A stretch of 64,000 nucleotides of DNA from an uncultured Candidatus Woesearchaeota archaeon (GTDB taxonomy: Archaea; Nanobdellota; Nanobdellia; UBA10117), in NCBI GenBank assembly GCA_903864915.1, contig CAIPHS010000011.1, forward strand, positions 14,634 through 78,633, in the 5' to 3' direction. The notes under the pieces were generated by a model, which saw nothing but the letters and a program-made list of their open reading frames with translations, made no database searches and was not told where the DNA came from. Made by a program: the position numbers and the translations under genes. Positions within the stretch are counted from its first letter, which is position 1; every line of letters starts with the position of its first letter. Positions 1 through 64,000 of this stretch are shown here, one piece after another.

Positions 1-1
1 G

Positions 2-514
2 CCATTCTTGGGAGATGTAAAAGCACCAGTCACAATTGTAGAATTCAGTGATTTCCAATGCCCGTACTGCGGCAAGTTTGCGGTAGAGACGGAACCACAA
101 ATAATCAAAGATTATGTTAATACAGGCAAAGTAAAACTAATTTTCGAGAATTTCCCGCTTAGCTTCCACGAGAATGCAAAATCAGCAGCGATTGCAGCTG
201 AATGTGCTAACCAGCAAAGCAAGTTCTGGGATTATCACAGCAAGCTCTTTACAAATCAGGCAAACCTAAGCGCAGACAATTACAAAGTGTGGGCTGAAGA
301 TTTGAAGCTAGACATGGACAAGTTCAACACCTGCACAGCAGCAAACGAGACTGAAACGAATGTGGCAAAAGACTTGGCAGATGGTTTGGCTGCAGGCGTG
401 CAGGGAACTCCAACACTGCTCATCGGCAATGCTAAGAACGGCTATGAAATGGTTGTGGGCGCATTGCCTTACGCAGCATTCCAGCAGGCAATTGACGCAG
501 AGCTCAGCAAGTAA
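2..514 (+). CDS. DsbA-like thiol:disulfide oxidoreductase (5' end truncated by window edge)
   Basis: The reading frame is open to the window start. It has the thioredoxin-fold motif VTIVEFSDFQCPYCGKF (CPYC active site) and the C-terminal GTPTLLIG typical of the DsbA family. Confidence 0.8.
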   Translation, partial: PFLGDVKAPVTIVEFSDFQCPYCGKFAVETEPQIIKDYVNTGKVKLIFENFPLSFHENAKSAAIAAECANQQSKFWDYHSKLFTNQANLSADNYKVWAEDLKLDMDKFNTCTAANETETNVAKDLADGLAAGVQGTPTLLIGNAKNGYEMVVGALPYAAFQQAIDAELSK

Positions 515-545
515 ATTTTTAAGCTCTTTATTTTTAATAATCAAC

Positions 546-746
546 ATGGCCAAATTCAAAATAACGCAACAAAGGGAAAAATGCATTGGCTGCGGAGCCT
601 GCGCAGCAGTCTGTCCTGCCAACTGGTTAATGGACGATGATGGCAAGTCAACGCCAAAAAAGACAGAACTGGCTGAAGAAGGATGCAACAAGCTGGCAGC
701 AGAAGCCTGCCCCTTGCAGATAATTAAAATTGTAAAGCTTAAATAA
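546..746 (+). CDS. small 4Fe-4S ferredoxin
   Basis: ATG at 546 inside the longer 360..746 ORF. Contains CIGCGACAAVCP plus a distal C...ACP, a single-cluster ferredoxin pattern. Confidence 0.7.
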   Translation: MAKFKITQQREKCIGCGACAAVCPANWLMDDDGKSTPKKTELAEEGCNKLAAEACPLQIIKIVKLK

Positions 747-767
747 GTCTAACTTTTAGCGTAATAC

Positions 768-1556
768 ATGGCCACTTTGCAGCAAACTGTATCAGACATC
801 AAGTCATTGAAGATACAGGGCTCGCAAACTGTTGCCGAAACTGCTTTGAAAGCTTGGGCTCTCTCAAAAGACAAGAAACTTGCATCCAAACTACTTCGCG
901 ATGCTAGGCCAACAGAACCAATGCTTTTCCGGGCAATTCACGCTGTCGAGACTGGTGCGGACCCTCTAAGATTGGTCGGAAAACTCAGAAAAGATAGGCA
1001 AAGGATAGCGAAAATTGGCGCAGACCTGATAAAAAATGATGCTATAATTTTCACACATTGCCACTCGTCAACTGTCGTGGAAATACTGAAGGAAGCAAAA
1101 GCACAGGGGAAAAGGTTTGAAGTTCATAATACTGAAACAAGGCCAATGTTCCAGGGCAGAATTACTGCAACAGAGCTTGCAAAGGCAGGCATCAAAGTCT
1201 GTCATTATGTTGACTCTGCAGCCATCGACGCGATGAAACAAGCGGACATGTTCTTGATGGGTGCTGACTGGATATCACAGAAAGGCGTTGCCAACAAGAT
1301 TGGCACGGAAATGTTTGCAGAGATTGCAACAAAGTATCTTAAAATCCCGGTTTACTGCTGCAGCCACAGCTGGAAATTTTCTTCCGGAAATATACAAATC
1401 GAGCAACGGCCTGCGAAGGAAGTCTGGCCAAATGCGCCAAAAAATGTTATCGTGCACAACCCTGCTTTCGAGATTGCAGAAGCCAAGCATATCAAAGGTG
1501 TCATATCTGAACTTGGCATGCTAAGCTTCGATAAATTTGTTAAAAGAAAATGGTAA
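768..1556 (+). CDS. eIF-2B alpha/beta/delta family protein, probable ribose-1,5-bisphosphate isomerase
   Basis: Family motifs FTHCHSSTV (Cys-containing loop) and GADWISQKGVANKIGT. It shares an operon with form III RuBisCO. At 262 aa it is shorter than characterised members. Confidence 0.7.
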   Translation: MATLQQTVSDIKSLKIQGSQTVAETALKAWALSKDKKLASKLLRDARPTEPMLFRAIHAVETGADPLRLVGKLRKDRQRIAKIGADLIKNDAIIFTHCHSSTVVEILKEAKAQGKRFEVHNTETRPMFQGRITATELAKAGIKVCHYVDSAAIDAMKQADMFLMGADWISQKGVANKIGTEMFAEIATKYLKIPVYCCSHSWKFSSGNIQIEQRPAKEVWPNAPKNVIVHNPAFEIAEAKHIKGVISELGMLSFDKFVKRKW

Positions 1557-1918
1557 AAGGAAACCTCCGCAAAAAGATTGAAAAAGAATTCTTATACGAA
1601 CTAATCGTATTTTGTGCCAGTATAGTTGCGATTTCATTACTATACAAAAATAATCTTTTGCTAACCCTTCTCTTAATTGCATTTTGGGGTATTTGTTTAA
1701 AATTATGGCACACCAAACGCGATTTCTTTTTCTTTGTATCAGGCGCCATTATCGGACCCGTAGCAGAAATAATAGCGATTTATTTTGGAGCTTGGCATTA
1801 TACAAATCCAACACAATTAGGCATACCAATTTGGCTGCCGCTTGCGTGGGGCATATTTACAGTTATGATAGTACGAATTGCAGATACGTTTGCTAAATTT
1901 TGGGGGATAAAATGGTAA
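1550..1918 (+). CDS. small integral membrane protein, unknown function
   Basis: Several hydrophobic helices. The start overlaps the upstream stop and the stop overlaps the rbcL start, indicating translational coupling. Confidence 0.55.
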   Translation: MVKGNLRKKIEKEFLYELIVFCASIVAISLLYKNNLLLTLLLIAFWGICLKLWHTKRDFFFFVSGAIIGPVAEIIAIYFGAWHYTNPTQLGIPIWLPLAWGIFTVMIVRIADTFAKFWGIKW

Positions 1919-3192
1919 AATACACTGGGTACTGGCAACCTAACTACAAGCCGACTAAGAACGACTTGGTCATGCTGTACAAGATGAAGCCTGCGCGGGG
2001 AATTTCAATGAATCAGGCAGCAGAAGCTGTTGCCGCAGAATCTTCTATCGGAACCTGGACAACAATTGCAACCATGTCACCTGAAATAAAGAAGATGGGT
2101 GCTAAAGTTTTCGAGATTAAGGGAAACATGGTAAAAATTGCATATCCGCTGGAACTCTTTGAGCCAGGCAACATGCCGCAAATATGGAGTTCTGTTGCTG
2201 GAAATATTTTCAACATGAAGGATGTTGAATTCTTAAGATTGGAAGATGCCAGCTGGCCAAGAAAGCTGGTAACTAGTTTCAAAGGACCCAAATTCGGAAT
2301 TCCTGGCATTAGAAAACTGCTCCGCGTGAAAGACAGACCGCTTTGCGGAACAATAGTCAAACCAAAATTGGGGCTGAGCGAAAAAGGGCATGCTAAAGTC
2401 GCTTATGAGGCATGGTCAGGCGGCCTGGATATTGTAAAGGATGATGAAAACCTAACCTCCCAGCCATTCAACAAATTCCACGAACGAATTATCCAGACAT
2501 TAAAACTCAGGGACAAGGCAGAGGATGAAACCGGGGAAAAGAAAATCTACATGCCCAATGTTACTGCCGAGACAAGCGAGATGATCAAGAGGGCAAAATT
2601 CGTGAAAGATTGCGGTGGCGAATACGCCATGGTTGACATACTGACCATAGGATGGTCTGGCCTGCAGTCTATCCGAGAAGCAAATGAAGATTTGAAATTG
2701 GTTTTGCATGCGCACAGGGCGATGCACGGCGCATTGACAAGAAACAAGAATCACGGTATTTCGATGCTGTTTATTGCAGATACTGTCAGATTAATTGGTG
2801 TCGACCAGCTGCATATCGGAACTGCGGTGGGCAAAATGATGGAAACCAAGGAAGATGTAATGATGGTTGGCGAGGAAATCGAGGGAGGTTTCGTGAAAGC
2901 AAAAGGTCACAGGTTGCAAGAAGACTGGCACGGAGTAAAACCTGTTTTCGCGGTTTGCTCTGGCGGCCTGCATCCAGGTTTAATTCCTCCACTGATCAAA
3001 ATGCTGGGCAAAGACATAATTGTGCAAGCTGGCGGTGGCGTGCATGGTCATCCTTCCGGCACGAAGGCTGGCGCAGCAGCAATGCGGCAAGTCATAGACG
3101 CTGTAATGAAAAAAGAAAACGTCAGGGAGTATGCAAAAACACACAAGGAACTTGACCAGGCCATAAAAAAGTGGGGCCTTTACAACAAGTAG
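1912..3192 (+). CDS. rbcL: ribulose-bisphosphate carboxylase large subunit, form III (archaeal type)
   Basis: Contains GTIVKPKLGLS, the carbamylation and metal site DIVKDDENLTSQPF, HAHRAMHGA, SGGLHPG and GGGVHGHPSG. No small-subunit gene is present. ATG at 1912 is preferred over TTG at 1900. Confidence 0.95.
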   Translation: MVKYTGYWQPNYKPTKNDLVMLYKMKPARGISMNQAAEAVAAESSIGTWTTIATMSPEIKKMGAKVFEIKGNMVKIAYPLELFEPGNMPQIWSSVAGNIFNMKDVEFLRLEDASWPRKLVTSFKGPKFGIPGIRKLLRVKDRPLCGTIVKPKLGLSEKGHAKVAYEAWSGGLDIVKDDENLTSQPFNKFHERIIQTLKLRDKAEDETGEKKIYMPNVTAETSEMIKRAKFVKDCGGEYAMVDILTIGWSGLQSIREANEDLKLVLHAHRAMHGALTRNKNHGISMLFIADTVRLIGVDQLHIGTAVGKMMETKEDVMMVGEEIEGGFVKAKGHRLQEDWHGVKPVFAVCSGGLHPGLIPPLIKMLGKDIIVQAGGGVHGHPSGTKAGAAAMRQVIDAVMKKENVREYAKTHKELDQAIKKWGLYNK

Positions 3193-3252
3193 AATAGTCT
3201 TTACTGCAGAATTGTTACAGAACTTTAAATTGAGTTATTCCGTTCACTTATC

Positions 3253-3537
3253 ATGGCAATTCAAAAATTGGATGAAAAACATGTTGCACTAACACTAGGC
3301 AGTTTATTTGCTGCAGTAAGTGCTGTGTGGGCAGGATTAGTGTATGCTGGCTATGGCCAGACATTTGTAAACTGGATGACTGGCGTGCATTTCATACAGG
3401 CGCAAGCAATAGTAATCCCATTTGACATCACCACAACAATCGTGTTGATACTGGCAAAGTTCATAATTGGTGCATTGCTAGGTTATGCATTTGCAACAAT
3501 CTGGAACAAACTATCGAACAAGAAGCGGGCCCGATAA
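3253..3537 (+). CDS. small membrane protein, unknown function
   Basis: 94-aa ORF with 2-3 hydrophobic helices and a basic C-terminus. Confidence 0.45.
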   Translation: MAIQKLDEKHVALTLGSLFAAVSAVWAGLVYAGYGQTFVNWMTGVHFIQAQAIVIPFDITTTIVLILAKFIIGALLGYAFATIWNKLSNKKRAR

Positions 3538-3544
3538 GCCCCCC

Positions 3545-3554
3545 TTTATTTTTT
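3545..3554 (+). terminator. oligo-T tract (archaeal intrinsic terminator candidate)
   Basis: tttatttttt lies immediately after the TAA at 3535-3537. Confidence 0.3.
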
Positions 3555-3561
3555 AAATTAA

Positions 3562-3571
3562 ATTTTATAAA
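3562..3571 (+). promoter_or_regulatory. TATA-box-like element upstream of the permease gene
   Basis: attttataaa lies about 22-31 nt upstream of the ATG at 3593. No Shine-Dalgarno sequence is present, which suggests a leaderless or short-leader mRNA. Confidence 0.35.
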
Positions 3572-3592
3572 CTCAGTTTTACATAAAATTAT

Positions 3593-4849
3593 ATGGCCAC
3601 CAAACTCAAGCGTGCTCTAAACCTGTTTGAGGTTACTTTCTACGGTGTTGGAGTTATTCTGGGTGCAGGCATCTATGCTTTAATTGGCAAGGGTGCAGGC
3701 CTCGCGGGAAACATGGTCTGGGCTGCCTTCGCCATAGGCGCTTTGATTGCAGCATTTACAGGCCTAAGCTACGCAGAATTAAGCTCGATGTTCCCGAAAT
3801 CTGGCGGCGAATATGTTTTCGCGGAGAAAGCATTCAACAAAAGAATTGCATTTCTAATAGGCTGGCTAATCATTATTGGGGGATTCATAGCTTCTGCAGC
3901 GGTATCATTAGGATTTTCAGGCTATTTCAGCGCAATTTTCCATACACCAGTCATTCCGATTGCAATGACTTTGATCATGTTATTATCTTTACTAAGTTTT
4001 TGGGGCATAAAGCAATCCGCATTTGCTGAAGTCGCTGTAACATTCGTTGAAATTGGCGGATTGATTGCAATTATTTTATTCGGCATAAAATATGTGGGGC
4101 ATGTCAGTTATACCACCCTGCCACCTTTGGGATTTTCAGGCATATTAAGTGCCACGGCGCTGATATTTTTCGCATATCTTGGATTTGAAGACATAGTAAG
4201 GCTCTCCGAGGAAACTAAAAAACCCACAAAAACCATACCGACGGCGCTGATTCTCGCCATAGCCATTTCAACGATCCTGTACATAGGAACTGCAATTGCT
4301 GCAGTAAGCGTTGTTGGCTGGCAGGCGCTGTCGCAATCGGCTGCTCCGCTCGCGCTTGTTGCACAAACCGCCCTTGGAGAGAAGGCATTCCTATTCCTCG
4401 CGATAACCGCTTTATGCGCTACATTCACAACTGTTCTTGGACTTTTGATTGCAACATCAAGAATGCTTTACGGCATGGCTGAAGACGGGGGAATGCCAAA
4501 AATAATCCACAAGGCAGTGCATAAAAAATTCCAGACGCCATGGCTCGCAATTTTAATCACAGGCATAATATCCATAGCTTTTGTATTGCTTGAAAAGATT
4601 GAACTTGTTGCATCACTAACCGATTTTGCATTATTCGTAACATTTGCGCTTGTGAACCTGTCACTATTGATGCTGCGGTTCAAGCAGCCAAAAACCGCAA
4701 GGCCATTCAAAACTTGGGCTCTGCTTTCGGCATTTGGCATGATATCCAGCATAATAATGCTATTCTACCTGGACATGAAAATCTGGATAGCAGGGCTGGT
4801 CATAATTGGAGCAGGATTGCTGGCGCACGAATTATTTAGAAAAAAATAA
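3593..4849 (+). CDS. APC-superfamily amino acid/polyamine permease
   Basis: About 12 predicted TM helices. The N-terminal FEVTFYGVGVILGAGIYALIG and the SGGEY motif are typical of APC transporters. Confidence 0.85.
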   Translation: MATKLKRALNLFEVTFYGVGVILGAGIYALIGKGAGLAGNMVWAAFAIGALIAAFTGLSYAELSSMFPKSGGEYVFAEKAFNKRIAFLIGWLIIIGGFIASAAVSLGFSGYFSAIFHTPVIPIAMTLIMLLSLLSFWGIKQSAFAEVAVTFVEIGGLIAIILFGIKYVGHVSYTTLPPLGFSGILSATALIFFAYLGFEDIVRLSEETKKPTKTIPTALILAIAISTILYIGTAIAAVSVVGWQALSQSAAPLALVAQTALGEKAFLFLAITALCATFTTVLGLLIATSRMLYGMAEDGGMPKIIHKAVHKKFQTPWLAILITGIISIAFVLLEKIELVASLTDFALFVTFALVNLSLLMLRFKQPKTARPFKTWALLSAFGMISSIIMLFYLDMKIWIAGLVIIGAGLLAHELFRKK

Positions 4850-4860
4850 AACAGAAAAAT

Positions 4861-5022
4861 TTACTGCTTGCTTTGCACGTGCTGTATGCCCATTGTCAGG
4901 AACATCAGCGCATACAATATCACTGCAAATGGTATGTTCTGCTTCATTACGAGCAAGATACCCAATACTCCTGTTAAAAGCTGGGCATAGCCCATCAAGT
5001 TGTGTGTTTTGTCATGTGCCAT
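4861..5022 (-). CDS. possible 53-aa two-helix membrane peptide (below the ORF-track cutoff)
   Basis: Hand translation gives MAHDKTHNLMGYAQLLTGVLGILLVMKQNIPFAVILYALMFLTMGIQHVQSKQ. It fills an otherwise empty gap. Confidence 0.3.
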   Translation of the reverse strand: MAHDKTHNLMGYAQLLTGVLGILLVMKQNIPFAVILYALMFLTMGIQHVQSKQ

Positions 5023-5065
5023 AAATCAATCACGAAAAGTGCATATTTATTTGTGTGTCTCTACT

Positions 5066-5710
5066 ATGAAAGAACAGCAACAATTCAGCAAGATATTTAA
5101 TCGAGCCATTAGTTTTATACACATGATACCAGCTGCACTGCAAGATGTTCTTGATGTCATTAACGAGACAATTCTGGCCATAAAAGAGCGAAGGCATGCA
5201 GACCTGCACGCGATTTCAGACCATGTGCTGCACGACATGACAATCTACCAGGATTCGGATATTGTTGACCTTGCGATAGCAGTCTATGCGCTGAACAAGA
5301 TTCTGGAGACTGCGAAATACAGCGAACACCCGAAAATGAAGTTATTCGTCAAGACTATAGTGAGTTTGCTGAAAGAAGCCAAAGCATTGCTTGAAAAGAA
5401 AGATTACGAACACTTTTCCGAGACTTTGAAAGAAATCCTTGAAAACATACAAGGATTTAGCAAGTCAATCAAGTTCTACATAGAGGACATACTGCATTTT
5501 GCAAGGATAAAGAAAGGTACGAAGCTGTACGAGCACGGCCTGTCATTAGGCAGGGCTGCGGAAATAACCGGCGTGACGAAATGGGAACTGATGCCCGCAA
5601 TCGGCGAGACTGCAATACATGAGCAGTTCGAGACCCCTGCAAAAATGAATGAACATAGGATCAAATTTGCAGAGAAACTGTTCAAGTCGAAGAAAAAGGG
5701 GCAACAATGA
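5066..5710 (+). CDS. protein with C-terminal UPF0175-like HTH (antitoxin-like) domain
   Basis: The C-terminal LYEHGLSLGRAAEITGVTKWELMPAIGETAI resembles the UPF0175 antitoxin signature. The ATG at 5066 is preferred. The stop overlaps the downstream start by 4 nt. Confidence 0.5.
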   Translation: MKEQQQFSKIFNRAISFIHMIPAALQDVLDVINETILAIKERRHADLHAISDHVLHDMTIYQDSDIVDLAIAVYALNKILETAKYSEHPKMKLFVKTIVSLLKEAKALLEKKDYEHFSETLKEILENIQGFSKSIKFYIEDILHFARIKKGTKLYEHGLSLGRAAEITGVTKWELMPAIGETAIHEQFETPAKMNEHRIKFAEKLFKSKKKGQQ

Positions 5711-6384
5711 GCCTGTTTTTTGACTCGTCAACATTGATTAGCATGGCCATCACCTGTTCGCTGCCCCTTCTGAGGAAACTCAAGCAATCTTACGACGGCA
5801 AGTTTTACATCACGGAATCTGTTTATGGCGAAACCATAAGCAGGGCAATGCAATCCCTGCGTTTCAGGTATGAAGGCTACCGCGTAAAAGAGCTTATTGA
5901 TGATAAAATCATAGAGGTCTATCCCGACAAGCATCTGGCTGGTGACATAAATGAGCTGATGAATACCATAAACCACACTTACTTTGCTGAAGGCAAGCCG
6001 CTCAATATCGTTCAGTTAGGCGAAATGTCTGCAATAATTGCTGGATTTGAAGAAAAGACAGACGCGATTGCAGTTGATGAAAGGATAGCCCGGCTCCTAA
6101 TAGAAAATACTGACTTATTGAAACCCTGGCTTGAGCACAAATTGCATACTAAAGTAACCATAAACGAAGAAACTATGAAAAAATGGTTTCCCAGAGTATC
6201 AAACAAGTTTGTCCCGCTGAGGTCTGCAGAATTTGCAGTGACTGCCTGGAAGAAGGGCATTTTCGGCGACAATAAAGATGTCTTGTATGGGCTGCTTTGG
6301 GCGCTGAAATTCGCGGGATGCGCAATCACGGAGCAGGAAATAGACTTTTATATGAAGAAATCAACTCATCAAAATGGCCAGTAG
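5707..6384 (+). CDS. PIN-domain (DUF3368-type) nuclease-like protein with C-terminal extension
   Basis: The acidic residues follow PIN order: FFDSSTLI, ITESVYGE, LGEMSAII, AVDERIARLL. Confidence 0.5.
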   Translation: MSLFFDSSTLISMAITCSLPLLRKLKQSYDGKFYITESVYGETISRAMQSLRFRYEGYRVKELIDDKIIEVYPDKHLAGDINELMNTINHTYFAEGKPLNIVQLGEMSAIIAGFEEKTDAIAVDERIARLLIENTDLLKPWLEHKLHTKVTINEETMKKWFPRVSNKFVPLRSAEFAVTAWKKGIFGDNKDVLYGLLWALKFAGCAITEQEIDFYMKKSTHQNGQ

Positions 6385-6652
6385 ACAATTAGTTTTGCTA
6401 GAGGAACAAACAGTCCTTTCAAGAGAAAGGACGATGCAGCAATATATGACAACTGGGCTGGCATTCATCGGAGCAGGACTAATTGTTGTGCGGCTATTCC
6501 TAGGAGAACTGTACATGCTAATGGGCACAGTCCTGATTGTAATCGGATTCTGGCAGATTTATCAGGCGTATTTGAGATTCAAGCGGTACAGGTCTATGGC
6601 ACGAAAGCTCAGGCGCAAGGAAAAAAGATTGGGCTTGGATGTCGGTGAATAA
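6374..6652 (+). CDS. small membrane protein, DUF202/YidH-like
   Basis: LSRERTMQQYMTTGLAFIGAGLIVV followed by a second helix resembles the DUF202 pattern. Confidence 0.45.
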   Translation: MASRQLVLLEEQTVLSRERTMQQYMTTGLAFIGAGLIVVRLFLGELYMLMGTVLIVIGFWQIYQAYLRFKRYRSMARKLRRKEKRLGLDVGE

Positions 6653-6658
6653 CGAAAA

Positions 6659-7273
6659 TTAAGTGCTTAACGTATAAGAAAGTTCTGTTATCTTTAGTTG
6701 GGTGCCAGGTTCTACGTATGCTACAATATCCCAGCTGTTTCCGGTCCAGCTTACAGCGTCCAGGAAACATGTTTCCAAACACGTTCGACCGAAAGAGCCG
6801 CCACCGGTATTAAATCCAAGGTCACCAGGCCACGCAAGTTTATTACCTGTGCTTAATATCATCTCATCATCAAACTCTGCGTTTGCGGGATTTGCGGCTA
6901 CTGCAAGTCCTGTTATGAGGTTCGGCCTGTTTGGCTTGCCTACGTTGCCATAAACCATAAGTTTGTCACCCGCGCTGTTGCGTAAATAAACAGCGACATC
7001 ACCATCGCCGATTATCTCGCCAGATATTGCTAGATAATTCAGCGACGCTGATTGCCCGCTTTTTGTGTGCATCTGGATTAGTTTGCTTTCATCCAAAGTC
7101 ATATTGATCTGCTGTCTTTGTGCATCTGAAGAAACAAAACCAGTAATTGAAGGCTTTAACAAAACAAGGGGTAAAAACAAAAGGAGAACAATTACTGCGA
7201 CCAGTTCCAATTTTCGCAATCTCGTCGACCAAATGTTTGCCTTTACCATTTTATTAGAGGATATAAGCCTCAC
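6659..7273 (-). CDS. secreted/anchored protein, unknown function
   Basis: An N-terminal hydrophobic helix is followed by KPSITGFVSS, the same motif seen in the two giant proteins. GTG start lies 1 nt after the upstream stop; alternative ATG at 7249. Confidence 0.55.
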   Translation of the reverse strand: MRLISSNKMVKANIWSTRLRKLELVAVIVLLLFLPLVLLKPSITGFVSSDAQRQQINMTLDESKLIQMHTKSGQSASLNYLAISGEIIGDGDVAVYLRNSAGDKLMVYGNVGKPNRPNLITGLAVAANPANAEFDDEMILSTGNKLAWPGDLGFNTGGGSFGRTCLETCFLDAVSWTGNSWDIVAYVEPGTQLKITELSYTLST

Positions 7274-7274
7274 T

Positions 7275-7793
7275 TTAAAGTTTTTCTATGCTCTTTCTGG
7301 CTCGGATGCTATGAAAGACCCAAGTTAAAATCGCCATGCTAAGCCCTGCCACAAACATCGGCACAGCTAGCATCAGGCCATTAGTTGAAAATTGAGTTGC
7401 CAGCATGCTGATTGTGCTGCCGGTTAGTGGCATCTGAATGAAAGTGAAAATGAGCAGCAGACCAACCATAGTCAATAGAGCAACATGCAGCGCGGTAAGC
7501 GCATATTTAACGCGCTCTGATAACTTCTCTTGGTTCAGCGCCAGGATGGCAAATAAAAGTACCAACAAAAGCATTAGGGGGGTCGCATATATTAGATTTG
7601 GAGCAGTAGCTGGCTTGATGCTAATAACATCAGCACCCACACATTGTGCCGCATTAGAAACGACCTCTAAAAAATTACCAGTGGCAGTAAAATATGGGGA
7701 AGGGCAGTGCAAAGTCAGAAACACAGTCGCGATGATTAACAATAGCAACAAAATTACGACATTTGTTTTTCCGTCTAGTTTCTTTTTAGACAT
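7275..7793 (-). CDS. polytopic membrane protein, unknown function
   Basis: 172 aa with 4-5 hydrophobic helices. Confidence 0.5.
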   Translation of the reverse strand: MSKKKLDGKTNVVILLLLLIIATVFLTLHCPSPYFTATGNFLEVVSNAAQCVGADVISIKPATAPNLIYATPLMLLLVLLFAILALNQEKLSERVKYALTALHVALLTMVGLLLIFTFIQMPLTGSTISMLATQFSTNGLMLAVPMFVAGLSMAILTWVFHSIRARKSIEKL

Positions 7794-7880
7794 AGTCCGT
7801 AAACCGACACTAAATGACCGTCCCCTAATATAAGCATTATACTCTAAAGGTATATAAAAATATTGTGACTAAAAGGAACT

Positions 7881-8540
7881 TTATTGTGCAACCAGATTGA
7901 TTTCCTTTCCAGCTATCCTTACATTATCGACTGTGCCTGATATCTTCAACTCGTTTTTGCTAACCACAAAAATTCCAACAAAATTTTGCAAGTCTAGCTT
8001 CTCGTTATCAAGCGAGACTGTCGCTTTGCCGGAAGCCATGCTGACGCTGCCGGAAGAAGTGTAAGAAAAGGTGTCTAAGCTCAAATCCAAGCTTATCGCA
8101 TTATAATTAAGCTGGCCGTTTATATTCAAACTTTTCACATTTGGTAAGATTGCGATTTCATTAATTGCAAGCTTTTGTGTTTTACCAGAGAGATTTGCAG
8201 TCTCTGTTATATTAATAGAACCGTCGAAGGGTTCTGCAGTAAGTTCACCTGACGTCACATTTGACAAGTCCAGACTTTCAGAATTCACGGAAACACGATC
8301 TGTCGGATTCTCAAACGCTATCGATATTGAGTTTGCTCCTTTCAAGTCTAAACCTTTAAACTCCAGCACAGCATCTATTGGTATTCTTGAGCTCGAATTT
8401 CCGCCTGAGCCAGCAAATGCGCTGTCTATTTTCTCTATCAAGCCAGGGGCGAACTTTGTAATCCCGATACCCGTGCCTACTGAAGCTGCTAGAAAGAGCA
8501 AAACGAGGATAAGTAGGGTAGCCTTTCGTTTTAAAGTCAT
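7881..8540 (-). CDS. secreted beta-rich protein, unknown function
   Basis: N-terminal signal/anchor, then a repetitive beta-strand-like sequence rich in S/N/L. Confidence 0.5.
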   Translation of the reverse strand: MTLKRKATLLILVLLFLAASVGTGIGITKFAPGLIEKIDSAFAGSGGNSSSRIPIDAVLEFKGLDLKGANSISIAFENPTDRVSVNSESLDLSNVTSGELTAEPFDGSINITETANLSGKTQKLAINEIAILPNVKSLNINGQLNYNAISLDLSLDTFSYTSSGSVSMASGKATVSLDNEKLDLQNFVGIFVVSKNELKISGTVDNVRIAGKEINLVAQ

Positions 8541-8626
8541 AGTCTTACTGCTAAAAGATAACTTCTATAAAAGACTTAGTAGAGTTCAGCAAACATTTAA
8601 TACTACTGCATTCATCTACGTAATCT

Positions 8627-9436
8627 ATGGTCCTTGAATGGCTGGTTGATGTTCACAAGATGGAAGGTAAGCCATGGAAGATGGTTTTCTTCGGCTTTAT
8701 TTACAGCGTGATTGCTGCAGGCCTGGCTTTGCTGATGCTGCCAAAGTTTGCAGGCCCAGTCATGCTCGCGTTCACAATGGTAGCCTTTGTTCCTCTAATG
8801 ATAAGCCTGATGAAGGAAGAGGAATTGAGGGATGAAGGCCGTAAAAATAAATTTGCACACTGGCTTGTCAAGGAACACTGGCCAGCTATGAAGTTTTTCA
8901 TTTGTATGTTTGCGGGCATGCTTCTCGCATATACAATTTTATTCATACTTTTACCAAAACAGTATGCAACAAACCTGTTCTCGATGCAACTTGACATGAT
9001 CACGAGCAGGAGTGTACAGCTCGGGGCGTTAATCGGTGATGGAAAATTACTGGCAATTCTGGCGAATAATTTCAAGGTCCTCGCCACAGGCTTGTTTCTG
9101 GCATTCATCTACGGGACTGGCGCAATTTTCATACTGAGCTGGAACGCTGCAATCCTCGGCACATTAATTGGCGACATAATTAAAACATCAATACAGACCG
9201 GCGCGGTGCCTTTGTCAATAGGAAAATTCCTGCTGCACGGCATACCTGAAATCACTGCGTATTTCATAGCAGGCCTTGCAGGCGGCATTATCTCCATAGC
9301 TGCGGCAAAACACAAGCTCGGCGATCCACAATTCAAGGAAGTTGTGAAAGATTCCCTAGAATTAATACTGCTTTCAGTAGTTCTGTTGATAGTCTCTGCG
9401 TTGCTGGAAGTTTATGTATCGCCGCTGATAGGTTAG
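8627..9436 (+). CDS. SpoIIM/DUF95-family membrane protein
   Basis: Polytopic. The motif LLHGIPEITAYFIAGLAGG is characteristic of the family. Confidence 0.65.
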   Translation: MVLEWLVDVHKMEGKPWKMVFFGFIYSVIAAGLALLMLPKFAGPVMLAFTMVAFVPLMISLMKEEELRDEGRKNKFAHWLVKEHWPAMKFFICMFAGMLLAYTILFILLPKQYATNLFSMQLDMITSRSVQLGALIGDGKLLAILANNFKVLATGLFLAFIYGTGAIFILSWNAAILGTLIGDIIKTSIQTGAVPLSIGKFLLHGIPEITAYFIAGLAGGIISIAAAKHKLGDPQFKEVVKDSLELILLSVVLLIVSALLEVYVSPLIG

Positions 9437-9563
9437 TAATCTTTATACGCTTTAGTGTTGTATAATGACACTATGGAAGAGGCACACTATTGGATAATAT
9501 TCTTTGTTATAATTATAATAATAATAGCACTTGTCGCAATTTTTTCGAGCAATCCAGATTTAA

Positions 9564-12500
9564 TCAGCGGGTCTTTCTTTTAGCTTCTTTTTCTTCTGCC
9601 TCTCTTTTTTTCTTCCGCCATATCGCCCAAATCAAATACAAAACTACTAAAAATGTCAATAATGTTTGTACATAGAACATATAACTTGGGGCAAATGCTA
9701 CTGAGGCTAACGGCTTTTCAAGGATTCTGACAGTTAAGTAGGCGCTGCCTGCTTCTATCCCATTTAACGTAATTCGGACATCTGCAACACCATCATCAGT
9801 CACATCAACATCGCCGCTCTCGTTGACGCCTAATTTAAGGCGAGATACTTTTGATTCTATCTGCAAATCTACAAAGTTGTCTGCAATCTGCAGAGGTGTG
9901 ATTGTGTGGTTAACTCCATCGTAAGTAAATACATGACTCTCGTTGACGCTGCTGTTATAATCATATACTGATGTGAAATTGAAATCACCTATGTAATATG
10001 TGCCAGTATATCCCGCCTGCCCTGGTAAAGTTTCATTTGCAACAGCTGAGACATTTGTGGTTGGCTTGCGGTGCTTTAGTATGCTTTCAAAACCTGATGG
10101 TGTCAGTGTTGTTGAAGTTGTTGTAAAGTTGTAAGGCCCTGATGTTACACAATTATTATACTGGTCGCACGATGTAACATTGAAGAAATATGTTGTGTTG
10201 GCGGATAAGCTAGCAAGTGCAAGGCTATGTGACAGGACAAAAGATGCACTGGTTATGTTGCTGCCCAACGCCAAGGTCGTGTCATAATCGATTGTGGAAT
10301 TCGCGAATACATTGGTGTCCCAAAGGATTTGTGTGCTGTTATCTGTAATAGATTGCGCGATTACATTACTTATTACTGGCGGAGTGATGTTTATCCACCA
10401 TGTCTCGTAAGCAGCAGTATAGTTCTGATTTCCTAAGAATTCTGCAGTAATATTATGCACTCCAAGCGCGTCGAACAACGTCACGTTTTGAGATGGTGAG
10501 GCTCCCGAATAGATTTGAGTTCCGTTGTCATACACTTGCATATCGCCTGTTCCGCTTACTAGAACTGCAGATATATTCACATAAGTATTATTCGACGTTG
10601 TAAAGTTAGCTCTTGATCCGTTCAGGTAGAGATAGATAACTCCGGTCACTGGATTAATTACATAAGAAAAGCCCGTACTTGCCGAAGTATAGTTTTGGCT
10701 TGCGGAAGTATTACAAACATAATTGTAAGTGTTTGCAGCCAGTGTTGTGTACATATTATTTTCGCTAGAGGTTACATCTACTCCGTCCCGGTACAGCTCA
10801 GTGGCAGCTTCAGGATTTGTGCAACTGCAAGATGCGTTTATTGCAGTTCCATAAGTCTGAGGTGATGTTGGATTAAATGCGAGATTGCAGCTTGATGTAT
10901 TCTGATTAACCGTCAGGAACCACGTTTCAAAGCTGCCAGTATAATTCTCATCACCTAAATTGACTGCAGTGTAATTGTAAGTGCCCGCAGCTAAAGTTGC
11001 GATGTCCTGGTTACTTACAGAACTTCCTTCTCTGTAAAGAGTTACAGACCCTACATCTGTCACAGCAGTCGCATTTGTCTGGCTCGGATATGTGACCGTT
11101 TCATTTGCTCCCATTCCATCCAGATAAAGCTGAGTGCTTGTTGATGTTTTGTTTATTGTCAGCGTGTTTGAAGCTGACTCTGAAGTATAATTTTGCGAAG
11201 CGGTATTATTGCAGACATAATCGTAAGTGCCTGCGGCATGAGTTATTGTGTAAGGAATACCCACAAACGTTCCATTTACATATAATTGTGGTGTTACCTC
11301 TGCATTATTCGCTGAACAATTGACTGTTGTTTCCGTCGGATATGTGTTTGTCCAGCTTGGAGATGCTGTCAGACTCAGAACTGTTGTTACCGGATCAAGC
11401 TCGTATATTGAACTGTTACTTGCTGTTGACCAATTGCCTGTTTCTGTTACATTACAGACATAGCTGTAGTTTCCCGCTGCGAGAGATGCGAACACATTAT
11501 TCTCAGTCGCTGTAACATCTGCATCGTCTCTGTACAATTTGGCTGACGATTCAGGATTTGTGCAACTGCAGCTCGCATTTACTGATGTCGGATATGTCTG
11601 TGGTGACGTTGGATTGAAATTCAGATAACAGTTGGATACATTTTTGAGTGTTACAGCTAACGTATTCGAAGTTGAAGCCTCTGTGTAATTCTGGGTTGCT
11701 GAGTTGTTACAGATATAATTATAGTTGCCTGGTGAAAGTGTTTGAACATCTGGATTGCTTGCTGATGTGCCGTTTCTGTAAAATGAAGGTGTTACTTGTG
11801 GTGTGTTTGTACCACAACTGACATTTGTCTGTGTTCCGTTAAATACAACCCATCCCGGACTTGCAGAGAGCGTAAGAACTGATATTGCCCTATCTACTAT
11901 TAGCAATCTTGCGGGGCTTGAGCCAGCTGTATAATTAACTCCGCCAGTCGTGTTGTAAACATAAGTGTAGTTACCTGCTGCCAGGGTCTGTACATCTGAA
12001 GCCGGGTCTCCCGAATTTGCCAGGATGCCATTTCCGTACAAGTTGAACGTCAAGTCTTGATTATTAACGAGGTCCGACCATCCGGTTGCGTTCGATTGAG
12101 TGCCATAAGTTATTGCGGTATCACTTTCTATTCCGTTTAATGCCAGTCCGAGGTTGCCAGAAGGATTTGCCCGAGTTATTGTATAGTTTGAACTGTTGCT
12201 TGCTGATGTATAGTTTTGTGAAGCTGAAATGTTGCAAGTGTAATTGTGAGCTTGCGCAGCCAATACAGTGTTTATGTTATTCTCAGTCACTGTAACATTT
12301 GCACCGTCTCTGTACAATGTAGCTGATGCTTCTGGGTTTGTACAACTACAAGATGCGTTTATTGCGGTGCCATAAGTCTGTGGTGATGTTGGATTAAAGC
12401 TAAGGGAGCAAGTAGATGTGACTTGACTGACAGTCACATAATATATTATTCCAGTCCCGTTTGCAGTATAATTCGTATTACCGGTGGTGTTCGCTTTGTA

Positions 12501-15500
12501 CTGATAATAACCGGCTCCAAGCGAAACATTCGTGTTCTTCTCACTCGTTACATTTGTTCCATTACGATAAATCTGGTCAGTGCCTGATGTTGAACTTGAG
12601 CTTGCATTAAGATTAGCACCATAAGGTATTGTTACATTATTTTGGATACCATTAAGAGTCAAATTAACAAAATCGTTCGCAGTACTGATCGTGAGATATC
12701 TTACTACTGTGCTTCCAGCAGTGTAATTAGTTCCGCCTGTTGTGTTGTACACATATACATAATTGCCTGCACCAAGAGTTGCAAGTTCAGTTGCCGGACT
12801 TCCGCTTGTAATAAAACTTCCATTTCTGTACAGATTAAATGTTAGGTCCTGGCTGACAGTTGAGATGCCTGTTGCATTGCTTGGGGTCCCGTAAGTTATT
12901 GTTGCATTGTTAAGAGCACTTTGTAAGTATAAGCTAAGCGAGCCAGATGGATCTGCTTTGTTTATCAACAATGTGTTTGTCTGCTGTGTACAATCAGAAT
13001 AATTTACACCACCTGTCCACTGGCAAGCATAATTATAAGATCCGGCTGTTGCGACCGCATCTGGTGAGCTCTTTGATGTGGAGTTCCTTGTGAAAGTCAT
13101 GCTTCCATCGCTTGAACCAGCTGAAACAGTACAGTTTGTGCTTGAAGATGTGCTATCGTAAGTCCTTGTCCAATTTTTGTCTGTAGCTAGCGTACACGTT
13201 CTTGTTGCCTGGTTTATTACAAAGTTGCTGGTGTTTGTGGCGCTGGTATAATTAGCATTACCTGTTGTGTTACATTCATATGCCCAGGTACTAACTCCAA
13301 GTGTTACAGCAGTCCCGTTTTCAGTCGCGGTTACATTAGTTCCATTTCTGTATAAAGCAACGGTGCCAGAGTTAGCTGTGCATGAACAAGTGGCTGTTAA
13401 GGCCGCACTATAATTCTGTGGTGTTGTCTTATCAAATGTTAAATTACACACTGATGTGCCCTTGTTCACAAACGCATAATAGGTGACGCCAGTGGCATTG
13501 TCGCTGTAGTTCGTATTTCCAGTTGCATTAACTTTGTAAGCATAAGTTCCGTTACCCAAAACAGATATGTTTACTTGTGGTGAAGCTCCGCTTGCCAGCA
13601 ACGTTGCATCCCTATACAAGAAAACAGTTCCAATTAGAGTTGTGCTGGTTGCGTTTATTGATTGTGGGTAAGTGTAAGTGCTATTTGCCTGCGTCCCGTT
13701 CAAGTACAGATTTACTGGATTGTCTGCCTTGCTTACTGTGAATGTTTGCTGCGCGCTTGCATTTGTGTTGCCAACAGAATCATTTGCGTAAGACTTCCAG
13801 TAGTATGTTCCGGCCCCAATTGTTGTACTGTAACTCCATACTCCGCTGGCATTTGTTCCTGACACAAGAGCCGCAGTATAGTTTTGAGCTGAGCCAGACC
13901 AGTTGCCGTCTATTTGTACTGTTGAGACATTGATATTATCTGCCCAAGTTATATTAAATACTGATGGTGTTGCGCTATATGTCAATGGAATACTTGATTG
14001 ATTATTGCTCCAGGTTGGTTTTGTATTGTCAATTGTAATTGTTCCGGCAGGATTGAATGAACTTGAATTGACAGTTCCGTCTCCAGCAGTGCAGTTGATA
14101 TCGACAACTTGCGATGCAAGAGCTGAGATATCCCAGTTGTATGCTCCTGTTGTGGATGAGTTAATGATATGCCATGTTCCGCTATCATTTGCACCTATGA
14201 AATACGTAATAGTATCTGTGTCCGCATCAGTTGAGCCTGTGCAGTTTATTGGGATTGTGCTGTTTGTGCCACCGTACATACCGGTTGTTGGTGTAAGTGT
14301 AGTTGGTGTTGTTGGTGCTGTGTTCTGAACAGTAGCGGTGCTTGAGTTTCTCCAACCAGTTGATTCGTTTGCGATACTATCACTTGCCATAGTAGCACAA
14401 ATTATTTGGTCGTTTTTATCTCCATTTCCAGCAATAGAAAGGTCCAAGGCGGAACTTACTTGTCCGCTGATTAAACCGTTGTTCTTGTACCATTGGTAAT
14501 ACCAGGCTGCTACGTCCCCATTAACATCAGTGAAGCTGCCATTTGTACAAGTAAGTACTGTATTTGTGGCAGGCGTAAGATTGCTTAGTGTAGGATTAGT
14601 TGAAGTTGGTGCTGTATTACTTGTTGTAAATGTCTGCGATGCGGATTTAGTCCATGTCCCTGTTGAATCATTTACCCAAACGTACCATCCAACAAGGCGA
14701 TTGTTTGTGGCATTGTTCAGTATGGTTATATTGCACCAGTTGGAGTTTCCGCTTAAAGAAGTAAATGATGTGTTAACAAAACTGCTACCTGTGTTGTTAT
14801 GTTCGATTTTACAACCGGATAGTCCATCAATGTCTGTAACATTTGCAGAGTAAAGCGCATTTACATTATGATTTGTGTCATTCATCGTAAAAGAAGCAAA
14901 TGTTGTGGCAGAGTCAGATATTGTTCTTGATGCTGAGTTAGATGTCCCGTTTACAAATGTGTCAGTTGGTATAACAGTACAAGTCCATGTCTGGCCTTTT
15001 GATAGGTTCCCGCTTGAAAGGTTGAATGATGTCTGTGAAACAAGCCCTGAAAGCACAGTGGTTGTTCCGTTAGTCCAGTTGAAGTAATATGAAATTGTAT
15101 CGCTGTCTGAATCAGTGCTTCCGGAAACCGAACAGTTCAAGTTGTCTGTTTTGTAAGCGGTTGCCGGAGCTATTGTAACAGTAGGTTGTGTAGGTGCATT
15201 GTTTGGATAAGTATTTGTGCCAGTAACTGAAGCAACGGCATTGCTCGTGTCATTGACTGTTATATTTATTGAAAGTGCTTTTACGGTTGTGGTATTAGTG
15301 CATCTAAATATAGTTTGATTGGTTGTTGAATTAATGCTTGTAGATGCTATTAACGTGCATTCTGTACTGTTGACTGTGACTGTACTTAGGTCTGTGTAGC
15401 TGTCCACATCAGTTACATTCACAGTTGCATTGAATGAATGTCCTGTTGTGTTGTTTGCGAAAGCAATTGCTGATATTGTTGGTACGCTGTTCTGGATTGT

Positions 15501-18500
15501 AATATTTGTTGAGTTCTTTGCAGTACCGTTCACAGTTCCATCATTTGGGATGACCTGGCAAGTCCAGTTATCTCCCTTTGTAAGGTTCCCTGATGTAAGA
15601 ATTGTAATATTTGTGTTTGTACCGTTTGTTATGCTAGTTTTTATTCCGCTAAAGTTTGCAGCGTTGTTCTTATACCATGTGAAATAAGCAGTAAGGCTTG
15701 TTTGTTCTGCGTCTGTGAGCGTTGCGTTACAATATAAGTTGTTAATTTTATAGGCAGTTGTCGGGTCAATTGTTGGAGTAGTCGTGTTTGGAGCTGTGTT
15801 TGGAACTGTTACATTTATTGTCGCGATATCTGTAACATTCCAGTTGCCCTGTGTGTCATTCGCCCAAATTCTCCAGCCAATTATGCCACTCACAGAACTA
15901 TTACTCCACGTGAAATTAGACCAGTTTCCAATGCTTGGGCCTATTTGCAACGGAGAGCCATAAACTCCGCTCTTGTTTGCCCACGCACCAGTCTCGTTTG
16001 TTGATAGAACAGCATAGCTTAGGTTAACATTGTCTGTCCAATAAGCTGAAAGTTTGACAGAGTCGGTATTGTTGATTGTTGAAGCGTTTTGGCTCTGGTT
16101 TGACCATCCTGGAGCCTGTATGTCCGTCCAGTTTACCTGCAGCAAAGGCCTTTGGTTTGCTGTCGCACTATTACTAGTTGTATATGTTTTTCTGGTGTTT
16201 TGTGTAGCCTCGTTACTATCTATTATTATCCATCCCTGGTTTTTGCTTTGGTTATCTGCAAAGATTTGTACATCATTAGTTACGTTAAACGAATAATACC
16301 CAGTTATGCTTACACCTGTGCTGGTTGAAAGAGTGGCGTTGTAATCGCCGCCAGCAGTTGTCCAGGCATTTCCTGTCGTATAATTGTTCCATGTTGCTTG
16401 AAGTTCGACCCATGTCCTGTTATCGTAAATTTTGTAGACATTGTGTGTTCTTGCGCCGGCGTCAGTAGCTGTAACATAAAATGTCAGATTGGCTTTGTCT
16501 ATCCTTACTCCAGAAGGAATACTTGAAAGATTGAATTTAATTAAGCTTCTATAAGCTCTGCCAGCGGCATTCCATTTACCAACTATCATGGTTGTGATGC
16601 TGCCATAATTGCTGTTGGCGCTTGCTTGATATATTTGCGTATCATTCGTCAGTGCAGTGCCGTTGAATTCGGCATATCCAGGATCGCCAGGTGTAATTGT
16701 TATGTTGTAAAGCGTTCCAGGCGTAAGTCCATATGCAATCGTATGCCACTGGCCTTCTTCACAAGTTTGCGCTGCGAAAGTATAATTGTCGCATTTTGTA
16801 AGTACACCTCCCGTAAGATTTACAGTAATGTTTGCTGTTTGGAAGCTGCCTAGCGGATTGACCGCAAAAATGTTTAATGCGCCATCCGATAGTCCTGGTT
16901 TATCAAACCCAGGCAATATAAAATTTGAATCAACGGTATAATTGTAGTACGTAATACTAATTGTTGGCGTATTTACTGGAGATATTTTTATAGTATAATT
17001 CCCAGCTATTAGGTCAAATGAGTATGTGGTGTTTGTCTGCAGGTATACTATTTGCCCCGTTGAATTTATTATCGTAAGAGTTGCATTTATCGCAGAACCG
17101 TTCGCACTTGGTATCGACTCATTCTGCTGCTTTGATACTGCTAAGGTTTGCGCTGTATTGTTTACCCATGTTGAGTTCACATTTCCAGCATTGTCTGCAG
17201 TCCTTATTTGTATCTGGTATGTTGTTGAATTACTTAGTCCGGTTGCATTGTAGTAGTTGTTTGAAGTATTTGTTTTGAATGTCCCGTTTAGCCATGCTTC
17301 TGCGTGATTAAAGTCAGCATCAGCAGGGTTTGTCCAGTTCCAGTATATCCAGTCTAATCCATACAACGGCGCAGACAATCCAGTAATTGTTGCAGGAGGT
17401 GTTGTGTCTAGTATTGTAACATTTGCATAATAAGTTACATTTGATGCAGTGTAATTCGTATCTCCAGGGAATGAGCCTGTTACGTTGTAATAACCTACCT
17501 GTGAAAGTGTCGTAATGTTAGTCAGGGGTGTAACTCCAGATTGCTGTGTCCATCCACTTATGTTTGTGTCCAGATAGACTGTCTTTCCGCTGGCATTTAT
17601 TGTAACAGTGAAGTTCGCGACATCACCCGTATTGTAACTTCTGTTTCCTTCAGTTCCGTTTAAGAAAAGTCTTGTCAGTGTTGCTGCCTTGTTCACTACA
17701 TAATTTGAGCTGTTAGTTGCACTAGTATAATTAGCATTGCCGGTGATATTGCACGTATAATTATATGTTCCAACCCCCAATGTTACATTTGAGTTTATTT
17801 CAGTTGTTACATTTGTTCCGTTCCTATAAAGCTGGGCAGTTCCTGCTGTGCATGAACATGAAACATTGAGTGATGTGCCATAGGTCTGTGGTGATGTTGG
17901 ATTAAAGCTAAGCGAACAGGCGCTAGTTGCCTGGTTCACAAAAGCATAGTAAGTGACACCAGTTAAGTTGTCACTATAGTTCGCATTGCCGGTGGCATTA
18001 ACTTTGTAAGCATAAGTCCCGTTGCCAAGATTTGACAAGTTAGTCTGTGGAGAAGCCCCACTAACCATCAAATTCCCATCGCGGTAAACATTAACAATGC
18101 CACCAGTTGAAGTACCAGTAGCATTAACAGTTGCTAGATAAATATACGTAACATTACTGTTAAGCGTACCATTTAAGTACAGGTTTACATTAATTGCTGT
18201 TTTATTTATGGCGAATGTCCAGTTTGCTGTGGAGTTCGGGTTCCCGTTAGTGTCATTAGCGTAAGACTTCCAGTAAAATGTTCCTGCAGGAAGTGTAGCA
18301 TTATAGCTCCAAATACCATTGGCGGTTGTTCCTGAGATAAGTGTTGCAGTGTAATTCTGCGGAGAACCTGACCAGTTCCCTTCTATCAAAACAGTTGAAA
18401 TATTTACGTTGTCTGCCCAAGTTATATTAAAGATTGAGATCTGCGAAGCATTATACTGTGTGGGGAAACTCGACTGATTAGTTGACCATGTTGGTGGATT

Positions 18501-20807
18501 TGTATCAGGCACAGTGTAATTTATTGTAACAGTATAATTTGCAGGAGCAAAACTGCACTGCGACCTGTTGTCACAGGCCCGGCAGTTCCACAAAATTGCA
18601 CCATTATTCAGATTCGTCCTGTTAAATGTAGTTTGATTTGATGTTCCGGAAGCATTCACTGTGCCATTAGCCAGGAAAGTTCCCGTATAATTCCAGTAGA
18701 AGGTGATATTAGAAAGTTTAATGTCATCAGTTGCATTACATGAGAATGTAACATTGTTTGACGTCGTTACATTTCCGTTTGCTGGGCTGACTAATGTTGC
18801 GTTAGGAGAAGTATCTGGAGTATAAGTAACATTAAAGAATAAAACATCCCAGAAGCCAACACCATTCGCACTTGGTGCGCCAACGCGTGTGATTTCTGCT
18901 TTTGCAAGAGCGCCTGTTGCGCTGGCACCAAAGAAGTTGCTGCAGCTCCAGCTTTCGTTGGCTGTTATGTTCTGACACGTCATGTTTGTTGGTTCTGATG
19001 TAGGTGGAATGGTGGTGTTAACTACAGTGTAGCTTGCTCCATTGTTAGCGTCCACTGATATATTGGCTACCGTTATGGCAGAACCGCTGTTATTGTACCA
19101 CCATTTGTAACATAAGGATACAGAGACTAGCGAACTGCAATCTGTAACGCTGGTGTTAGTAGAGTTTATCCTTATACCGCCATAATATGAGCTGGTAGTA
19201 TTTCTTCTCCAAGTGTGTAATTCGTAGCTGGTGTCGTCTGCGGTAAGAGATGATCCATTAGCCACCGTGCATGCGGCACCAAAACTATTCTGCGCTGCTG
19301 TGTCCTCTGCTGCACAATTTGTTATAGGTATTTGCGCGTACGCAGGGTCTTCTGGCGTTAGTACGAAACTATAATCCTGGCCCGGTGTTATACTTTGCAC
19401 AAATACCCAATCACCAGTGCAAATCTGATTTGCGAAATCCCAATCCTTACATTTATATAAGGAATCTCCGACAGCTGTACCTGTGACTGTTGCGCTAGTG
19501 AATTTAAACTGAGTTGGGTCGATTGCATAAATATCTACAAAATCGCCTGATGCTGACGGATTATCAATTTTAATGAAATCGGTAATATTTTGTTGGATAT
19601 CCAGATTTTCAAAGTCTATTTCTTTAATAGGATGATTTTGCAATTTGACATTAATGTTATATTCGCCCCTTGGAATGTCAAGACCTGGCTCGCCGGCAGC
19701 TTCTTCAATCGGTGCTTGTGTTTCGCTGGAGGCTAATGGCATTGGCTGTTCAATCTGATTTTCTGCAGGTGTTGTCTGAGCAGGAGTTTGCTCTGTCAGT
19801 GCGGAAGGTTGTTTTGCTGCTAGCTCTTTAAGTGTAACCGCTTCATCGCCTTTTTCGCTCTTTCCAATTGCTTCGACAGCATTTGTTTTGGTATTTGCAA
19901 ATTCGATGGTTGCTGGCACAGCATCTCCATTGGAATCTACTATTGTTGTTCCAAAAAATACAGTCTCATTTGTCTGGTTAACAGCTTCTGACTTGTTTGA
20001 GAGGGAATACGAAACCTCATCAATCTGCAATTCACTATGGTCAACTTCTATGATTAATTCGTAATTGCTCGCATCCAAGCCGTCTGGAAGCAGGCAGGTA
20101 TCTTCACAGACGTCTGTAAAGCTTATTGTTCCTGTTTGTTTCTCTGTGGTTACATTTGTGGCGTTAACCAAGGTCTCGTTTGTTGCATTTTCAGTAGGTG
20201 TGGTTAAATTCTCTTCGAGAACAGTAATGTTTTCAGCAGGCACTGCATTCTCGGATTGATTTTCAGTTGCACTTTCAGGGCTTAGCTGTTCCATTGGAGT
20301 TCCTTCGCCATTATTATCTGCTGAAATCGTGTCCGCTGCAACTGCGATGCTTTTTAGAGCACTCGAAGCATCAGAAGGTGATTGTGATTCCAGCTGTGCA
20401 GGTTCGCCCCCGCTGTCAGAAGAAGAGGCCGAACTTCCAGTAACATCTGTGAATAAACCAGTGGCCAAATCAGTAGCCTTATTCCTTAAAAGGTTTACAG
20501 AGTCAAAAACAATGAACGTCCCACTTGCCGTTTTAAGGAGAACTTTTGCCTGGCCTTCGCCTGAAAAATTGCCTGAGATTTTTACCGATTTCAAATTATA
20601 TGGCTGGCTTTCAGCGATATTTAAGACATAAGAGCTGTTTGAAGTATAAACCTCATTAACTGGGGTTGAAAAATTCTCTGAGGAAACAAAAAACCTTCCG
20701 GTGATTGCTGGGCCGGTGATTAAAAGGTTTGTTAAGATTATAAGATTTAAAGATATGATTAGTATGAACATGATTTGCGACATTGATAGCTTTCGCTTAC
20801 TCTTCAA
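9564..20807 (-). CDS. giant (3747 aa) repeat-rich, sequon-rich cell-surface protein
   Basis: Uninterrupted 11.2-kb ORF with a TTG start preceded by AAGGTGGTG. It has an N-terminal signal anchor and a C-terminal TM helix with a KR tail. In between are tens of ~85-aa Ig-like modules, two FN3-like modules and a DNRLRE-like module. Confidence 0.9.
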   Translation of the reverse strand: MKSKRKLSMSQIMFILIISLNLIILTNLLITGPAITGRFFVSSENFSTPVNEVYTSNSSYVLNIAESQPYNLKSVKISGNFSGEGQAKVLLKTASGTFIVFDSVNLLRNKATDLATGLFTDVTGSSASSSDSGGEPAQLESQSPSDASSALKSIAVAADTISADNNGEGTPMEQLSPESATENQSENAVPAENITVLEENLTTPTENATNETLVNATNVTTEKQTGTISFTDVCEDTCLLPDGLDASNYELIIEVDHSELQIDEVSYSLSNKSEAVNQTNETVFFGTTIVDSNGDAVPATIEFANTKTNAVEAIGKSEKGDEAVTLKELAAKQPSALTEQTPAQTTPAENQIEQPMPLASSETQAPIEEAAGEPGLDIPRGEYNINVKLQNHPIKEIDFENLDIQQNITDFIKIDNPSASGDFVDIYAIDPTQFKFTSATVTGTAVGDSLYKCKDWDFANQICTGDWVFVQSITPGQDYSFVLTPEDPAYAQIPITNCAAEDTAAQNSFGAACTVANGSSLTADDTSYELHTWRRNTTSSYYGGIRINSTNTSVTDCSSLVSVSLCYKWWYNNSGSAITVANISVDANNGASYTVVNTTIPPTSEPTNMTCQNITANESWSCSNFFGASATGALAKAEITRVGAPSANGVGFWDVLFFNVTYTPDTSPNATLVSPANGNVTTSNNVTFSCNATDDIKLSNITFYWNYTGTFLANGTVNASGTSNQTTFNRTNLNNGAILWNCRACDNRSQCSFAPANYTVTINYTVPDTNPPTWSTNQSSFPTQYNASQISIFNITWADNVNISTVLIEGNWSGSPQNYTATLISGTTANGIWSYNATLPAGTFYWKSYANDTNGNPNSTANWTFAINKTAINVNLYLNGTLNSNVTYIYLATVNATGTSTGGIVNVYRDGNLMVSGASPQTNLSNLGNGTYAYKVNATGNANYSDNLTGVTYYAFVNQATSACSLSFNPTSPQTYGTSLNVSCSCTAGTAQLYRNGTNVTTEINSNVTLGVGTYNYTCNITGNANYTSATNSSNYVVNKAATLTRLFLNGTEGNRSYNTGDVANFTVTINASGKTVYLDTNISGWTQQSGVTPLTNITTLSQVGYYNVTGSFPGDTNYTASNVTYYANVTILDTTPPATITGLSAPLYGLDWIYWNWTNPADADFNHAEAWLNGTFKTNTSNNYYNATGLSNSTTYQIQIRTADNAGNVNSTWVNNTAQTLAVSKQQNESIPSANGSAINATLTIINSTGQIVYLQTNTTYSFDLIAGNYTIKISPVNTPTISITYYNYTVDSNFILPGFDKPGLSDGALNIFAVNPLGSFQTANITVNLTGGVLTKCDNYTFAAQTCEEGQWHTIAYGLTPGTLYNITITPGDPGYAEFNGTALTNDTQIYQASANSNYGSITTMIVGKWNAAGRAYRSLIKFNLSSIPSGVRIDKANLTFYVTATDAGARTHNVYKIYDNRTWVELQATWNNYTTGNAWTTAGGDYNATLSTSTGVSITGYYSFNVTNDVQIFADNQSKNQGWIIIDSNEATQNTRKTYTTSNSATANQRPLLQVNWTDIQAPGWSNQSQNASTINNTDSVKLSAYWTDNVNLSYAVLSTNETGAWANKSGVYGSPLQIGPSIGNWSNFTWSNSSVSGIIGWRIWANDTQGNWNVTDIATINVTVPNTAPNTTTPTIDPTTAYKINNLYCNATLTDAEQTSLTAYFTWYKNNAANFSGIKTSITNGTNTNITILTSGNLTKGDNWTCQVIPNDGTVNGTAKNSTNITIQNSVPTISAIAFANNTTGHSFNATVNVTDVDSYTDLSTVTVNSTECTLIASTSINSTTNQTIFRCTNTTTVKALSINITVNDTSNAVASVTGTNTYPNNAPTQPTVTIAPATAYKTDNLNCSVSGSTDSDSDTISYYFNWTNGTTTVLSGLVSQTSFNLSSGNLSKGQTWTCTVIPTDTFVNGTSNSASRTISDSATTFASFTMNDTNHNVNALYSANVTDIDGLSGCKIEHNNTGSSFVNTSFTSLSGNSNWCNITILNNATNNRLVGWYVWVNDSTGTWTKSASQTFTTSNTAPTSTNPTLSNLTPATNTVLTCTNGSFTDVNGDVAAWYYQWYKNNGLISGQVSSALDLSIAGNGDKNDQIICATMASDSIANESTGWRNSSTATVQNTAPTTPTTLTPTTGMYGGTNSTIPINCTGSTDADTDTITYFIGANDSGTWHIINSSTTGAYNWDISALASQVVDINCTAGDGTVNSSSFNPAGTITIDNTKPTWSNNQSSIPLTYSATPSVFNITWADNINVSTVQIDGNWSGSAQNYTAALVSGTNASGVWSYSTTIGAGTYYWKSYANDSVGNTNASAQQTFTVSKADNPVNLYLNGTQANSTYTYPQSINATSTTLIGTVFLYRDATLLASGASPQVNISVLGNGTYAYKVNATGNTNYSDNATGVTYYAFVNKGTSVCNLTFDKTTPQNYSAALTATCSCTANSGTVALYRNGTNVTATENGTAVTLGVSTWAYECNTTGNANYTSATNTSNFVINQATRTCTLATDKNWTRTYDSTSSSTNCTVSAGSSDGSMTFTRNSTSKSSPDAVATAGSYNYACQWTGGVNYSDCTQQTNTLLINKADPSGSLSLYLQSALNNATITYGTPSNATGISTVSQDLTFNLYRNGSFITSGSPATELATLGAGNYVYVYNTTGGTNYTAGSTVVRYLTISTANDFVNLTLNGIQNNVTIPYGANLNASSSSTSGTDQIYRNGTNVTSEKNTNVSLGAGYYQYKANTTGNTNYTANGTGIIYYVTVSQVTSTCSLSFNPTSPQTYGTAINASCSCTNPEASATLYRDGANVTVTENNINTVLAAQAHNYTCNISASQNYTSASNSSNYTITRANPSGNLGLALNGIESDTAITYGTQSNATGWSDLVNNQDLTFNLYGNGILANSGDPASDVQTLAAGNYTYVYNTTGGVNYTAGSSPARLLIVDRAISVLTLSASPGWVVFNGTQTNVSCGTNTPQVTPSFYRNGTSASNPDVQTLSPGNYNYICNNSATQNYTEASTSNTLAVTLKNVSNCYLNFNPTSPQTYPTSVNASCSCTNPESSAKLYRDDADVTATENNVFASLAAGNYSYVCNVTETGNWSTASNSSIYELDPVTTVLSLTASPSWTNTYPTETTVNCSANNAEVTPQLYVNGTFVGIPYTITHAAGTYDYVCNNTASQNYTSESASNTLTINKTSTSTQLYLDGMGANETVTYPSQTNATAVTDVGSVTLYREGSSVSNQDIATLAAGTYNYTAVNLGDENYTGSFETWFLTVNQNTSSCNLAFNPTSPQTYGTAINASCSCTNPEAATELYRDGVDVTSSENNMYTTLAANTYNYVCNTSASQNYTSASTGFSYVINPVTGVIYLYLNGSRANFTTSNNTYVNISAVLVSGTGDMQVYDNGTQIYSGASPSQNVTLFDALGVHNITAEFLGNQNYTAAYETWWINITPPVISNVIAQSITDNSTQILWDTNVFANSTIDYDTTLALGSNITSASFVLSHSLALASLSANTTYFFNVTSCDQYNNCVTSGPYNFTTTSTTLTPSGFESILKHRKPTTNVSAVANETLPGQAGYTGTYYIGDFNFTSVYDYNSSVNESHVFTYDGVNHTITPLQIADNFVDLQIESKVSRLKLGVNESGDVDVTDDGVADVRITLNGIEAGSAYLTVRILEKPLASVAFAPSYMFYVQTLLTFLVVLYLIWAIWRKKKREAEEKEAKRKTR
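13209..14021 (-). repeat. intragenic segmental duplication, copy B (aa ~2263-2533 of the giant protein)
   Basis: Collinear with aa ~771-1040: PTWSxNQSS...NITWADN...YYWKSYAND...NLYLNGT...GNGTYAYKVNATGN.NYSDN.TGVTYYAFVN...CSCT...LYRNGTNVT. Confidence 0.8.
17688..18497 (-). repeat. intragenic segmental duplication, copy A (aa ~771-1040 of the giant protein)
   Basis: Partner of 13209..14021. Shared nucleotide strings include tctgcccaagttatattaaa. Confidence 0.8.
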
Positions 20808-20812
20808 AGTCT
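20666..20812 (-). repeat. leader cassette copy A (start codon plus signal-anchor coding region)
   Basis: Near-identical to 26071..26217, including a 38-nt exact run at 20743..20780 = 26148..26185. Confidence 0.9.
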
Positions 20813-20984
20813 GACACCACCTTCAATTGTGACCATCCTCCAATATACATTACAATAACAAAAGTGCCTATAAAAACATTTTGCAATTCAATATACCATT
20901 AAAAAAGGATAATAATATAATAACAAACTGTGAAAAATGATCCAGCCCAACAATTATTATCCCTTTCGAGTAATCCTGGTTTAA

Positions 20985-21797
20985 TTAGCGGCTCTTTCTT
21001 TTAGCTTTTCTTTTTTTGTTGCCTTTCTCGCTCTTGTAATACTGCCAAACTATGACTCCAACGAGTCCCAATAAAAGCCACCAGTACCAGCACAGGCTGA
21101 GAATTTCATAGCACGCATAGCTAACTTGTGGGCAATTCCCACCCGCTGTTACTTTTCCCGGCAATCCATATATTATAAAATCAGAGAATGATAAAAATTG
21201 AGCAGTGTAGTGGTAATAAACAATATCGGAACCCGTATTATTAACGTTTAAAACCTGCATATTACCATCATTAAATTTTTTAACGCCTATTGCCGATGGG
21301 CTTACGTTATGAATGGCTAGCCAGACTTTTGAAACCCTGAAGTTCAAATTGGCAGCGTTATACTGGTTAACAGTTATGCCATCGATGCGCACAGTTGCGC
21401 AATCGTAAAAAATCTCGCCTTCCTGCAGGCTATGATTCTGGCATCCTTCAGTGGTTATGTTTATAGTTCCTGAGTTGATATCCTGTGCAGCAACAAGAGT
21501 TAACCGGTCAAAAGGACTTCCAAACACGTCAATAGGAAAAGTTAGATTATCCCCCGCATGGACCGCATTCTGAATCGTATGCACGCCTTGAACGTAAATA
21601 TCTATGTAAGGTACGGTGGCATTCATTGCGCCGGCACCTGCATTTCCGCCTGCTTGCGGTGAAGGAGACGGCGGCGGTGTTGGACTACCTGGAACTGTGA
21701 GTGTAGCCCCAATGCCACCACTAGAATCGGCATGAACCGAATTAATAAAAACAAAAAGGGAAAGCACGATTAATGCCACCAAAAACTTCTTATCCAT
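20985..21797 (-). CDS. secreted PGF-pre-PGF-like domain protein with C-terminal TM anchor and KR tail
   Basis: Signal peptide (VHA/DS), Pro-rich linker and NLNFRVSKVWLAIHNV...VKKFNDG...YYHYTAQFLSFSDFIIYG. The ATG at 21797 overlaps the upstream TGA (TGATG); the ORF track extends to TTG at 21803. Confidence 0.7.
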   Translation of the reverse strand: MDKKFLVALIVLSLFVFINSVHADSSGGIGATLTVPGSPTPPPSPSPQAGGNAGAGAMNATVPYIDIYVQGVHTIQNAVHAGDNLTFPIDVFGSPFDRLTLVAAQDINSGTINITTEGCQNHSLQEGEIFYDCATVRIDGITVNQYNAANLNFRVSKVWLAIHNVSPSAIGVKKFNDGNMQVLNVNNTGSDIVYYHYTAQFLSFSDFIIYGLPGKVTAGGNCPQVSYACYEILSLCWYWWLLLGLVGVIVWQYYKSEKGNKKRKAKRKSR

Positions 21798-22300
21798 CAG
21801 CAATTCATCGTCACAGTTATTGTTTGGTTGTAAGTTGCGGGGTTTTGCGATGCCGGAACTGCCACACCAAAGTATAGTTGCAATGATGCCAATTTATTCA
21901 AGTTTCCACCAGCTATCACAACATCACTTGCAGTCAAAGCTGTTCCTGCGCCATACGTAAATCCGGATGTGCTGTATTGTGTCTGACCTACGACAAAGTT
22001 ATTAACACCGCCATCACTCCATTGCGTCCCTCTTGTGGTTGTGTTTGTTGCCTGCGCATTTCCATTGTTCGTTACATTAACAACTTGATTTGTAGCACCT
22101 GTATTTGTTCCGGCAGCTACTGAGCCAAAGCCTATTGAGCTTGTGTTTAGCGACAACATGCATTCCGCAGGAACCGTAACTTGTCCTGTTACATTGTTTG
22201 AGCTTGTATATGCATAAGCCATATCCACTGTGGCTAATAGCCCGACAATCGCCAGCGCTACAAAACCAACTATACCTATTAGCATTTGCCAGTTTTTCAT
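21797..22300 (-). CDS. small secreted pilin-like beta-sandwich protein (SCPU/Csu-like by eye)
   Basis: Signal peptide with an AYA cleavage-type site. The mature protein is a paralog of the C-terminal module of the 1142-aa protein and ends YNQTITVTMNC. GGAGGT lies upstream of the ATG. Confidence 0.7.
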   Translation of the reverse strand: MKNWQMLIGIVGFVALAIVGLLATVDMAYAYTSSNNVTGQVTVPAECMLSLNTSSIGFGSVAAGTNTGATNQVVNVTNNGNAQATNTTTRGTQWSDGGVNNFVVGQTQYSTSGFTYGAGTALTASDVVIAGGNLNKLASLQLYFGVAVPASQNPATYNQTITVTMNC

Positions 22301-22301
22301 A

Positions 22302-22793
22302 TTACCTCCGTCTCCTTATAATGCTCTCATACACTATATAGAGCAATATAAATATTATGGTTAGCGCAATTAGTAGCAAGCAAACTTCGGTTTTCAAAGA
22401 CAGCGAAACCTTATACACAAAATTCTTTTCCATCTCAGTCTGCAACACCACAACGCCACTAGCACCCCTTTCGTGCCCAAGCGCACGGACCTTACCGCTA
22501 AAACTACCTAAATGTTCCGCAGTTGCGGTTACATCGATTTGCTGCTGACTATGTGGCACTAACGTAAAATTTGCAGGCGAAACTGAAACTGTATTACCCA
22601 CATAATACGTGTTAACATCTATAGTAGTCTCGCCAGGGTTTACAACCCAATAGGTCAATGTTTTGTTTTCGCCTAACTTCAGTGTTCCAAAGTCCAATAC
22701 GCCCGCAGTCTGGCCAAATTCTGCACTCGCTATGCTCAGTGTTGCAGACAGCAACATACCTAACAACACTAGCACTTTAATCTTATTTTTCAT
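22302..22793 (-). CDS. membrane-anchored single Ig-fold protein (PapD/ASH-like by eye)
   Basis: Signal peptide. The segment LDFGTLKLGENKTLTYWVVNPGETTIDV...VSPANFTLVPHSQQQIDVTA follows the ASH/MSP/PapD-like pattern. C-terminal TM helix plus RRRR. Confidence 0.65.
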   Translation of the reverse strand: MKNKIKVLVLLGMLLSATLSIASAEFGQTAGVLDFGTLKLGENKTLTYWVVNPGETTIDVNTYYVGNTVSVSPANFTLVPHSQQQIDVTATAEHLGSFSGKVRALGHERGASGVVVLQTEMEKNFVYKVSLSLKTEVCLLLIALTIIFILLYIVYESIIRRRR

Positions 22794-22801
22794 TGTTTCC
22801 C

Positions 22802-25800
22802 CTAACAGTTCATTGTAACTGTTATTGTTTGATTGTAAACCGCGGAATTTTGTGCATTCGGAACTGCAAGGCCCCAGTATGTATCCAAACTTCCACCAGA
22901 TGAAATATTGCCATTTGCCAAGGCAGCATCTGATGCTGTCAAAGCGCTGGTCAATGACGTATAAGTTACATTTGTATCACCATACTTTGTGTAATTAACA
23001 ATGAAGTTATTACTGCCGCTATCTGTCCAATTGGTACCGCGTACAGTCGTATTTGTTACTGTCGCAGTTCCAGTGTTATTGATCCTTAACAACAAACTGT
23101 TCGCCCCCGTATCGGTGCCTGGCGCAACTGTACCGAAGTTCAGCAAGCTTGTTGACAGAGAGGCTATACACGTGGTGTTTACATTAACTGTTAATGTCCG
23201 GTTTGAAGATGCAAATGCGCAATTTGCGGAAGAATCACAGGCTTTGCAGTTCCATGTATAAGTACCAGTTGTAAGGTTGAGTGTGAAGTTTGCATGGGTT
23301 GACGTGCCCGAAACAACTGCTGTCTGGTTAAGGCTGAATGACTGATTGCTTGAATTAGTTATGTACATGCTGATGTTCTGCACATTATTGTTATCTGTTG
23401 CGTTGCACTGGAACGCAACTGTTGCTGGAGATATTGTGCTGTAACCGTTCAGCGGGCTGCTAAGTGCGACGCTGGGCAGAGTTGTGTCTATGATGTTTGC
23501 GTAAACATATTGTATGCTGTTGCTCACGCCGTTTATGTCAGTGGCATTTATTGTTATCTTATACGTGTCAACATAATTCGTGTTTGAGTAACCTGTTTCC
23601 CAAAGTCCGGATGTTGCATTGTAGATTAGTGAAATTATTTCATATCCAATACTATATGATATGTTTGCGGTGACTGTGCTCACTCCAGCTGCGTCTGTTA
23701 CATTCGCCTTGATAGGTATTATGCTTCCAAGCACATAATTGGTTCCATTTACGGGGCTTGTGATGTTTACAGTCGGAGGCGTGATACTATATGCGAAATT
23801 GTATGTTGTGTTAACATAACTGCCATCAACATTTCGTATTGTGCCGCCTGTGCTGTTCATGCAGGCTGCGTAAATTCTATATGCGCCATCTCCAAAGCTG
23901 AGGTTGTTTGTACTGTAGTTCATTGGGTTCCAGATGGTATCGAGCTTTAATATCTGGGATGGCTGCAGTTGCCTCGGCGTTGTTTCGTTTACAACAACGT
24001 CATCATCTAACCATGTGGTGCCGTTCCAGTACTGTGTTTTCATTAAGAGATAGCATGATGCATTTGTTGTTCCATTGTTTAACAACTTGCTCTGGTTTTC
24101 GGGAGCTGTGGTGACTGTCTTGAAAAAGTTAAATTCGGCCAATCTCCATTCAAATCCCCGGTTGTTGGCGATTGCCCTGAACTGTATGCGTGCCTGACTT
24201 ACATTTGTCTGGTTGAAACTTGCTATTGTCCAGGCACTGTCAGTAAAAGAACTGTTGTAGATATTTATCCAGCTGCTGCCATTGTATATGTCAACTGTTG
24301 CAAGGTCAACATCAACTGACTTTGCATTAAACCTTATCTTGTCTGAAAGCACAGGAGTTCTATTCAAATACAGATAGAAACTCATTAGTCCATCCGGATC
24401 ATTTGCTTCATGATAGCTGCGGGTTTCTGTAACAAGTTCATCATCAAATGCAGATATTTCATTATCCCATTGGTTTGAAGGATCATCGTAACCTGTTGCG
24501 GATACCCAGCCCACCGCAGCAGGGCCTGTGGTGAATGACTGGTCCGAACCATTTGTCTGTCCAGCGCTGTTGTTAATCTGCGCAATAAAGTGATATGTCT
24601 TTCCGTTTTGCAGTCCGTTAATTCTGCTAGACATAGAAAAGACTGTGTATTCTGGAGACTGCCAGTCAGTTGCGTTTGTATATGAAGTATTTTCTCCGTA
24701 AATGAACCTTATCTGGCATTTGTCTCCACCATCACTAAGAGTGGTAGCATGAAGAATTGCAGTATCATCTTCTACTGCGGTTGCTTCTCTCGTCGTGACA
24801 ACTGGCAGGTTTACCTGCGTGGATATGTTATAGAACTGGAACTCGTACAGCCAGTATATCCAGCCGCCAACAGTATAGTTAAACCTGAACCTTCCGCCCG
24901 TAACATTTCCTATTGTGAAATTTGCTTCATACCAATTAAGATTGTCAATAGGGCCTTGGTAAACATCAGTCCAGTTGCCATCCCTAACTACATCTATGTC
25001 AACTGCATTTACCTGCGTATAGTAATCTGCCCAAACTCTGACACGGTCAGATGTTATCTGGCTAACATTAAATGTTATGAATGAACCCCAACCTGCACCA
25101 GGGTTGGAATTATCGCTTGCATAGGTATGCGTATCGCCATCCATCGAGTTAGGCAAGTTTGTCCAAAGCCCGGTTGGGTCAGAGTTATTTGATGGTAATA
25201 TCCATAAACCAGGCGGGTCGCCAACGCTTATGTATGAATAATACTTTTTGCCCAGGCTGTTTGTGGCTGTAAGCAGAACTACGTAATGCCCTGGCAGCTT
25301 GTTTCCAGAGGACCATATTGCCTGCCATGTGCCGTCAGTTGAACTTCCATTAACAAGACTCAAAGACACTTCTTCGCTGCCTGCCGAGGTCGGTATCTGT
25401 GCAGTTACGTTTGATACTGCACGACTGCCCTTAACATGTGCAGATATAAGCAGTTGAGAAGATTCAATTCCCGTCAATCCAAATCTGCCAGAACCTCCAC
25501 CTCCGCTTGGACCAACATAAGTACTTGTAATCTGAGGAGCATCAGCATCGGATTCATCAGGGTCGGTTATGTTGATGCCTTGATTTGCAGTATAGCCTTC
25601 TTTTAGCGTATGTACTTGTATGGAAAGGTTCTGGTAGCTTACAGTTACATTCCTTGTTTCTGTAGAGTTGCTGTTTCCAATCGTGTCTATTGCGGTCGCA
25701 TTGAATAAGTAAAGTCCATTGGACAAATCAGTAAAGTTCGCAAAATTAGGTGACGTTAAAGTTGTAGTTGAATTAATTAATGATGTAGAGTTATACAAAT

Positions 25801-26230
25801 TGATAGTTATGTTAGCCAAACTAGCGTCTAAAGCTGTTGCATTAATCAGCACGAAATTTCTATTTATAGAAGAACCTGATGTTTCTGTCGGAGTTACAAA
25901 TTGTACCTGTGGGTCTGGAGCGGCTATAATTATGTTTCTTGTTTCAGTTGTATTTTCAAGTGAAACATTTTCAGCAGGCGCTGCATTCCCTGATTGATTT
26001 CCAGTTGCGTTTTCCTGGCCCGGTTGTTCTGTTGGAGTTCCTGTGCCGGGATTAGGAATTGAAAAGTTAGTTGAAAAATTTCCGGAGGAAACAAAAAACC
26101 TGCCCGTGATTGCTGGGCTGATGATTAGAAGATTTGTCAGGATTATGAGATTTAAAGATATGATTAGTATGAACATGATTTGCGATATTGATAGCTTACG
26201 CTTACTCTTCAGATATGACTTTCTCGCCAA
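22802..26230 (-). CDS. 1142-aa multidomain adhesin-like surface protein with C-terminal pilin-like module
   Basis: TTG start preceded by GGGAGGTGGTGG, and the same leader as the giant protein. Contains Ig-like modules, an FN3-like module, two discoidin-like modules, and a last ~125 aa homologous to the 167-aa protein. Confidence 0.85.
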   Translation of the reverse strand: MARKSYLKSKRKLSISQIMFILIISLNLIILTNLLIISPAITGRFFVSSGNFSTNFSIPNPGTGTPTEQPGQENATGNQSGNAAPAENVSLENTTETRNIIIAAPDPQVQFVTPTETSGSSINRNFVLINATALDASLANITINLYNSTSLINSTTTLTSPNFANFTDLSNGLYLFNATAIDTIGNSNSTETRNVTVSYQNLSIQVHTLKEGYTANQGINITDPDESDADAPQITSTYVGPSGGGGSGRFGLTGIESSQLLISAHVKGSRAVSNVTAQIPTSAGSEEVSLSLVNGSSTDGTWQAIWSSGNKLPGHYVVLLTATNSLGKKYYSYISVGDPPGLWILPSNNSDPTGLWTNLPNSMDGDTHTYASDNSNPGAGWGSFITFNVSQITSDRVRVWADYYTQVNAVDIDVVRDGNWTDVYQGPIDNLNWYEANFTIGNVTGGRFRFNYTVGGWIYWLYEFQFYNISTQVNLPVVTTREATAVEDDTAILHATTLSDGGDKCQIRFIYGENTSYTNATDWQSPEYTVFSMSSRINGLQNGKTYHFIAQINNSAGQTNGSDQSFTTGPAAVGWVSATGYDDPSNQWDNEISAFDDELVTETRSYHEANDPDGLMSFYLYLNRTPVLSDKIRFNAKSVDVDLATVDIYNGSSWINIYNSSFTDSAWTIASFNQTNVSQARIQFRAIANNRGFEWRLAEFNFFKTVTTAPENQSKLLNNGTTNASCYLLMKTQYWNGTTWLDDDVVVNETTPRQLQPSQILKLDTIWNPMNYSTNNLSFGDGAYRIYAACMNSTGGTIRNVDGSYVNTTYNFAYSITPPTVNITSPVNGTNYVLGSIIPIKANVTDAAGVSTVTANISYSIGYEIISLIYNATSGLWETGYSNTNYVDTYKITINATDINGVSNSIQYVYANIIDTTLPSVALSSPLNGYSTISPATVAFQCNATDNNNVQNISMYITNSSNQSFSLNQTAVVSGTSTHANFTLNLTTGTYTWNCKACDSSANCAFASSNRTLTVNVNTTCIASLSTSLLNFGTVAPGTDTGANSLLLRINNTGTATVTNTTVRGTNWTDSGSNNFIVNYTKYGDTNVTYTSLTSALTASDAALANGNISSGGSLDTYWGLAVPNAQNSAVYNQTITVTMNC
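26071..26217 (-). repeat. leader cassette copy B
   Basis: Partner of 20666..20812, offset 5405 nt. Confidence 0.9.
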
Positions 26231-26489
26231 AATCCACCACCTCCCTTAGTTTGACAGGAACGCTAAGTATGTGAAAAACTTCCAGAACATTGCGAAGATT
26301 TGCAAAAGAAACTGTGATGCAACCTTTTCCTAATCGCTGGCAACTGAATTTCTGCACAGCCCCGGGATGGAACTTGCCGTTTGCATTATATCCGAAGAGC
26401 CTTTTGTTTAGCAGAACTCGAGTGGCCTCAGGGCTGACATTTTCCCAAAAGACCAAATAGATGCGATTCTCTCTCCCAGTTAGCTCCAC
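26202..26489 (-). CDS. 95-aa cytoplasmic protein, unknown function (candidate locus regulator)
   Basis: GTG start preceded by GAGG. It is the first gene of the surface locus, and its 3' end overlaps the adhesin start and its Shine-Dalgarno sequence by 29 nt. Confidence 0.45.
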   Translation of the reverse strand: MELTGRENRIYLVFWENVSPEATRVLLNKRLFGYNANGKFHPGAVQKFSCQRLGKGCITVSFANLRNVLEVFHILSVPVKLREVVDFGEKVISEE

Positions 26490-26503
26490 GTGGCCTCGAA
26501 GGT

Positions 26504-26542
26504 AAGGTTACGTTCGTAACTAATAAAGGTTACGTTCGTAAC
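26504..26542. promoter_or_regulatory. tandem palindromic operator-like site
   Basis: AAGGTTACGTTCGTAAC occurs twice (26504-26520 and 26526-26542, period 22 nt). Each copy contains the inverted repeat GTTACG-nn-CGTAAC. Confidence 0.5.
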
Positions 26543-26680
26543 CGTCAGTTGAGAATTTTGTTTTACAATTTTACCAGTTAATTTATATTCTGCATAAAAT
26601 TATACACCAATCAAGCATGCAAGCTTCGCTTGTAGGTAATTATCTTACCTGCATGCTAACAAGCATGCATACTAAATCTA

Positions 26681-27895
26681 TTGAACATGAAAATCAAAGA
26701 CGGGTACCTGAAAGCAAATTCAATTCTATTCCTTACCATGCTTGGCTATGGCCTGGTAACAGCACTGCTGTCGGTTTACCTCAACAAGCAGGGTGTAAGC
26801 CTTGCAAACATTGGCCTGATTTTTTCCGTCGGCGCAATAATCGCTGGCCTGTTCAGAGTTCCGATTGGAATACTGGTTGATTGCCTTGGCAAAAAAAGAT
26901 TTTTGATAATAGGCGCCATCGGCTACCCGCTCTTCTCCATAGGACTAATTTATGCGAGCACTGTCAGTCATTACATCCTGCTGAATTTAATGGTAGCTTT
27001 TTTTGACGCGGTCTTCTGGACCGCATTCAGCGCACACTTCTTTGACGTAATGTCAAAAGGCGAGGAAGGCATTGGCATGGCTGGCCGAAACATCACATTA
27101 TACACTGCAACAGGCATCGCACCCATAATCTCTGGTGTCCTGGCAACTAAATTCGGATTTGGAAACCTGTTCATGCTCGGTGCGGCAATTTCTGTTTCGG
27201 GCATCCTGATTGCCCTGACCTTAAAAGACCACAACCACGCAAAAAAATTATGTTATCAGGCCATGCACGAAGAATATGCCAACATACTAAAAATAAAGGG
27301 GCTTCCACTTATCGCCGGAATAATTTTCCTAGTGGATTTTGTCTTTGTTTTCTGGTCTATTTTCATGCCAATCTGGCTGCTGCAAGTTGGAGTTAGCCTT
27401 GGTGTAATAGGTGTGCTTCTGTCTGCCAATTTGCTAATAGGTGTGTTTTTGCAAATCCCAATTGGAAAAGCCATTGACAAGTGGCCAATCAGAACCATAC
27501 TGATTCCCGGATTCCTGATGTTCTGGCTTGGTGGCGTGCTGTTCTTCGCTTTCAAGAATTACATATCGTACTTCTTTAACCGCGCGATTATGCTGGGAAC
27601 AGGCTCTGACATGGCATACTGGCCTGCAGTCAGCATGCTTGCAAAATTAACGCCGACTGTGGACAACGGCGGCGCTGTTGCTCTGATATTTGGCCTGTCA
27701 GCCGCAATCAAAGGGTTTGGCGCTCTTGCCGGCGGATACTTGGCACAAATGTTTGGCATCGAAACAGTTCTTGTATCTATAAGTTACCTGGCCCTTGCTG
27801 CTGCAATAATCCTGATTCCATTAAAAATTCTGAAGAAAAAAGGCACACAGTTCCATAAAGTGCACCACCACAGGGCACACATACCCCTCCGCTAA
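26681..27895 (+). CDS. MFS transporter
   Basis: 12 predicted TM helices. The loop motif GILVDCLGKKR matches the MFS D-R/K-x-G-R-R/K type. Confidence 0.85.
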   Translation: MNMKIKDGYLKANSILFLTMLGYGLVTALLSVYLNKQGVSLANIGLIFSVGAIIAGLFRVPIGILVDCLGKKRFLIIGAIGYPLFSIGLIYASTVSHYILLNLMVAFFDAVFWTAFSAHFFDVMSKGEEGIGMAGRNITLYTATGIAPIISGVLATKFGFGNLFMLGAAISVSGILIALTLKDHNHAKKLCYQAMHEEYANILKIKGLPLIAGIIFLVDFVFVFWSIFMPIWLLQVGVSLGVIGVLLSANLLIGVFLQIPIGKAIDKWPIRTILIPGFLMFWLGGVLFFAFKNYISYFFNRAIMLGTGSDMAYWPAVSMLAKLTPTVDNGGAVALIFGLSAAIKGFGALAGGYLAQMFGIETVLVSISYLALAAAIILIPLKILKKKGTQFHKVHHHRAHIPLR

Positions 27896-27926
27896 ACTTT
27901 TAAGACTTATTTTTTAAACAAATCTT

Positions 27927-28457
27927 ATGGAAGAAGAAACTCTCGTTCTAGTAAAGCCTGATGGCGTCCAGAAAAACATCATTGGTGAAGTTGTATCGCG
28001 ATTTGAAAGGTCTGGCCTGAGAGTAACTGGCCTAAAAATGGTAAAACCAACCGAAGACCAGCTTGAAAGCCATTATGTTCTTGCACCGGAATGGGTTTCC
28101 GGCCTGGCACAAAAAACAAGGGAATCGTTTGCCAAAAAAGGAATAGAATTGAAAGAGACAGATATGCAGATTGCCAAACGAGTGCAGACCTGGCTGAAAC
28201 AAAGCCTTGGCTCCGGCCTGATAGTTGCCATGGTAATAAGGGGAAACTGCGCTGTCGAGATTGTAAGAAAACTGGTTGGCTCAACAGAACCAAGGTCTGC
28301 AGCAGCGGGAACCATAAGAGGAGATTTCTCCGTTGACAGCTATGACTTAGCAGATGTTGAGAAAAGGTCTGTAAAGAATGTCATTCACGCATCAAGCAGC
28401 GTTGATGAAGCCAAGAGGGAAATAGCAGTCTGGTTTCAAAGAGTCATTTACTACTGA
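27927..28457 (+). CDS. ndk: nucleoside diphosphate kinase
   Basis: Contains ETLVLVKPDGV, GTIRGDFS and NVIHASSSVDEAKREIAVWF (active-site His). It carries an internal insertion relative to minimal NDKs. Confidence 0.9.
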   Translation: MEEETLVLVKPDGVQKNIIGEVVSRFERSGLRVTGLKMVKPTEDQLESHYVLAPEWVSGLAQKTRESFAKKGIELKETDMQIAKRVQTWLKQSLGSGLIVAMVIRGNCAVEIVRKLVGSTEPRSAAAGTIRGDFSVDSYDLADVEKRSVKNVIHASSSVDEAKREIAVWFQRVIYY

Positions 28458-28458
28458 T

Positions 28459-29058
28459 TTATTTTCTAATCTCGCCTTCCAAGCCGGCTGGCACCCAACC
28501 TTTTGAGCGCTCCAAACTAATCAGCTCAGACAATTTGTTAAATCTTGAATCAACTAAATCTATTTTGAAGGTTTGGTTATCCCTATCATTATCTCTTACA
28601 TCAGATGTTGCTCTTATAGCGCCACCTGAAAAACGCATATCATAAACTCTAAGGCAGTCCCGCAGATAAGCGCGGTCTATCACGGGAGCCCACCCGTACA
28701 AAAATGGGCTGATTTTCGTCGTGAATAATTCGTTTATGTCTATGTCGGGAATCTTATAGTCAACTTTTTTAGCGTAAAGTCTTTCTTGCCTAGTTTCGCC
28801 CTGCACTGCTAAGAGATAAATATTACATGCCGCAAGCCCATCGCTAACTACAACTATCTCTTTTGGGACATCGCCGGGTGTGTAAGGAAGGTTAAAACTA
28901 ATTGCACTAAATGGCTGGGTTTCATATCCTTCATCATACTTGTTCCATTTTTTTGGAGCACCGCTGGCAAACCAAGAGAATTGATCAATTTTGTGTACGA
29001 AAACCTTTTTGCCGTCTCTCTCTTCTTCATCAACTGACTCGAATTTTGTGTCCGCCAT
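28459..29058 (-). CDS. hypothetical cytoplasmic protein
   Basis: 199-aa ORF with protein-like composition and no recognised motif. Confidence 0.5.
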   Translation of the reverse strand: MADTKFESVDEEERDGKKVFVHKIDQFSWFASGAPKKWNKYDEGYETQPFSAISFNLPYTPGDVPKEIVVVSDGLAACNIYLLAVQGETRQERLYAKKVDYKIPDIDINELFTTKISPFLYGWAPVIDRAYLRDCLRVYDMRFSGGAIRATSDVRDNDRDNQTFKIDLVDSRFNKLSELISLERSKGWVPAGLEGEIRK

Positions 29059-29126
29059 AAATTTTAGGCGGATTAAAGTCTTTTAAAAGAAGCGATTTTG
29101 TAACCTTAATCCCAATAATTCAAAAT

Positions 29127-29873
29127 TTAATAAATCTCGTAAACTACATTGACATTTGCGGTTACCGTAACATCCTGCGGCAAGATTGTTGCCGATTCCT
29201 GGACTGCAGCAACTCCCGCATCATTCTTCATAGCGTAAGCGTAAGGAAGGGCATAATACTGGTTTTCCGATACAGAAACTACTTTACCTAAAGTAACCCC
29301 TGAACCACTAGCCATTGCTTCTGCTTTTGTCCTAGCGCTTGCGGTTGCCTCTTTTATTGCCTGGGTTTTATATTCATTCTCTTTGGACGATGATAAATAG
29401 AATTCCACACTGTTGATTTGATTTGCCCCATTGTTAACTGCAACATCCACAATAGTTCCTACTTTTGTAAAGTCGCTCGTTTTAACCTTAAGATTTTGGG
29501 ATGCAGTCCAACCAGTCGTGCATCCTGGAGACATAGAAGGATCATATGGGCAGGATTGTTGGTATAAACTAACACTTTCAGTTTCTATATCTGAGGTACT
29601 AATTCCCATTTGTTTTAATGCAGCTATAACATTATTTGTAACATTATTTGTATAAGCCTGTGCTTCCTGAGCTGTGGGCTTTACAATAGATACTCCAACA
29701 TAAACTCTTGCCAAATCAGGTGCAACAGTTATTTCAGAATTTCCCTGAGCCTGGATAGTACTTTTGTTTACGAGGTTTTGATTAAAATAAGCATAAGTAC
29801 CAATTAATAATAAAATAGCTATGATTATTGTTCCGGATATAATCCATATTTTTTTGTCTTGTTGGTGAACCAC
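29127..29873 (-). CDS. SIMPL/DUF541-family secreted protein
   Basis: N-terminal anchor, then ITVAPDLARVYVGV...AQEAQ...VTNNVIAALKQMGIS..DIET, typical of SIMPL-domain proteins. GTG start. Confidence 0.7.
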   Translation of the reverse strand: MVHQQDKKIWIISGTIIIAILLLIGTYAYFNQNLVNKSTIQAQGNSEITVAPDLARVYVGVSIVKPTAQEAQAYTNNVTNNVIAALKQMGISTSDIETESVSLYQQSCPYDPSMSPGCTTGWTASQNLKVKTSDFTKVGTIVDVAVNNGANQINSVEFYLSSSKENEYKTQAIKEATASARTKAEAMASGSGVTLGKVVSVSENQYYALPYAYAMKNDAGVAAVQESATILPQDVTVTANVNVVYEIY

Positions 29874-29994
29874 AAATTAACTAGTGAGAACTGCCTTATT
29901 AATATTACGATAACTTGTTACATGACACATTCAGTATGATTTTTGTAACCTTTTTAAACCCCTTCCTAATAGTGGTCTTAGATGGTGATGCTAC

Positions 29995-31767
29995 ATGATG
30001 CGACAACCAATAATAACAGTGATGGGGCACGTAGACCACGGCAAAACCAGCCTGCTGGACTATATTCGTGGCACTGCGGTAGCAGCAAGGGAAGCTGGAG
30101 CCATCACGCAACATGTCGGTGCATCGTCTGTTCCGCTTGACGTAATACAGAAATTATGCGGGCCACTTCTTGAAAAATTCAAGCTCAAATTCACCATACC
30201 TGGCCTGTTGTTCATCGACACGCCAGGCCATGAAGTTTTCACAAACCTGAGACGAAGGGGAGGTTCAATTGCAGATTTGGCAATTGTCGTGATTGATATA
30301 ATGCAGGGCATGCAACCACAGACGAAGGAAGCAATTGAATTGCTAAAAAATTTCAAAGTCCCTTTTGTCATTGCGGCAAACAAAGTTGACATGATTGTCG
30401 GCTGGAAAACACATGATTTAGTTTTCATAAAAAACTTTGAAAAGCAGATGGTGCTCTCAAAAGAACAGTTCAACAAAAAATTATACGAATTGATGGGACA
30501 GATCTCGCAAATAGGTTTTGATTCGGATATTTACACAAACGTTGATGATTACACTAAGAAGATTGCAATCGTGCCTGTTTCTGCAAAGACTGGTGAGGGC
30601 ATTGCAGAGCTACTTGCATTGCTGACCGGACTGGCACAGAGATTCCTCGAATCTTCATTGAAAATGGAAGCCAAAGGTCCGGCAAAAGGAACAATCCTTG
30701 AAATCAAAGAGGAAAAAGGCCTGGGAACGACTGCTGACGTGATAATATATGACGGCACGCTGAAAGTCGGCGACACAATTTTGCTGGGTGGGATTGACAA
30801 AGTAATCAAAACAAAGGTCAAGGCCCTGCTGCGGCCATTGCCGCTGGTTGAGATGCGCGATGCTGGCAGGAAATTCGAAATCACAAAGGCAGTTTCTGCT
30901 GCAACAGGTGTCAAAGTTATCGCTCTTGATATAAAGGAGGCCATTGCGGGCGCACCTCTCATCTCTGTTGCAAACGAAAAGGATATTCCAAAACTTGAGG
31001 AAGAACTGATGAAGGAAATCGAATCCATCACGCTGCAGATACATAAACCGGGAATCATTTTGAAAACTGATGCCCTGGGAAGCCTTGAAGCCATGTCAGC
31101 CATGCTTGCGCGGAAGCAGTTGCCGATACAGAGGATGTCAATCGGCCCGATAAACAAGAATGATGTCATGGAAGCTCTTGCAAACCTTGAGAAATTTCCT
31201 TTGCAGGCTTTTGTTCTGGGATTTAACATACCAGTAGACGTTGATGCGAAAGCCCTTGCCGAAAAGGAAGGCGTCACCATACTCACAGATAATGTAATCT
31301 ACCATCTTATTGACAAGTTCGAAGAAATGATTTTGAAGAAAAAAGCAGATACAGAAAAAGCAGCCCTTGCTGGATTAATCTGGCCAGCCAAGTTCAGGAT
31401 TTTACCCGGCTTTGTGTTCAGGCAGACCAAGCCAGCAGTCTTCGGAATTGAAGTTTTAGCTGGAAAGGTAAAGACAAAATTCGCACTCCTGACAAGCGAT
31501 GGAAGGGAAATCGGCGAAATAAAGAACATCGAGAACGAAGGGCAAAAGCTTGATGAACTGCCTGCCGGCCAGAGGGCGGCAATATCCGTTGATGGCATCA
31601 CGATAGGACGGCAGGTCAAGGAAGGTGACATATTGTTCACGGCGGTTGACGAGGAAAGCTTCAGGAAACTGAAGGCAAAGAAAGAGCTCATCACAAAAAG
31701 TGAGATTGACTGCCTCAAGGAAATCGCAGAGCTCCAAAGAAAGCAAAAGCCGACTTGGGGATTGTAA
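29995..31767 (+). CDS. infB: translation initiation factor aIF5B
   Basis: GTPase motifs GHVDHGKTSLLD, DTPGHE and NKVD. The length and domain order are typical of aIF5B. Confidence 0.95.
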   Translation: MMRQPIITVMGHVDHGKTSLLDYIRGTAVAAREAGAITQHVGASSVPLDVIQKLCGPLLEKFKLKFTIPGLLFIDTPGHEVFTNLRRRGGSIADLAIVVIDIMQGMQPQTKEAIELLKNFKVPFVIAANKVDMIVGWKTHDLVFIKNFEKQMVLSKEQFNKKLYELMGQISQIGFDSDIYTNVDDYTKKIAIVPVSAKTGEGIAELLALLTGLAQRFLESSLKMEAKGPAKGTILEIKEEKGLGTTADVIIYDGTLKVGDTILLGGIDKVIKTKVKALLRPLPLVEMRDAGRKFEITKAVSAATGVKVIALDIKEAIAGAPLISVANEKDIPKLEEELMKEIESITLQIHKPGIILKTDALGSLEAMSAMLARKQLPIQRMSIGPINKNDVMEALANLEKFPLQAFVLGFNIPVDVDAKALAEKEGVTILTDNVIYHLIDKFEEMILKKKADTEKAALAGLIWPAKFRILPGFVFRQTKPAVFGIEVLAGKVKTKFALLTSDGREIGEIKNIENEGQKLDELPAGQRAAISVDGITIGRQVKEGDILFTAVDEESFRKLKAKKELITKSEIDCLKEIAELQRKQKPTWGL

Positions 31768-32375
31768 TGGTGAAAATAATAATTTTTGATATGGGTGGTG
31801 TGATAAGTGGCACAGATAGTGCAATACGTGCTATAGAAGACGAACTTCTTGAAAAAACTGGTGTTAGGTTATTTCCAATTAAAGATCAACCCAGTCCGCG
31901 ATACAGAGAATTCCAAACAGGCAAGATTAGCTCTGAAGAGTATTTCCAGAATTTGATAAATTTGTCCAAAGCAAAAATTTCTGTCAAAGAACTAATAAAC
32001 GTGTACAAACAAATTTACTCAAACGTAAATAAATTTGATTCTAAGATGATAAAACTTGTAAAGGATTTGCGAAAGAAATATGCTATTGCCTGCTTTTCAG
32101 ACACCACTGAAGTTCACAGACAAATAAATGAAGAAAATGGATTTTTCAAACTGTTTGATTTCAGTTTCGTATCGTGTGGATTAGGTGTCACAAAGAATGA
32201 AGTACGGGCTTTTGAAATTGTTATCGAAAAGCTAAAAGTAAAGCCAGAAGATTGCATATTTATAGATGACCGAGAAGGCCATGTTGAAAGGGCAAAATCA
32301 ATCGGCATAGATGCCATACATTTTCAGAGCTATGAGCAATTAGTTAGTGAACTAAAAACTAGGAAGATAATTTAG
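31767..32375 (+). CDS. HAD-superfamily hydrolase
   Basis: IIFDMGGVI (DxG/DxD-type motif I) and FIDDREGHV (motif IV). The ATG overlaps the infB TAA (TAATG). Confidence 0.75.
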   Translation: MVKIIIFDMGGVISGTDSAIRAIEDELLEKTGVRLFPIKDQPSPRYREFQTGKISSEEYFQNLINLSKAKISVKELINVYKQIYSNVNKFDSKMIKLVKDLRKKYAIACFSDTTEVHRQINEENGFFKLFDFSFVSCGLGVTKNEVRAFEIVIEKLKVKPEDCIFIDDREGHVERAKSIGIDAIHFQSYEQLVSELKTRKII

Positions 32376-33402
32376 AAACTGAAAATCCAATTAATCTTAC
32401 TCTTCTCTCATCTTCGAGGAAAGGAATCAGCAATTCTCTTGCAGTTAATTGTGCTGTCTTCTCATCATCTGTTGTCAGAATAGTTTTTGCCTTTGAAGTT
32501 GTGTAAAAATCTTCATACCTGACTTTGATTGTAATCGTCTTGTACTTTAACTTCTCAGATTTCAGCTGCGTTATGGTGTCGCTGATTATTTCTGCAAGCG
32601 TCTCAAGGATTTTCTTCCGGTCTTTCGTATCCCTTTCAAACGTTGTCTGCCTTCCGATTGATTTTGTCTCCCATTTCTCCACAATCGGCGATTCATCTAT
32701 ACCGCGGGCTTCATCATACAGCACAGAACCGAACTTACCAAACCATTCAATCAGTTGGGGTTTGGAAATATTTCTTAAATCAGAAATCTTGTAAATATTA
32801 ATTTCATTCAGCCGGAATTTTGTCTTTGGTCCGACACCCAGCAGTTCATCAACATCCATGGGCGCAAGGAAATCCAAGATGTAATCCTGCCGCACAACAG
32901 TTACACCGTTTGGCTTGTGCTTGCCGGCAGCAATCTTTGAAATCAGTTTGTTTGGCGCAACTCCGATTGAGCAGGTAATCTTTCTTTTTTCTTCCAATTC
33001 TGATTTTATGCTGTTTGCAAGCGCAACTGCTTCAGTAAAATTCTTGCATCTTTTGGAAACATCAAGGTAAAACTCATCTATGCCACCTATCTCAAATGCA
33101 TCTGCGTGCTTCCTGAAAATCTGCTGGCATTCAAGTGATTCTGCAACATACTTATCCATGTTCACTGGGATAAAAATGCATTTTGGGCATTTCCTGTATG
33201 CGATTGATATAGGCATTCCAGACCGGACACCATATTTTCTGGCCTCGTAATTGGAAGTTGATACAACGCCTCGTCCCCTGCCGTCTTTTGGGTCAGCGCC
33301 GACTACAACGGGCTTGCCTTTCAGTTCAGGCCTGTCTCGTTCTTCAACAGATGCGTAGAACGCGTCAAGGTCTATATGCAAAATTATTATCTTCTGCTCC
33401 AT
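32359..33402 (-). CDS. dinB: Y-family DNA polymerase IV (Dpo4/DinB)
   Basis: ILHIDLDAFYASVEE and SIGVAPNKLISKIA, with a little-finger region. Confidence 0.9.
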   Translation of the reverse strand: MEQKIIILHIDLDAFYASVEERDRPELKGKPVVVGADPKDGRGRGVVSTSNYEARKYGVRSGMPISIAYRKCPKCIFIPVNMDKYVAESLECQQIFRKHADAFEIGGIDEFYLDVSKRCKNFTEAVALANSIKSELEEKRKITCSIGVAPNKLISKIAAGKHKPNGVTVVRQDYILDFLAPMDVDELLGVGPKTKFRLNEINIYKISDLRNISKPQLIEWFGKFGSVLYDEARGIDESPIVEKWETKSIGRQTTFERDTKDRKKILETLAEIISDTITQLKSEKLKYKTITIKVRYEDFYTTSKAKTILTTDDEKTAQLTARELLIPFLEDERRVRLIGFSVSKLSS

Positions 33403-34241
33403 CTCTTTTTCTTCTCAAATCTTCTTTCCTCAGCAAATCTTTCCTTTTGCTTTTGCTCTTTTGCAAACAGCAGCCTTCTCAGGCCACCGACCTCATCATC
33501 TGCAAGGAAACGCCACTTTCCGATTGGCAAGTCCTTCATTTCCAGCTCGCCAATCTGGACTCGTTTCAATGTCAGAACAGGGAAGCCGACGGCTTCACAC
33601 ATTCTCCTGACTTCCCTTTTCTTTCCTTCAGAAATCCTTATGACAATTACGGAGTAACCTTCCTTGCCTCTTCCCAAAATCCTCACAGTTGCAGGCTTTG
33701 TCCTGTACCTCTCGGTCTTGTCCGGCTCCCAGACAGTAACCCATACGCCTTTTGATAATTTCCAGGCTGCCTCATCTGTTATCGCGCCCTTGACTTTCGC
33801 GACATAGACTTTTTTTATCCTGTATCTTGGATGTGTAAGCTTTAGCGCAAAATCGCCATCATTTGTAAACAAAAGCATGCCTTCAGTGTTAAGGTCAAGA
33901 CGGCCGACATTAAACATGGAATTTAATTCTGCCTCAGACAGCTTCTCGTTATTTAGTGAAGGTGATTTCAATAAATCGTAAGCAATTTTCCTTCCCCGTT
34001 CATCTGACTTCGCAACGAGAAAATCAACTGGCTTGTTCATCATAATGTAAATCTTCCTTTTTACCGGCTCGACTTTGAGGTTTGCAACCTCAACAACGTC
34101 CTTGTCAGCGTTGACTTTGTCGCCCAGCTTTGCAACCCTCTTGTTGATGAGAACTTTGCCTGCCTTGATGAGCTCCTCAGCCTTTCTTCTTGATGAAGCA
34201 AGGCCGGCTCTCGCCAGAAATATCTGCAGTCGGGCTTCCAT
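33387..34241 (-). CDS. S4-domain pseudouridine synthase, RsuA/RluB family, with Lys/Arg-rich tail
   Basis: S4 domain: RLQIFLARAGLASSRRKAEELIKAGKVLIN. Catalytic motif: VGRLDLNTEGMLLFTNDG. Confidence 0.85.
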   Translation of the reverse strand: MEARLQIFLARAGLASSRRKAEELIKAGKVLINKRVAKLGDKVNADKDVVEVANLKVEPVKRKIYIMMNKPVDFLVAKSDERGRKIAYDLLKSPSLNNEKLSEAELNSMFNVGRLDLNTEGMLLFTNDGDFALKLTHPRYRIKKVYVAKVKGAITDEAAWKLSKGVWVTVWEPDKTERYRTKPATVRILGRGKEGYSVIVIRISEGKKREVRRMCEAVGFPVLTLKRVQIGELEMKDLPIGKWRFLADDEVGGLRRLLFAKEQKQKERFAEERRFEKKKRWSRR

Positions 34242-34356
34242 AATCTTCCATTAAACTTACTCTATAAAAGCATATATACTGCGATATAAGCCCATTTTCC
34301 AAAAAAAGGCCTTCAAAAAGCTTAAAAACGGGGAGTATATATACAATATAGCAAAC

Positions 34357-34734
34357 ATGGGAAAACTGAAGTCAAAAGCTGAACAAATCGTTAATGATTA
34401 CACAACAACCTATAATTCGCTTACCGAGCTCTGCAACAAGGCATTGCAAAGCCAAGTTCGCGATCCTGAACTTTTAGAACGAATTAAAGGCCAACATAAA
34501 CGATTTGTTAGCTTAAGCGACAAAATTGAAGATATGCCTGTAGCTTGGAAATATCTTCTGAGTAAATATTCGCCTGACCGGAATAGTCCACAACCCGCTA
34601 CAAAGAATGATAAAAAAGCATATGACATCTTATACAGCCATGCTGCAGAAATAGCCAAAAAAAGTCTTCAAATTCTAAGCGAAAGCTTACACAAGCCAAA
34701 TGACAACTTAGATAACCGCATAATGTACGCCTAG
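34357..34734 (+). CDS. hypothetical helical protein
   Basis: 125-aa ORF with a TATA-like tatatata upstream. No recognised motif. Confidence 0.4.
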   Translation: MGKLKSKAEQIVNDYTTTYNSLTELCNKALQSQVRDPELLERIKGQHKRFVSLSDKIEDMPVAWKYLLSKYSPDRNSPQPATKNDKKAYDILYSHAAEIAKKSLQILSESLHKPNDNLDNRIMYA

Positions 34735-34768
34735 TAAGGTTTATATTTACAAAATCTGAGATATTTAC

Positions 34769-35128
34769 ATGGCCACAGATAAGTTTTCTAAAAAGGAAAA
34801 AGGAATATTAAACCACATAACTCAAGATGCATTCGAATTAGTTTCTGAATTACCAAATCCAATGAACCTTCAAAAAGAAATAAATCACGTCCAAAAAATA
34901 GAACGAAAGTTATTGGAGCTTCAGCGTTATGTCGTGTTTAATGCCAGCCTGCACGAATACGTACAACAAACCCTTACTTTATTTGAAAAGTTTAGAAAAG
35001 AAACCCTGGAAGAGCTGCGTGAGGTGAAAAAATTAACATCGTCTCAAAGAGAACATTTGGACAACGAAAGGCGCCAGATTATCTTAATGGGCTACGCCAG
35101 AATCAGTGAGATCAAAAATAAAGTGTGA
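34769..35128 (+). CDS. hypothetical coiled-coil-like protein
   Basis: 119-aa ORF with charged heptad-like composition. Confidence 0.4.
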   Translation: MATDKFSKKEKGILNHITQDAFELVSELPNPMNLQKEINHVQKIERKLLELQRYVVFNASLHEYVQQTLTLFEKFRKETLEELREVKKLTSSQREHLDNERRQIILMGYARISEIKNKV

Positions 35129-35165
35129 ATATAAATAAAAGAAAATAGGACCTTTATAAACCAAC

Positions 35166-35624
35166 TTAGATGTTGGCCAAGTCTCGTTTCATCCTGTCCG
35201 CCATGGCATTTCGCTCAGCCATTTCATCCTTAAGGCGCTGTATCCATTTTCCCATATCCGGGATCTTGCCCAATTCAGACAAGACTGTAGCGGCTGTCTG
35301 GACAAGAATTGTCTCAAAGTTCTTCTCGCTGGTATATGCAAGCGTTCTGTAATGGAGAATATTAGTGACATCTCCTTTCCTGGCGGCAGCGTACATGTTA
35401 TCAACGTCTGCTTTCCACTGTTTTTCCATGTGTTTTAGACCTGCGCGCAAATTCTCAATTTTCCCCCAGAACGGTGTCCTGAAACCCTTGTGCGAAGCTA
35501 CGCCGACATTATTTATTGCGTGCAGCAGATTCTCGATTTGTTCGTCCACATTAATCATCGGAATTTCCAGGTCGTGAACATCTTTAATGCCTGCTTTTTT
35601 CGAAGAATATGCATATGCTGCCAT
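35166..35624 (-). CDS. hypothetical protein
   Basis: 152-aa ORF with protein-like composition. Confidence 0.45.
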   Translation of the reverse strand: MAAYAYSSKKAGIKDVHDLEIPMINVDEQIENLLHAINNVGVASHKGFRTPFWGKIENLRAGLKHMEKQWKADVDNMYAAARKGDVTNILHYRTLAYTSEKNFETILVQTAATVLSELGKIPDMGKWIQRLKDEMAERNAMADRMKRDLANI

Positions 35625-35660
35625 GTTAACTGGTTTAGAACTTCTCTTTTATTTAAGCCT

Positions 35661-35744
35661 TTTTAAACGTCAAAACCTGCAAGCCGAAAACAACGATTTT
35701 CGGCTGCACCATCGGAAACAGAAGCGTTTCCGATACGTTTAAAA
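35661..35744. repeat. nested inverted repeats forming a predicted three-way junction (candidate structured RNA or operator cluster)
   Basis: Outer 10-bp stem 35661-35670/35735-35744. Inner hairpins are 35683-35690/35697-35704 (8 bp) and 35711-35719/35726-35734 (9 bp). All pairs are perfect. Confidence 0.45.
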
Positions 35745-35766
35745 GACTGACATATATAATAACAAT

Positions 35767-36171
35767 ATGGCAAATAGTGGGGTAATGAGGTTAATAGCTG
35801 ACCTAAAGACACTAGATACCCTGGTTGATTCTCTTGAAAATCATGCTGAAGCAGACATGCCTTTGGACGAAAAGCAGTACATGCTGACTGAAGACATATG
35901 CGGGATTTACAATGCGCAGGCATGGTACCTTTCCTGCAAGCAAAGCCTGCTTGATAATCCACCTAAAGAGGAAGAGTCTATGGATGTAAGAATTTATATT
36001 CACAAAAAAGTAGACTTGAAAGAAAGGGCTGTTCTGAACAAGTTCAAGGACTTGAGGGAAAAAATTTCCAAATACCAGTTAAATGAAAACAACAACAAAC
36101 GCATAAACAATTACATAACATCACACCCTGTTCTTTCAAAGTGGGTTAGTCTTGGCAAAGAAGCAGACTAA
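35767..36171 (+). CDS. hypothetical protein
   Basis: 134-aa ORF with no recognised motif. Confidence 0.4.
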   Translation: MANSGVMRLIADLKTLDTLVDSLENHAEADMPLDEKQYMLTEDICGIYNAQAWYLSCKQSLLDNPPKEEESMDVRIYIHKKVDLKERAVLNKFKDLREKISKYQLNENNNKRINNYITSHPVLSKWVSLGKEAD

Positions 36172-36211
36172 CAAAAACATTTATTAGCAGACATGAGCCT
36201 ATTTCATCTCA

Positions 36212-37372
36212 ATGGACACGGCTACTAAGTTTGACTTAATCATGGCTCCTCCGACTGAGGAAGTTCTCACTGAAGGCGATGTCAAATCCGCACTTGACAT
36301 AGGCTTGCCATTAAAGCATTACATTGGCTTTGAGATTTCAGGCCTGATGCATCTCGGAACAGGCTTGGTGACTGCTATGAAGATTGCTGACCTGCAGAAA
36401 GCAGGCGTTGATTGCTCAATTTTCCTTGCAGACTATCATGCATGGATTAACGATAAGCTCGGCGGAGACCTGGATTTAATCAAGAAAACTGCTGTCAACT
36501 ACTACAAAGACGCTTTCAAAAAATCCTTGGAAGTTGCAGGTGCTGACCCTGACAAAGTCAAATTCGTTCTCGGCTCAGAACTGTATGAGAAGATGGGCAA
36601 TGACTACTGGACAACTGTTCTCGAAGTTGCAAAAAACGTAAATCTTGCCAGAATCAAACGTTCCATAACAGTCGCAGGCAGGACTGAAGGCGAGACCATC
36701 AACTTTGCAATTTTAATGTATCCTGTAATGCAGGTTGCAGACATTTTTGCACAACAGGTAAATCTAGCGCATTCCGGTGCAGACCAGAGAAAAGCACACG
36801 TTATCGCAAGGGAAGTTGCCAGCCATCTGAAATACTCGATGCCCTTAAAGAGAAAACACGGCAATCACGAGGATATTTACAAACCAATTGCACTGCACCA
36901 TCATCTAATTCTTGGCTTGCAGGAGCCGCCAATCTGGCCGATACCAAAAGACAAGCTGAAAGAAACTATTTCGGCTATGAAGATGTCAAAATCAAAACCC
37001 AACACCGCAGTATTCCTCACAGATTCTGAGGAAAACATTAAAAGAAAGCTCATGGGCGCGTTCTGCCCGCCAAAACATGCGGAGTATAATCCTGTCCTGG
37101 ACTGGGCAAAAACCATAATCTTCAAGCTCAACAAGGAATTGACAATAGAAAGGTCTGCCAAGTTCGGGGGCGGACTGCACTTTGACGATTACAAGGAACT
37201 GGAAAAACTATATTTGGAAGGCAAGCTGCACCCTATGGATTTGAAGAACGCTGTTGCAGATGAACTGATAGATATTCTGGCACCAATAAGAAAACATTTT
37301 GAGACCCCTAAAAATCACCAGATGATTGAAGAGCTGGAAAGGGTGACAGCAGGCATCAAGAAACCAACATGA
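36212..37372 (+). CDS. tyrS: tyrosyl-tRNA synthetase (archaeal type, with insertion)
   Basis: [13 protein letters not shown] (HIGH region), [15 protein letters not shown] and the C-terminal [25 protein letters not shown]. It aligns by eye with archaeal TyrRS. Confidence 0.9.
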
Positions 37373-37923
37373 ACAATGCATTCGTACCAAAGAAAGTTTT
37401 TTTTACAAAAGGCGTTGGAAGGCACAAGGATTATTTGCAGAGTTTTGAGGCTGCCCTGCGCGATGCGGGCATAGAGCAATTCAATCTTGTTTCAGTCTCG
37501 TCAATCCTGCCTCCTGGCTGCAAGATAGTGCCAAAAGATGAAGGCCTGAAATTGATGCAGTCAGGCCAGATTGTATTTGTTGTCATGGCAAGAATCGCCA
37601 CAAATGAGCCGAACCGATTAATGGCGTCAGCAATAGGTGCCGCAATACCTTCAGATCCGAATACCCATGGTTATCTTTCAGAACACCACGAATTTGGCGA
37701 AACTGATGAGAAAGCTGGTGAGCATGCTGAAGACATCGCAGCAGAAATGCTTGCTACCACTTTGGGCATTCAATTCGACCCGAACAAGGACTGGGATGAG
37801 CTGGAGCAGGACTTCAAAATGTCTGGCAAGATAGTCAAGACAAGAAATATCGCACAGTCTGCAGAAGGGGACAAGAACGGCCTCTGGACAACAGTCATAT
37901 CGGCAGCAGTATTCTGTGAATAA
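37369..37923 (+). CDS. pdaD: pyruvoyl-dependent arginine decarboxylase
   Basis: [39 protein letters not shown], including the Ser-Ser self-cleavage site. ATGA overlap with tyrS. Confidence 0.9.
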
Positions 37924-37924
37924 A

Positions 37925-38470
37925 ATGCGAATACCCACTATTGAAATAATTCAGGATAAAGACTTACCCAAAAATTATACAGACTTGATGAACAAATGGA
38001 GAAAAATTGAATTCGGACCTGATGAAATTAAACATTTTAAAAAAGATTATTTTCCTAGCGCGAAATTCTTTTTTGTAAAAGATGGGAAAGAGATTGTGGC
38101 TTTTGGGGGATTAAGGGATATTTCGATAAGCTACCTTGGCAAGAATCACAAAATCTTGGGAATATGCAACATAATATCTATTGAAAAAGGAAAAGGCTAT
38201 GGGCAAATACTAATCTCTGCAATGATCAGTTATTTGAAGAAAACTGGAAAAACAGGACTAGGATTTACCAAAAAAACAGCATTCTTCAAAAAAACTTTAT
38301 TGAATATAAGGAAGGATTTCATAAAAAGGTTCGTTTATCGAAATCCGATTACAAAAGAAGAAATAGTTGATAACGCAGGTGATGGAATTTATTATGATGG
38401 CAAAGATGGCTTCATAAAAAAGGTTCTATCGACAAATTCTATAGTTTATATCGACATACCTCATTGGTAA
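37925..38470 (+). CDS. GNAT-like acetyltransferase (weak)
   Basis: IEKGKGYGQILISAMISYLKK resembles the acetyl-CoA-binding motif Q/RxxGxG/A. The ATG lies 1 nt after the pdaD stop. Confidence 0.45.
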   Translation: MRIPTIEIIQDKDLPKNYTDLMNKWRKIEFGPDEIKHFKKDYFPSAKFFFVKDGKEIVAFGGLRDISISYLGKNHKILGICNIISIEKGKGYGQILISAMISYLKKTGKTGLGFTKKTAFFKKTLLNIRKDFIKRFVYRNPITKEEIVDNAGDGIYYDGKDGFIKKVLSTNSIVYIDIPHW

Positions 38471-38570
38471 AGTAAATCTGTAGTTGTACTATACCGCGGC
38501 TTCTAAGAAAAACGCTTATAAAACAAACTGCTTAACCATTTGCCCAAACCTAGTTTTGGGGTCAAATTTG

Positions 38571-41165
38571 ATGGCAATCGAGCTGGAAACGTCCGCGCAT
38601 ACGGACAGCGAGATATTCAGCCAGTTGAATGGCTTGGTTAGCCAGTGGTTCAAAGGAAAATTTGGTTCTTTCAGCCCACCACAACGCGGTGCGATTCTAA
38701 ACATACACAACAAGCAAAACACGCTGATTTCCGCGCCAACGGGCTCGGGAAAGACGTTTGCGGCGTTCACAACCATCCTGTCGGAACTGGCAAACCTGGC
38801 ACAGAAAAACGAGCTGCAGGACAAAGTATATTGCCTATATATTTCCCCGTTAAAGGCCCTGAACAACGACATAAAGAAAAATTTGCTAGATCCTCAAGAT
38901 GAATTAAACAGGCTGGCAAACAGGGATTTAGGCATACGGGTTTTTGTAAGGACTGGGGACACAACAGCTTCTGAAAAATCAAAAATGATATCAAAACCAC
39001 CACATATTCTCGTGACAACTCCGGAAACGCTGGGCATCATACTTGTCGCCCCGAAGTTCAGGGAATTGCTAAGAGATATCAAATGGGTTATTGTTGATGA
39101 GATACACGCCCTGGCATCCGGAAAAAGAGGCGTCCATCTTTCATTATCTTTAGAGAGGCTGCAGAACCTTGCTGGAAATTTCACAAGAGTTGGATTATCT
39201 GCAACAATCGCGCCTCTGGACAAAGTTGCGCAATTCTTGGTAGGCCTTGACAAGGAAGAACCCAGGAACTGCAAGATTGTCAATGCACAGTTCATAAAAA
39301 ATCTTGACTTGGAGGTTCTTTCTCCAGTTGGAAATATAATGAACGTCACAGAATCGCAGCTGGAAAAAGCAACTTACGAAACATTACATGATCTGATACA
39401 AAAACACAAGACAACTCTGATTTTTACAAACACACGCGCGGCAACTGAAAGGGTTGTGTACAACCTAAAACTAAAATATCCTAAATTCTACACAGACAAC
39501 ATAGAAGCGCATCACTCATCCCTGTCAAAAGAACTCAGATTTTCCACAGAACAGAGGCTGAAGGAAGGCAAGCTGAAAGTTGTGGTCTCATCAACATCCC
39601 TTGAGCTAGGAATCGACATCGGCTATGTCGACCTGGTCATCCTGCTGGGCTCGCCAAAGTCAGTCTCGAGGGCATTGCAGAGAATCGGCAGGAGCGGCCA
39701 CAAGCTGCATGATTCGATAAAGGGCCGTTTCATCATACTCGACAGGGATGACCTGATCGAAGACGTGGTAATTGCAAAATTCGCCAAGGAAAAGCTGATT
39801 GACACCATAGCGATACCTGAAAACTGCCTTGATGTTCTTGCACAGCACCTTTATGGCATGGCTATAGAAAACAAGGATCACATTGAGAATTTCTATGCAA
39901 CAGTCAAACGAAGCTACTGTTACAGAAACCTGCCGAGAGAAGAATTTATCTCGGTAATAAAATATCTTGCAGGCGATTACGCCGAGCTGGAATACCAGCA
40001 TGTTTATGCGAAAATCTGGTATGATGCTACCACAGGTTACATTGGCAAGCGCTCAAAGCTTGCCCGTGTTTTATACTGCACAAATATAGGCACCATCCCG
40101 GATGAGTCTTATGTTCTTGTCAAGATTGGCGAACAAGTCATAGGAAAAATTGCTGAAGAATTCCTCATGCGCCTGAAAAAGAGTGATATCTTCGTATTGG
40201 GCGGGCAGACTTACAAGTTCGGATTCAGCAGGGGAATGGTCGCACAGGTGACTGCTGCGCCCGGCAAAGTCCCGACAATACCTTCATGGTTCTCAGACAT
40301 GCTGCCGCTTAATTTCGATGTGGCGATGGGAATACAGAGATTCCGGCGCCTAATGGAAGAGAAGTTCAACAAGTACAAGCCGAAAAGCGAAATAATAGAT
40401 TTCATAAAAGAACACCTGAAAACCGAGGAAAGCACTGCAAATTCCATCTATGAATATTTCAAGGAACAATGGGAATATGCGGAAATACCTCATGACAAGA
40501 AAATGCTGATTGAAAAATTATTTTTCGAGGACAAGCATTATCTGATATTCCATGCATGTTATGGAAGAAGGGTCAATGATGCGTTGTCAAGAGCCATTGC
40601 GTACATCGCATCAAGGCTGTACCACATCAATGTAATGGTCTCCATAACAGACCAGAATTTCTACCTGGTTTCGAGAATGGAACTAAACATAAAGGAAATG
40701 ATGGAGCAATTGAAAAAGGAAAATCTCTATGAGTTGCTAAAATTAGCAATAGACAACACCGATGTTTTCAAGCGAAGGTTCAGGCATTGCGCCGGTCGTG
40801 CTTTGCTGATAATTAGGAACTACAAGGGAACTAGAAAATCTGTTGGCAGGCAGCAGGTCTCTTCGCAGATCCTGATAAATGCATGCAAAAGAGTTTCAAA
40901 AAATTTCCCTGTGCTGAAGGAAGCGCAGCGTGAAGTCCTTGAAGATTTGATGGATGTAAAAGGCTGCCAGAAGCTACTCGATGATATCAAGACTGGCGAG
41001 CTACGTGTCAGGGAAATTGAAACATTGATACCTTCCCCTTTTGCTTTGAACTTGATCGCAAGAGGCTATTCGGACGCTATCCGCGCTGAAGACAGGTTGG
41101 AGTTCATCAAGCGAATGCACTCAATGATACTTGCAAAGATAGGGGTGAAAAATGGCAAGAAGTGA
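38571..41165 (+). CDS. lhr: Lhr-family ATP-dependent DEAH-box helicase
   Basis: SAPTGSGKTFAAF (motif I), VIVDEIHAL (motif II), SAT and QRIGRSGH (motif VI), plus the DEAD/H-associated C-terminal region. ATG at 38571 is preferred over TTG at 38484. Confidence 0.85.
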   Translation: MAIELETSAHTDSEIFSQLNGLVSQWFKGKFGSFSPPQRGAILNIHNKQNTLISAPTGSGKTFAAFTTILSELANLAQKNELQDKVYCLYISPLKALNNDIKKNLLDPQDELNRLANRDLGIRVFVRTGDTTASEKSKMISKPPHILVTTPETLGIILVAPKFRELLRDIKWVIVDEIHALASGKRGVHLSLSLERLQNLAGNFTRVGLSATIAPLDKVAQFLVGLDKEEPRNCKIVNAQFIKNLDLEVLSPVGNIMNVTESQLEKATYETLHDLIQKHKTTLIFTNTRAATERVVYNLKLKYPKFYTDNIEAHHSSLSKELRFSTEQRLKEGKLKVVVSSTSLELGIDIGYVDLVILLGSPKSVSRALQRIGRSGHKLHDSIKGRFIILDRDDLIEDVVIAKFAKEKLIDTIAIPENCLDVLAQHLYGMAIENKDHIENFYATVKRSYCYRNLPREEFISVIKYLAGDYAELEYQHVYAKIWYDATTGYIGKRSKLARVLYCTNIGTIPDESYVLVKIGEQVIGKIAEEFLMRLKKSDIFVLGGQTYKFGFSRGMVAQVTAAPGKVPTIPSWFSDMLPLNFDVAMGIQRFRRLMEEKFNKYKPKSEIIDFIKEHLKTEESTANSIYEYFKEQWEYAEIPHDKKMLIEKLFFEDKHYLIFHACYGRRVNDALSRAIAYIASRLYHINVMVSITDQNFYLVSRMELNIKEMMEQLKKENLYELLKLAIDNTDVFKRRFRHCAGRALLIIRNYKGTRKSVGRQQVSSQILINACKRVSKNFPVLKEAQREVLEDLMDVKGCQKLLDDIKTGELRVREIETLIPSPFALNLIARGYSDAIRAEDRLEFIKRMHSMILAKIGVKNGKK

Positions 41166-41889
41166 CATCATCAAGGAATTCGAGATTATTGATCTGGGAT
41201 TATGGATTCCAGAACAAAAGATACTTGCATTCAGCGATTTCCACATCGGCTACGACGAATACCTGAACAAGCATGGAGTCTTCATACCTAGGCACCAATT
41301 GTTAGATACTTTGGACAGATTGAAGAAAATTTTCATTGAGTTGGAACAAAAACCAGAAACAATAGTGATATGTGGCGACCTGAAGCATGAATTCGGCACT
41401 GTGAACAGGGAAGAGTTCTTTGGTGTAAGGGATTTGCTAAAACTTCTGCTGAAGAATTGCAACAAAGTCATAATCACCAAAGGAAATCACGATACAATTC
41501 TTGGTTATGCCAAAATGGAAAATGTGGAAATAGTTCCGTATTTTTTTGTTGATGACTTATTGTTTACCCACGGGGATTCAATCATACAAAGTCCGAATTC
41601 TGCCAAAGCAAAAACAATAATCATAGGCCATTCACACCCGACACTGAAACTTACGGATGATATGATTTCTGAAAAAGTCAAGTGTTTCCTCAAGGGCAAA
41701 TGGAAAGGCAAAAATGTCATAGCGCTGCCATCATTCAACCTTGTTACTGAAGGCGCAAATGCGATTGCGGAACACGGATTTTCCCCTTATTCAGATAACA
41801 TGAAAGACACTGAAGCGTGGGCCGTACCCTCCTTTAATGATGTACTTTATTTTGGAAAGATAAAGAACATTGAGAAATTTATTGGGTGA
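41152..41889 (+). CDS. metallophosphoesterase (Lhr-associated MPE type)
   Basis: Calcineurin-like motifs SDFHIG, GDLKHE, GNHD and GHSHP. Overlaps the lhr 3' end by 14 nt. Confidence 0.8.
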   Translation: MARSDIIKEFEIIDLGLWIPEQKILAFSDFHIGYDEYLNKHGVFIPRHQLLDTLDRLKKIFIELEQKPETIVICGDLKHEFGTVNREEFFGVRDLLKLLLKNCNKVIITKGNHDTILGYAKMENVEIVPYFFVDDLLFTHGDSIIQSPNSAKAKTIIIGHSHPTLKLTDDMISEKVKCFLKGKWKGKNVIALPSFNLVTEGANAIAEHGFSPYSDNMKDTEAWAVPSFNDVLYFGKIKNIEKFIG

Positions 41890-42598
41890 CTTTGATGTTC
41901 AGTTTTTGCTGCAAAGGCTCTTCGCCCGCAAATGTCAAATAACAATAGAATTCTGGGCTGCCGCTGAAATCTGAAGTTGGTGTCAACGTAATGAAAAAGT
42001 CTGCCTTGTTTTTGCCAAACTGGTTGCCATCCAGCTCAACAGTCTGCAAATGGTCTGTAGTGAAGTAGCTGTTAAACATCACGCCTGAAGCAACATCCCC
42101 ATTACGGGTGGCTCTTACAGCGGGGTCTGCCTTGTCTGAGCAGAAGAAATTTGCAGTCAATCCATTTGATCTTAGTTCGCCGATATTAACCAGGAAAGTC
42201 TTTATCGCTGAACTGCCCTTGAACAGGAAATCATTATTGCTCATCTGCGTGCATGTCGAATCATTACATACAAACGCTTCATCCATGGACCTCATGTCGC
42301 TGACATGGCTGCTGATTATAACTTTCTGCGGACAGGTGTAGCTGCAATCCTCAACACAACCTGTTGTAAACGTGGCGAAATCACAGCGCTCGGAAGCCTC
42401 GCATTTCTTGTCTCCGCAGGATGAGACTTTAAGGAATACCTGCTGCACAGTCTCGTTGCTTGTTTCATTGGCAACAACTTCCTGCGTTGTTTTTTCCGAA
42501 GACCTGACTACCTTGTAATCAGTAACGAGGAACATGCCGACGACAAATATAACTAAAGCAGCAATGAAAGTGAATACCAATAGCGTGGTTATTTTCAT
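41879..42598 (-). CDS. membrane-anchored Cys-rich extracellular protein
   Basis: N-terminal TM helix and the Cys cluster SSCGDKKCEASERCDFATFTTGCVEDCSYTCPQ. ATGA overlap with the upstream gene. Confidence 0.5.
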   Translation of the reverse strand: MKITTLLVFTFIAALVIFVVGMFLVTDYKVVRSSEKTTQEVVANETSNETVQQVFLKVSSCGDKKCEASERCDFATFTTGCVEDCSYTCPQKVIISSHVSDMRSMDEAFVCNDSTCTQMSNNDFLFKGSSAIKTFLVNIGELRSNGLTANFFCSDKADPAVRATRNGDVASGVMFNSYFTTDHLQTVELDGNQFGKNKADFFITLTPTSDFSGSPEFYCYLTFAGEEPLQQKLNIKVTQ

Positions 42599-43704
42599 TT
42601 AGAAGCGTTGACCTCGGAATTATTTAAGGATTGTTGCACTCCACCATCCAGTTTGCTCAGCATGTCTCTGGCGAAACTGACCAGGAAGTGCTCATCATTA
42701 GAAAGGTTTGTAGTATTGTAATCGCCATTCTGGTTGTAGTACGAGGCATAGAACATCTTGTTATCTTTTGCAACATATACCAGCAGCGGAACCTTGCCCT
42801 CTCCAGCCTTATAGCCTCCAATAATCGCCTTGTCGCCAATACCTAGGTTTGTGACCGAAGCCCACACCAGCATGGATGTAAAGTCTTTGTTATTTTCAAG
42901 AGTTGCCTTGTCAGGATAAACGCGCAGCCAGACATACAGGTCTTCAGCACCTTTTGTGTAATGCCACATCGCGGCATCGCTGATGTTTTGCTGCATCCAC
43001 TGTGCCCTCAGGTCTGATGAGACTTCTGCAAGGTTTGTCCTTGAATCATTCAGCGTCCAGCCTGCCAGCAGACTTGTCGGCTCGTAAACCGCCAGACCTG
43101 TGGTTTTCACAGCGTTAGGATTATTTGGGAAATAACTTCCATTTATGTTGTGCACCGTCAGGAAAAATAAAGCAATCATCAAAATAGCGGCGATTGCTGC
43201 ACCGCCAATAAACCATTTCATCATGCCAGAACCTGATTTTTTTGCAGGCTGTTCCGGCGCTTGCGGTAATTGAATATTAACTGACTCTGATTTTAGTTCG
43301 GGACTTATTTCATGCGCAACGCCTGCCTCTTTCTCGATTTTTTCTGTCTTTGATTCTATCATTTCAGGCTTTGCAAACTTGATCTCAACAGGCTTCTCTT
43401 CAGCCCTCGGAGCAAATTTGGGTTTGACCTCAGCAGGCTTTTTTGTGATTTCCGGCAAAGGCGTCCTTACGACTTTTTTCATTGGTTTTGCCAGCTTTGG
43501 CTTAATTCTTACCTTAGGAGTTTTAGTGAGATTAACAATTTCATCATCATCAATTGGACCTAATAATTCAGGTTCCATCTGAGGCTCTTCGATAGGTATT
43601 TGTGGCTCTTCAATTTTCAATTTCAGCTGCTTCTTTCTCGGCTTCTTTATGGGCTCTTCAATCTTAGGTTCAGGCTCAATATTCCCGTCTTCAAAGTCGT
43701 CCAT
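42595..43704 (-). CDS. single-pass membrane protein with K/P/E-rich cytoplasmic N-terminus
   Basis: About 165 aa of low-complexity IEEP/KPK repeats, one TM helix (WFIGGAAIAAILMIALFFL), then a ~180-aa external domain. Confidence 0.5.
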   Translation of the reverse strand: MDDFEDGNIEPEPKIEEPIKKPRKKQLKLKIEEPQIPIEEPQMEPELLGPIDDDEIVNLTKTPKVRIKPKLAKPMKKVVRTPLPEITKKPAEVKPKFAPRAEEKPVEIKFAKPEMIESKTEKIEKEAGVAHEISPELKSESVNIQLPQAPEQPAKKSGSGMMKWFIGGAAIAAILMIALFFLTVHNINGSYFPNNPNAVKTTGLAVYEPTSLLAGWTLNDSRTNLAEVSSDLRAQWMQQNISDAAMWHYTKGAEDLYVWLRVYPDKATLENNKDFTSMLVWASVTNLGIGDKAIIGGYKAGEGKVPLLVYVAKDNKMFYASYYNQNGDYNTTNLSNDEHFLVSFARDMLSKLDGGVQQSLNNSEVNASK

Positions 43705-43796
43705 TGCTGTTTTCCTTGAGAAAAAGGAATAAAAAGGTTGTCCACGTCACTTGCCATATAGGTAAAACTTATATTGGCTTTTTTGGACTTCAAACC

Positions 43797-45488
43797 ATGG
43801 CTGAGGACATTAATGCTTTGATTGAAAAACATGCGCTTGCCAATGCATTTTCTCATGGCGGCAAAGCGCAACCTGGTTCAATCATAGGAAAATTGATTGC
43901 TGATAATCCCAAATACCGGGAGCAGATGAAAGAACTTGCCCCGAAGATTGCAAAACTCGTTTTTGAAGTTAACAAACTTACAATAAAGCAGCAGGAAGAA
44001 AAGTTGCTTAAGATTTTTCCGGAATTCTTTGAGAAGAAAGTGCACGAGGAAAAGAAAGATCTGCCCGAACTACCTGGTGCTAAGATGGGAAAAGTTGTTA
44101 CGCGCTTTGCACCATATCCGTCTGGTGCTTTGCACATAGGCAACCTCAAACCCGCACTTATCAGTTACATGTATGCGAAAAAATATGATGGCAAATTTAT
44201 CATTCGAATAGAAGATACAAATCCCGAAAAGATGAAACCAGAATATATTAAGTATATCGGGGAAGACCTTGATGCTCTCGGGCTGAAGCCAGACATTCCA
44301 ATATACAAAGTATCAGATCATTTCGACTATTATATAGACTTAGCAAAAAAATTAGTTAAAGAAGCTAAAGCCTATGTGTGTACTTGCTCTACAGTTGGCC
44401 AAAAAAAAGGTCGATTGGCGTCAATTAAAACTGAATGCAAATGCAGAAAACTTCCAACTAAAGAGCACGAAGCTAGATTTGCAGATATGATCTCTGGCAA
44501 ATACAAAGAACATGCTGCAATTTTGAGATTAAAAACAAACATTAATGACCCGAACCCTGCGTTAAGAGACCCTACGCTTTACAAGATAAGCGATATACCT
44601 CACGCAGTAACTGGTAAAAAATATCATGTTTATCCGATGTATAACTTTCAATGCGCAATCGAGGATCATGATTACGACATAACTCATGTTTTCAGAGCAG
44701 TAGAACATACTGCAAACACAGAAATACAAAAGAAAATATTTGATGCTTTTGGCTGGAAAAATTTTCCAAATGTCGTGAACTTTGGCTTTTTGTATCTAAT
44801 TGGAACAAACATTCACAAAAGATATATCCGTGAAGGTTTCGATAAAGGTATTTACAAAAGCTGGGATGATATTGTTCTTGGCGAACAATGTGGTATTGTC
44901 CGTGCTTTGTTGCGACGTGGAATACAAAGACATACTTTCGAACATTTAGTAATTGAATTAGGAGTAAGCCCAAATGTTGCAAGGATAAGCTGGGATATGA
45001 TTTATTCTATAAACCGGAAGCTTATCGATCCTATTGCACACAGGTATTCATTTGTTGCAGAACCTGTCGAGCTTAATATAAAAAATGCACCAAACGTAAA
45101 AGAAATCGAAGTCAAGCTGCATCCGGACAGCGACAAGGAATTCAAGAAAATCAAAGTCAACAATTCGGTTTACGTCTGGGGAAAGGATTTCAACAGATTC
45201 AAAGGCCAGGAAGTCAGATTAATGCACCTTTACAACATCAAGCTAAACCCAAAAGCAGAATTCACGAGCAAGGAAAACAAGCAAATTCCAAGAATCCAGT
45301 GGGTACCTACTGATTTTGCAGTCAAAACAGAAGTTTTGATGCCAACTGGTGATGTGGAAAAAGGATTTGCCGAGAAGAATGTTGAAAATCTCAAAGTCGG
45401 CGATATAATCCAGTTTGAAAGGTTTGGCTTTGTAAAATTAGAGAAGAAAGGCAAAGACAAATTTATTTTCTGTTACACGCACGGCTGA
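43797..45488 (+). CDS. gltX: glutamyl-tRNA synthetase (archaeal type)
   Basis: RFAPYPSGALHIGN (HIGH region) and the archaeal N-terminal ALANAFSHGGKAQPGSIIGK segment. ATG at 43797 is preferred over the 43704 ORF start. Confidence 0.9.
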   Translation: MAEDINALIEKHALANAFSHGGKAQPGSIIGKLIADNPKYREQMKELAPKIAKLVFEVNKLTIKQQEEKLLKIFPEFFEKKVHEEKKDLPELPGAKMGKVVTRFAPYPSGALHIGNLKPALISYMYAKKYDGKFIIRIEDTNPEKMKPEYIKYIGEDLDALGLKPDIPIYKVSDHFDYYIDLAKKLVKEAKAYVCTCSTVGQKKGRLASIKTECKCRKLPTKEHEARFADMISGKYKEHAAILRLKTNINDPNPALRDPTLYKISDIPHAVTGKKYHVYPMYNFQCAIEDHDYDITHVFRAVEHTANTEIQKKIFDAFGWKNFPNVVNFGFLYLIGTNIHKRYIREGFDKGIYKSWDDIVLGEQCGIVRALLRRGIQRHTFEHLVIELGVSPNVARISWDMIYSINRKLIDPIAHRYSFVAEPVELNIKNAPNVKEIEVKLHPDSDKEFKKIKVNNSVYVWGKDFNRFKGQEVRLMHLYNIKLNPKAEFTSKENKQIPRIQWVPTDFAVKTEVLMPTGDVEKGFAEKNVENLKVGDIIQFERFGFVKLEKKGKDKFIFCYTHG

Positions 45489-45802
45489 TCTGGGAAATAC
45501 GTCTTCAAATCATCTATTTTTTTTCTAAAGACAGCGCGTTCAGCTATCTGCGCTGGATTTCCAGACAGGCAGGTCTTGTCCAGACAGTCACCCAAATAAT
45601 TAACCAGAATATCTGCCAGATATTTGAACTCAGGTCTTCTTTCCTTAGGTATTTTTGTAAGGATGCTATATACCTCATTTGAAACCGTGCCTTCAAAATC
45701 CTCTGGCTTGGTAAGCGTTTTCTGTGTGAGCAGGGTCTCGAGTCTGGAGAGCGCTCTCTCGCTTTCCTGTTTATACCAATTCATTTGTGCTGCTTTGCCC
45801 AT
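45473..45802 (-). CDS. hypothetical protein
   Basis: 109-aa ORF convergent with gltX, with a 16-nt 3' overlap. Confidence 0.4.
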   Translation of the reverse strand: MGKAAQMNWYKQESERALSRLETLLTQKTLTKPEDFEGTVSNEVYSILTKIPKERRPEFKYLADILVNYLGDCLDKTCLSGNPAQIAERAVFRKKIDDLKTYFPDQPCV

Positions 45803-45854
45803 TTAATCACCACAGCAGCGATATGTTTAAAAAGGCACTTTCTAAGACAACTTT

Positions 45855-46316
45855 ATGCCAGAAGTGAATAAAGAGCGAGCTGCACAAGCGTTGCAGTTGC
45901 TCAATGAGGTTCGTGTGCAAGGCAAGATTAGAAAGGGCACCAATGAAGTTACAAAATCTGTTGAGCGTGGCGAGGCAAAATTAGTTGTTATTGCCGCAGA
46001 CGTCAACCCGCCCGAAATAATCATGCATTTGCCGATTTTATGCGAGGAAAAGGGAATCGCATGCATTTATGTTGATACAAAAGCAGACCTTGGCGCAGCA
46101 GCAGGACTGCCTGTTGCCACATCTGCTGTCGCAGTTGCAAATGCTGGCGATGCAGCAAAGAAGCTGACTGACTTTTCAGAACAGATAAGGGGAAAGCCAA
46201 AACCTGCCAAACCAGTTGCGCCTGTTGAGGAAAAGAAAGAAGAAAAGCCTGCAAAAAAGCCAAAAGTAGCAAAGCCTGCTCCTACAGAGGTTGTAGCAGC
46301 GCCTGTTTCTAGTTAA
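45855..46316 (+). CDS. rpl7ae: ribosomal protein L7Ae with K/P/A-rich C-terminal extension
   Basis: [30 protein letters not shown]...[10 protein letters not shown]. About 40 extra residues follow: [28 protein letters not shown]. Confidence 0.9.
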
Positions 46317-46321
46317 TAATT

Positions 46322-46627
46322 ATGGCAAAGCCACCTGTTGCTGAGAAAAAGGAAAAAACTGAAGAACCACAGCAACAGCAACAACAGCAGCAAAAAAAGC
46401 AGACTGAATTTGTTAGCGGCGAGATTATTCCTGCTCAGATCCTGGAACTTGTTGGCACAATGGGCACAAGGGAAGGCGGAAGACAGGCACGAGTAAAGCT
46501 TTTGTCTGGAAGGGAAGTCGGCAAGATAATGAGAAGGAATGTCATTGGCCCGTTCAAGATTGGCGACATTTTGATGCTTAGGGAAACAGAAATTGAAGCC
46601 TCGCCCGCAAAAGGCAGAAAGCACTAG
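46322..46627 (+). CDS. rps28e: ribosomal protein S28e with N-terminal extension containing Q8
   Basis: Core sequence ARVKLLSGREVGKIMRRNVIGPFKIGDILMLRETEIEA. The N-terminal ~30 aa include a QQQQQQQQ run at nt 46370-46393. Confidence 0.85.
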   Translation: MAKPPVAEKKEKTEEPQQQQQQQQKKQTEFVSGEIIPAQILELVGTMGTREGGRQARVKLLSGREVGKIMRRNVIGPFKIGDILMLRETEIEASPAKGRKH

Positions 46628-46663
46628 CGAAAAGGTTTTAGTTTAGTATTCTCTAGTTTATTC

Positions 46664-46900
46664 ATGGTGCATATTCCCTGCGAGAGTTGTGCAATGCCTA
46701 TTCGTGAAGGCCAGAAATACTGCAGATTCTGCGCTCCTGATGGAAAATTATTGCCGCTGAGCAACATAATCGAAAACATGTCGGACGTCATGGCCAAGAA
46801 GCATGGCCTGAACGAGGAAGATGCTTTCAACAAGACTGTAAACTACTTGAAGAAGATGCCAGCCTGGACGGAAACATTAGAAAAGCTTGAGAAGAAGTAA
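46664..46900 (+). CDS. zinc-ribbon protein
   Basis: CESCAMP...YCRFCAPDGKL forms a CxxC...CxxC ribbon, followed by a helical tail. Confidence 0.5.
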   Translation: MVHIPCESCAMPIREGQKYCRFCAPDGKLLPLSNIIENMSDVMAKKHGLNEEDAFNKTVNYLKKMPAWTETLEKLEKK

Positions 46901-46942
46901 CTATGCAGAAAGCTTTTTAATGCAACTTTTGGAGACTTAACC

Positions 46943-47131
46943 ATGCCAATATGTGCTTATTGCAAAAAGGACTTTGACAGGACAAGCGGAAAGGCAGTTA
47001 TCATGAATAGTGGCAAGATTCTCTATTTCTGCTCAGGCAAGTGCGATGCGTACATGCTTGAATTGGAAAGAAACCCAAAAAGGCTCAAGTGGACCAAGCC
47101 AGAAAAGCTAAAGCCAAAAGCCAAGACTTAA
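46943..47131 (+). CDS. rpl24e: ribosomal protein L24e
   Basis: CAYCKKDFDRTSGKAVIMNSGKILYFCSGKC...NPKRLKWT. Confidence 0.85.
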   Translation: MPICAYCKKDFDRTSGKAVIMNSGKILYFCSGKCDAYMLELERNPKRLKWTKPEKLKPKAKT

Positions 47132-47302
47132 TCAGTTGTTATAATTTCTGAATTTGTTAAAACCTAAGCCCCAATTTCGGATATCGTTTATCTGATAGAT
47201 TGCCTCATCCTTATCAAAATCCGGGCCCCGCCATTCAAGATCTGCGAGGGCTTTCTGCTCCATAAGAATCTGCGATTCCAAAGTGGAAACTTGTTTTTCC
47301 AT
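47132..47302 (-). CDS. possible 56-aa protein, last gene of the orphan operon (below the ORF-track cutoff)
   Basis: Hand translation gives MEKQVSTLESQILMEQKALADLEWRGPDFDKDEAIYQINDIRNWGLGFNKFRNYNN. GAGAGGGG lies 2 nt upstream of the ATG, which is 8 nt after the upstream stop. Confidence 0.4.
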   Translation of the reverse strand: MEKQVSTLESQILMEQKALADLEWRGPDFDKDEAIYQINDIRNWGLGFNKFRNYNN

Positions 47303-47309
47303 ACCCCTC

Positions 47310-47819
47310 TCACCGGCGTAATTTCTTCTTTATTTTATGCATTTTTACAGCGATGCCGGCTTCAGTTTTTTCCAACGCTTCTTTTTCTTTCTTGCTCATC
47401 TCATAAGGAGGTGTGCTTACTGGCGTTCCAGGCAATTCCCAGAACCAGTCACCTGCAACATTATTCGGGTCGTAAGTAAACTCTAACCGCTTGTCTTCTT
47501 TTGGCAGAGGCTTGTCTGTCAGCTCTGCAAGTAAAGCAGACAATTCCAAATGATATCCCACTGATGGCTTTTCCTTTCCAGACTTGCAGTCTTCGCAATA
47601 CTTCATATGCCACTGGTAGATATCTTCCAATTGCTCCCTTAGGCAAGGCTCAGATTTGTCCAGCTCATCATCAGGGTCAAAATGTATTATGAGCTCAAGG
47701 TCGCCTAGCGTGCTTTTCAGCTTGGCACATTGCTTGGTAATCTCAAGAATCTGAAAGGATGAGTAATGCGAATCCAAGGTGATATTTGCTCCCAAATATT
47801 TATCCTGTTTATTCGGCAT
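47310..47819 (-). CDS. hypothetical cytoplasmic protein (orphan operon gene 3)
   Basis: The ATG at 47819 is preceded by GGAGGAA; the ORF track extends to 47843. Contains a CEDC pair but no recognised family. Confidence 0.5.
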   Translation of the reverse strand: MPNKQDKYLGANITLDSHYSSFQILEITKQCAKLKSTLGDLELIIHFDPDDELDKSEPCLREQLEDIYQWHMKYCEDCKSGKEKPSVGYHLELSALLAELTDKPLPKEDKRLEFTYDPNNVAGDWFWELPGTPVSTPPYEMSKKEKEALEKTEAGIAVKMHKIKKKLRR

Positions 47820-48312
47820 TGGTTCCTCCAAGCAAGTCATCAAGGCTTTTATCTGCAGTCATGTCTTTTATCGGTGCTGTTATAATATAACCTAAACCGT
47901 AATATGTATAATTCTCCTCTAAATAACCGCGTTGGTCGCGCGGATAAAATCCGCTCATCTGCATACCTTCTGCAAGAACATCAACATATCTTCCACGGAA
48001 TATTCCCATGTCAGATCTTCTGGCATGATACTCGTTAGACTCATCAGACACATAAAAAACACCGCTCTTAATCAGCCAGATGCCAACATCCTCTGGTTTT
48101 GGAAATTCTGGCTTCTCACCCCTTTCATTTCTGGCGCTAAACACTGCTTCTTTAAACAAAAACATACTTCTATCTTCTTCTGAAAGTGATTCTAGGTGTT
48201 TTTTGTATTTTTCAGAATCTATCAGATATTGCTGAACTCTTTTGTGCACTTCTTCAGGCGTTAAACCTAAATCTCCCCTTCTTTTGCATGTCTTACAAGC
48301 GTCTTCTTCCAT
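47809..48312 (-). CDS. hypothetical cytoplasmic protein (orphan operon gene 2)
   Basis: The ATG at 48312 lies 1 nt after the upstream TGA; the ORF track extends to TTG at 48324. N-terminal CKTC pair. Confidence 0.5.
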   Translation of the reverse strand: MEEDACKTCKRRGDLGLTPEEVHKRVQQYLIDSEKYKKHLESLSEEDRSMFLFKEAVFSARNERGEKPEFPKPEDVGIWLIKSGVFYVSDESNEYHARRSDMGIFRGRYVDVLAEGMQMSGFYPRDQRGYLEENYTYYGLGYIITAPIKDMTADKSLDDLLGGTNAE

Positions 48313-48313
48313 A

Positions 48314-48880
48314 TCAATCAACAAGTTTCAATTGCTTAGCTTCTGCCATTAACGATTCTCTTTTACCGGCCTCTTTCCGAATCTTCTTCTCTTCTGCACT
48401 TATTCTCTCCCCTGCTTGTTCCTGCTTCTCTTGTTTCTTTAACCAAGACTTATACTTAGATATGGCTTTTCGCTTTCCTAATTTAATCATGCGCCCCATC
48501 GCAGCTTCCCAAGGACCAGATATGTAGACCGCAAGCTCCTCAATATTATAGCTGTTTTCATTGTAACTGGCCTGGAAAACATGCTGATAGCCACCCCCGC
48601 CATCGTAATTAATATCCATCTTGTCTGTATTGTGGGAGTAATGTGTTCCGCCAGTCTCCCAGGTTATGCCAAACCCTAGAAAGTCAATTATTTCCCGCTT
48701 GACGTATATGTTAGTGGAGCCTTCCTTGCGGTCAACCTCTGTGTCCAAATCAGTATTATCTAATCCAAGCATCACATTTTCAAGAAAATTAATTGTCTTG
48801 CCAATGAATTTTTCTCTTGACTTGACTATCGTTTCAAGCTCTTTTACGGGCAATGACTCTAGGTCTTTTGACTCAGTCAT
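48314..48880 (-). CDS. hypothetical cytoplasmic protein with K/E-rich tail (orphan operon gene 1)
   Basis: 188-aa ORF with a GGGGYQH segment and a charged helical C-terminus. Confidence 0.5.
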   Translation of the reverse strand: MTESKDLESLPVKELETIVKSREKFIGKTINFLENVMLGLDNTDLDTEVDRKEGSTNIYVKREIIDFLGFGITWETGGTHYSHNTDKMDINYDGGGGYQHVFQASYNENSYNIEELAVYISGPWEAAMGRMIKLGKRKAISKYKSWLKKQEKQEQAGERISAEEKKIRKEAGKRESLMAEAKQLKLVD

Positions 48881-49001
48881 ATACTACTAAACGCTGACAA
48901 CCTATAAAAGAATTATTCTGCTGGACTAAACGGGATAAGAGCTGAGGCATAGATTTTTATATATCTCTTTTGGATTAAGGGTTAGTGGAGGACATATTAA
49001 C

Positions 49002-49340
49002 ATGCCTGCTAAAAAAGCTACTATAAAACCTAAGGCTGCAAAGGTAAAGCCAAAAGATATCGCTGTAAAAGCCAAGCCAGAAGGCACTATGACTGGAAAG
49101 AAACTTGTCGGTACGGTAACACACTTCTTTGACAAGATTTCGGTTGCTGTGATCAAAGTTAACGCTCCGGTTGCAGTCGGCGATGAGCTCGCGATTGAAG
49201 GCCCGCAGACCAACATCAAAATGAAAATAACATCCATGCAAGTCGAGCATGAGGTAATCAAGTCTGCAAAGAAAGGCGACGATATCGGAATGAAAGTCCC
49301 TGGTCCAGTAAAGGCCAAAGACCTTGTTTTCAAGGTCTGA
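49002..49340 (+). CDS. small EF-Tu domain-2-like beta-barrel protein with Lys-rich N-terminus
   Basis: VGTVTHFFDKISVAVIKV...VGDELAIEG......VEHEVIKSAKKGDDIGMKV resembles a translation-factor domain II barrel. GGAGG lies upstream. Confidence 0.55.
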   Translation: MPAKKATIKPKAAKVKPKDIAVKAKPEGTMTGKKLVGTVTHFFDKISVAVIKVNAPVAVGDELAIEGPQTNIKMKITSMQVEHEVIKSAKKGDDIGMKVPGPVKAKDLVFKV

Positions 49341-49356
49341 TTTTTTCTTATTTTTT
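49341..49356 (+). terminator. double oligo-T tract
   Basis: ttttttcttatttttt lies directly after the TGA at 49338-49340. Confidence 0.3.
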
Positions 49357-49394
49357 ATCGCTTCTGTTTTAAAACTAACTAAGCAGAGCTTTCT

Positions 49395-50936
49395 ATGAGT
49401 AATGTAATATTGACAAATATTATGAAAGTGCGGGACTACAGCTGTGCCCCTGTGAGCCTGCCCATACTGGCCAGCTATGTCGAGCATAACACCGAAGCGG
49501 ATGCTGAGATTTTTGACATGACGCTGGAGATGGCTAAAACCCAGTCATACAAAAAGTCGCTCAGGAATCTTGAAAAAAGGCTTGACAATTGCGAAGTCCT
49601 CGGCGTCCATACCATAACCCCAAATTATTACCTGGTTGTAAATATGCTGCGGGGCCTGAAGAAGATTCACGGAAAGCTCCCGACTGTTGTGCTGGGAGGC
49701 CCGCATGCAACAGCGGTACCAGTCATAACTCTTGAACAGACCAAGGGTCTTGTTGATGTCATAGTCATAGGCCCTGGCGAGAGGCAGCTTGCCGAGATTG
49801 TAATGGGAACACCTCTGGAAGAAATCCCAAACATAGCTTACCGGGAAGGCAGGAAAATAAAGCTCACAAAAAGAAAGCTCATGGAGCCTTTCGATGAAAA
49901 AATCGAAAGAAAATTCCTTGAATTCTGCATGACTCCAAGCTTCAGCAAGCGCATGGGCAAGTTAAAGGAACTTTCAGACATCAGCAGGTACAGCTGCCCA
50001 AACCAGTGTGATTATTGTTCCTGTGTTAGGGTCAGGGGAGGGACATTCAACAGAGACCCTGATATCGTGGCTGAGGAAATTGCAGAAATCAACGACAGGA
50101 AGAAACTGGAAAACATAATCTTTGTCGATGACAACCATTTCCTGGATTTTAATCACGCCGTGGCTCTTGACAAGGCACTAAAAGAGCAGGGCATCGAAGC
50201 CTCAAAAACAAGCTATGCAGACCTCGACACGCTTACAAAACCAAACCTGCAGAGCATAAAGAACATGAATTACGATGCGCTGTTTGTCGGCCGTGATTTT
50301 GTTACAAACAGGCTTGCAAGGATTTACGGCAGAAGGCTGGCAGGCAGAATAAGGGATGTTGAAAGTGAAAAGAAAATATTGGACAGGGCGGCGAGGACAA
50401 TCCCGCTGACAATTAGTTACATCATTCCGGCGCCCCACTACACCATGGAAGAAGTCAAGAAGACTGTGGATGACATGTGCGATTATTGCTGGCAGGGCGT
50501 AAGATACGGAATCTTATCGCCCCTTCCCGGCACAAAAATAAGGGAAAAGCTGCGGAAAGAAAAACTTCTGAACAGCTGGGCAGCCAACTGCGACAAGATG
50601 AACGGAAGGCCGCTGGATTTCACATTCAGATTTTTGAACAAGGACGTTGAGACATGGACGTACAGCAACGCTGTGGAAGAAATAAAACTCGATTATTACG
50701 AAAAAAGCCATGAAGGTACCTGGAAGCTTCTTAATTTTGGCAAAGCCAACCTGCTCATTGCATCAGCAATAACATATTCCAGTGACAAGCTTGATCACTG
50801 CATGAACAGGTTTGCAAAATACTGGAGCGAAGAACAAATTTCTGCCTCGAAAGATTACCTGAAGGTTTCAAAAACATACATGAAAGACAAGGATTTTGTC
50901 AGCTTCTGCAAAAAAACCATAAAAAATTACGCTTAG
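49395..50936 (+). CDS. B12-binding-domain radical SAM protein
   Basis: An N-terminal Rossmann-like B12-binding-type region (VVLGGPHAT) and the radical SAM cluster CPNQCDYCSC. Confidence 0.8.
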   Translation: MSNVILTNIMKVRDYSCAPVSLPILASYVEHNTEADAEIFDMTLEMAKTQSYKKSLRNLEKRLDNCEVLGVHTITPNYYLVVNMLRGLKKIHGKLPTVVLGGPHATAVPVITLEQTKGLVDVIVIGPGERQLAEIVMGTPLEEIPNIAYREGRKIKLTKRKLMEPFDEKIERKFLEFCMTPSFSKRMGKLKELSDISRYSCPNQCDYCSCVRVRGGTFNRDPDIVAEEIAEINDRKKLENIIFVDDNHFLDFNHAVALDKALKEQGIEASKTSYADLDTLTKPNLQSIKNMNYDALFVGRDFVTNRLARIYGRRLAGRIRDVESEKKILDRAARTIPLTISYIIPAPHYTMEEVKKTVDDMCDYCWQGVRYGILSPLPGTKIREKLRKEKLLNSWAANCDKMNGRPLDFTFRFLNKDVETWTYSNAVEEIKLDYYEKSHEGTWKLLNFGKANLLIASAITYSSDKLDHCMNRFAKYWSEEQISASKDYLKVSKTYMKDKDFVSFCKKTIKNYA

Positions 50937-50981
50937 GCTTCCATTCAAAACCATTTTAAACTCTATCGAATACTTTAATCC

Positions 50982-51314
50982 ATGCCTCTGAAGACGATTT
51001 CATCAACGGCGCGGGAGAGGAAGCGGTATCTTCTTGTGAAAGTCGAATCTGAATCTTCTGTGGAGAAAAAAGAACTGGAAAATGCAATTCTGAATTCCTG
51101 TTTGCAGTTCCTGGGAGAACTTGGGGTTGCGAAGGCAGGCATACAGGTTGTTTCAGATACCTGGAATGGCAAAACTGTAATTGTAAAAACCGGGCACAAA
51201 TATGTGGATGAGACAAAATTTGCCCTAAATCTTATAAAGTCGATTGCAGACAGAAAAGTGAGGCTAAGTGTTACGAAAGTCTCAGGCGCTATATTAAAAT
51301 TAAAAGGTGAATAA
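50982..51314 (+). CDS. rnp2: RNase P protein component 2 (Pop5)
   Basis: ARERKRYLLVKVES at the N-terminus and VSGAILKLK at the C-terminus. It occupies the canonical position upstream of psmA. Confidence 0.75.
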   Translation: MPLKTISSTARERKRYLLVKVESESSVEKKELENAILNSCLQFLGELGVAKAGIQVVSDTWNGKTVIVKTGHKYVDETKFALNLIKSIADRKVRLSVTKVSGAILKLKGE

Positions 51315-51315
51315 A

Positions 51316-52008
51316 ATGCAAATTCTACCACAACAGGCAATGGGTTACGACAGGGCAATAACTGTGTTCTCGCCAGACGGACGACTATTACAGGTTGAAT
51401 ATGCTAAAAAAGCAGTAAGTCATGGTGCCATGACTTTAGGAATAGTCTACAAGGATGGAATACTTCTGGTTTCTGACAGGAGAATTACTGAAAAGCTGAT
51501 GGTTGCAGAATCTGTCCACAAGATTTCAAAGATTGATGATCATGTAGCTGGGACATTCGCAGGCTACACATCTGATGCACGAGTTCTGATAAAGAAGTGC
51601 AGGGTTTTTGCACAGCAGCACAAGCTGACTTATGGCGAGCCTGTTGACATCGAAGGCGTTGTCAAGTATGTATCTGACCTGGAACAAGCCTACACGCAGT
51701 ACGGCGGAATAAGGCCATTCGGAATCGCATTCTTATTTGCGGGTATTGACAAGAGGGGCTCACAATTATACGAAACAGACCCTTCAGGAATATACACTCA
51801 ATATCTGGCAAGAGCTATCGGAATGGGTGCTCCGGAAGCCAACAAAGTTATTGAAAGGAAATACAAGGATGGCTTGAAGCTGGAAGATGCCCAGAAATTA
51901 GCCCTGGAAGTTTTCAAGGAAATACTCGACAAGGAATTCAGCCTGGAAAAGCTGGAAGCCGCAACAATTACAGCAAAAGGCACAGATATGTTGCAAATGC
52001 GTGAGTAA
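51316..52008 (+). CDS. psmA: proteasome subunit alpha
   Basis: YDRAITVFSPDGRLLQVEYA signature. Confidence 0.95.
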   Translation: MQILPQQAMGYDRAITVFSPDGRLLQVEYAKKAVSHGAMTLGIVYKDGILLVSDRRITEKLMVAESVHKISKIDDHVAGTFAGYTSDARVLIKKCRVFAQQHKLTYGEPVDIEGVVKYVSDLEQAYTQYGGIRPFGIAFLFAGIDKRGSQLYETDPSGIYTQYLARAIGMGAPEANKVIERKYKDGLKLEDAQKLALEVFKEILDKEFSLEKLEAATITAKGTDMLQMRE

Positions 52009-52009
52009 A

Positions 52010-52744
52010 ATGCCACAAGGCAGACCGTCAAATGTATTCGTGAAGGAAAAAGTTGCATTCAATATAGCCCGCATGAAGAAAGGCGGCGAAGATTTTGAAA
52101 TTGTTTTGAAAGACCCTGACAAGGCTTTGGAGTTCAGGCAGGGGAAGGAAATCGACCCTAGGGACTTCTTGGAAAATTTAGAAGTTTGGGTTGATGCTAA
52201 GAAAGGTGAAAGGCAATCTGCTGGAAAGATAAAGCTATGGCTTGGCGTTGATAACCCGATTGACGCGGCAAAAATAATTCTAAGGAAAGGCGAGCTCGCC
52301 TTGACAGAAGAACAGAGAAAGAAAATGTTTGAAGTCAAGAAAACCAAGATCATACAATACATTCACCAAAACTCTTCAGACCCAAGGACTGGAGCGCCGC
52401 ACCCTGTACAAAGAATTGAACTTGCAATGGAGCAGGTCAAAGTACATATTGATGCTTACCAGCCGGCTGAGGCCCAGATTGAGCCTATCATAAAGCAATT
52501 GCGCGTAGCTTTGCCATTAAGCTTTGAAAAATCCAAATTCACAGTCCAGCTGCCTGTGCAGTATGCTGGTGCAGCTTATTCAACTTTAAAGAAAAAATAT
52601 GCCTTGCAAAATGAGGAATGGCAGAACGATGGCTCTGTAAAATTCAAGATGGAATGCCCTGCTGGCCTGAAGACCGAAATATGGGCAGTAATAAACAAGC
52701 TTACAGCGGGCGAGGCAACAATCGAAGAAGAGAAGAAACAATAA
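52010..52744 (+). CDS. sdo1: ribosome maturation protein SDO1/SBDS
   Basis: ARMKKGGEDFEIVL, RKGELALTEEQRKK and PHPVQRIELAM are typical of archaeal SBDS. Confidence 0.9.
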   Translation: MPQGRPSNVFVKEKVAFNIARMKKGGEDFEIVLKDPDKALEFRQGKEIDPRDFLENLEVWVDAKKGERQSAGKIKLWLGVDNPIDAAKIILRKGELALTEEQRKKMFEVKKTKIIQYIHQNSSDPRTGAPHPVQRIELAMEQVKVHIDAYQPAEAQIEPIIKQLRVALPLSFEKSKFTVQLPVQYAGAAYSTLKKKYALQNEEWQNDGSVKFKMECPAGLKTEIWAVINKLTAGEATIEEEKKQ

Positions 52745-52751
52745 TTCCTGC

Positions 52752-52952
52752 TTATTTTTTCAGCCTTTTCAATAAAATCAAATTTAAGGTAAAACCAATA
52801 ACAGCTACCCCCATTATGAGATAGTTATACATCAAAATTTTGCCTTGGGCAGCATTAGTATAATTCATAACCATATTAATTGAACTGTAAACAAGAGCAC
52901 CTATCCAAAAACCAATTCCATACTTATATGATTCTTTCATATTTTCACACAT
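52752..52952 (-). CDS. small two-helix membrane protein
   Basis: 66-aa hydrophobic ORF in a gap of the superoperon. Confidence 0.35.
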   Translation of the reverse strand: MCENMKESYKYGIGFWIGALVYSSINMVMNYTNAAQGKILMYNYLIMGVAVIGFTLNLILLKRLKK

Positions 52953-53094
52953 TTCATCTCTTCCTTTTAAGAGCTTCTTTCAAAGGAGGGCTAAGCAAAC
53001 ATTTATAAATCAATATTTTTTTAGCTTTTTTGAAAAGGATAGACAAATTCCGGAAACGGTAAGACAAAAGATATGTTTCCATGTCTGACTTGTG

Positions 53095-53778
53095 ATGGAA
53101 AAACTGTACGTGAGCGACAGAGAAATTGTAGTTCCTGGTGATATTCTTGCTGAAGGTATCGAATATCTGCCTTCCGGAAAAGCTTACAGGGAAGGCGAGA
53201 AGATTTTCGCTTCAGTTATGGGCATGGCTTCAGTAAAAGGCCGTGTTGTAAAAGTCATACCTTTGGCCGGCAGATACATGCCAAAAAAGATGGATGCTCT
53301 TGTCGGAAAAGTAATTGCAGTTTTGCCTGGCGGATGGTCAATTGAAATAAACTCACCATATGCCGCAGACTTGCCATTAGCAGAAGGCACTTCAGAATAC
53401 ATACCAAGGGGCGCAGACCTTACAAGATTTTTCGATTTGGGAGATTATATTTTCGCCGAAGTCACTTTAATCACAGAAACAAAATTTGTAAAATTATCCG
53501 CATCAAGGCGGCCTTACAGGCGCCTGAGAGGCGGCATATTGATTGAGATATCACCTGTAAAAGTGCCAAGGTTAATCGGCAAGCAGGGCTCAATGGTTGG
53601 CATGATAAAAGATGCAACCGGCTGCGAGATTGTCGTGGGACAAAACGGCTGGGTTTGGGCAAAGGGCACACCTGAAAAGGAAGCTCTTGTTGAAAAAATC
53701 ATAAAGACAATAGAAGTTGAATCTCACAAGAAAGGTCTTACTGATAAAATAAAGAAAATGCTGGAGGAAAACAAGTAA
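53095..53778 (+). CDS. rrp4: exosome complex RNA-binding protein Rrp4
   Basis: S1-like then KH domain (RLIGKQGSMVGMIKDATGCEIVVGQNGWVW). Sits in the superoperon. Confidence 0.9.
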   Translation: MEKLYVSDREIVVPGDILAEGIEYLPSGKAYREGEKIFASVMGMASVKGRVVKVIPLAGRYMPKKMDALVGKVIAVLPGGWSIEINSPYAADLPLAEGTSEYIPRGADLTRFFDLGDYIFAEVTLITETKFVKLSASRRPYRRLRGGILIEISPVKVPRLIGKQGSMVGMIKDATGCEIVVGQNGWVWAKGTPEKEALVEKIIKTIEVESHKKGLTDKIKKMLEENK

Positions 53779-53779
53779 A

Positions 53780-54553
53780 ATGGGCGGAAAAAAAGCAGGC
53801 TCTCCTGATAAGTTAATTGTCAACGGAAAGAGATTGGACGGCAGGAAACTAGACGAACTAAGGCCAATAACAATCAAGGCAGGCGTAATACCGAATGCTG
53901 ACGGCTCCTGCGCATTAACCATGGGTGAAACCAGGGTTGTTGCAGCAGTCTACGGGCCAAGGGAATGTTTCCCGAAGCACTTCCAGCTGCAGGACCGCGC
54001 TTACATGGAATGCATTTACACAATGGTTGCATTTTCAACCACAGACAGGGCAAGGCCAGGTCCGTCAAGAAGAAGCACGGAGATTTCAAAGGTCATAAAG
54101 GACGCTCTGTTGCCGGCAGTCTTTATGGAAAAATACCCAAGGACAAAGATTGATGTTTACATAGAAGTCACGAACGCAAATGCAGGAACAAGGACAGCCG
54201 CAATAAACGCTGCAGCTGTTGCACTTGCTGATGCTGGCATTGAAATGCGGGACATTGTCACTGCAATTGCCAGTGGAAAAATCGAAGGCCAGGTTGCCTT
54301 GGATTTGTTTGAGCCTGAAGACAACTTCGGCGAGGCGGACATGCCACTCGCAATGATGCCTAAGACAAAAGAAATCACGCTTTTGCAATTAGATGGCGAA
54401 ATAACCCGAGAAGAAGCTGAACAGATGATTGAAATGTCAATGAAAGCCTGCGAAGAAATCTATGAGCTGCAGAAGAAGGCTTTGAAGGACAAATACGCTT
54501 CAGAAAAGTCTGCTGAAGTGGAAGGGGAAGGAGATGAAAATGGATCAGTATAA
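53780..54553 (+). CDS. rrp41: exosome complex exonuclease Rrp41 (RNase PH-like)
   Basis: DGRKLDELRPITIKAGVIPNADGSCALTMGETRVVAAVYGP. Confidence 0.9.
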   Translation: MGGKKAGSPDKLIVNGKRLDGRKLDELRPITIKAGVIPNADGSCALTMGETRVVAAVYGPRECFPKHFQLQDRAYMECIYTMVAFSTTDRARPGPSRRSTEISKVIKDALLPAVFMEKYPRTKIDVYIEVTNANAGTRTAAINAAAVALADAGIEMRDIVTAIASGKIEGQVALDLFEPEDNFGEADMPLAMMPKTKEITLLQLDGEITREEAEQMIEMSMKACEEIYELQKKALKDKYASEKSAEVEGEGDENGSV

Positions 54554-55316
54554 AACTCTCGTAACTTCATTGTTGGAAAAGGGCTTGCGACACGACAGCA
54601 GAAAGCTGATGGATTACAGGCCTATTGAAGTTGAAGTAAACCCAATACCAAGAGCAAACGGCTCTGCACGAGTAAAGATAGGCAACACTGAAGTCATTGT
54701 CGGAGTCAAATTTGATGTTGGCACACCATTCCCAGACACGCAAGACGAAGGTGTCCTTATGGTTAATGCTGAGTTAAGTCCTTTGGCTAACCCCGACTTT
54801 GAACCAGGACCACCAGGCCCTGCAGCAGTTGAACTGGCAAGGGTTGTTGACCGCGGTATCAGGGAATCACACTGTATAGATTTCACAAAGTTATGCATCA
54901 AGGAAAAGGAAAAAGTCTGGATGACGTTTGTTGACATTTATCCAATGAATGATGATGGCAACCTGCTTGATGCTGCTGCATTGGCTGCAGTTATTGCTCT
55001 AAAGAACGCTGTTCTTCCAAAATATGACGAAAAGGAAGAAAAAGTCATGTTCAAGGAAATGTCAAAGAAGAAGCTGGACATGAGCAAATTGCCAGTCTTG
55101 GTGACATTCGCCAAGAATGCCAGCTACATATTCATAGACCCAGACAGGAAAGAGGAAAATGTGTTGGACACTCGATTATCAGTATCTTCTCTGGCAGACG
55201 GAAAACTTGTTGCCATGCAGAAAGGCGGACAAGGCACCTTCACGAAAGAAGAACTCCTGAACATATTTGACCTTGCTGTCGAGAAGGCAAAAGAGCACCG
55301 CAAGCTAATCAAGTAA
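54534..55316 (+). CDS. rrp42: exosome complex component Rrp42
   Basis: Second RNase PH-like protein: [40 protein letters not shown]. Confidence 0.9.
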
Positions 55317-55317
55317 A

Positions 55318-55536
55318 ATGGTTGAAAAAACTGAATTTGGGACATACACTAAATACGAGGTAGCGCGCATAATCGGCGCAAGAGCCCTGCAATTAGCAAT
55401 GGGCGCACCACTTTTGATAAAGAGACAGAAAGACATGTTCGACACCACAGAGATTGCAAGTTCTGAATTCAACTCGGGCGTTTTGCCAATATCAATCAGA
55501 AGGCCAATGCCTCCGAAAGTCGAAGAGATTGCATAG
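55318..55536 (+). CDS. rpoK: DNA-directed RNA polymerase subunit K (Rpo6)
   Basis: [21 protein letters not shown] signature. Confidence 0.9.
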
Positions 55537-55575
55537 AACTATTTTTAAGCCAGGATTTTATAACTAAAACTGGCC

Positions 55576-56697
55576 ATGAGGATTAACACAATATCTGCAA
55601 AAGCTATTCTTGACAGCAGAAAGAAGCCAACGATACAGATTTTTGTCAATGGCTGCTCTGGCGCTGCGCCATCAGGAACTTCGAAAAGCAAGTATGAAGC
55701 TCTTGATTATCCTGTTTCGGCAGGGGAATCTGTGAGGTTCGTTAATGCAAAGCTAAAACACATACTAAAAGGTTTCAGGTTTGAGGATTTCTCGGACCTT
55801 GAAAAGCTGGAGAATAAACTTCCAAACATCTTTGGTGCAAATCCAACCATTGCGCTGGAATTTGCAATCCTGAATGCGTGGGCAAAAGATGAGAAGAAGC
55901 CTTTGTGGAAATTATTGAACCCAAAAGCAAAAGTCATGCCAAGACTGCTGGCAAATGTTGTTGGCGGCGGCGCGCATGCTGAAAAGTCCATAGAAATACA
56001 AGAAATCCTCGTATCACCACAAACTGATTCTTTCGCATCTGATGTAAAAGAGGCACAACATATTCACAAAACACTTGGGAAAAAACTAAGGGCTGGAAGA
56101 CAAACTTTGGAACATGCATGGGTGACCAGCTGGCCAGTCCATAAGGTGCTGAAACTGGTTTCGGATGTGGCAGGCCAATCACAAATCGGCTGTGATTTTG
56201 CGGCATCAAACATGTTTGCGCATAACGAATATCACTGGCGCGATTTCGGCGCATTGAAAGCAGACAAACAATTAGAACTGATTGCACAACTCGCCTATGA
56301 ATTCAATTTATTCTACCTGGAAGACCCGTTCCAGCAAAATGCGGTCATGGATTTCACAAAACTTCTGAAAAAGCAGAAATATTCCATGGTTTGCGGTGAT
56401 GATTTGGTTGCAACTAATCTAAAAAGGATGGAAAATGCTGCAAATGAGAACGCGATAAACGCAGTCATAATCAAGCCAAACCAGGCTGGTTCCCTGATAA
56501 AGACAAAAGATGTCTTTGATTATGCTGTGAAAAAAGGAATAACTCCAATAATTTCTCACAGGTCTGGCGAAACAACAGATGCGACAATTGCACATCTGGC
56601 ATTTGCCTGGCAGGCTCCTTTTGTCAAGTTCGGCATTGCAGGGAAGGAAAGGCTTGCAAAGCTAAATGAGCTGATAAAAATCGAAAAGAAATCATAA
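55576..56697 (+). CDS. eno: enolase-family protein (short, divergent)
   Basis: AILDSR, GGGAHA...IQEILVSP, CDFAAS, LEDPF, CGDDLVATN, IKPNQAGS, ISHRSGETTDATIAHLA and VKFG are present. The canonical GDEGG loop is not recognisable. 373 aa. Confidence 0.8.
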   Translation: MRINTISAKAILDSRKKPTIQIFVNGCSGAAPSGTSKSKYEALDYPVSAGESVRFVNAKLKHILKGFRFEDFSDLEKLENKLPNIFGANPTIALEFAILNAWAKDEKKPLWKLLNPKAKVMPRLLANVVGGGAHAEKSIEIQEILVSPQTDSFASDVKEAQHIHKTLGKKLRAGRQTLEHAWVTSWPVHKVLKLVSDVAGQSQIGCDFAASNMFAHNEYHWRDFGALKADKQLELIAQLAYEFNLFYLEDPFQQNAVMDFTKLLKKQKYSMVCGDDLVATNLKRMENAANENAINAVIIKPNQAGSLIKTKDVFDYAVKKGITPIISHRSGETTDATIAHLAFAWQAPFVKFGIAGKERLAKLNELIKIEKKS

Positions 56698-56701
56698 TAT
56701 T

Positions 56702-57055
56702 TTATTTTTTATAGTCTAATATTTTGTAAGAATGAATTACGCAACAAGGTATATACAGATTTCCCAACACATCAAAGGTCAATCCATGTTCGTGTATGCC
56801 CGCTACAGAACCCACAACTTTCTGTCCTGGTTTTTGTGTCACTTCTCCCCGAAAAGGGATATCAAATTCTCGTCTACCGCCATATTCGCCCCAATTGCCC
56901 CTTGTTTCACCACTATCATATTTTGCTCCTTCAAATAAAATAACCTCCAATAGCATTCCTTCCATAATATGATCTGTTTTCATTTGTTCTTCAATACTTG
57001 GGGTTTTGCTATCCACACCCTTTTGGGTGGATTTGCGACTTTGTGATATTACCAT
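56702..57055 (-). CDS. hypothetical protein
   Basis: 117-aa ORF between eno and rps2. Confidence 0.4.
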   Translation of the reverse strand: MVISQSRKSTQKGVDSKTPSIEEQMKTDHIMEGMLLEVILFEGAKYDSGETRGNWGEYGGRREFDIPFRGEVTQKPGQKVVGSVAGIHEHGLTFDVLGNLYIPCCVIHSYKILDYKK

Positions 57056-57169
57056 ACCTCCTAGTACTTAGATAGTTATTTAAAATTACATAGTTCCAAT
57101 ACGAGCTGATAAAAAAAATCGAAAGGGCTGCAGCATAACCCTTTTATGACTTTCCTTTTTGTTTACTGC

Positions 57170-57607
57170 ATGATACATGTTAAAGCGTTTCAAGTGGCGG
57201 CAAAATGGTGGGCAGACCATCTCAGAGACATAAACTACAAACATCAGACAGGCGATGACAAGATGGATATGTTTGCAACAACGCAACTCGCCACAAAACC
57301 AAAAATCAAGAACGAAAAGATTGATATTTTTGAAAAAGAGCTAGAAAAATTACTTGTAAAAGAATACAAACAAATGGTGGAAGATTGTAAATGGGGTGGA
57401 GTTAGCCATCAAAATAGGTACTATAATATTGACATCGATTATGAGCCTTGCGGAGTGTTTTTAGAAGCCGCTAAAAAAGCAGACATAAGTGAGAATGATT
57501 TGGCATTCCGTCTGCCATCAAAATCTGGCATGGGGATTAAGCCAACTTGCGTAATAGCACGTGCTGGCTACCAGCAAGATTATCAAGTGCTCTACAAATC
57601 GACATGA
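57170..57607 (+). CDS. hypothetical protein
   Basis: ATG at 57170 is preferred; the ORF track starts at 57146. No recognised motif. Confidence 0.4.
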   Translation: MIHVKAFQVAAKWWADHLRDINYKHQTGDDKMDMFATTQLATKPKIKNEKIDIFEKELEKLLVKEYKQMVEDCKWGGVSHQNRYYNIDIDYEPCGVFLEAAKKADISENDLAFRLPSKSGMGIKPTCVIARAGYQQDYQVLYKST

Positions 57608-57620
57608 GTCAATGCACAAC

Positions 57621-57630
57621 GTTTAAATAA
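57621..57630 (+). promoter_or_regulatory. TATA-box-like element upstream of rps2
   Basis: gtttaaataa lies about 21-30 nt upstream of the ATG at 57651. Confidence 0.3.
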
Positions 57631-57650
57631 CCCTTCCGAAAGGCGAAACT

Positions 57651-58259
57651 ATGTCTGACGATAAAGAAATGGTTATTGAGGAACAGCTTCTTGTACCAAT
57701 GGAACAATATCTTTCATCCGGCGTTTACATAGGCACAAAAATAAGGACGAAGCAGATGATGCCTTTCGTTTACAAGATAAACCCCCAAGGCCTTAGCACC
57801 CTGAACCTTTCTGAGATAGACAGAAGGCTAAGGATGGTTGCAAAGATACTCTCAAAATACAACCCTGAAGACATTTTAGTTGTCTGCAGAAGGGAAAATG
57901 GCTGGAAAGCTGTCAAGGCTTTCGGCAAATACACTGGTGCAAAAGTTTTTGCAGGCAGGTACCCTGCGGGCATCATAACGAATCCTGCTTTGGCAACCTT
58001 TTTCGAGCCAAAAATAATACTTATTGCAGACCCATACCCTGACAAGAATGCTGTCCGCGATTCACAGATATCGGGAATCCCATTAATTGCGCTGTGCGAC
58101 ACAAACAACACTCTTGAAACGGTTGATTACCTGGTGCCTTGCAACAACAAGGGCACGAAATCACTCGGCCTGATATTCTGGATACTTGCAACGCAATACC
58201 TGAAAGAAAAGAACCTGTTGCAGAAAGAGCTGTCCCAAGACGAGTTCATGGGCGAGTAA
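57651..58259 (+). CDS. rps2: ribosomal protein uS2
   Basis: YLSSGVYIGTK...LNLSEIDRRL...ILVVCRR...DPYPDKNAVRDSQISGIPLIALCDTNN. Confidence 0.9.
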   Translation: MSDDKEMVIEEQLLVPMEQYLSSGVYIGTKIRTKQMMPFVYKINPQGLSTLNLSEIDRRLRMVAKILSKYNPEDILVVCRRENGWKAVKAFGKYTGAKVFAGRYPAGIITNPALATFFEPKIILIADPYPDKNAVRDSQISGIPLIALCDTNNTLETVDYLVPCNNKGTKSLGLIFWILATQYLKEKNLLQKELSQDEFMGE

Positions 58260-58262
58260 GGG

Positions 58263-58934
58263 TTACTCTTCAGAAACATCCAATTCTTCCAGCAAGTCTT
58301 CAATCATCCTTTTTGCAGACGCATCTTTCTTCTTAGCCAGAATTTTTGCAGTCCCAGTATTGAGATTTTCGTAAAGGCCAAGGTGCCAAATCATATTATA
58401 GATTATGCATTTATTCCTGCTTTCTTCAAGATTTTTTGTTTTGGACAACTGGGGATCATAGAACATCAACTTATTATCGTAGCTATAAAATGAAACCCGC
58501 AACTGGCCTAATACGCCCATGGCCTCTAAGTTATCTGCATCTTGCAAGGCTAGTATTTCCTTAATATCGGTCGGCGTCTTTTTGCCCCATGGCTTCGTAT
58601 CATCGTGAAGGTGAATGCACGCAACGACACGATCTATTTCATCTTTGGGCACATCCATGCTGCGCAATACACCCCTTGCATACTGCTCACTGTATTCTAC
58701 ATGCTTCTTCCGCGATTTATCGCCCTCCTTCAGGCATCGCTGGTGACCAACGTCATGCAGCATTGCTGCTGCAAACAATACATTATCATTCACATAATCG
58801 AGCCAACTCTCACCTTTCACAATTTTTCTGGCATAACTATAAACCCTGTCTGAATGGTAGATATCATGCCCAGTATTATCTTCTCTCAAAACTTCCGCAA
58901 CCCGCTCCCTGAGCTTAATCTTGTAATTATCCAT
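58263..58934 (-). CDS. HD-domain phosphohydrolase
   Basis: H...HD motif (MLHDVGH) and a downstream HLHDD. Confidence 0.75.
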   Translation of the reverse strand: MDNYKIKLRERVAEVLREDNTGHDIYHSDRVYSYARKIVKGESWLDYVNDNVLFAAAMLHDVGHQRCLKEGDKSRKKHVEYSEQYARGVLRSMDVPKDEIDRVVACIHLHDDTKPWGKKTPTDIKEILALQDADNLEAMGVLGQLRVSFYSYDNKLMFYDPQLSKTKNLEESRNKCIIYNMIWHLGLYENLNTGTAKILAKKKDASAKRMIEDLLEELDVSEE

Positions 58935-58936
58935 TT

Positions 58937-59644
58937 TTATCCGCGGATAATATCAGGATTAGTTACCCAGCCGCCTTCAAGCCTCATCGGCTCTATTTTA
59001 CCATAAACGCATTGTGGCAAAAGTTCTTCCAGTCTCTTAGTGCCTTTTTCTATTTGCTTTTCGTTAGTTGCGCGACCGAATTGCATCCACACTATCCCGC
59101 GAACAGTATAATCCAAAACTTTCGGATTCAGCGCTTTGGCAAATTCCTCATTATGGCTCCAGTAATCGCTTCTTAGCAAGCCATAAGTCAGGATAAATTC
59201 GCTATGGACTTTATCGTTGCAAATGTGGCCCTCTTTGGTCAGTACTTCTTCCTTAATAACATCAAAGTCTTTTATCTTCCTAGTCAAAATTCTTTCCCTA
59301 CCGTCAAATACCCCCGGCAAGTACAAGTGATTACTTGCGATATCAATGTCTGCTAGTAAGAGCGCATCGTCAATTACAGAAGCAAAATCGCCTTGGGCGA
59401 CATCGTATCTCTCTCTGCTGAGGGTATCAAGAACAAAGGCTAAAGCTGTATCTTTATTCTCTCTGCTAAGATTTCTATAAACAGAGCCTATTGCATTGTA
59501 AATAGAAATTACTCCATACCTTTTATCAGGCAACTGTTCATGCACCGTACCAATTTCTGACAATGCTTTCGCAGGATCTTTCTTGATGGCAGCTATAAAA
59601 TCATAAATAATTTTGCTTTCTTTATCTTCGATTTTTGTGCCCAT
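58937..59644 (-). CDS. hypothetical protein
   Basis: 235-aa ORF, 2 nt upstream of the HD gene. Confidence 0.45.
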   Translation of the reverse strand: MGTKIEDKESKIIYDFIAAIKKDPAKALSEIGTVHEQLPDKRYGVISIYNAIGSVYRNLSRENKDTALAFVLDTLSRERYDVAQGDFASVIDDALLLADIDIASNHLYLPGVFDGRERILTRKIKDFDVIKEEVLTKEGHICNDKVHSEFILTYGLLRSDYWSHNEEFAKALNPKVLDYTVRGIVWMQFGRATNEKQIEKGTKRLEELLPQCVYGKIEPMRLEGGWVTNPDIIRG

Positions 59645-59695
59645 AGGAAAAATTGTGTTGCAAGTCTTTTAAAACTTCTCAGGAATGAAATTCTC

Positions 59696-60292
59696 ATGGG
59701 CAAAAACTCCAAAGTCATAAGAAGCACTTCAAGCGATCTTTTTTTTGATGCAATACACACATTACCTGTAGTGCCCGAAACCGGCAGTATAGCGTTACTA
59801 TTGGGACCTATTCCTAGAACCCTCGAAGCGCACATTGCCAGATGCATAAGTGAAGGTGCAATCCCTTATTCAGGTTTGGGCATAGAGTATGATAAAAATA
59901 AAATAGACATTGAAGAGGAATGTTTATTCTGTGGTAATGAAAATTCCCAACAGCAAAAATTAGCTTTCCTCGAAGGACTAATTAAAGGCGGGCGCCCTTA
60001 TAGCTTCGGAATTAATTTTGACAAACATAATTTTCAAACAGCACAAAATCTTACAGACAGCTTGATTTCAAATCACTATCAAATTTATGAAGCAGACTTT
60101 ACATTGAACTCACGTCATGAAGAAGAGAAAACTAAGACCGGTTCTCGTTCATCTTATTTTGTAGACCTTTCTTTAAGTTTGGTAAAGGAAAGGTACTACA
60201 CCTTACAACTGGATTCCAAAGTTGGATTTAAAATCAATGAGAATGTTCTAAATTGGTACAATGCCCTTGCAGATAAATACAAATCAAAATAG
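59696..60292 (+). CDS. hypothetical protein
   Basis: 198-aa ORF divergent from 59644. Confidence 0.45.
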   Translation: MGKNSKVIRSTSSDLFFDAIHTLPVVPETGSIALLLGPIPRTLEAHIARCISEGAIPYSGLGIEYDKNKIDIEEECLFCGNENSQQQKLAFLEGLIKGGRPYSFGINFDKHNFQTAQNLTDSLISNHYQIYEADFTLNSRHEEEKTKTGSRSSYFVDLSLSLVKERYYTLQLDSKVGFKINENVLNWYNALADKYKSK

Positions 60293-61177
60293 AAGGATTG
60301 CAAGCACATACCCTACTATGGAGAATGCTGCGATGAATGGCAGTGCTGGTATGAATCTGAACTTCTTGACCATCAGCAGATAATGATTGAAAACTAATCC
60401 GACAACTGAGCCAGCCATTATTGCAAGGGCAGCGGGCAATCCTGCTGTTGCATATGCTGAAACTGCAAACAAGGCAGGGAATGCCAGGTCTCCGGTTCCT
60501 AACATCAAGACTTTCCCGCCTGTTCCTTTCAGTTTTGCTTTCGAGACCTTATGCACATTTGCTGTAAATTGATACGGGCTTTCTGGAACTATGATTGCAA
60601 GAGGCGCTCCTCTCTTCAGCAATTGCTTGAACATCGAGACCATCGTCTTTGTCTTGAAGACTGCAATGAAATCATAGATAGACAATGCAATTAAGAGTAT
60701 AATAATTTCCGGCCAAGGCCTTAAACTCGTTCCTAATAAAGCTGCAACGCCTGCAACGCCCAGGAAAATCGCAATGTTATGCGTTATGAGGTTTGGTTTC
60801 CACCATCTCAACGCAATTATTCCGATTGCCAAAGCAATTGAAAGAATTAGAATTGAAAGATCATTTAACATGTTGCTGGATACTGACAGCAAAGCTGCAA
60901 ATACGGTTTGCGAGCCTATGAAAATCAGGAATGCGAAAAATAGCCCAAACGATATTGGGGTTTTCAAATACTTCAATAAAAGCACAATCACTACAAGCGC
61001 AACAAGGAAAGCGACAAGGAACTGCCCCAGTCTCCAGAAACCGCCTTCAATCGGCGGCAATTGTGCCTGGCCAGTCTTCAGCAAAAGCACGCCAGTGCCT
61101 AATGCTATGAATTGCACGCAAAGGAACATGAGGCTTTCATATGTCAAAAGCATGGGTTTGAAATCTCTAATAGCCAT
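60284..61177 (-). CDS. presenilin/signal-peptide-peptidase homolog (A22 intramembrane aspartyl protease)
   Basis: Polytopic membrane protein with the three family signatures in order: SIYDFIAVF (YD), MLGTGDLAFP (GxGD) and IPALPFI (PAL). Confidence 0.8.
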   Translation of the reverse strand: MAIRDFKPMLLTYESLMFLCVQFIALGTGVLLLKTGQAQLPPIEGGFWRLGQFLVAFLVALVVIVLLLKYLKTPISFGLFFAFLIFIGSQTVFAALLSVSSNMLNDLSILILSIALAIGIIALRWWKPNLITHNIAIFLGVAGVAALLGTSLRPWPEIIILLIALSIYDFIAVFKTKTMVSMFKQLLKRGAPLAIIVPESPYQFTANVHKVSKAKLKGTGGKVLMLGTGDLAFPALFAVSAYATAGLPAALAIMAGSVVGLVFNHYLLMVKKFRFIPALPFIAAFSIVGYVLAILLF

Positions 61178-61223
61178 AGCTCCATTAGTTTTAACGGTTT
61201 AAAAACCTTTCAAAGTCGCATAG

Positions 61224-61233
61224 TTTTATAAAT
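61224..61233 (+). promoter_or_regulatory. TATA-box-like element
   Basis: ttttataaat lies about 21-30 nt upstream of the ATG at 61254. Confidence 0.3.
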
Positions 61234-61253
61234 AGAAAAAAAGAAATATCGCT

Positions 61254-61445
61254 ATGGCAAAGGATGAAGAAATTGGTTTTCACAAGGGAGCTATAACAAC
61301 ATTGCTAAAAGAAAGGCAGGAAATGATACGCCTGATTGGAATCATTGATGCTTTGTTGAAAGCACATTCCGAAGCTTTGCAAAAACTTGGCGTCAGTTTG
61401 GAAGCCCCGAAAGAAGAAGCACCTAAGGCCAAGAAAAAGAAATAA
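61254..61445 (+). CDS. small helical protein with Lys-rich tail
   Basis: 63-aa ORF with a TATA-like box upstream. Confidence 0.4.
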   Translation: MAKDEEIGFHKGAITTLLKERQEMIRLIGIIDALLKAHSEALQKLGVSLEAPKEEAPKAKKKK

Positions 61446-61465
61446 TCACACTTACTGAGGCACAA

Positions 61466-62713
61466 ATGAGATTACACTGTTTAGGCGGTTTTAGGGAAGT
61501 TGGCAGGAATGCTATTTTTCTTGAAGGCGAGAAAAACGTAATGCTCGATTACGGCACAAAAGTAGAGACCAGCGAAGCTCCTAAGATGCCGAAAGAAAGG
61601 GTTGATGCCCAATTTTTGACACATGGGCATTTAGACCATCTCGGCAACACAGCAATGCTTTTTAGCAAGACGCACTGCAAGTCATACACAACCGCACCAA
61701 GTGTAGAGTACTGCGATTTATTGCTGCATGATTCTATGAAGATTGCAAAAATCAAAGGCTACCAGCTCAAGTACGGGCTGGGAGATGTATTGGATCTCAA
61801 GAAGGCATTCCAAAGGGTCAGTTATGGTGATGAAATCAGAGTTGGGCCAAAGACAACTGTAGGCATCTGGGATGCAGGGCACATTCCAGGAAGCTGCATC
61901 TTTGTCGTGAATTCCGATGGTAAAAAGATTCTCTATACTGGGGATTTCAAGCTGGACCCACAAAGAGTCGTTGCTGGCGCCAGATATGATGGTAAAAACA
62001 TAGACACGGTTATCATGGAAACCACATACTCGAGCAAAGAACATCCTGACAGGGCAGAGTCTGAGAAGGGACTTTACAGGGAGATCAAAGAGACTGTTGA
62101 GAGCGGCGGCATTGCCCTGCTTCCGATTTATTCTATTCGTGCACCAGAAATCCTGATGATACTTGACAAGTTCGGCGCCAACTGGCCAATTTACCTGGAT
62201 GGTATGGCCAAAGCTGCAACAAGCATTGCAATGTCACATCCTGAATTTGTACAAGACCACAATGCTTTGCATTCAGCAGTCGAGAATGCAATCCCACTTT
62301 ATGAAACTGAAGAAAGGAACAATGCAATGCGCGAGCCTGGTGTAATCTTAACAACGGGGGCAGCGATGGAAGGCGGGCCAATTGTACATTACATGAAGCA
62401 GCTTTACCCAAGAGAAGACTGTAAAATAATCTTTACAGGTTATCAGATTCCAAAGACAGCTGGGCGATATTTGCTAGATACTGGGCAATATATCTGCGGC
62501 GCAATCAACATGAAAGTCAAGATGAAGATAGAATCATTTGACTTCAGCTCTCATGCCGGAAGAAGCGAACTGCTGAAATTCGTGCAAAAGATAAAGCCAG
62601 AAAAGGTTGTCTGCGTACACGGCGAATACTGCGAAAAATTCGCCACAGAGATAAACAGCAGGTTCGGAATAAAAGCCATCGCGCCAAAGATGGGTGACGT
62701 AGTAAAGCTATGA
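61466..62713 (+). CDS. metallo-beta-lactamase/beta-CASP family ribonuclease (KH-less, aCPSF2-like)
   Basis: THGHLDHLG (HxHxDH), DAGHIPGS, and a C-terminal H in VHGE. 415 aa. Confidence 0.8.
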   Translation: MRLHCLGGFREVGRNAIFLEGEKNVMLDYGTKVETSEAPKMPKERVDAQFLTHGHLDHLGNTAMLFSKTHCKSYTTAPSVEYCDLLLHDSMKIAKIKGYQLKYGLGDVLDLKKAFQRVSYGDEIRVGPKTTVGIWDAGHIPGSCIFVVNSDGKKILYTGDFKLDPQRVVAGARYDGKNIDTVIMETTYSSKEHPDRAESEKGLYREIKETVESGGIALLPIYSIRAPEILMILDKFGANWPIYLDGMAKAATSIAMSHPEFVQDHNALHSAVENAIPLYETEERNNAMREPGVILTTGAAMEGGPIVHYMKQLYPREDCKIIFTGYQIPKTAGRYLLDTGQYICGAINMKVKMKIESFDFSSHAGRSELLKFVQKIKPEKVVCVHGEYCEKFATEINSRFGIKAIAPKMGDVVKL

Positions 62714-63909
62714 AATTTGACAATATATTCAAATTAATTGCCATAAATTTTTTCAACCGTTTGTTTTTCTTTAATGCTATAGTAACTTTTATCTATTTGC
62801 AGAAAGGTTTGAATCTTTTCCAAATTGTCAGCTTGGAAGCTATACTGATCATGTTCATACTTTTCTTCGAAGTCCCAACTGGAATCTTTGCGGACCGCTA
62901 TGGAAGGAAAACATCAATTATTGTGTATTGTTTAGTGCTTATCCTTTCAGAAGTGATATTTTTGTTTGGGCAAGGTTTCTTGATGCTGGCGCTTTCCTCT
63001 GCTTTTGCAGGCATAGCTCTTTCATTTTATTCCGGTGCCGGTGAAGCGCTGCTATACGATTCTTTGAAGGACCAGAAGAAAGAACATCTCATGCATAAAT
63101 ACATGGGCACAATAGGAGCATCTACTTTAGCAGCAGGTGTCATTGCAAGCGTTAGCGGCAGTATTATTGGCGCAGATCTCTCAATGAAATCATTTATACT
63201 TCTCATCCAAATGGCAATAAGTGCAATAGTTATTGGGACTTTATTCTCGCTGACGCTAAAGGAGCCAAAATACAAGGAGAAAAAACGAGAGTTAAATCCT
63301 TTCAAATCACTTCCTGAAGGGCTTAAACAACTAAAATCAAATCCTTCCTTACTAAGGATTGTTTTGCTAAGTATTTTTGCGGCGCCATTTTTCCACATAA
63401 TAACTTTGTTGTACCAGCCATACTTGAAATCATTAGGGATTAGTGTTGCATTGCTCGGTACAATCCTTGCGGTTTCGTTTGTGCTTTCAGCGCTAGCCAG
63501 TAAATATGCCTACAAAGTTGAAGAAAAACTTGGTGTTAGCAAAGGAATTTTATTTGTAACCTTAGCACCAGGCATTCTCTACGTAATATTAGCCTTATTT
63601 AAAAATCCGTTAATCGCTACTGCAGCATTCATAGCCATAGTTGCAATTAGCGGATTTGGCGAACCTTTGTTCGCACATTACCGAAATGTTCACATCAAGA
63701 GTTTCAATAGGGCAACAGTCCTGTCAGTAATAGCCCTATTAGGCGCATTATATGAAACTACTGTGAGGCCCACACTAGGCTGGATTGCCAATACAAACAT
63801 AAATTGGGCTTTTCTAGTAATGGGCATAATTATAATCGTTGCATCACTTACAATAAGACTAAAACCAGAGCATGTTACGCACAAGTTGCATCAAACTTTT
63901 AAAGAATAA
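62710..63909 (+). CDS. MFS transporter
   Basis: About 12 TM helices. The loop GIFADRYGRK is MFS motif A. ATGA overlap with the upstream gene. Confidence 0.8.
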   Translation: MKFDNIFKLIAINFFNRLFFFNAIVTFIYLQKGLNLFQIVSLEAILIMFILFFEVPTGIFADRYGRKTSIIVYCLVLILSEVIFLFGQGFLMLALSSAFAGIALSFYSGAGEALLYDSLKDQKKEHLMHKYMGTIGASTLAAGVIASVSGSIIGADLSMKSFILLIQMAISAIVIGTLFSLTLKEPKYKEKKRELNPFKSLPEGLKQLKSNPSLLRIVLLSIFAAPFFHIITLLYQPYLKSLGISVALLGTILAVSFVLSALASKYAYKVEEKLGVSKGILFVTLAPGILYVILALFKNPLIATAAFIAIVAISGFGEPLFAHYRNVHIKSFNRATVLSVIALLGALYETTVRPTLGWIANTNINWAFLVMGIIIIVASLTIRLKPEHVTHKLHQTFKE

Positions 63910-63927
63910 CAATTTAGTCAAATTATA

Positions 63928-64000
63928 ATGAAAATAAAGATAGGTACGAGTGCAGGGGTTGCACGAACTTTTAAGGAAGCTGAAAAATTTGCGATTAAAA
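63928..64000 (+). CDS. 5' fragment of an unidentified ORF running off the window
   Basis: ATG at 63928 with an open frame (MKIKIGTSAGVARTFKEAEKFAIK) to the window end. Confidence 0.2.
   Translation, partial: MKIKIGTSAGVARTFKEAEKFAIK

Follow-up and report, generated by a model that had tools for sequence, protein, structure and literature searches.

Life in attachment to other cells is presumed for DPANN archaea, and we know of contact molecules for almost none of them. The locus described here, part of a 64,000-nucleotide stretch of DNA (the window, to which all coordinates refer), raises the question of whether its giant gene encodes a molecule of this kind. The window carries an archaeal exosome superoperon, aIF5B and a form-III RuBisCO with R15P isomerase, and close relatives of its housekeeping genes are labelled 'DPANN group archaeon'; the affiliation of the organism with DPANN is supported.

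Gene and membrane topology

The giant gene occupies positions 9564..20807 of the minus strand, on which all of its features lie, as a single uninterrupted frame with a TTG start and a stop codon at 9564-9566. Its translation contains no internal stop and corresponds to a protein of 3,747 aa with a computed mass of 399 kDa and a pI of 4.37. A preliminary description of this DNA had reported a single 3,747-aa ORF filling about 17 % of the window; indeed, the ORF listing gives 3,747 codons and 17.6 %. The SD-like sequence AAGGTGGTG lies 7-8 nt 5' of the TTG, within an AT-rich intergenic region of 177 nt (20808..20984, minus strand) that also contains a TTTATA-like element and may act as the promoter of the giant gene.

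Only two segments of the protein are hydrophobic (aa ~6-31 and aa 3709-3730), and a basic stretch adjoins each. The first belongs to an N-terminal signal/anchor (aa 1-36; 20700..20807) composed of the n-region KSKRK, a 20-aa hydrophobic core and the sequence TGPAITG, which may be either an uncleaved anchor or a cleaved Sec signal peptide, and the second is a C-terminal transmembrane (TM) helix, YMFYVQTLLTFLVVLYLIWAIW (9618..9683), followed by a predicted cytoplasmic, KR-rich tail of 17 aa, RKKKREAEEKEAKRKTR (9567..9617). Both an N-terminal signal anchor and the helix with its tail had been proposed before, and the helix lies where it was placed. Because these two segments, each with its basic neighbour, are the only hydrophobic ones, the sequence supports a predicted topology in which the giant is extracellular and anchored at its C-terminus. 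A class-III (type-IV-pilin-like) signal peptide was rejected on inspection, as the residues that precede the hydrophobic core do not include a [KR]-[GA] cleavage motif. A PGF-CTERM/archaeosortase anchor was likewise rejected: the C-terminus reads ...APSYMFYVQTLLTFLVVLYLIWAIWRKKKR..., without PGF, aa 3470-3747 have no PGF-type match in NCBIfam, and the giant lacks a PGF-pre-PGF domain (TIGR04213).

Upstream, on the same strand, lie genes for four secreted or anchored proteins of 272, 167, 163 and 1142 aa (20985..26230, minus strand). The 272-aa protein has a PGF-pre-PGF domain (TIGR04213, 43.2 bits), the 163-aa protein an ASH/HYDIN Ig-like domain (Pfam) and a TM segment, and the 1142-aa protein Big_7 and the same signal sequence as the giant; at the DNA level, the 5' end of the giant gene (20665-20806) is 90 % identical to that of the 1142-aa ORF (26070-26211). 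The 163-aa protein, as a PapD/MSP-like ASH/HYDIN protein, and the 167-aa protein might form a chaperone and subunit pair, an idea for which the Pfam ASH/HYDIN match is the single clue; neither has a sequence relative in the PDB.

Domain organization of the ectodomain

The membrane-distal end of the giant opens with domain A (aa 36-125; 20433..20702), a small beta domain that is a remote relative of the ~100-aa Big_7-like type, and domain B (aa 215-330; 19818..20165), which has two Cys and no family match. Each is followed by an acidic linker, the first rich in S/E/P/Q (aa 123-215; 20163..20441; 16 D+E, 1 K+R) and the second shorter (aa 330-375; 19683..19820; 7 D+E, 1 K+R), both at the coordinates previously given for them. 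Two head domains come next: domain C (aa 376-497; 19317..19682), a beta-sandwich with two Cys and the motif YAIDPT...KCKDWxF...C...LTPEDP, of a type widespread among DPANN surface proteins, and domain D (aa 498-680; 18768..19316), a beta-jelly-roll with six Cys that is CBM4/22/35-like by model and Foldseek comparison.

A structural model of the head (pLDDT 84) was matched by Foldseek to CBM4 1gu3 (prob 1.00, TM 0.57 to target), 1ulo and CBM22/35, as well as to Bacteroides surface glycan-binding proteins; it also resembles phage tail proteins and CenC-like CBMs. The N-terminal head thus appears to include a CBM-like jelly-roll, at ~10 % identity and a TM of 0.5-0.57 to target. Jelly-rolls also fill non-lectin roles. 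Moreover, the head is conserved at ~40 % among several paralogous giants, so it could serve in export, assembly or self-interaction instead of partner recognition.

Behind the head are two ~100-aa Big_7-like Ig domains (aa 681-868; 18204..18767). Big_7 (PF17957) scores 14.3 bits over aa 680-870, below its threshold of 24.1 bits, which the 1142-aa neighbour exceeds with 36.4 bits. Three ~85-aa Ig-like stalk modules (M1-M3; aa 869-1130; 17418..18203) lead to a first FN3-like domain (aa 1133-1225; 17133..17411); a second one, with two Cys, lies near the C-terminus (aa 3476-3565; 10113..10382). The FN3-like modules of the preliminary description hold as a plausible resemblance to fn3 (PF00041), with scores beneath the gathering threshold of 25 bits at both sites (15.0 bits over aa 1134-1224, E = 0.028; 21.5 bits over aa 3476-3565, where Pur_ac_phosph_N also scores 20.6 bits).

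The first FN3-like domain is followed by a second C-type domain (aa 1264-1385; 16653..17018), 36 % identical to aa 415-492, and by a DNRLRE/Disaggr_repeat (CBM96-related) domain (aa 1390-1558; 16134..16640). The latter was missed by the whole-protein NCBIfam scan and detected when the segment was scanned alone: DNRLRE_dom (NF033679) then scored 94.6 bits against a cut-off of 34 over model positions 2-164 of 164. In a separate Pfam scan, Disaggr_repeat (PF06848) scored 43.9 bits against 33.9 over positions 2-179 of 179. What had been described as DNRLRE-like is a bona fide DNRLRE domain. An alginate-binding CBM96, TM6-N4 of an alginate lyase (PDB 7VBO), belongs to the DNRLRE family and is ~30 % identical to it, and most DNRLRE domains have no assigned function (PMC9971899). 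Against 7vbo_A, the only solved member, phmmer gave the segment of the giant a weak match (E = 0.11 over 160 residues).

The central block (aa 1560-2359; 13731..16130) comprises ~8 beta-sandwich domains, namely two ~100-aa types and one singleton, each with zero or two Cys, and has no Pfam or NCBIfam family match. Thirteen tandem ~85-aa modules (M4-M16; aa 2360-3475; 10383..13730), the second FN3-like domain and a membrane-proximal domain (aa 3566-3700; 9708..10112) complete the ectodomain. Whole-protein and segment profile scans detected no catalytic, ATPase or other enzymatic family in the giant.

Stalk fold, probable disulfides and predicted glycosylation

The ~85-aa family numbers 16 copies, which share 30-69 % mutual identity, and not the tens that had been estimated; ~10 further ~100-aa beta-sandwich domains of the giant are of other types. 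The claim that these modules are Ig-like was borne out for M9-M10, the two of the 16 that were modelled. Their AF2 model (pLDDT 97.4, pTM 0.83) was matched by Foldseek with prob 1.00 to Fc-gamma receptor, CEACAM, the SorCS2 PKD, the CbhA Fn3-like and the SiiE BIg domains. On this model, the stalk modules would be tandem Ig-like beta-sandwiches, by extension from these two to the rest of the family.

The four-Cys motif attributed to many modules exists, in only five or six of the 16: five are canonical four-Cys modules, one is a four-Cys variant, two have two Cys and eight are Cys-free. Across 315 modules from 100 proteins, C2 covaries with C4 (phi 0.97; 75/2/2/236) and C1 with C3 (phi 0.83; 34/8/4/269), and in the giant itself the number of Cys per domain is always even (0, 2, 4 or 6 in 35 of 35 domains, with boundaries set by hand). 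This pairwise covariation and the even counts support the suggestion that the giant has disulfides within its extracellular domains. A DsbA-like thioredoxin-fold protein is indeed encoded at the start of the window (8..514, plus strand; Thioredoxin_4, 4e-33; DSBA, 1e-16), as noted earlier, and would provide a capacity for extracytoplasmic disulfide formation; it lies ~9 kb from the giant, with unrelated genes between.

N-x-S/T sequons, called extremely dense by eye in the preliminary description, number 257 in the giant (6.9 per 100 aa), compared with 110.5 +/- 8.8 in 500 shuffled sequences (maximum 140) and with 122 occurrences of the reversed pattern [ST]xN. Among the 57 ORFs of the window, the sequon z-score is 16.3 for the giant, 8.7 for the 1142-aa neighbour and at most about 1 for cytoplasmic proteins, the excess being confined to predicted secreted proteins. 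The density is also a property of the ~85-aa family: 411 modules contain a mean of 6.1 sequons each, and one NYT site is kept in 95 % of them. These counts support the view that N-glycosylation sites are selected for, specifically in secreted proteins and throughout the module family, and the sequons of the giant may be occupied by N-glycans. Scans of ~47 of the 57 ORFs in the 64-kb window revealed no AglB, other oligosaccharyltransferase or glycosyltransferase.

Relatives and a variable locus

Homologues were sought with three sub-queries of the giant. The head query (aa 1-700) returned only four matches, the acidic linkers having probably swamped the word index, and the central block returned 3,807 homologous representative proteins. 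Overall, the homologues are thousands of modular surface proteins of up to 5,694 aa, the named ones from DPANN archaea. The same modules make up many other giants, of 3-5.7 kaa, and no homologue is collinear with the giant. One protein of 3,773 aa (P0200) was considered as a full-length orthologue and rejected, since the blocks that the two have in common, at 47-62 % identity, are arranged differently. The closest known proteins are DPANN proteins annotated by NCBI as 'PGF-pre-PGF', 'DNRLRE', 'DUF2341 domain-containing' or 'Ig-like domain repeat' (for example P0003, P0008, P0025, P0091 and P0100), which have head C/D, the ~85-aa Ig-like modules and DNRLRE in common with the giant at 30-62 % identity and match it in sequon density (6.1 per module) and paired-Cys pattern. 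In contrast to the giant, the named ones do not exceed ~2,060 aa, and none has its domain order.

Sister genomes carry different giants at the same locus, which marks the locus as a variable, mosaic island. Their syntenic protein is conserved with the giant only over aa 3473-3730 (second FN3-like domain, membrane-proximal domain and TM helix), at ~50 %. Positions 20490-20959 align at 68.5 % identity with the start and upstream flank of a paralogous giant gene in a relative (L085). The giant joins the head of one paralogue lineage to the anchor of another. This turnover of locus content among sister genomes, together with the mosaic protein, fits a rapid diversification of partner recognition. 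In Nanoarchaeota, cell-surface proteins are the most variable genes (PMC6142677).

A more speculative idea, which we hold with low confidence, is that the interval from the conserved SpoIIM-like gene to the MFS/NDK genes is a dedicated recombination hot-spot that re-assorts head, stalk and anchor cassettes, drawn from a common pool, among several giant paralogues, and that the modules with their ~6 N-glycans form an N-linked 'mucin-like' brush. If so, the hot-spot would be comparable to phage tail fibre mosaics or antigenic-variation loci and could yield new partner specificities over a short evolutionary timescale, and the glycan brush of the stalk would have no described archaeal counterpart.

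Proposed function and alternatives

With moderate confidence, we read the giant as a type-I-like, C-terminally membrane-anchored DPANN surface glycoprotein that acts as a long-reach adhesin. Its basic n-region and hydrophobic core would direct Sec export, and the C-terminal TM helix and KR tail would stop transfer, leaving ~3,650 residues outside. The ectodomain would then consist of ~35 beta-sandwich domains (16 ~85-aa Ig-like, ~10 other Ig-like and two FN3-like among them), stabilized by intradomain disulfides and, if the sites are occupied, coated densely with N-glycans at ~6 sequons per module. Judged by the typical length of an Ig domain, this could form an extended string of ~100-150 nm. 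The likely ligand-binding parts are the membrane-distal head (domains A-D) and the DNRLRE/CBM96-related module in mid-stalk, and their fold class suggests that the ligands are probably glycans of the host cell envelope or extracellular polysaccharide. The variable locus and the mosaic of shared modules would allow rapid diversification of such a partner-recognition molecule. Host attachment is plausible from this architecture and because other DPANN giants offer an analogy: for nanohaloarchaea, a role in binding hosts has been proposed for giant surface proteins with Ig-like domains (PMC10266531).

The same C-terminal anchor, acidic pI (4.37) and extreme density of 6.9 sequons per 100 aa (2.2 in SlaA of S. 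acidocaldarius) are typical of archaeal envelope glycoproteins, and the giant might instead be a structural coat or glycocalyx, S-layer-associated or a glycan 'brush', that provides protection, hydration or spacing. In half of the stalk modules nothing points clearly to binding, as would suit such a coat, and the upstream neighbours are also of envelope type, one with a PGF-pre-PGF domain. Yet lattice proteins are normally conserved in close relatives, whereas only the last ~260 aa of the giant are kept and the rest is replaced; a string of ~35 domains with flexible acidic linkers is, moreover, not a lattice-forming design, and lectin-type folds are present. We consider a purely structural role unlikely. 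The giant can be compared with an archaeal S-layer glycoprotein, SlaA of S. acidocaldarius (PMC10903991). Both proteins are extracellular, N-glycosylated (by prediction in the giant), acidic and built of beta-sandwich domains, but SlaA has 31 sequons in 1,424 aa (2.2 per 100 aa; PMC10903991) and the giant 257 in 3,747 aa, and the giant departs from the conservation of S-layer proteins, as its syntenic sister proteins share only aa 3473-3730.

The giant could instead bind a polysaccharide or matrix, its CBM-like and DNRLRE modules holding environmental polymers (EPS or glycans of plants or algae) and not a host cell, to capture substrate or to anchor a biofilm. Its fold matches are CBMs of glycoside hydrolases and surface glycan-binding proteins of Bacteroides, the characterized DNRLRE relative binds alginate, and beta-helix, polysaccharide deacetylase, laminin-G or peptidase S8 domains occur in homologues of the family. 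The giant itself, however, has no catalytic domain, the breakdown of polymers is in general not encoded by DPANN genomes of this kind, and the turnover of the locus among sister genomes fits partner-specific recognition better. This function seems improbable to us.

The hypervariable, mosaic locus and the dense glycan shield could also suggest a surface that interacts with viruses, as a decoy or receptor diversified under pressure from archaeal viruses, and the head shares its fold with phage tail and receptor-binding proteins. This is very unlikely: there are no viral or defence genes beside the giant, and the phage likeness (E about 1e-3 to 1e-5, low TM) is one that jelly-roll folds show in general.

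The concern that the gene might be an assembly collapse or chimera was raised with the preliminary description and can be answered in large part. Independent assemblies match the window at 99.97-99.98 % over 14387-24968 and at 100 % over 8420-10248 and thereby support ~78 % of the giant gene; the other ~22 % (aa ~2141-2960; 11928..14386, minus strand) has no such match and was not found with exact-match probes in the JGI metagenome collection. No internal DNA repeat exceeds 80 % identity, and the longest exact one, of 29 nt, would not confuse an assembler that works with k-mers above ~31 nt. That the 11.2-kb ORF is a chimera, or a repeat array that was collapsed or expanded, is hardly credible, even though all independent short-read contigs end inside the gene (at ~14387-14424 on one side and ~11927 on the other) and an exact look-up of the protein in its TTG-start and first-ATG versions returned no record, because the frame is open over the whole length, each of the 13 modules M4-M16 is complete and keeps the register of the array, contigs that end elsewhere do so in adapter remnant and junk instead of repeat joins, and giants of this size recur.

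Relation to known systems and significance

Comparison with described proteins places the adhesin proposed here within a known class. The SPEARE-type giants of Nanohaloarchaeota (SVXNc_0300, 9,409 aa; BNXNv_0298, 8,880 aa; PMC10266531) resemble it, by description, in their DPANN origin, Sec-type N-terminus, runs of Ig- or fibronectin-like domains and acidic pI. They are also like it in being encoded by the largest gene of a small genome, in rearrangements specific to a lineage and in the suggestion that they bind hosts (PMC10266531). The giant is nevertheless not a SPEARE member: SPEARE-type proteins include an ATPase domain of VirB4/TraG type and have been proposed to belong to a secretion device (PMC10266531), whereas the giant ends in a 17-aa tail, and whole-protein and segment scans found no ATPase or other enzymatic family in it.

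Salmonella SiiE, Marinomonas MpIBP and the Lap-type adhesins likewise present ligand-binding modules far from the cell on a long tandem Ig-like stalk, and the structures that Foldseek matched to the stalk model include BIg domains of SiiE (2yn3). These bacterial BIg adhesins are T1SS substrates, rigidified by Ca2+, held in the outer membrane by their N-terminus and not N-glycosylated; the giant, in contrast, has a Sec-type N-terminus, a TM helix as its C-terminal anchor, predicted disulfide bonds and a saturation with sequons. The likeness is an analogy of design, not family membership. The giant is a new mosaic protein of an already described class, the giant Ig-repeat surface proteins of DPANN archaea, and no new kind of system; members of this class probably serve to attach the cell either to a host or to a polysaccharide.

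For the biology of these organisms, the giant offers a concrete candidate for a contact molecule that can be tested domain by domain, through its confidently modelled Ig-like stalk unit, its CBM-like distal head and its DNRLRE module. The modules of this family, in which Cys are strictly paired and every 85 residues contain ~6 sequons, also lend themselves well to testing glycoproteomics and extracytoplasmic oxidative folding in archaea. Finally, the membrane anchor is the one part that stays constant at this locus, and giants exchange their heads and stalks, which may provide a handle on the evolution of host range.

An Intact Reading Frame with Hydrophobic Ends

The preliminary description of the giant surface protein as a single uninterrupted ORF filling about 17% of the window was confirmed: the frame at 9564-20807 (-) runs for 3,747 codons from a TTG start with no internal stops, occupies 17.6% of the window, and encodes a 399 kDa product with a pI of 4.37. 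An SD-like AAGGTGGTG lies 7-8 nt 5' of the TTG, inside an AT-rich intergenic region of 177 nt. Only two hydrophobic segments are present, at aa ~6-31 and aa 3709-3730; the latter is the C-terminal TM helix, whose previously assigned coordinates (nt 9618-9683) were exact, and is followed immediately by RKKKREAEEKEAKRKTR. The cytoplasmic tail comprises only 17 aa, and the two acidic linkers lie where they had been placed (aa 123-215 and aa 330-375). A surface location is thus backed by computation.

The first ~47 codons (20665-20806) share 90% DNA identity with the start of the neighboring 1142-aa ORF (26070-26211), and the two proteins share the signal sequence KSKRKLS[M/I]SQIMFILIISLNLIILTNLLI..PAITGRFFVSS.NFST. 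Beyond this 5' stretch, the giant and the 1142-aa ORF (22802-26230) are unrelated, which suggests that an export cassette was duplicated or converted.

Domain Architecture

Whole-protein domain scans recognized a single family, Disaggr_repeat (aa 1390-1558, 43.9 bits). The DNRLRE module previously assigned was recovered in this stretch by a segment scan: whole-protein hmmscan against NCBIfam missed it at E <= 0.1, whereas isolated aa 1380-1570 scored 94.6 bits with DNRLRE_dom (cut-off 34). Whole-sequence filters can therefore hide strong domains in very long, compositionally biased proteins.

The layout, derived by self-comparison and iterative HMMs, comprises ~35 globular domains. The signal/anchor is followed by domain A, a linker, domain B, a second linker, domain C (aa 376-497), and domain D (aa 498-680), which is rich in Cys; then come two Big_7-like domains of ~100 aa, the Ig-like stalk modules M1-M3, FN3-like a, a second C-type domain, and DNRLRE. 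A central block (aa 1560-2359) of ~8 sandwiches of ~100 aa, of two types, precedes M4-M16 and FN3-like b, and the chain closes with a membrane-proximal domain, the TM helix, and the tail. The ~85-aa Ig-like modules number 16 rather than the "tens" first estimated, and the two FN3-like modules fell below threshold (21.5 bits vs 25 for one; E = 0.028 for the other).

Disulfides and Sequons

Four-Cys modules had been described as common; the canonical C-x-L-x-F...CSCT...Y-x-C-N pattern does occur, in 5 of the 16, and four-Cys modules number 5-6 in all. One further module carries four Cys in another pattern, two carry two Cys, and eight carry none. All four motif Cys sit in predicted strands. Across 315 modules from 100 proteins, C2 and C4 covary (phi 0.97; 75 modules with both, 2 + 2 with one, 236 with neither), as do C1 and C3 (phi 0.83), and every delineated domain of the giant contains 0, 2, 4, or 6 Cys. 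This paired gain and loss, together with the even counts, is the signature of intradomain disulfides and supports the extracellular disulfides proposed earlier. A DsbA-like gene is encoded at the window start (8-514), as reported; its link to the giant is conjectural, and its proximity carries no weight, as it lies ~9 kb off with unrelated genes between.

The giant consists of 11.8% N, 10.8% S, and 15.1% T, and its N-x-S/T sequons are as dense as they had appeared by eye: 257 were counted, against 110.5 +/- 8.8 in 500 shuffles, none of which exceeded 140. The reversed pattern occurs 122 times, and among the sequons NxT (177) outnumbers NxS (80). Among the 57 window ORFs scored as a control, an excess was limited to predicted exported proteins, namely the giant (z = 16.3), the 1142-aa neighbor (8.7), a 369-aa ORF (4.1), and the 272-aa neighbor (2.6); cytoplasmic proteins were at or below expectation. 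Selection for glycosylation sites in the giant is thus backed by computation. Its density of 6.9 sequons per 100 aa is ~3 times that of S. acidocaldarius SlaA, a 1,424-aa protein with 31 sequons, of which 27 are confirmed glycosylation sites (PMC10903991). High density characterizes the module family at large rather than the giant alone: 411 homologous modules average 6.1 sequons per ~85 aa and keep one NYT site in 95% of cases. For so sequon-rich a protein, a protective coat or glycocalyx role is a conceivable, if unlikely, alternative to the host-adhesin role that we infer.

Predicted Structures

An AF2 model of M9-M10 (38-sequence alignment; pLDDT 97.4, pTM 0.83) matches tandem Ig domains, the PKD domains of SorCS2, Fn3-like modules from CbhA, and BIg domains from SiiE, a giant adhesin, backing the proposed Ig-like stalk for 2 of the 16 modules. 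The head (aa 376-690) was modeled by AF2 as all-beta (pLDDT 84), and its second domain resembles beta-jelly-roll CBMs, including CBM4 1gu3 (prob 1.00, TM 0.57 to target) and 1ulo, with further likeness to CBM22, CBM35, and Bacteroides surface glycan-binding proteins. At ~10% identity, this likeness is one of fold class and offers a lead towards glycan binding rather than proof of it; a protein devoted to binding environmental polysaccharide, rather than a host, is improbable. In a viral structure library, the same domain resembles phage tail proteins as well as CenC-like CBMs, and a virus-driven decoy is a highly improbable explanation next to host adhesion.

Assembly Support

Independent ENA assemblies match window 24968-14424 at 99.98% and 24868-14387 at 99.97%, 8420-10248 recurs in a Logan contig with 100% identity, and a fourth assembly encodes a 787-aa C-terminal fragment with the same spacing from SpoIIM. 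In all, ~78% of the gene matches independent assemblies, at the DNA level for 9564-10248 and 14387-20807; no independent sequence for 11928-14386 (aa ~2141-2960) was found in the assemblies searched. The independent contigs all end inside the giant gene, and three short-read assemblies (L082, L083, and an ERZ1426813 contig) break within ~40 nt of one another (14387-14424), in a zone with no long repeat. Of the contig ends, one proved to be leftover Illumina adapter and another unrelated junk sequence, indicating coverage or graph-tip ends rather than repeat joins; possible causes of the shared break are a library artefact, a drop in coverage, and heterogeneity among strains. With repeats within the ORF at <= 80% identity and the longest exact one at 29 nt, an assembly artefact or chimera is very unlikely, the shared break notwithstanding.

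A Variable Surface-Protein Island

In sister genomes (contigs L085-L088), the flanks are 78-84% identical at the nucleotide level, and a conserved SpoIIM-like gene and MFS and NDK genes bound an island (window 8627-9436 to 26681-28457). Between these bounds, the window encodes proteins of 3747, 272, 167, 163, and 1142 aa, and the sisters a 2,155-2,212-aa protein plus small ORFs, including one of 94 aa. Beyond SpoIIM, the sisters encode two more giants (2,299-2,461 and 4,069-4,122 aa), where the window has small ORFs only. What the giant shares with the syntenic proteins is confined to aa 3473-3730 (FN3b, C-terminal domain, and TM helix; ~50%); with the sisters' other giants, its head (aa 33-492) shares ~40% identity. 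Because anchor and head match different giants, the protein is mosaic and its locus a variable island of surface proteins; the comparison of length polymorphism proposed earlier thus shows differences well beyond repeat number. In L087 (10940-18276) and L088 (6206-13587), the syntenic giant is split into an N-terminal piece (MTKSRKIE...; 276/291 aa) followed by 2,155/2,188 aa, which could reflect a frameshift, pseudogenisation, or sequencing error; L085/L086 carry a single 2,197/2,212-aa ORF with the same N-terminus.

Directly upstream of the giant, the 272-aa protein (20985-21803) contains a PGF-pre-PGF domain (TIGR04213, 43.2 bits) and ends in a TM helix and KR tail without a PGF motif, suggesting plain TM anchoring in this lineage in place of the archaeosortase sorting of euryarchaea. 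Over its whole mature length, the 167-aa protein (21797-22300) is a paralogue of the last ~115 aa of the 1142-aa protein (22802-23150), and both end in ...YNQTITVTMNC. Between their genes, the 163-aa protein (22302-22793) is TM-anchored with an ASH/HYDIN Ig-like (PapD/MSP-like) domain. No PDB sequence relatives were found for the 167-aa and 163-aa proteins, for which a subunit-plus-chaperone arrangement is conceivable. Elsewhere, the 369-aa ORF (42595-43704 (-)) has 8 sequons vs 2.3 expected, one hydrophobic segment, and no Pfam match, and the next, a 239-aa ORF (41879-42598 (-)), contains 10 Cys along with a hydrophobic segment at its N-terminus; both may be further small surface glycoproteins.

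Organism and Homologues

DPANN origin is supported by archaeal markers in the window (aIF5B with domain 4; a proteasome-alpha/SBDS/Rrp4/Rrp41/Rrp42 superoperon) and by the NCBI label "DPANN group archaeon" on proteins that cluster with its housekeeping proteins at 90% identity. The archaeal markers also include a tandem ribose-1,5-bisphosphate isomerase (IF-2B family) and form-III-type RuBisCO (768-3192), a pair that serves AMP/nucleoside salvage and is typical of DPANN and CPR genomes. Another archaeal marker, a presenilin-type signal-peptide peptidase (60284-61177; PF06550, 91.7 bits), may bear on how signal peptides are cleared, given the many exported proteins.

The giant's homologues are modular proteins. 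Where named, they belong to Aenigmatarchaeota, Pacearchaeota, Woesearchaeota, Nanoarchaeia, and Micrarchaeota, with annotation as PGF-pre-PGF-, DNRLRE-, or DUF2341-domain proteins. Homology to the Pfam-dark central block alone extends to 3,807 representative proteins, many of them giants of 3,000-5,694 aa; 335 match at E <= 1e-30. No homologue found is collinear with the giant: in P0200 (3,773 aa) and P0201 (5,014 aa), two giants from the database search, the shared blocks (39-66% identity) stand in a different order. The giant is a new, mosaic protein of an already known kind.

Proposed Mechanism

In the most likely mechanism as a whole, the N-terminal signal would direct Sec export, and the C-terminal helix would act as a stop-transfer anchor with the basic tail predicted to lie inside the cell. 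The ectodomain, with ~35 putative sandwich domains that would be disulfide-stabilised and heavily N-glycosylated, would span ~100-150 nm if extended, assuming typical Ig-domain size. Candidate ligand binders are the membrane-distal head with its CBM-like jelly-roll and the mid-stalk DNRLRE/CBM96-related module. A matching design has been proposed in nanohaloarchaea for their giant Ig-like surface proteins (PMC10266531); unlike them, the giant lacks an ATPase or any other enzymatic domain, and its cytoplasmic tail is only 17 aa long. The most variable genes of Nanoarchaeota encode cell-surface proteins (PMC6142677), which fits the mechanism proposed here, in which the giant would serve its archaeon as a host adhesin.

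Follow-up and report, generated by a model that had tools for sequence, protein, structure and literature searches.

A four-gene cassette on an archaeal contig

The stretch of DNA that we analysed, 64,000 nucleotides of a contig from an uncultured Candidatus Woesearchaeota archaeon (hereafter the window), contains four co-directional minus-strand ORFs packed at 20985-26230, which from the ORF calls we judge to be real genes:

22802..26230, minus strand: large surface protein of 1142 aa, start at TTG 26230; candidate tip adhesin
22302..22793, minus strand: Ig+TM protein, 163 aa; by analogy a proposed membrane-tethered chaperone-like or base partner
21797..22300, minus strand: small subunit, an ORF of 167 aa
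20985..21803, minus strand: fourth protein, 272 aa from TTG 21803 or 270 aa from ATG 21797; proposed membrane anchor/terminator

Going from the adhesin gene to the fourth gene, neighbours are separated by gaps of 8 nt and 1 nt, and the last two overlap in TGATG. These junctions and the ORF coordinates agree with the initial annotation of this DNA insofar as it described four tightly spaced genes. Public gene calls start the large protein at M19 (26176), and the resulting 1124-aa product is on record. The initial annotation had counted five genes at the locus; we find a cassette of four, from which the 95-aa ORF at 26202-26489 is excluded. This ORF overlaps the start of the adhesin gene, has no family match in a scan of Pfam and NCBIfam profiles and does not resemble the 95-aa gene that lies upstream of the cassette at another locus, L001. 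A 3747-aa surface protein had also been placed with the locus, and a leader and a tail cassette had been described as common to it and the 1142-aa protein. The common leader is borne out (36% over 223 aa, with starts that are near-identical in DNA), but BLAST detects no similarity between the tails, and the 3747-aa gene is missing from the closest relative, L025. Neither the 95-aa ORF nor the 3747-aa gene is part of the cassette.

The large protein ends in a paralogue of the small subunit

Three features were located in the large protein:

26120..26179, minus strand: hydrophobic leader, aa 18-37, behind an n-region rich in K/R; predicted as Sec signal or signal anchor
23552..23776, minus strand: Big_7 (bacterial Ig-like) domain, aa 819-893; PF17957, E 8.2e-9
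22805..23170, minus strand: C-terminal subunit-like domain, aa 1021-1142, bounded by its first and its terminal Cys; proposed strand acceptor

The Ig region also matches a bacterial Ig domain in the PDB (9kvu, E 0.0026). Of the discoidin, FN3 and Ig modules previously suggested for this protein, the Ig module holds (Big_7, aa 818-905), while discoidin and FN3 have no profile match. The protein carries 65 N-x-S/T sequons. Its final 122 aa and the mature 167-aa protein are paralogues, as had been claimed (52% identity, 71/136; E 4e-33), and the HMM of the small-domain family finds this C-terminal domain with an E value of 1.7e-31. The proposed architecture, an adhesin bearing a subunit domain alongside a separate free subunit, is real. 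Across loci the large proteins have only their C-terminal 122-332 aa in common, such that the heads vary and the tail is kept, and from these sequences we regard the large protein as a candidate tip adhesin.

The small domain belongs to an unnamed, widespread family

The subunit consists of a signal peptide (aa 1-30), an N-terminal extension and a single beta-sandwich domain that begins at Cys47 and ends at the C-terminal Cys167, two residues that probably close the domain by a disulfide. The AF2 monomer has a pLDDT of 84.2 and is confident from residue ~41 on; the N-extension is a coil outside the fold, and the domain stops as soon as its last strand ends. The family has no name, is widespread (1013 clusters at E<=1e-3) and is covered by neither a Pfam nor an NCBIfam model, and the 167-aa protein of the window has no Pfam match even at E<=10. 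Some members, 250-3400 aa long, carry the domain at their end; others consist of it alone (~150-180 aa) or in tandem (~320 aa). Among the 150 best family matches, nearly all have the domain extending to the C-terminus, and the terminal residue is Cys in 135 of 159 members.

In a Foldseek search of the PDB with the AF2 model of the subunit, the top match is CupE (8cio), Csu (7zl4/6fq0) is at rank 7, and the ranking is dominated by donor-strand pilins and filament subunits: CupE, Csu, Caf1, FimA, PapA, CFA/I, TasA (fibre 8aur; rank 10, E 3.9e-3, TM 0.42/0.32) and cannulae (9h8b; rank 46). The scores are weak (E 1e-3 to 7e-2, TM 0.33-0.49), and complete sandwiches, namely the GH123 N-domain and ciliary ASH domains, score as well as pilins. 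The predicted fold weakly resembles donor-strand pilins above all else in the PDB. Among 70 family members, SCPU is matched by 8 (best E 0.005, below the gathering score) and DUF4402 by 12 (below the curated cut-off), and one relative carries the JGI name 'spore coat protein U-like'. The SCPU/Csu resemblance noted earlier therefore survives in weak form, as these sub-threshold SCPU matches and the Foldseek rank of Csu, and fails at curated thresholds, at which neither a Fimbrial nor an SCPU pilin model matches the subunit.

These matches can also be read differently. The domain may be a complete, self-sufficient Ig/CBM-like module of the NEW3/GH123_N/ASH type that binds glycan, S-layer or host surface, in which case the small proteins would be secreted lectin-like paralogues and their N-terminal motif a processing, glycosylation or sorting tag. 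The best sequence-profile matches of the family are indeed GH123_N_2 and NPCBM_assoc (12/70 members each, best E ~1e-5, below curated cut-offs), GH123 N-domains occupy Foldseek ranks 2-6, the A'-B strand motif is common to ASH domains (hhalign probability 87%), and an always-C-terminal domain would fit a surface-anchoring role as well. The abrupt end of the domain after its last strand and the position of the N-extension outside the modelled fold speak against this reading, which we consider improbable.

Conserved gene neighbourhoods in DPANN and CPR

Nine distinct DPANN contigs, among which subunit identity is 55-68%, again have the large protein first, then the Ig+TM protein, the small subunit and the anchored fourth protein, and the order is the same in the distant L031, whose subunit is ~30% identical. 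Orthologues of the fourth protein come after the subunit gene in nine loci; in L025 a fourth protein with a different ectodomain and the same strand follows the subunit gene. The Ig+TM gene adjoins the subunit gene in 12/12 distinct DPANN loci, and in remoter DPANN and CPR (Patescibacteria) loci a small-domain protein stands beside an Ig+TM protein in 20/20 of those with enough flank. The universally conserved neighbour of the small-domain gene is the Ig+TM partner and not the fourth protein. In many loci there are two free subunits, or else subunits with two domains in tandem that retain the linker strand. Because the order is kept in relatives, the synteny comparison proposed with the initial annotation leaves its reading standing. 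Its framing as an archaeal system has to be given up, since the small-domain family is also found in CPR bacteria.

The Ig+TM partner and the anchored fourth protein

In the 163-aa protein, a signal peptide precedes a single Ig domain of the ASH/HYDIN type (aa ~24-102); an additional strand (NFVYKVSLSL, aa 124-133) comes next, then a TM helix at aa 138-155 and a tail of RRRR. The protein passes the gathering scores of PF22544 (HYDIN/VesB-like Ig; 31.0 bits against 25.5, E 3.1e-7) and PF15780 (ASH; 29.8 bits against 27, E 7.1e-7), in agreement with its earlier description as an ASH/MSP/PapD-like beta-sandwich with a C-terminal TM segment. The best matches of its profile in the PDB are Hydin/CFAP ASH domains. 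We take ASH and HYDIN-VesB-CFA65 Ig domains to be assigned to the PapD-like superfamily clan; the 163-aa protein itself matches the ASH and HYDIN models only, and neither PapD_N nor PapD_C. The DPANN protein is related to a CPR partner with two domains and a TM helix (hhalign probability 89.7%, E 1.9e-6). That the 163-aa protein might act as a chaperone is a speculation by analogy.

The fourth protein comprises, in order, a signal peptide, a strand mimic, a Pro-rich linker, a PGF-pre-PGF domain, a TM helix and a basic tail, in keeping with the PGF-pre-PGF-like protein with C-terminal anchor that had been described. Its two C-terminal features are:

21165-21563, minus strand: PGF-pre-PGF domain, aa 81-213; TIGR04213, 43.2 bits against a cut-off of 28, E 3.7e-11
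21036-21095, minus strand: TM helix, aa 237-256, followed by the basic tail

No model for a PGF-CTERM archaeosortase signal matches the fourth protein, whose C-terminus (...LCWYWWLLLGLVGVIVWQYYKSEKGNKKRKAKRKSR) is without a PGF motif.

A strand motif common to the subunit and the fourth protein

We observed, as a new finding, that the mature N-terminus of the fourth protein (DSSGGIGATLTVP) copies the N-terminal extension of the subunit (SSNNVTGQVTVP). The logic of the initial annotation predicts such a copy for a base or terminator protein. The two segments are:

22163..22210, minus strand: N-terminal extension of the subunit, aa 31-46, YTSSNNVTGQVTVPAE; proposed donor strand
21684..21728, minus strand: strand copy in the fourth protein, mature N-terminus, aa 26-40, DSSGGIGATLTVPGS; the Pro-rich linker is next (21654-21683)

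In standalone family members, V-T-A-x-V-x-V is conserved ahead of the first Cys. The motif [IVL][TG][AG][STQ][VLI]T[VI]P, which was defined after the sequences had been seen, occurs in 150,283 ORF residues (expected number 0.011) at no other place than the mature N-terminus of a subunit or fourth protein. An independent PSSM for the strand, built from 99 standalone subunits, gives 10.3 bits for the fourth protein of the window, and 10-17 bits at the same site of the fourth protein in 7/11 loci, against a best-of-60 background with a mean of -0.4 and a maximum of 7.4. The strand is kept where a Pro-rich linker replaces the adjacent domain, as in the window, and where the whole ectodomain differs, as in L025.

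The N-extension is specific to free subunits and to the inter-domain linkers of tandem proteins, with PSSM scores of 12.5 for standalone proteins and 10.9 for tandem linkers, compared with a mean of -3.6 for large proteins and a background of -13.6. Most large proteins are without it, and their Thr-rich linkers run into the first Cys of the domain. The window adhesin has a strand-like segment ahead of its C-terminal domain (PSSM 10.0), so that completion in cis is possible there. DCA coevolution was too noisy to position the strand, and a concatenated two-subunit AF2 model built without an alignment has a pLDDT of 37.

A processing, glycosylation or sorting tag, as the complete-module reading has it, leaves unexplained why tandem proteins keep the strand between their domains, 8 residues past the end of the first, and why the alternating hydrophobic positions of the strand are those conserved between subunits and anchors; moreover, the motif lies at a varying distance (1-6 residues) from the signal-peptidase site. 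The post hoc definition of the motif could be taken to favour yet another reading, namely that unrelated surface proteins are adjacent by chance and their N-terminal similarity is coincidental. Since gene order is the same in the nine contigs and in L031, this reading is effectively refuted; the recovery of the anchors by the independent PSSM and the overlapping or 1-8-nt junctions also oppose it, and we regard its probability as negligible.

Comparison with known surface systems

Among described architectures, the WxL/WxLIP (Csc) cluster of Gram-positive bacteria (Lactobacillales/Bacillales) is by analogy the nearest; it does not appear in the initial annotation. Such clusters contain a small and a large WxL protein, a WxLIP (DUF916+DUF3324+TM) and often an LPxTG protein (PMC10599100, PMC9772566), and AF2 predicts that the WxL sandwich has a gap that is filled by a strand of WxLIP, a TM-tethered Ig protein (PMC10599100). 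Here, too, a small domain-only protein clusters with a large protein of variable head and always C-terminal domain, with a conserved Ig-fold protein ending in a TM helix and with an extra, separately anchored protein. The CPR partner resembles WxLIP in having two sandwiches and a TM helix, whereas the DPANN partner has one Ig domain. In contrast to WxL domains of 160-190 aa, the small domain has ~122 aa, a Cys pair and no WxL motifs, of which a WxL domain has two (Trp-x-Leu); it occurs in DPANN archaea and CPR bacteria; the fourth protein is TM-anchored with a strand mimic, a feature absent from PMC10599100 and PMC9772566; and WxL is described as a peptidoglycan-bound platform rather than a chain. 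WxL (PF13731) is not among the Pfam matches listed for family members (the best 25 of 47 families) or for CPR proteins, and the Ig+TM partners match neither DUF916 nor DUF3324, with EfmWxLIP1 in the PDB reaching only E 0.65.

It is conceivable that the cassette encodes a finite platform of this kind, a hetero-oligomer of adhesin, one non-polymerising subunit, Ig+TM protein and anchored protein at the membrane or S-layer, in which the small domain would be completed or stabilised by the Ig+TM protein, in the way that is predicted for WxLIP-WxL. The isomorphic component list (PMC10599100, PMC9772566) and the universal conservation of the Ig+TM partner, not of the fourth protein, argue for such a platform. 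The many loci with two free or tandem subunits that keep the linker strand suit chain extension instead, the free subunit carries both a proposed donor and a proposed acceptor element, and no sequence similarity to WxL, DUF916 or DUF3324 appears among the matches listed. On balance we hold the finite platform to be rather unlikely.

The tip adhesins FimH and PapG of chaperone-usher pili have a variable head and a subunit-like C-terminal domain. The cassette is like chaperone-usher pili, especially the archaic Csu/CupE pili, in the architecture of its candidate tip adhesin, the alternating N-terminal strand of its subunit and its Ig-fold partner; pilins give the best Foldseek matches, and SCPU matches are sub-threshold. 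Unlike these systems, it belongs to an archaeal host without outer membrane and has no usher, there being no match to the usher family (PapC/FimD) among the cassette proteins and 10 neighbours. Its partner is a single TM-tethered ASH-type Ig domain rather than a soluble two-domain PapD, its proposed base is a strand-donating TM protein, and pilin Pfam models remain below threshold.

Usher-free donor-strand filaments have been described in archaea: the Sulfolobus threads (Saci_0406/0405), for which Saci_0405 was proposed as a strand-only-competent cap (PMC9715654), the TasA-like bundling pili of Pyrobaculum (AbpA; PMC9245690) and the cannulae of Pyrodictium (CanA; PMC12518558). They have in common with the cassette Sec-exported beta-sandwich subunits with an N-terminal donor strand, whose exchange is in our case putative, and the lack of an usher, but an adhesin with a fused subunit domain, an Ig+TM partner and a strand-bearing TM anchor are not described for them (PMC9715654, PMC9245690, PMC12518558). 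We found no sequence relationship of the cassette to threads, bundling pili or cannulae.

In Bacillus subtilis, the N-terminal segment of TapA reportedly mimics the TasA donor strand (Roske et al. 2023), so that TasA/TapA offers a likeness in the form of an accessory protein that mimics the donor strand of a subunit. It differs in that TapA is thought to nucleate (it is mentioned as nucleator in PMC9715654), whereas the mimic here is on a TM-anchored protein, and in fold family: the cassette has no Pfam or NCBIfam match to the TasA/camelysin (peptidase M73-like) fold or to a SipW-type signal peptidase, and no peptidase gene.

A proposed usher-free donor-strand assembly

Our observations comprise the genes, their domain paralogy and family memberships, the synteny and the common N-terminal motif. 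On these grounds the four genes of this ultra-small (DPANN) archaeon probably specify a stalk or fibre at the cell surface, and we lean towards the hypothesis that adhesin, n subunits and membrane anchor form a chain linked by donor strands, with no usher involved and with the Ig+TM protein as tethered chaperone-like partner. All four proteins would be exported by Sec, and in the self-contained surface assembly a chain of small Ig-like subunits would hold a large, variable adhesin off the cell. The ~12-residue N-terminal strand of each subunit (V-T-x-x-V-T-V-P) would insert into the domain of the preceding protein, by donor-strand complementation of the kind known from chaperone-usher, TasA, thread and cannula filaments, giving the chain adhesin <- subunit(n) <- fourth protein; its polarity and length, like the incomplete fold and the insertion in trans, we infer. 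Because the fourth protein would supply only a strand, behind which come linker, PGF-pre-PGF domain and TM helix, it would terminate the chain and anchor it in the membrane. Like PapD/FimC or WxLIP, the Ig+TM protein may hold or prime subunits at the membrane when they have just been exported, and in lineages without the fourth protein it may itself be the base.

Ultra-small episymbionts make up two radiations, DPANN archaea and CPR/Patescibacteria. To our knowledge, almost none of them has been cultured, and how they attach to their hosts is largely unknown. The cassette is a compact, widespread candidate for such attachment, from a family of about 1000 clusters without a database model, and our reading specifies the entering strand, the receiving domain, the tip protein and the base protein. 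More tentatively, and with clear reservation, we suggest that DPANN and CPR share a previously unrecognised usher-free donor-strand system, composed of a variable adhesin fused to a subunit domain, subunits that polymerise, an Ig chaperone tethered to the membrane and, in part of the lineages, a TM anchor whose strand mimic ends the chain. It would serve as host-attachment apparatus and form an evolutionary link between WxL clusters and archaic SCPU-type chaperone-usher pilins. If our reading of the cassette is borne out, donor-strand assembly would also be known, in both prokaryotic domains, from systems that are anchored in the membrane and have no usher; the architecturally identical, poorly understood WxL clusters would gain a mechanistic reading, and many 'hypothetical' surface proteins would be annotated, including variable adhesin heads that probably set host range.

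Finally, adhesin tail and subunit are 92%, 82% and 81% identical within some genomes, as compared with 56% across genomes, and have been homogenised in the former.

Organization and conservation of the cassette

In this DPANN archaeon, the cassette as we delimit it here comprises four genes; the first two lie 8 nt apart, the second and third 1 nt, and the third and fourth overlap in a stop/start TGATG:

26230 to 22802, minus strand: candidate adhesin, 1142 aa, TTG start (public gene calls start at M19, giving 1124 aa)
22793 to 22302, minus strand: Ig-domain protein with a transmembrane (TM) helix (Ig+TM protein), 163 aa
22300 to 21797, minus strand: small subunit, 167 aa
21803 or 21797 to 20985, minus strand: fourth protein, 272 or 270 aa

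The C-terminal module of the adhesin was said in the initial annotation to be homologous to the 167-aa subunit, and the two are indeed 52% identical over 136 aa (E 4e-33). The discoidin and FN3 modules that had also been proposed for the adhesin were not found by profiles, which detect only a single Ig domain in it (Big_7, aa 819-893). The protein has a hydrophobic leader rich in K/R and 65 N-x-S/T sequons; its tail is conserved, while the heads differ from genome to genome. Two further descriptions hold: the 163-aa protein has a signal peptide and one ASH/HYDIN-type Ig domain, scoring beyond the Pfam gathering scores, with a TM helix and an RRRR tail only ~10 residues after it, and the 272-aa protein is PGF-pre-PGF-like (TIGR04213, 43.2 bits against a cut-off of 28) with a C-terminal anchor. 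The order of elements in the latter is signal peptide, DSSGGIGATLTVP, Pro-rich linker, PGF-pre-PGF domain, TM helix and basic tail.

The order of large protein with C-terminal small domain, Ig+TM protein, small subunit and fourth protein recurs across DPANN genomes, as a system of the kind first proposed ought to: it is found in the window and in eight loci on other contigs (L001, L004, L006, L013, L025, L026, L027 and L028, the last contig ending directly after the subunit), with subunit-domain identities of 54-78% among these loci. Partial copies are present in L007 and L009. In the remote DPANN loci L029 (Micrarchaeota), L030 and L031 the subunit stays beside the Ig+TM protein; L030 has two subunits, and L031 has the whole order again at about 30% identity, its first gene encoding a signal peptide, a Thr-linker and the domain without an N-terminal extension, followed by an Ig+TM protein, a subunit with the extension and a protein starting INIPATIKV. 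CPR loci encode a large protein and a ~310-aa protein, both of which terminate in a form of the domain without Cys. Their neighbour is a ~300-aa partner that combines a signal peptide with two sandwiches and a TM helix and is related to its DPANN counterpart, the Ig+TM protein (hhalign probability 89.7%, E 1.9e-6). A partner of the Ig+TM type is present in all 20 of the distinct loci that have enough flanking sequence.

The small-domain family and its N-terminal strand

No Pfam or NCBIfam model matched the 167-aa protein. An exhaustive profile search with the subunit family returned 1013 representative clusters at E ≤ 1e-3, of which 315 at E ≤ 1e-10, and the family is unnamed in the source records apart from one JGI entry, 'spore coat protein U-like'. 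The small domain extends to the C-terminus in nearly all of the best 150 matches and is found singly behind a signal peptide (~150-180 aa), as two copies in tandem (~320 aa) or as the end of proteins of 250-3400 aa. The terminal residue is Cys in 135 of 159 family sequences, and first and last Cys occur together in 186 of 192 domain units, the CPR branch having neither. In the tandem proteins (P0014, P0017, P0019, P0022 and 19 others) each copy has the Cys pair, and an extension-like strand lies 8 residues past the terminal Cys of domain 1.

In free subunits, the stretch from the signal-peptidase site to the first Cys contains a conserved strand whose hydrophobic positions alternate (consensus V-T-A-x-V-T-V-P); we call this strand the N-extension. 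We scored it with a position-specific matrix (PSSM) trained on 99 standalone subunits and containing no fourth-protein sequence.

Scores of sequence segments against the N-extension PSSM
Standalone subunits (leave-one-out): 12.5 ± 10.2 bits, n = 99
Linker preceding the second domain in tandem proteins: 10.9 ± 6.4 bits, n = 23
Segment preceding the domain in large proteins: -3.6 ± 6.9 bits, n = 36
Random 15-mers from large proteins: -13.6 ± 5.9 bits, n = 1705

In 7 of 11 loci the mature N-terminus of the fourth protein scores 10-17 bits; the background, taken as the best of 60 positions in 93 window ORFs, has a mean of -0.4, a standard deviation of 2.6 and a maximum of 7.4. A regular expression for the strand, which was defined post hoc, matches only at the mature N-termini of subunits and fourth proteins among 150,283 ORF residues, where 0.011 matches are expected. 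The window's fourth protein keeps the strand although it has a Pro-rich linker where its relatives have a neighbouring Ig-like domain, and that of L025, the closest relative, has a wholly unrelated ectodomain, yet starts ASVSATLTVP and ends with a TM helix and a basic tail. What is conserved in the fourth protein is therefore its N-terminal strand together with its membrane anchor. The N-terminal motif common to free subunits and fourth proteins, as judged by sequence comparison, is the key new observation of this analysis.

Several large proteins have a Thr-rich linker leading directly up to the first Cys. In the adhesin of the window, a strand resembling the extension (PSSM 10.0) precedes the domain, which makes completion in cis possible there.

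Relatives' fourth proteins (L001 10520-11782, L004 3255-4544, L006 8506-9729, L007 278-1621) have an added Ig-like domain at the N-terminus and, on the cytoplasmic side, a K/E-rich coiled-coil tail of ~100 aa; the window protein has neither.

Fold of the small domain

The subunit fails the curated thresholds for membership of pilin families: sub-threshold Pfam similarities of the family are spread over GH123_N_2, NPCBM_assoc, DUF4402 and SCPU, and its profile gave only insignificant matches to PDB sequences (fimbrial protein 7lhi, E 0.15; GH123, 0.2). An AF2 model built from a 10-sequence alignment has a pLDDT of 84, exceeding 90 from about residue 41, and the segment 31-48, NVTGQVTV included, is coil. 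Foldseek comparison of this model with the PDB places the CupE pilus at rank 1 and the Csu pilus at rank 7, with Caf1, FimA, PapA, CFA/I, TasA and cannulae spread throughout the top 50; however, E-values are only 1e-3 to 7e-2, TM-scores are 0.33-0.49, and both GH123 N-domains and ASH domains of ciliary proteins stand interleaved with the pilins. The likeness of the predicted fold to donor-strand pilins is therefore real but weak, and of the likeness to SCPU/Csu-type pilins raised in the initial annotation this structural resemblance survives, short of SCPU membership.

Mean-field direct coupling analysis of 192 domain units (Meff 188) recovered C47-C167 and the core strand pairs; in this noisy signal the single long-range coupling of the N-extension is V37-L142. 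We infer that the modelled sandwich would have an open groove, for three reasons: the domain stops immediately behind its last strand, the model shows the extension as coil, and donor-strand pilins are the best fold matches. A complete, lectin-like domain whose common N-terminal motif is a tag would accord with the interleaved GH123 domains; we regard it as improbable.

A donor-strand chain as the proposed mechanism

With slightly better than even confidence, we propose that the proteins form a donor-strand chain, adhesin <- subunit(n) <- anchor, in which each N-terminal strand would complete the sandwich of the preceding protein, the adhesin would form the distal end, and the TM fourth protein would be both chain terminator and membrane anchor. 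As no conserved ATPase, usher, sortase or peptidase was found near the cassette, assembly would be driven by folding energy, for which chaperone-usher, TasA, thread and cannula filaments offer precedent (PMC9715654, PMC9245690, PMC12518558). The spacing in the tandem proteins would allow their linker strand to fold back as a canonical last strand, and these proteins resemble dimers that are covalently joined in advance. By analogy with PapD/FimC and with WxLIP, for which AF2 predicts a strand filling a gap in the WxL sandwich (PMC10599100), the likeliest role of the Ig+TM protein would be to capture or prime subunits at the membrane; it may double as the base where the fourth protein is absent (L029, L030).

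Comparing adhesin tail with neighbouring subunit inside one genome gives 92% identity for L026, 82% for L001 and 81% for L004; the cross-genome mean is 56%, and the window reaches only 55%. This suggests that gene conversion or concerted evolution may have acted on the two domain copies in some lineages, a homogenisation that would fit two domains obliged to accept the same strand.

Among described architectures, the WxL/Csc cluster of Lactobacillales comes closest; it encodes a small and a large WxL protein, the latter with a C-terminal domain, a WxLIP carrying Ig domains and a TM helix, and frequently an LPxTG protein (PMC10599100, PMC9772566). A finite complex of this kind, in place of a chain, is a serious rival on account of that architecture, though we consider it less likely than the chain. 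No sequence similarity to WxL, DUF916 or DUF3324 was detected among the matches listed. The donor-strand chain that we favour shares with chaperone-usher pili the logic of an adhesin with a fused pilin domain, but the cassette has neither usher nor PapD-type chaperone; known archaeal donor-strand filaments, as described in the papers cited above, lack its fused adhesin, Ig+TM partner and strand-bearing TM anchor. Searches of open-access papers and bioRxiv preprints for DPANN or CPR together with donor strand, chaperone-usher or SCPU yielded no description of the family. We rate the cassette as a putative variant among donor-strand or strand-completion surface assemblies.

Sequences flanking the cassette

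Features around the cassette are as follows:

26506 to 26543, minus strand: GGTTACGAACGTAACC-TTTATTA-GTTACGAACGTAACC, a palindrome copy on each side of a TATA-like box, ~280 nt upstream of the adhesin start
26202 to 26489, minus strand: 95-aa ORF between this element and the adhesin, overlapping the adhesin TTG start by 29 nt
26100 to 26230 and 20760 to 20807, minus strand: near-identical leader DNA of the 1142-aa and 3747-aa genes, taking in a GGTGGTG box and the TTG start
9564 to 20807, minus strand: 3747-aa giant surface protein, 177 nt from the cassette
8627 to 9436, plus strand: SpoIIM-family membrane protein, a conserved downstream neighbour (minus strand in L025, 2379-3206)

The palindrome and TATA-like element is a candidate operator/promoter of the cassette. 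A sigma-70 promoter/terminator scan, a model that does not apply to an archaeon, gave counts near shuffle expectation. The locus had been described as having five genes; the fifth, the 95-aa ORF, is dropped, as no family matches it and it does not resemble the gene, likewise of 95 aa, that precedes the cassette in L001. Two readings of it are a long 5' leader and a small orphan gene.

The 3747-aa protein has a disaggregatase-related repeat (aa 1390-1558), 257 N-glycosylation sequons, 58 Cys and a C-terminal TM helix followed by a basic tail. We exclude it from the cassette since it lacks the small domain and is missing from L025, where SpoIIM directly follows the cassette. Shared leader and tail cassettes had been claimed for it: the duplicated leader is confirmed as the only feature common to it and the adhesin, and BLAST gives no signal for a tail common to it and the anchor. 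Large proteins of other loci have the motif G-[RWE]-F-[FV]-[VT]-S-[SE]-[GS]-N at the mature N-terminus, directly after the leader.

Housekeeping neighbours in the window are an IF-2/GTP_EFTU-type translation GTPase (aIF5B-like), NDK, an MFS transporter and SpoIIM. In the Micrarchaeota locus L029 (525-14351, GCA_028866905.1), the subunit and Ig/TM pair lies amid protein-glycosylation genes (STT3/AglB oligosaccharyltransferase, GT4 glycosyltransferases, PIG-L, sulfatases). The Patescibacteria clusters L010 (9308-12874) and L016 (8321-12813) extend downstream into several further proteins with signal peptide and C-terminal TM helix and into an FN3/dockerin/Y_Y_Y protein, so that the number of components may be larger in the CPR system than in that of DPANN.

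Follow-up and report, generated by a model that had tools for sequence, protein, structure and literature searches.

A cysteine-bounded pilin-like module, free and adhesin-fused, as candidate building block of a donor-strand-linked surface fibre in a Woesearchaeota archaeon

A module bounded by two cysteine residues was observed twice in the window (the whole analysed stretch of 64,000 nucleotides from an uncultured Candidatus Woesearchaeota archaeon), once in a free 167-aa protein and once at the C-terminus of a large adhesin. At a probability of about one half, this module serves to build a donor-strand-linked tip-shaft-anchor surface fibre that employs no usher or outer membrane; the evidence points to such a strand-linked fibre, so far undescribed, in a symbiotic DPANN (Nanoarchaeota-type) archaeon. 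The module itself is a secreted and probably N-glycosylated beta-sandwich, with a modelled fold nearest to the chaperone-usher pilins. The features concerned are as follows:

9564..20807, minus strand: 3747-aa giant surface protein, 177 nt downstream of the anchor gene
20985..21803, minus strand: 272-aa protein, which public gene calls give as 270 aa from an ATG that overlaps the stop of the free gene; proposed membrane anchor and terminator
21690..21716, minus strand: N-terminal motif GIGATLTVP of the anchor (aa 30-38), resembling the free subunit's extension
21797..22300, minus strand: free protein, 167 aa
21800..22162, minus strand: free module copy (aa 47-167)
22163..22210, minus strand: N-terminal extension of the free protein, YTSSNNVTGQVTVPAE (aa 31-46); proposed donor strand
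22211..22300, minus strand: Sec-type signal peptide of the free protein (aa 1-30), ending A-Y-A
22302..22793, minus strand: 163-aa protein with a signal peptide, one ASH/MSP-type (PapD-like superfamily) Ig domain and a C-terminal transmembrane helix
22802..26230, minus strand: large adhesin, 1142 aa from a TTG start (1124 aa in public gene calls)
22805..23170, minus strand: fused module copy (adhesin aa 1021-1142; family profile domain E 5.9e-34), proposed as the adhesin's strand-accepting 'pilin domain'
23171..23212, minus strand: adhesin aa 1007-1020 (ASSNRTLTVNVNTT), aligning with the free protein's N-terminal extension

The shared module and its family

Residues 33-167 of the free protein and 1007-1142 of the adhesin are identical at 71 of 136 positions (52%; 68% positives, one gap; BLASTP E = 4e-33), and both proteins terminate in YNQTITVTMNC followed directly by the stop codon. 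The reading frames, shared module and identical ending with a terminal cysteine described in the first-pass annotation were thereby confirmed, and the formal pairwise alignment, which it had set as a possible refutation, proved significant; the alignment does cover the whole module, but is slightly longer than the 42-167 and 1017-1142 that had been claimed. Cys47 and Cys167 bound the module in the free protein and are its only cysteines, while Cys1021 and Cys1142 bound it in the adhesin, where seven further cysteines all lie upstream, and a window-wide family profile search recovered these two module copies only. The shared C-terminal 11-mer differs between the copies in 6 of its 11 codons, all synonymously, and the DNA of the two modules is 63% identical with a longest exact match of 11 nt, so that the identity of the 11-mer is kept at the protein level; judged by these codons, it is due to selection on the protein and not to recent duplication or copying, nor to an assembly artefact.

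The module family comprises 975 clusters at 50% identity (E <= 1e-3) and is hosted by DPANN archaea and some Patescibacteria, the latter relatives lacking both cysteines and having different gene contexts, which counts against the fibre reading. Among the 159 proteins examined, 95 were module-only, 25 two-module and 14 large; the module ended within 6 aa of the C-terminus in every one of them, and a cysteine was the final residue in 136 and occurred among the last six in 149. Five consecutive module-only paralogues occur at one Micrarchaeota-type locus, as in pilin operons. The density of N-x-S/T sequons was 3.0-6.9 per 100 aa in the proteins of the system versus 0-0.5 in cytoplasmic genes, which supports an extracellular location. 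The size of the family, together with the N-terminal strand and the conserved four-gene operon described below, had been overlooked in the earlier reading.

Predicted fold and the cysteine pair

The AlphaFold model of the free-protein monomer displays a beta-sandwich core with pLDDT above 90, and its PDB matches in Foldseek were weak, but enriched for Caf1, CsuA/B, PapA, FimA/G, CfaB, TasA and cannulae. The model of a two-module protein (pLDDT 83.8) matched CfaE (1.7e-9) and CsuE (5.5e-8), as well as FimH, LpfD and CupB6, and reached a TMq of 0.49 against 3f83, the in-cis donor-strand-complemented CfaE-CfaB fusion. By these models, the best matches among solved structures are chaperone-usher pilins and tip adhesins of two domains (CfaE, CsuE, FimH), with Foldseek TM-scores of only 0.3-0.5 and comparable scores for generic beta-sandwiches (GH123 N-domain, sialidase CBM, ASH). 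The earlier term 'pilin-like' is thus supported by the fold matches and by the free-plus-fused layout, which mirrors a shaft pilin and a tip adhesin with a C-terminal pilin domain, but not by sequence: no significant match of the module was found in Pfam, NCBIfam or PDB sequences, and the searches linked it to none of the fimbrial families (Pfam SCPU 0.082 in 1/10 members; PDB fimbrial protein E 0.55).

The fold matches also bear on a quite unlikely explanation, by which the module would be a glycan- or host-binding lectin-like beta-sandwich, acting as a soluble lectin in the 167-aa protein and as the binding head in the adhesin, the disulfide being merely stabilising. Foldseek matches to the GH123 N-terminal domain (E 1e-3) and a sialidase galactose-binding module (E 1e-5), weak Pfam NPCBM_assoc matches in 5/10 members and the host-surface recognition required of DPANN cells (Nanobdella preprint) are consistent with it. 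Variation would be expected in a binding head, but the best-conserved parts of the module are its core and C-terminal strand, and free and fused copies have been homogenised by gene conversion in three genomes; moreover, the conserved N-terminal strand, the matching motif of the anchor and the tandem and multi-paralogue arrangements would be left unexplained.

The terminal cysteine, whose conservation in orthologues the first-pass annotation had put at stake, was invariant in 9/9 close homologues and in 4/4 orthologous adhesins examined. Both cysteines were present in 166 modules (plus 5 misaligned) and neither in 10-11, whereas start-only modules amounted to 2 real cases (with an extra Cys) and end-only modules to 0 (Fisher p 4e-10); the C47-C167 coupling ranked 4th in DCA. 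Since the two residues are gained and lost together, module by module, an intra-module disulfide is favoured over an inter-subunit one, so that of the two roles suggested earlier the staple is preferred and the inter-subunit link disfavoured. In a head-to-tail scheme, the terminal Cys of one module would be bonded to the start Cys of the next, much as the Ena spore appendages of Bacillus are cross-linked by disulfides. In its favour, a cysteine that closes the chain is exposed and available for reaction, such a link would equally require co-occurrence of the pair, and the chain termini would lie far apart if the family had classical Ig topology. The scheme is nevertheless very improbable, because in the Micrarchaeota tandem proteins P0029, P0032, P0034 and P0160 module 1 lacks both cysteines and module 2 keeps both, which would leave both module 2 cysteines partnerless, as would be Cys1021 of the adhesin, and the Patescibacteria relatives function without either residue. 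A classical Ig topology, in which the first strand begins at one end of the domain and the last strand finishes at the other, would count against the geometry of the proposed disulfide.

Operon, candidate donor strand and proposed fibre

The gene order adhesin, Ig plus transmembrane protein, free subunit and anchor was observed in the window and in four other genomes (five Nanoarchaeota-type in all), and the genes are tightly packed, with an 8-nt gap, a 1-nt gap and one overlapping stop/start. The orthologous adhesins in L001, L005, L013 and L014 all harbor the module at their C-terminus. The adhesin, proposed as the tip component, begins with a basic and a hydrophobic segment serving as signal peptide or anchor, which might be an uncleaved anchor, and includes an Ig-type region rich in glycosylation sites (Big_7 at aa 819-893); in all, the protein has 65 N-x-S/T sequons, or 5.7 per 100 aa. 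The 163-aa protein matched HYDIN_VesB_CFA65-like_Ig (3.1e-07) and ASH (7.1e-07) in Pfam, its family profile matched HYDIN among PDB sequences at 1e-33, and a gene of this type adjoins the module genes in 7/7 DPANN loci; we infer that it may be a membrane-tethered chaperone or an assembly or base factor. The 272-aa protein comprises, in order, a signal peptide, a conserved N-terminal strand, a Pro/Thr-rich linker, a PGF_pre_PGF domain (TIGR04213, 43.2 bits vs a cutoff of 28), a C-terminal transmembrane helix and a Lys/Arg tail.

Cleavage of the free protein's signal peptide was placed by visual inspection, on an A-x-A pattern found again in 9 homologues. The extension that follows carries the amphipathic beta-strand motif V-T-A/G-x-V-T-V-P, with columns of V/I 79%, A, V 75%, V 89% and then P across 189 modules. 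It is coil in the monomer model and likewise at the N-terminus of the tandem protein, whereas the same motif between two modules forms a 9-residue strand (pLDDT 85-94) immediately following the long final strand of module 1; the extension is therefore predicted to turn into a confident beta strand only behind a preceding module. The 'I.FG.V' segment is a strand in module 1 only, that is, in the module with a following strand, and may mark the groove for strand acceptance; docking of the strand is suggested by these secondary-structure and confidence patterns. Coevolution between extension and module was analysed at an effective depth of 186 sequences. Five anchor orthologues with an overall identity of only 29-35% share G32, A33, L35, T36 and P38 of the anchor motif without exception, and the window anchor keeps the motif even though the ~100-aa domain following it in the orthologues is here a Pro/Thr linker. 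With the extension PSSM the motif ranks 5 of 26,697 positions, an unrelated protein (29127..29873) outscoring it and threonine/valine-rich strands being common. The adhesin stretch aligned to the extension, aa 1007-1020, is no more than the final strand of the Ig-type domain before the module, which counts against the donor-strand reading; the giant protein contains this Ig-type domain as well (aa 666-763).

In the proposed fibre, the two cysteines of each module would form an intra-module disulfide clamping the first strand to the C-terminal strand. The adhesin would stand at the tip, its C-terminal module accepting a strand only, like the pilin domain of FimH, CfaE and CsuE, and the 167-aa protein would act as shaft or linker subunit. 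Once the signal peptide of the latter has been removed, its amphipathic N-terminal strand of 16 residues would dock beside the C-terminal strand of the preceding module, belonging to the adhesin or another free subunit, while its own module would accept the next strand. The 272-aa protein would terminate the chain, with its N-terminal strand (GATLTVP) occupying the final module and the C-terminal helix and basic tail lodged in the membrane to fix the fibre; the 163-aa ASH/MSP-type Ig protein may help assembly or capping, which is the weakest step. Usher, outer membrane, sortase and ATPase would have no part. Such a fibre would display the glycosylated adhesin at a distance from the cell, with attachment to a host cell as a plausible function.

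Comparison with known systems

The best structural matches of both models belong to the chaperone-usher pili of Gram-negative bacteria (type 1, FimH/FimG/FimF/FimA/FimI; class 5, CfaE/CfaB; archaic Csu, CsuE/CsuA/B), where, as here, the C-terminal domain of the tip adhesin is paralogous to the shaft subunit, shaft subunits bear a short amphipathic N-terminal extension, the operon includes a PapD-like superfamily Ig protein, and there are a strand-donating terminator (proposed here) and a conserved disulfide involving the first strand (here putative). Unlike in those pili, sequence homology is not detectable; usher, outer membrane and two-domain soluble chaperone are lacking, the Ig protein here being one-domain and membrane-anchored; the putative disulfide links the residue that opens the module with the one that ends the protein; the terminator proposed here is a transmembrane protein; and the hosts are DPANN archaea and Patescibacteria.

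The threads of Sulfolobus acidocaldarius, with the subunit Saci_0406 and the putative cap Saci_0405 (bioRxiv 10.1101/2022.04.26.489512), are likewise archaeal and built of a Sec/signal-peptidase-I-dependent, glycosylated beta-sandwich subunit with N-terminal donor-strand linkage (proposed here), and in both systems a strand donor that has no acceptor site is encoded by an adjacent gene (here the putative anchor) and no assembly machine is known. The module gave no sequence match to the threads, which were also absent from the top 50 structural matches; the threads carry inter-subunit isopeptide bonds, and a Cys pair is conserved here; a tip adhesin fusion is undescribed for the threads, and a signal peptide is missing from their cap, in contrast to the proposed anchor, a secreted transmembrane protein. 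TasA fibres, AbpA bundling pili and Pyrodictium cannulae (CanA) resemble the proposed fibre in chaperone-free donor-strand polymerisation of beta-sandwiches without an outer membrane, with weak structural matches (8aur_A, E 7e-3; 9h8b, E 6e-2), but their subunits are jelly-rolls, sequence-unrelated to the module, that assemble into matrix fibres or tubes and have no dedicated tip adhesin. To our knowledge, a conserved terminal Cys pair is no feature of TasA, AbpA or CanA.

The layout further resembles the WxL clusters of Firmicutes (CscA-D), which encode large and small secreted proteins with a common C-terminal domain and a signal-plus-Ig-type protein with a C-terminal membrane anchor. It would suit an unlikely alternative, by which the module serves for docking or surface retention at the C-terminus, holding cargo non-covalently on the membrane-anchored 163-aa and/or 272-aa partners, the free protein being a cargo-less competitor or docking regulator (cf. 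WxL partners and cohesin-dockerin pairs). The strictly C-terminal position in 159/159 proteins, on very different cargoes of 250-1800 aa, agrees with it, as do the genes for membrane-anchored Ig proteins that always adjoin module genes and the Patescibacteria loci with large and small module proteins beside a signal-plus-Ig-plus-TM protein, a layout which we take to resemble the CscA-D/WxL cluster. However, no WxL-, DUF916- or dockerin-type match to the module was found, nor one to Pfam DUF3324; five module-only paralogues at one locus and natural two-module proteins ill suit a pure retention tag, and docking has no need for a conserved amphipathic N-terminal strand that forms only behind a module. 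WxL domains also bind peptidoglycan, which DPANN archaea lack, and are not known to have a Cys pair.

Whether the giant protein belongs to the module and operon system is uncertain; the family profile found no module in it, and it is absent from the orthologous loci. Over the first 48 aligned residues, its N-terminus shares 90% identity with that of the adhesin, and it carries a C-terminal transmembrane helix.

A module shared by two genes of one operon

Five large ORFs are arranged head-to-tail on the minus strand of the window, encoding an adhesin, a single-domain Ig protein with a membrane helix (Ig+TM), a small free module protein, a membrane protein termed here the anchor, and a giant surface protein, as listed below.

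Large ORFs of the locus (window coordinates, strand, product)
22802..26230, minus, adhesin, 1142 aa
22302..22793, minus, Ig+TM protein, 163 aa
21797..22300, minus, free module protein, 167 aa
20985..21803, minus, anchor, 272 aa
9564..20807, minus, giant surface protein, 3747 aa

The adhesin, Ig+TM, free and anchor genes are separated by gaps of 8 nt and 1 nt, with an overlapping stop/start at the third junction, which points to a co-translated operon. The same order (adhesin, Ig+TM of ~165 aa, free protein of ~162 aa, membrane-anchored protein of 270–430 aa) was observed in four other genomes (L001/L004, L005, L013 and L014), and all the adhesins of these conserved loci terminate in the module with ...(S/T)MNC-stop. 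Close homologues of the free protein, with identities of 53–63%, come from metagenomes and MAGs labelled Nanobdellati or Nanoarchaeota (DPANN archaea). The operon proteins carry 3.0–6.9 N-x-S/T sequons per 100 aa, against 0–0.5 in the cytoplasmic genes of the window, as archaeal glycoproteins outside the cell would be expected to show. Scans of the window for Rfam families and tRNAs found none.

The module that the first-pass annotation had noticed in both proteins was recovered by BLASTP with 71/136 identities (52%), one gap and E = 4e-33, aligning free residues 33–167 with adhesin residues 1007–1142. The ORF translations bear out that both proteins end in YNQTITVTMNC-stop and that cysteines stand at both module ends, with Cys47 and Cys1021 opening the module and Cys167 and Cys1142 as the final residues, while a family profile search detected no third copy in the window. 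The coding DNA of the common 11-mer differs by six synonymous codon changes, which were counted in place of dN/dS because synonymous sites are saturated at the 63% DNA identity of the two copies. Together with that identity and a longest exact match of 11 nt, which rules out recent duplication or gene conversion within the window as the source, the codon changes indicate that the 11-mer identity is kept by selection on the protein.

Differential evolutionary patterns were observed for the free and fused copies. The free copy of the window is 56–67% identical to orthologous free copies and 55% identical to its own fused copy, so that the duplication is old. Of the four other genomes, three have free and fused copies that share exact DNA identity within their central part (free aa ~54–124), over the lengths listed below, whereas the strand at the start and the final 40 residues are type-specific (fused ...GLGIP...SY.QTIT.SMNC; free ...GVGVP...TY.QTITVTMNC).

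Exact free/fused DNA identity in other genomes (locus, compared genes, length)
L001, 6060-9512 versus 10001-10489, 196 nt
L013, 3-2255 versus 2746-3228, 125 nt
L014, 3081-5966 versus 6455-6943, 215 nt

Exact central identity with type-specific ends indicates that recurrent partial gene conversion homogenises the core in these three genomes, and by the same alignments the segments that would line the proposed strand-acceptor site remain distinct despite this conversion.

Family distribution and the cysteine pair

Searches of Pfam, NCBIfam and PDB sequences gave the module no significant match. The family size was taken from a profile search run exhaustively over 1.84 billion representatives, which returned 975 clusters at E <= 1e-3 (314 at E <= 1e-10), as compared with only 14 proteins from a word-indexed search with a 90-sequence profile. 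The family signature is A-x-V-x-V-P-x-x-C ... Y-x-Q-T-I-T-x-T-x-x-C at the C-terminus, and in all 159 sequences examined the module ends six or fewer residues from the C-terminus, with Cys as the last residue in 136 and within the last six residues in 149. Of the 159, 95 are module-only proteins no longer than 210 aa (exactly two Cys in 83 of them), 25 carry two modules in tandem and derive from Micrarchaeota-type genomes, and 14 are of 600 aa or more. More distant relatives lacking both cysteines occur at the C-terminus of giant proteins in Patescibacteria, so that the family spans ultra-small episymbionts of both domains, a spread that raises the question of inter-domain transfer. Literature searches found no description of the family in DPANN or Patescibacteria (CPR), and even when read conservatively, the module marks out a protein family that is large, lacks annotation and crosses domains.

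The Cys-less relatives of Patescibacteria (CPR bacteria), such as those at L009 4268-11315, at L011 4622-9121 and 13536-15410, and in L010, are 33–38% identical and lie at the C-terminus of proteins of 310–1707 aa; the Ig+TM protein encoded beside them was compared with that of the DPANN loci, and homology was unsupported (hhalign probability 2%). The Micrarchaeota-type locus L015 holds five paralogous genes for module-only proteins (5016-9133; 179–220 aa, each with ENSC or ENQC at its C-terminus), with an Ig+TM gene of 307 aa in their midst. Upstream of them lie the genes of a membrane-anchored protein of 755 aa and of a ParA/MinD-like ATPase.

The presence of the two cysteines is coupled across the 189 aligned modules (Fisher p = 4e-10), and the C47–C167 pair ranks fourth in direct coupling analysis (DCA).

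Cysteine patterns among 189 aligned modules
Both present: 166 modules, plus five with a misaligned terminal Cys
Both absent: 10–11 modules
Start Cys only: 2 genuine modules, each carrying extra, compensating Cys
End Cys only: none genuine, the four apparent ones being fragments truncated at the N-terminus

In four natural tandem homologues (P0029, P0032, P0034 and P0160), module 1 has lost both cysteines and module 2 has retained both; a head-to-tail bond would leave both of these unpaired, whereas an intra-module bond leaves none. The first-pass annotation had offered an intra-module staple or an inter-subunit disulfide linkage, and it is the staple that the co-occurrence of the cysteines and the tandem proteins favour: each module is probably closed by a disulfide from its first strand to its C-terminal residue. 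Subunits joined as inter-subunit disulfide polymers would also use a cysteine at each module end, yet the Cys pattern speaks against them and makes them a very improbable arrangement.

Predicted fold and the N-terminal extension

An AlphaFold2 model of the free protein, built with nine homologues and the fused copy of the window, is an all-beta sandwich with pLDDT above 90 at residues 47–167. Its Foldseek matches in the PDB are weak (E 1e-3 to 1e-1, TM 0.37–0.52), and the list is dominated by donor-strand fibre subunits, such as Caf1, CsuA/B, PapA, FimA/FimG, CfaB, CS20, TasA and Pyrodictium cannulae, with E of 3e-3 to 3e-2 for Caf1, CsuA/B, PapA and FimA; GH123 N-domains and an ASH domain are also among the matches. 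Much stronger matches were obtained for the two-module P0160 (modelled with 22 homologues, pLDDT 83.8), whose targets are two-domain chaperone-usher tip adhesins: CfaE at E 1.7e-9; CsuE at E 5.5e-8, TM 0.40/0.42; FimH at 8.6e-7; also LpfD and CupB6; and 3f83, an in-cis donor-strand-complemented CfaE-CfaB fusion, at TMq 0.49. The enrichment of chaperone-usher proteins is clear, yet TM-scores are at or below ~0.5 and other sandwiches match too. The predicted models thus tentatively support the earlier label "pilin-like" at the level of fold, while at the level of sequence the label found no backing. The window protein has no Pfam match, and in one of ten members the SCPU profile reaches no better than E 0.082; NCBIfam gave no match, and the PDB "Fimbrial protein" 7lhi_F was reached by the 90-sequence profile only at E 0.55. 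The JGI label "spore coat protein U-like" on one homologue has no significant score behind it.

All nine close free proteins carry a Sec-type signal ending A-x-A, and 16 mature residues then lead up to the first Cys. This extension, compared over 189 modules, has the pattern of an amphipathic strand, with V/I in 79%, A commonest at the next hydrophobic position, V-type residues at the following two (75% and 89%), T/S/N between each, and then Pro. It forms no strand in the monomer model, and the first extension of P0160 is coil (pLDDT 46–70), while the inter-module motif AVFSANVQQ of P0160 (residues 188–196) is a nine-residue strand at pLDDT 85–94, separated by a short turn from the long strand that closes module 1 (residues 166–178). 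The 'I.FG.V' segment is assigned by the models as strand in module 1 only, not in module 2 or the monomer. From these secondary-structure and confidence patterns of predicted models, the simplest reading is that the extension would dock onto the preceding module, flanked there by the 'I.FG.V' segment and the C-terminal strand, which is the same geometry as in engineered self-complemented pilins. Mean-field DCA of the 189 modules (effective depth 186) gave no coherent contacts for the N-terminal strand, with only the Cys–Cys coupling prominent.

The module may instead be a non-polymerising docking or retention domain, a reading we consider unlikely given the tandem proteins and the paralogue runs, while a lectin-like binding head, set against the conserved extension, appears less likely again.

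Proposed assembly, neighbouring proteins and known systems

A fibre in which donor strands link tip, shaft and anchor is the reading we prefer, at a probability of about one half for the whole mechanism. The adhesin would be exported first and its C-terminal module would accept the N-terminal strand of a free subunit; further free subunits would chain by the same donation, each module clamped by its own disulfide, until the anchor donates the final strand and fastens the fibre to the membrane.

The anchor opens with a signal peptide and closes with a C-terminal helix and basic tail, and between them it carries a TIGR04213 PGF_pre_PGF domain (43.2 bits, cutoff 28). Among its five orthologues identity is 29–35%, yet the mature N-terminus is invariant, [IV]GA[ST]LT[VI]P, and resembles the I-T-A-x-V-T-V-P of the free subunit. 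Relative to four orthologues (L001 10532-11782, L005 10506-11729, L013 3255-4544 and L014 6968-8251), the window anchor has a Pro/Thr/Ser-rich linker in place of the ~100-aa domain after the strand and is without the ~100-aa Lys/Glu-rich cytoplasmic tail, while the GATLTVP strand is retained. With a PSSM of the extension, the anchor motif ranks 5 of 26,697 window positions; it is outscored by the terminal strand of an unrelated protein (29127..29873), such T/V strands being nonspecific, and the match to the free subunit's extension is only suggestive. As for processing by archaeosortase A, no PGF-CTERM model was among the matches listed for the anchor, and the cytoplasmic tail past the helix in the orthologues is unlike a cleaved sorting signal. 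The protein at 29127..29873 (minus strand, 248 aa) has an N-terminal membrane helix, ends in ...QDVTVTANVNVVYEIY and by eye looks like the SIMPL/BP26 type. In Micrarchaeota-type genomes, large C-terminally membrane-anchored proteins at L012 6936-8957 and L015 1803-4070 carry an extension-like motif and then Cys past the signal peptide (SANITAVAYAVC in L012, GQVIITSSVSVNC in L015), which makes them candidates for the strand-donating anchor role there.

The Ig+TM protein has a single ASH/MSP-type Ig domain of the PapD-like superfamily (PF22544, 3.1e-07, 31 bits, cutoff 25.5; PF15780, 7.1e-07, 29.8 bits, cutoff 27) and a C-terminal membrane helix, and its family profile matches HYDIN (1e-33), CFAP65 (4e-10) and MOSPD2 (0.05). 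Its gene adjoins module genes in 7/7 DPANN loci, including the Micrarchaeota-type ones. The likeness to pilus chaperones is at superfamily level only (FaeE, E 1.2), and a role as chaperone is speculation.

Among known systems, chaperone-usher pili are the closest in fold and logic, but here there is no usher, outer membrane, two-domain chaperone or sequence homology: the host is an archaeon, and the operon proteins gave no match to usher or PapD_N/C models. Closest in biology are the archaeal threads, which are Sec-dependent, glycosylated and donor-strand-linked, with a neighbouring strand-only cap (bioRxiv 10.1101/2022.04.26.489512), and which by inspection (Saci_0406 type) share the signal peptide and N-terminal strand; membership in that family was rejected, with no PDB sequence match and no place among the top structural matches. 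TasA, bundling pili and cannulae are chaperone-free donor-strand polymers. None of these, threads included, is detectably related to the module or is known to have a fused tip adhesin or terminal Cys pair, and TasA family membership was rejected. A type IV pilin or archaellin was dismissed because 9/9 close homologues have a Sec-type A-x-A signal in place of a class III signal peptide, and behind it a beta-strand motif that is polar and rich in T/S/N, the mature free protein being all-beta in the model as opposed to the retained hydrophobic N-terminal alpha-helix of type IV pilins. WxL-domain proteins were also discarded, with no WxL or DUF916/DUF3324 in DPANN or Patescibacteria members or neighbours at E <= 0.1–10.

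Donor-strand-type surface fibres are known as a kind, and the proposed DPANN/Patescibacteria version, with its putative mode of assembly, appears undescribed. Little is known of how DPANN archaea and Patescibacteria attach to their hosts, and unannotated giant surface proteins abound in their genomes. If the module is a strand-linked connector, it would supply a rule for hundreds of such proteins (any that ends in it would be the tip or a subunit of a fibre), attachment structures to seek by cryo-ET, and one more example of polymerisation by donor strands that needs neither usher nor outer membrane; with its PapD-superfamily partner, such an example would bear on the origin of chaperone-usher pili. 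A wider and decidedly tentative proposal, which we hold to be doubtful as a whole, is that DPANN archaea and Patescibacteria share undescribed self-assembling, donor-strand-linked adhesive fibres, with a modular tip adhesin, a disulfide-clamped shaft, a transmembrane terminator or anchor and a membrane-tethered PapD-superfamily Ig chaperone, which would be an usher-free, single-membrane counterpart or relative of chaperone-usher pili and act as a physical host tether.

Just past their N-terminal hydrophobic segment, the adhesins have a conserved motif (ITGRFFVSS in the window, LEWFVTSS in L001, IEGFVTSE in L005), and the segment may be either a signal peptide that is cleaved off or an anchor kept in the membrane, a distinction that matters for the tip model. 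The giant protein (9564..20807, minus), which is without the module and without counterpart at orthologous loci, is repetitive, with 257 N-x-S/T sequons, a C-terminal membrane helix and one Disaggregatase-related repeat as its Pfam match; over the first 48 aligned residues its N-terminus matches that of the adhesin at 90% identity, and one Ig-type domain, 43% identical, is common to it (aa 666–763) and the adhesin (aa 917–1016).
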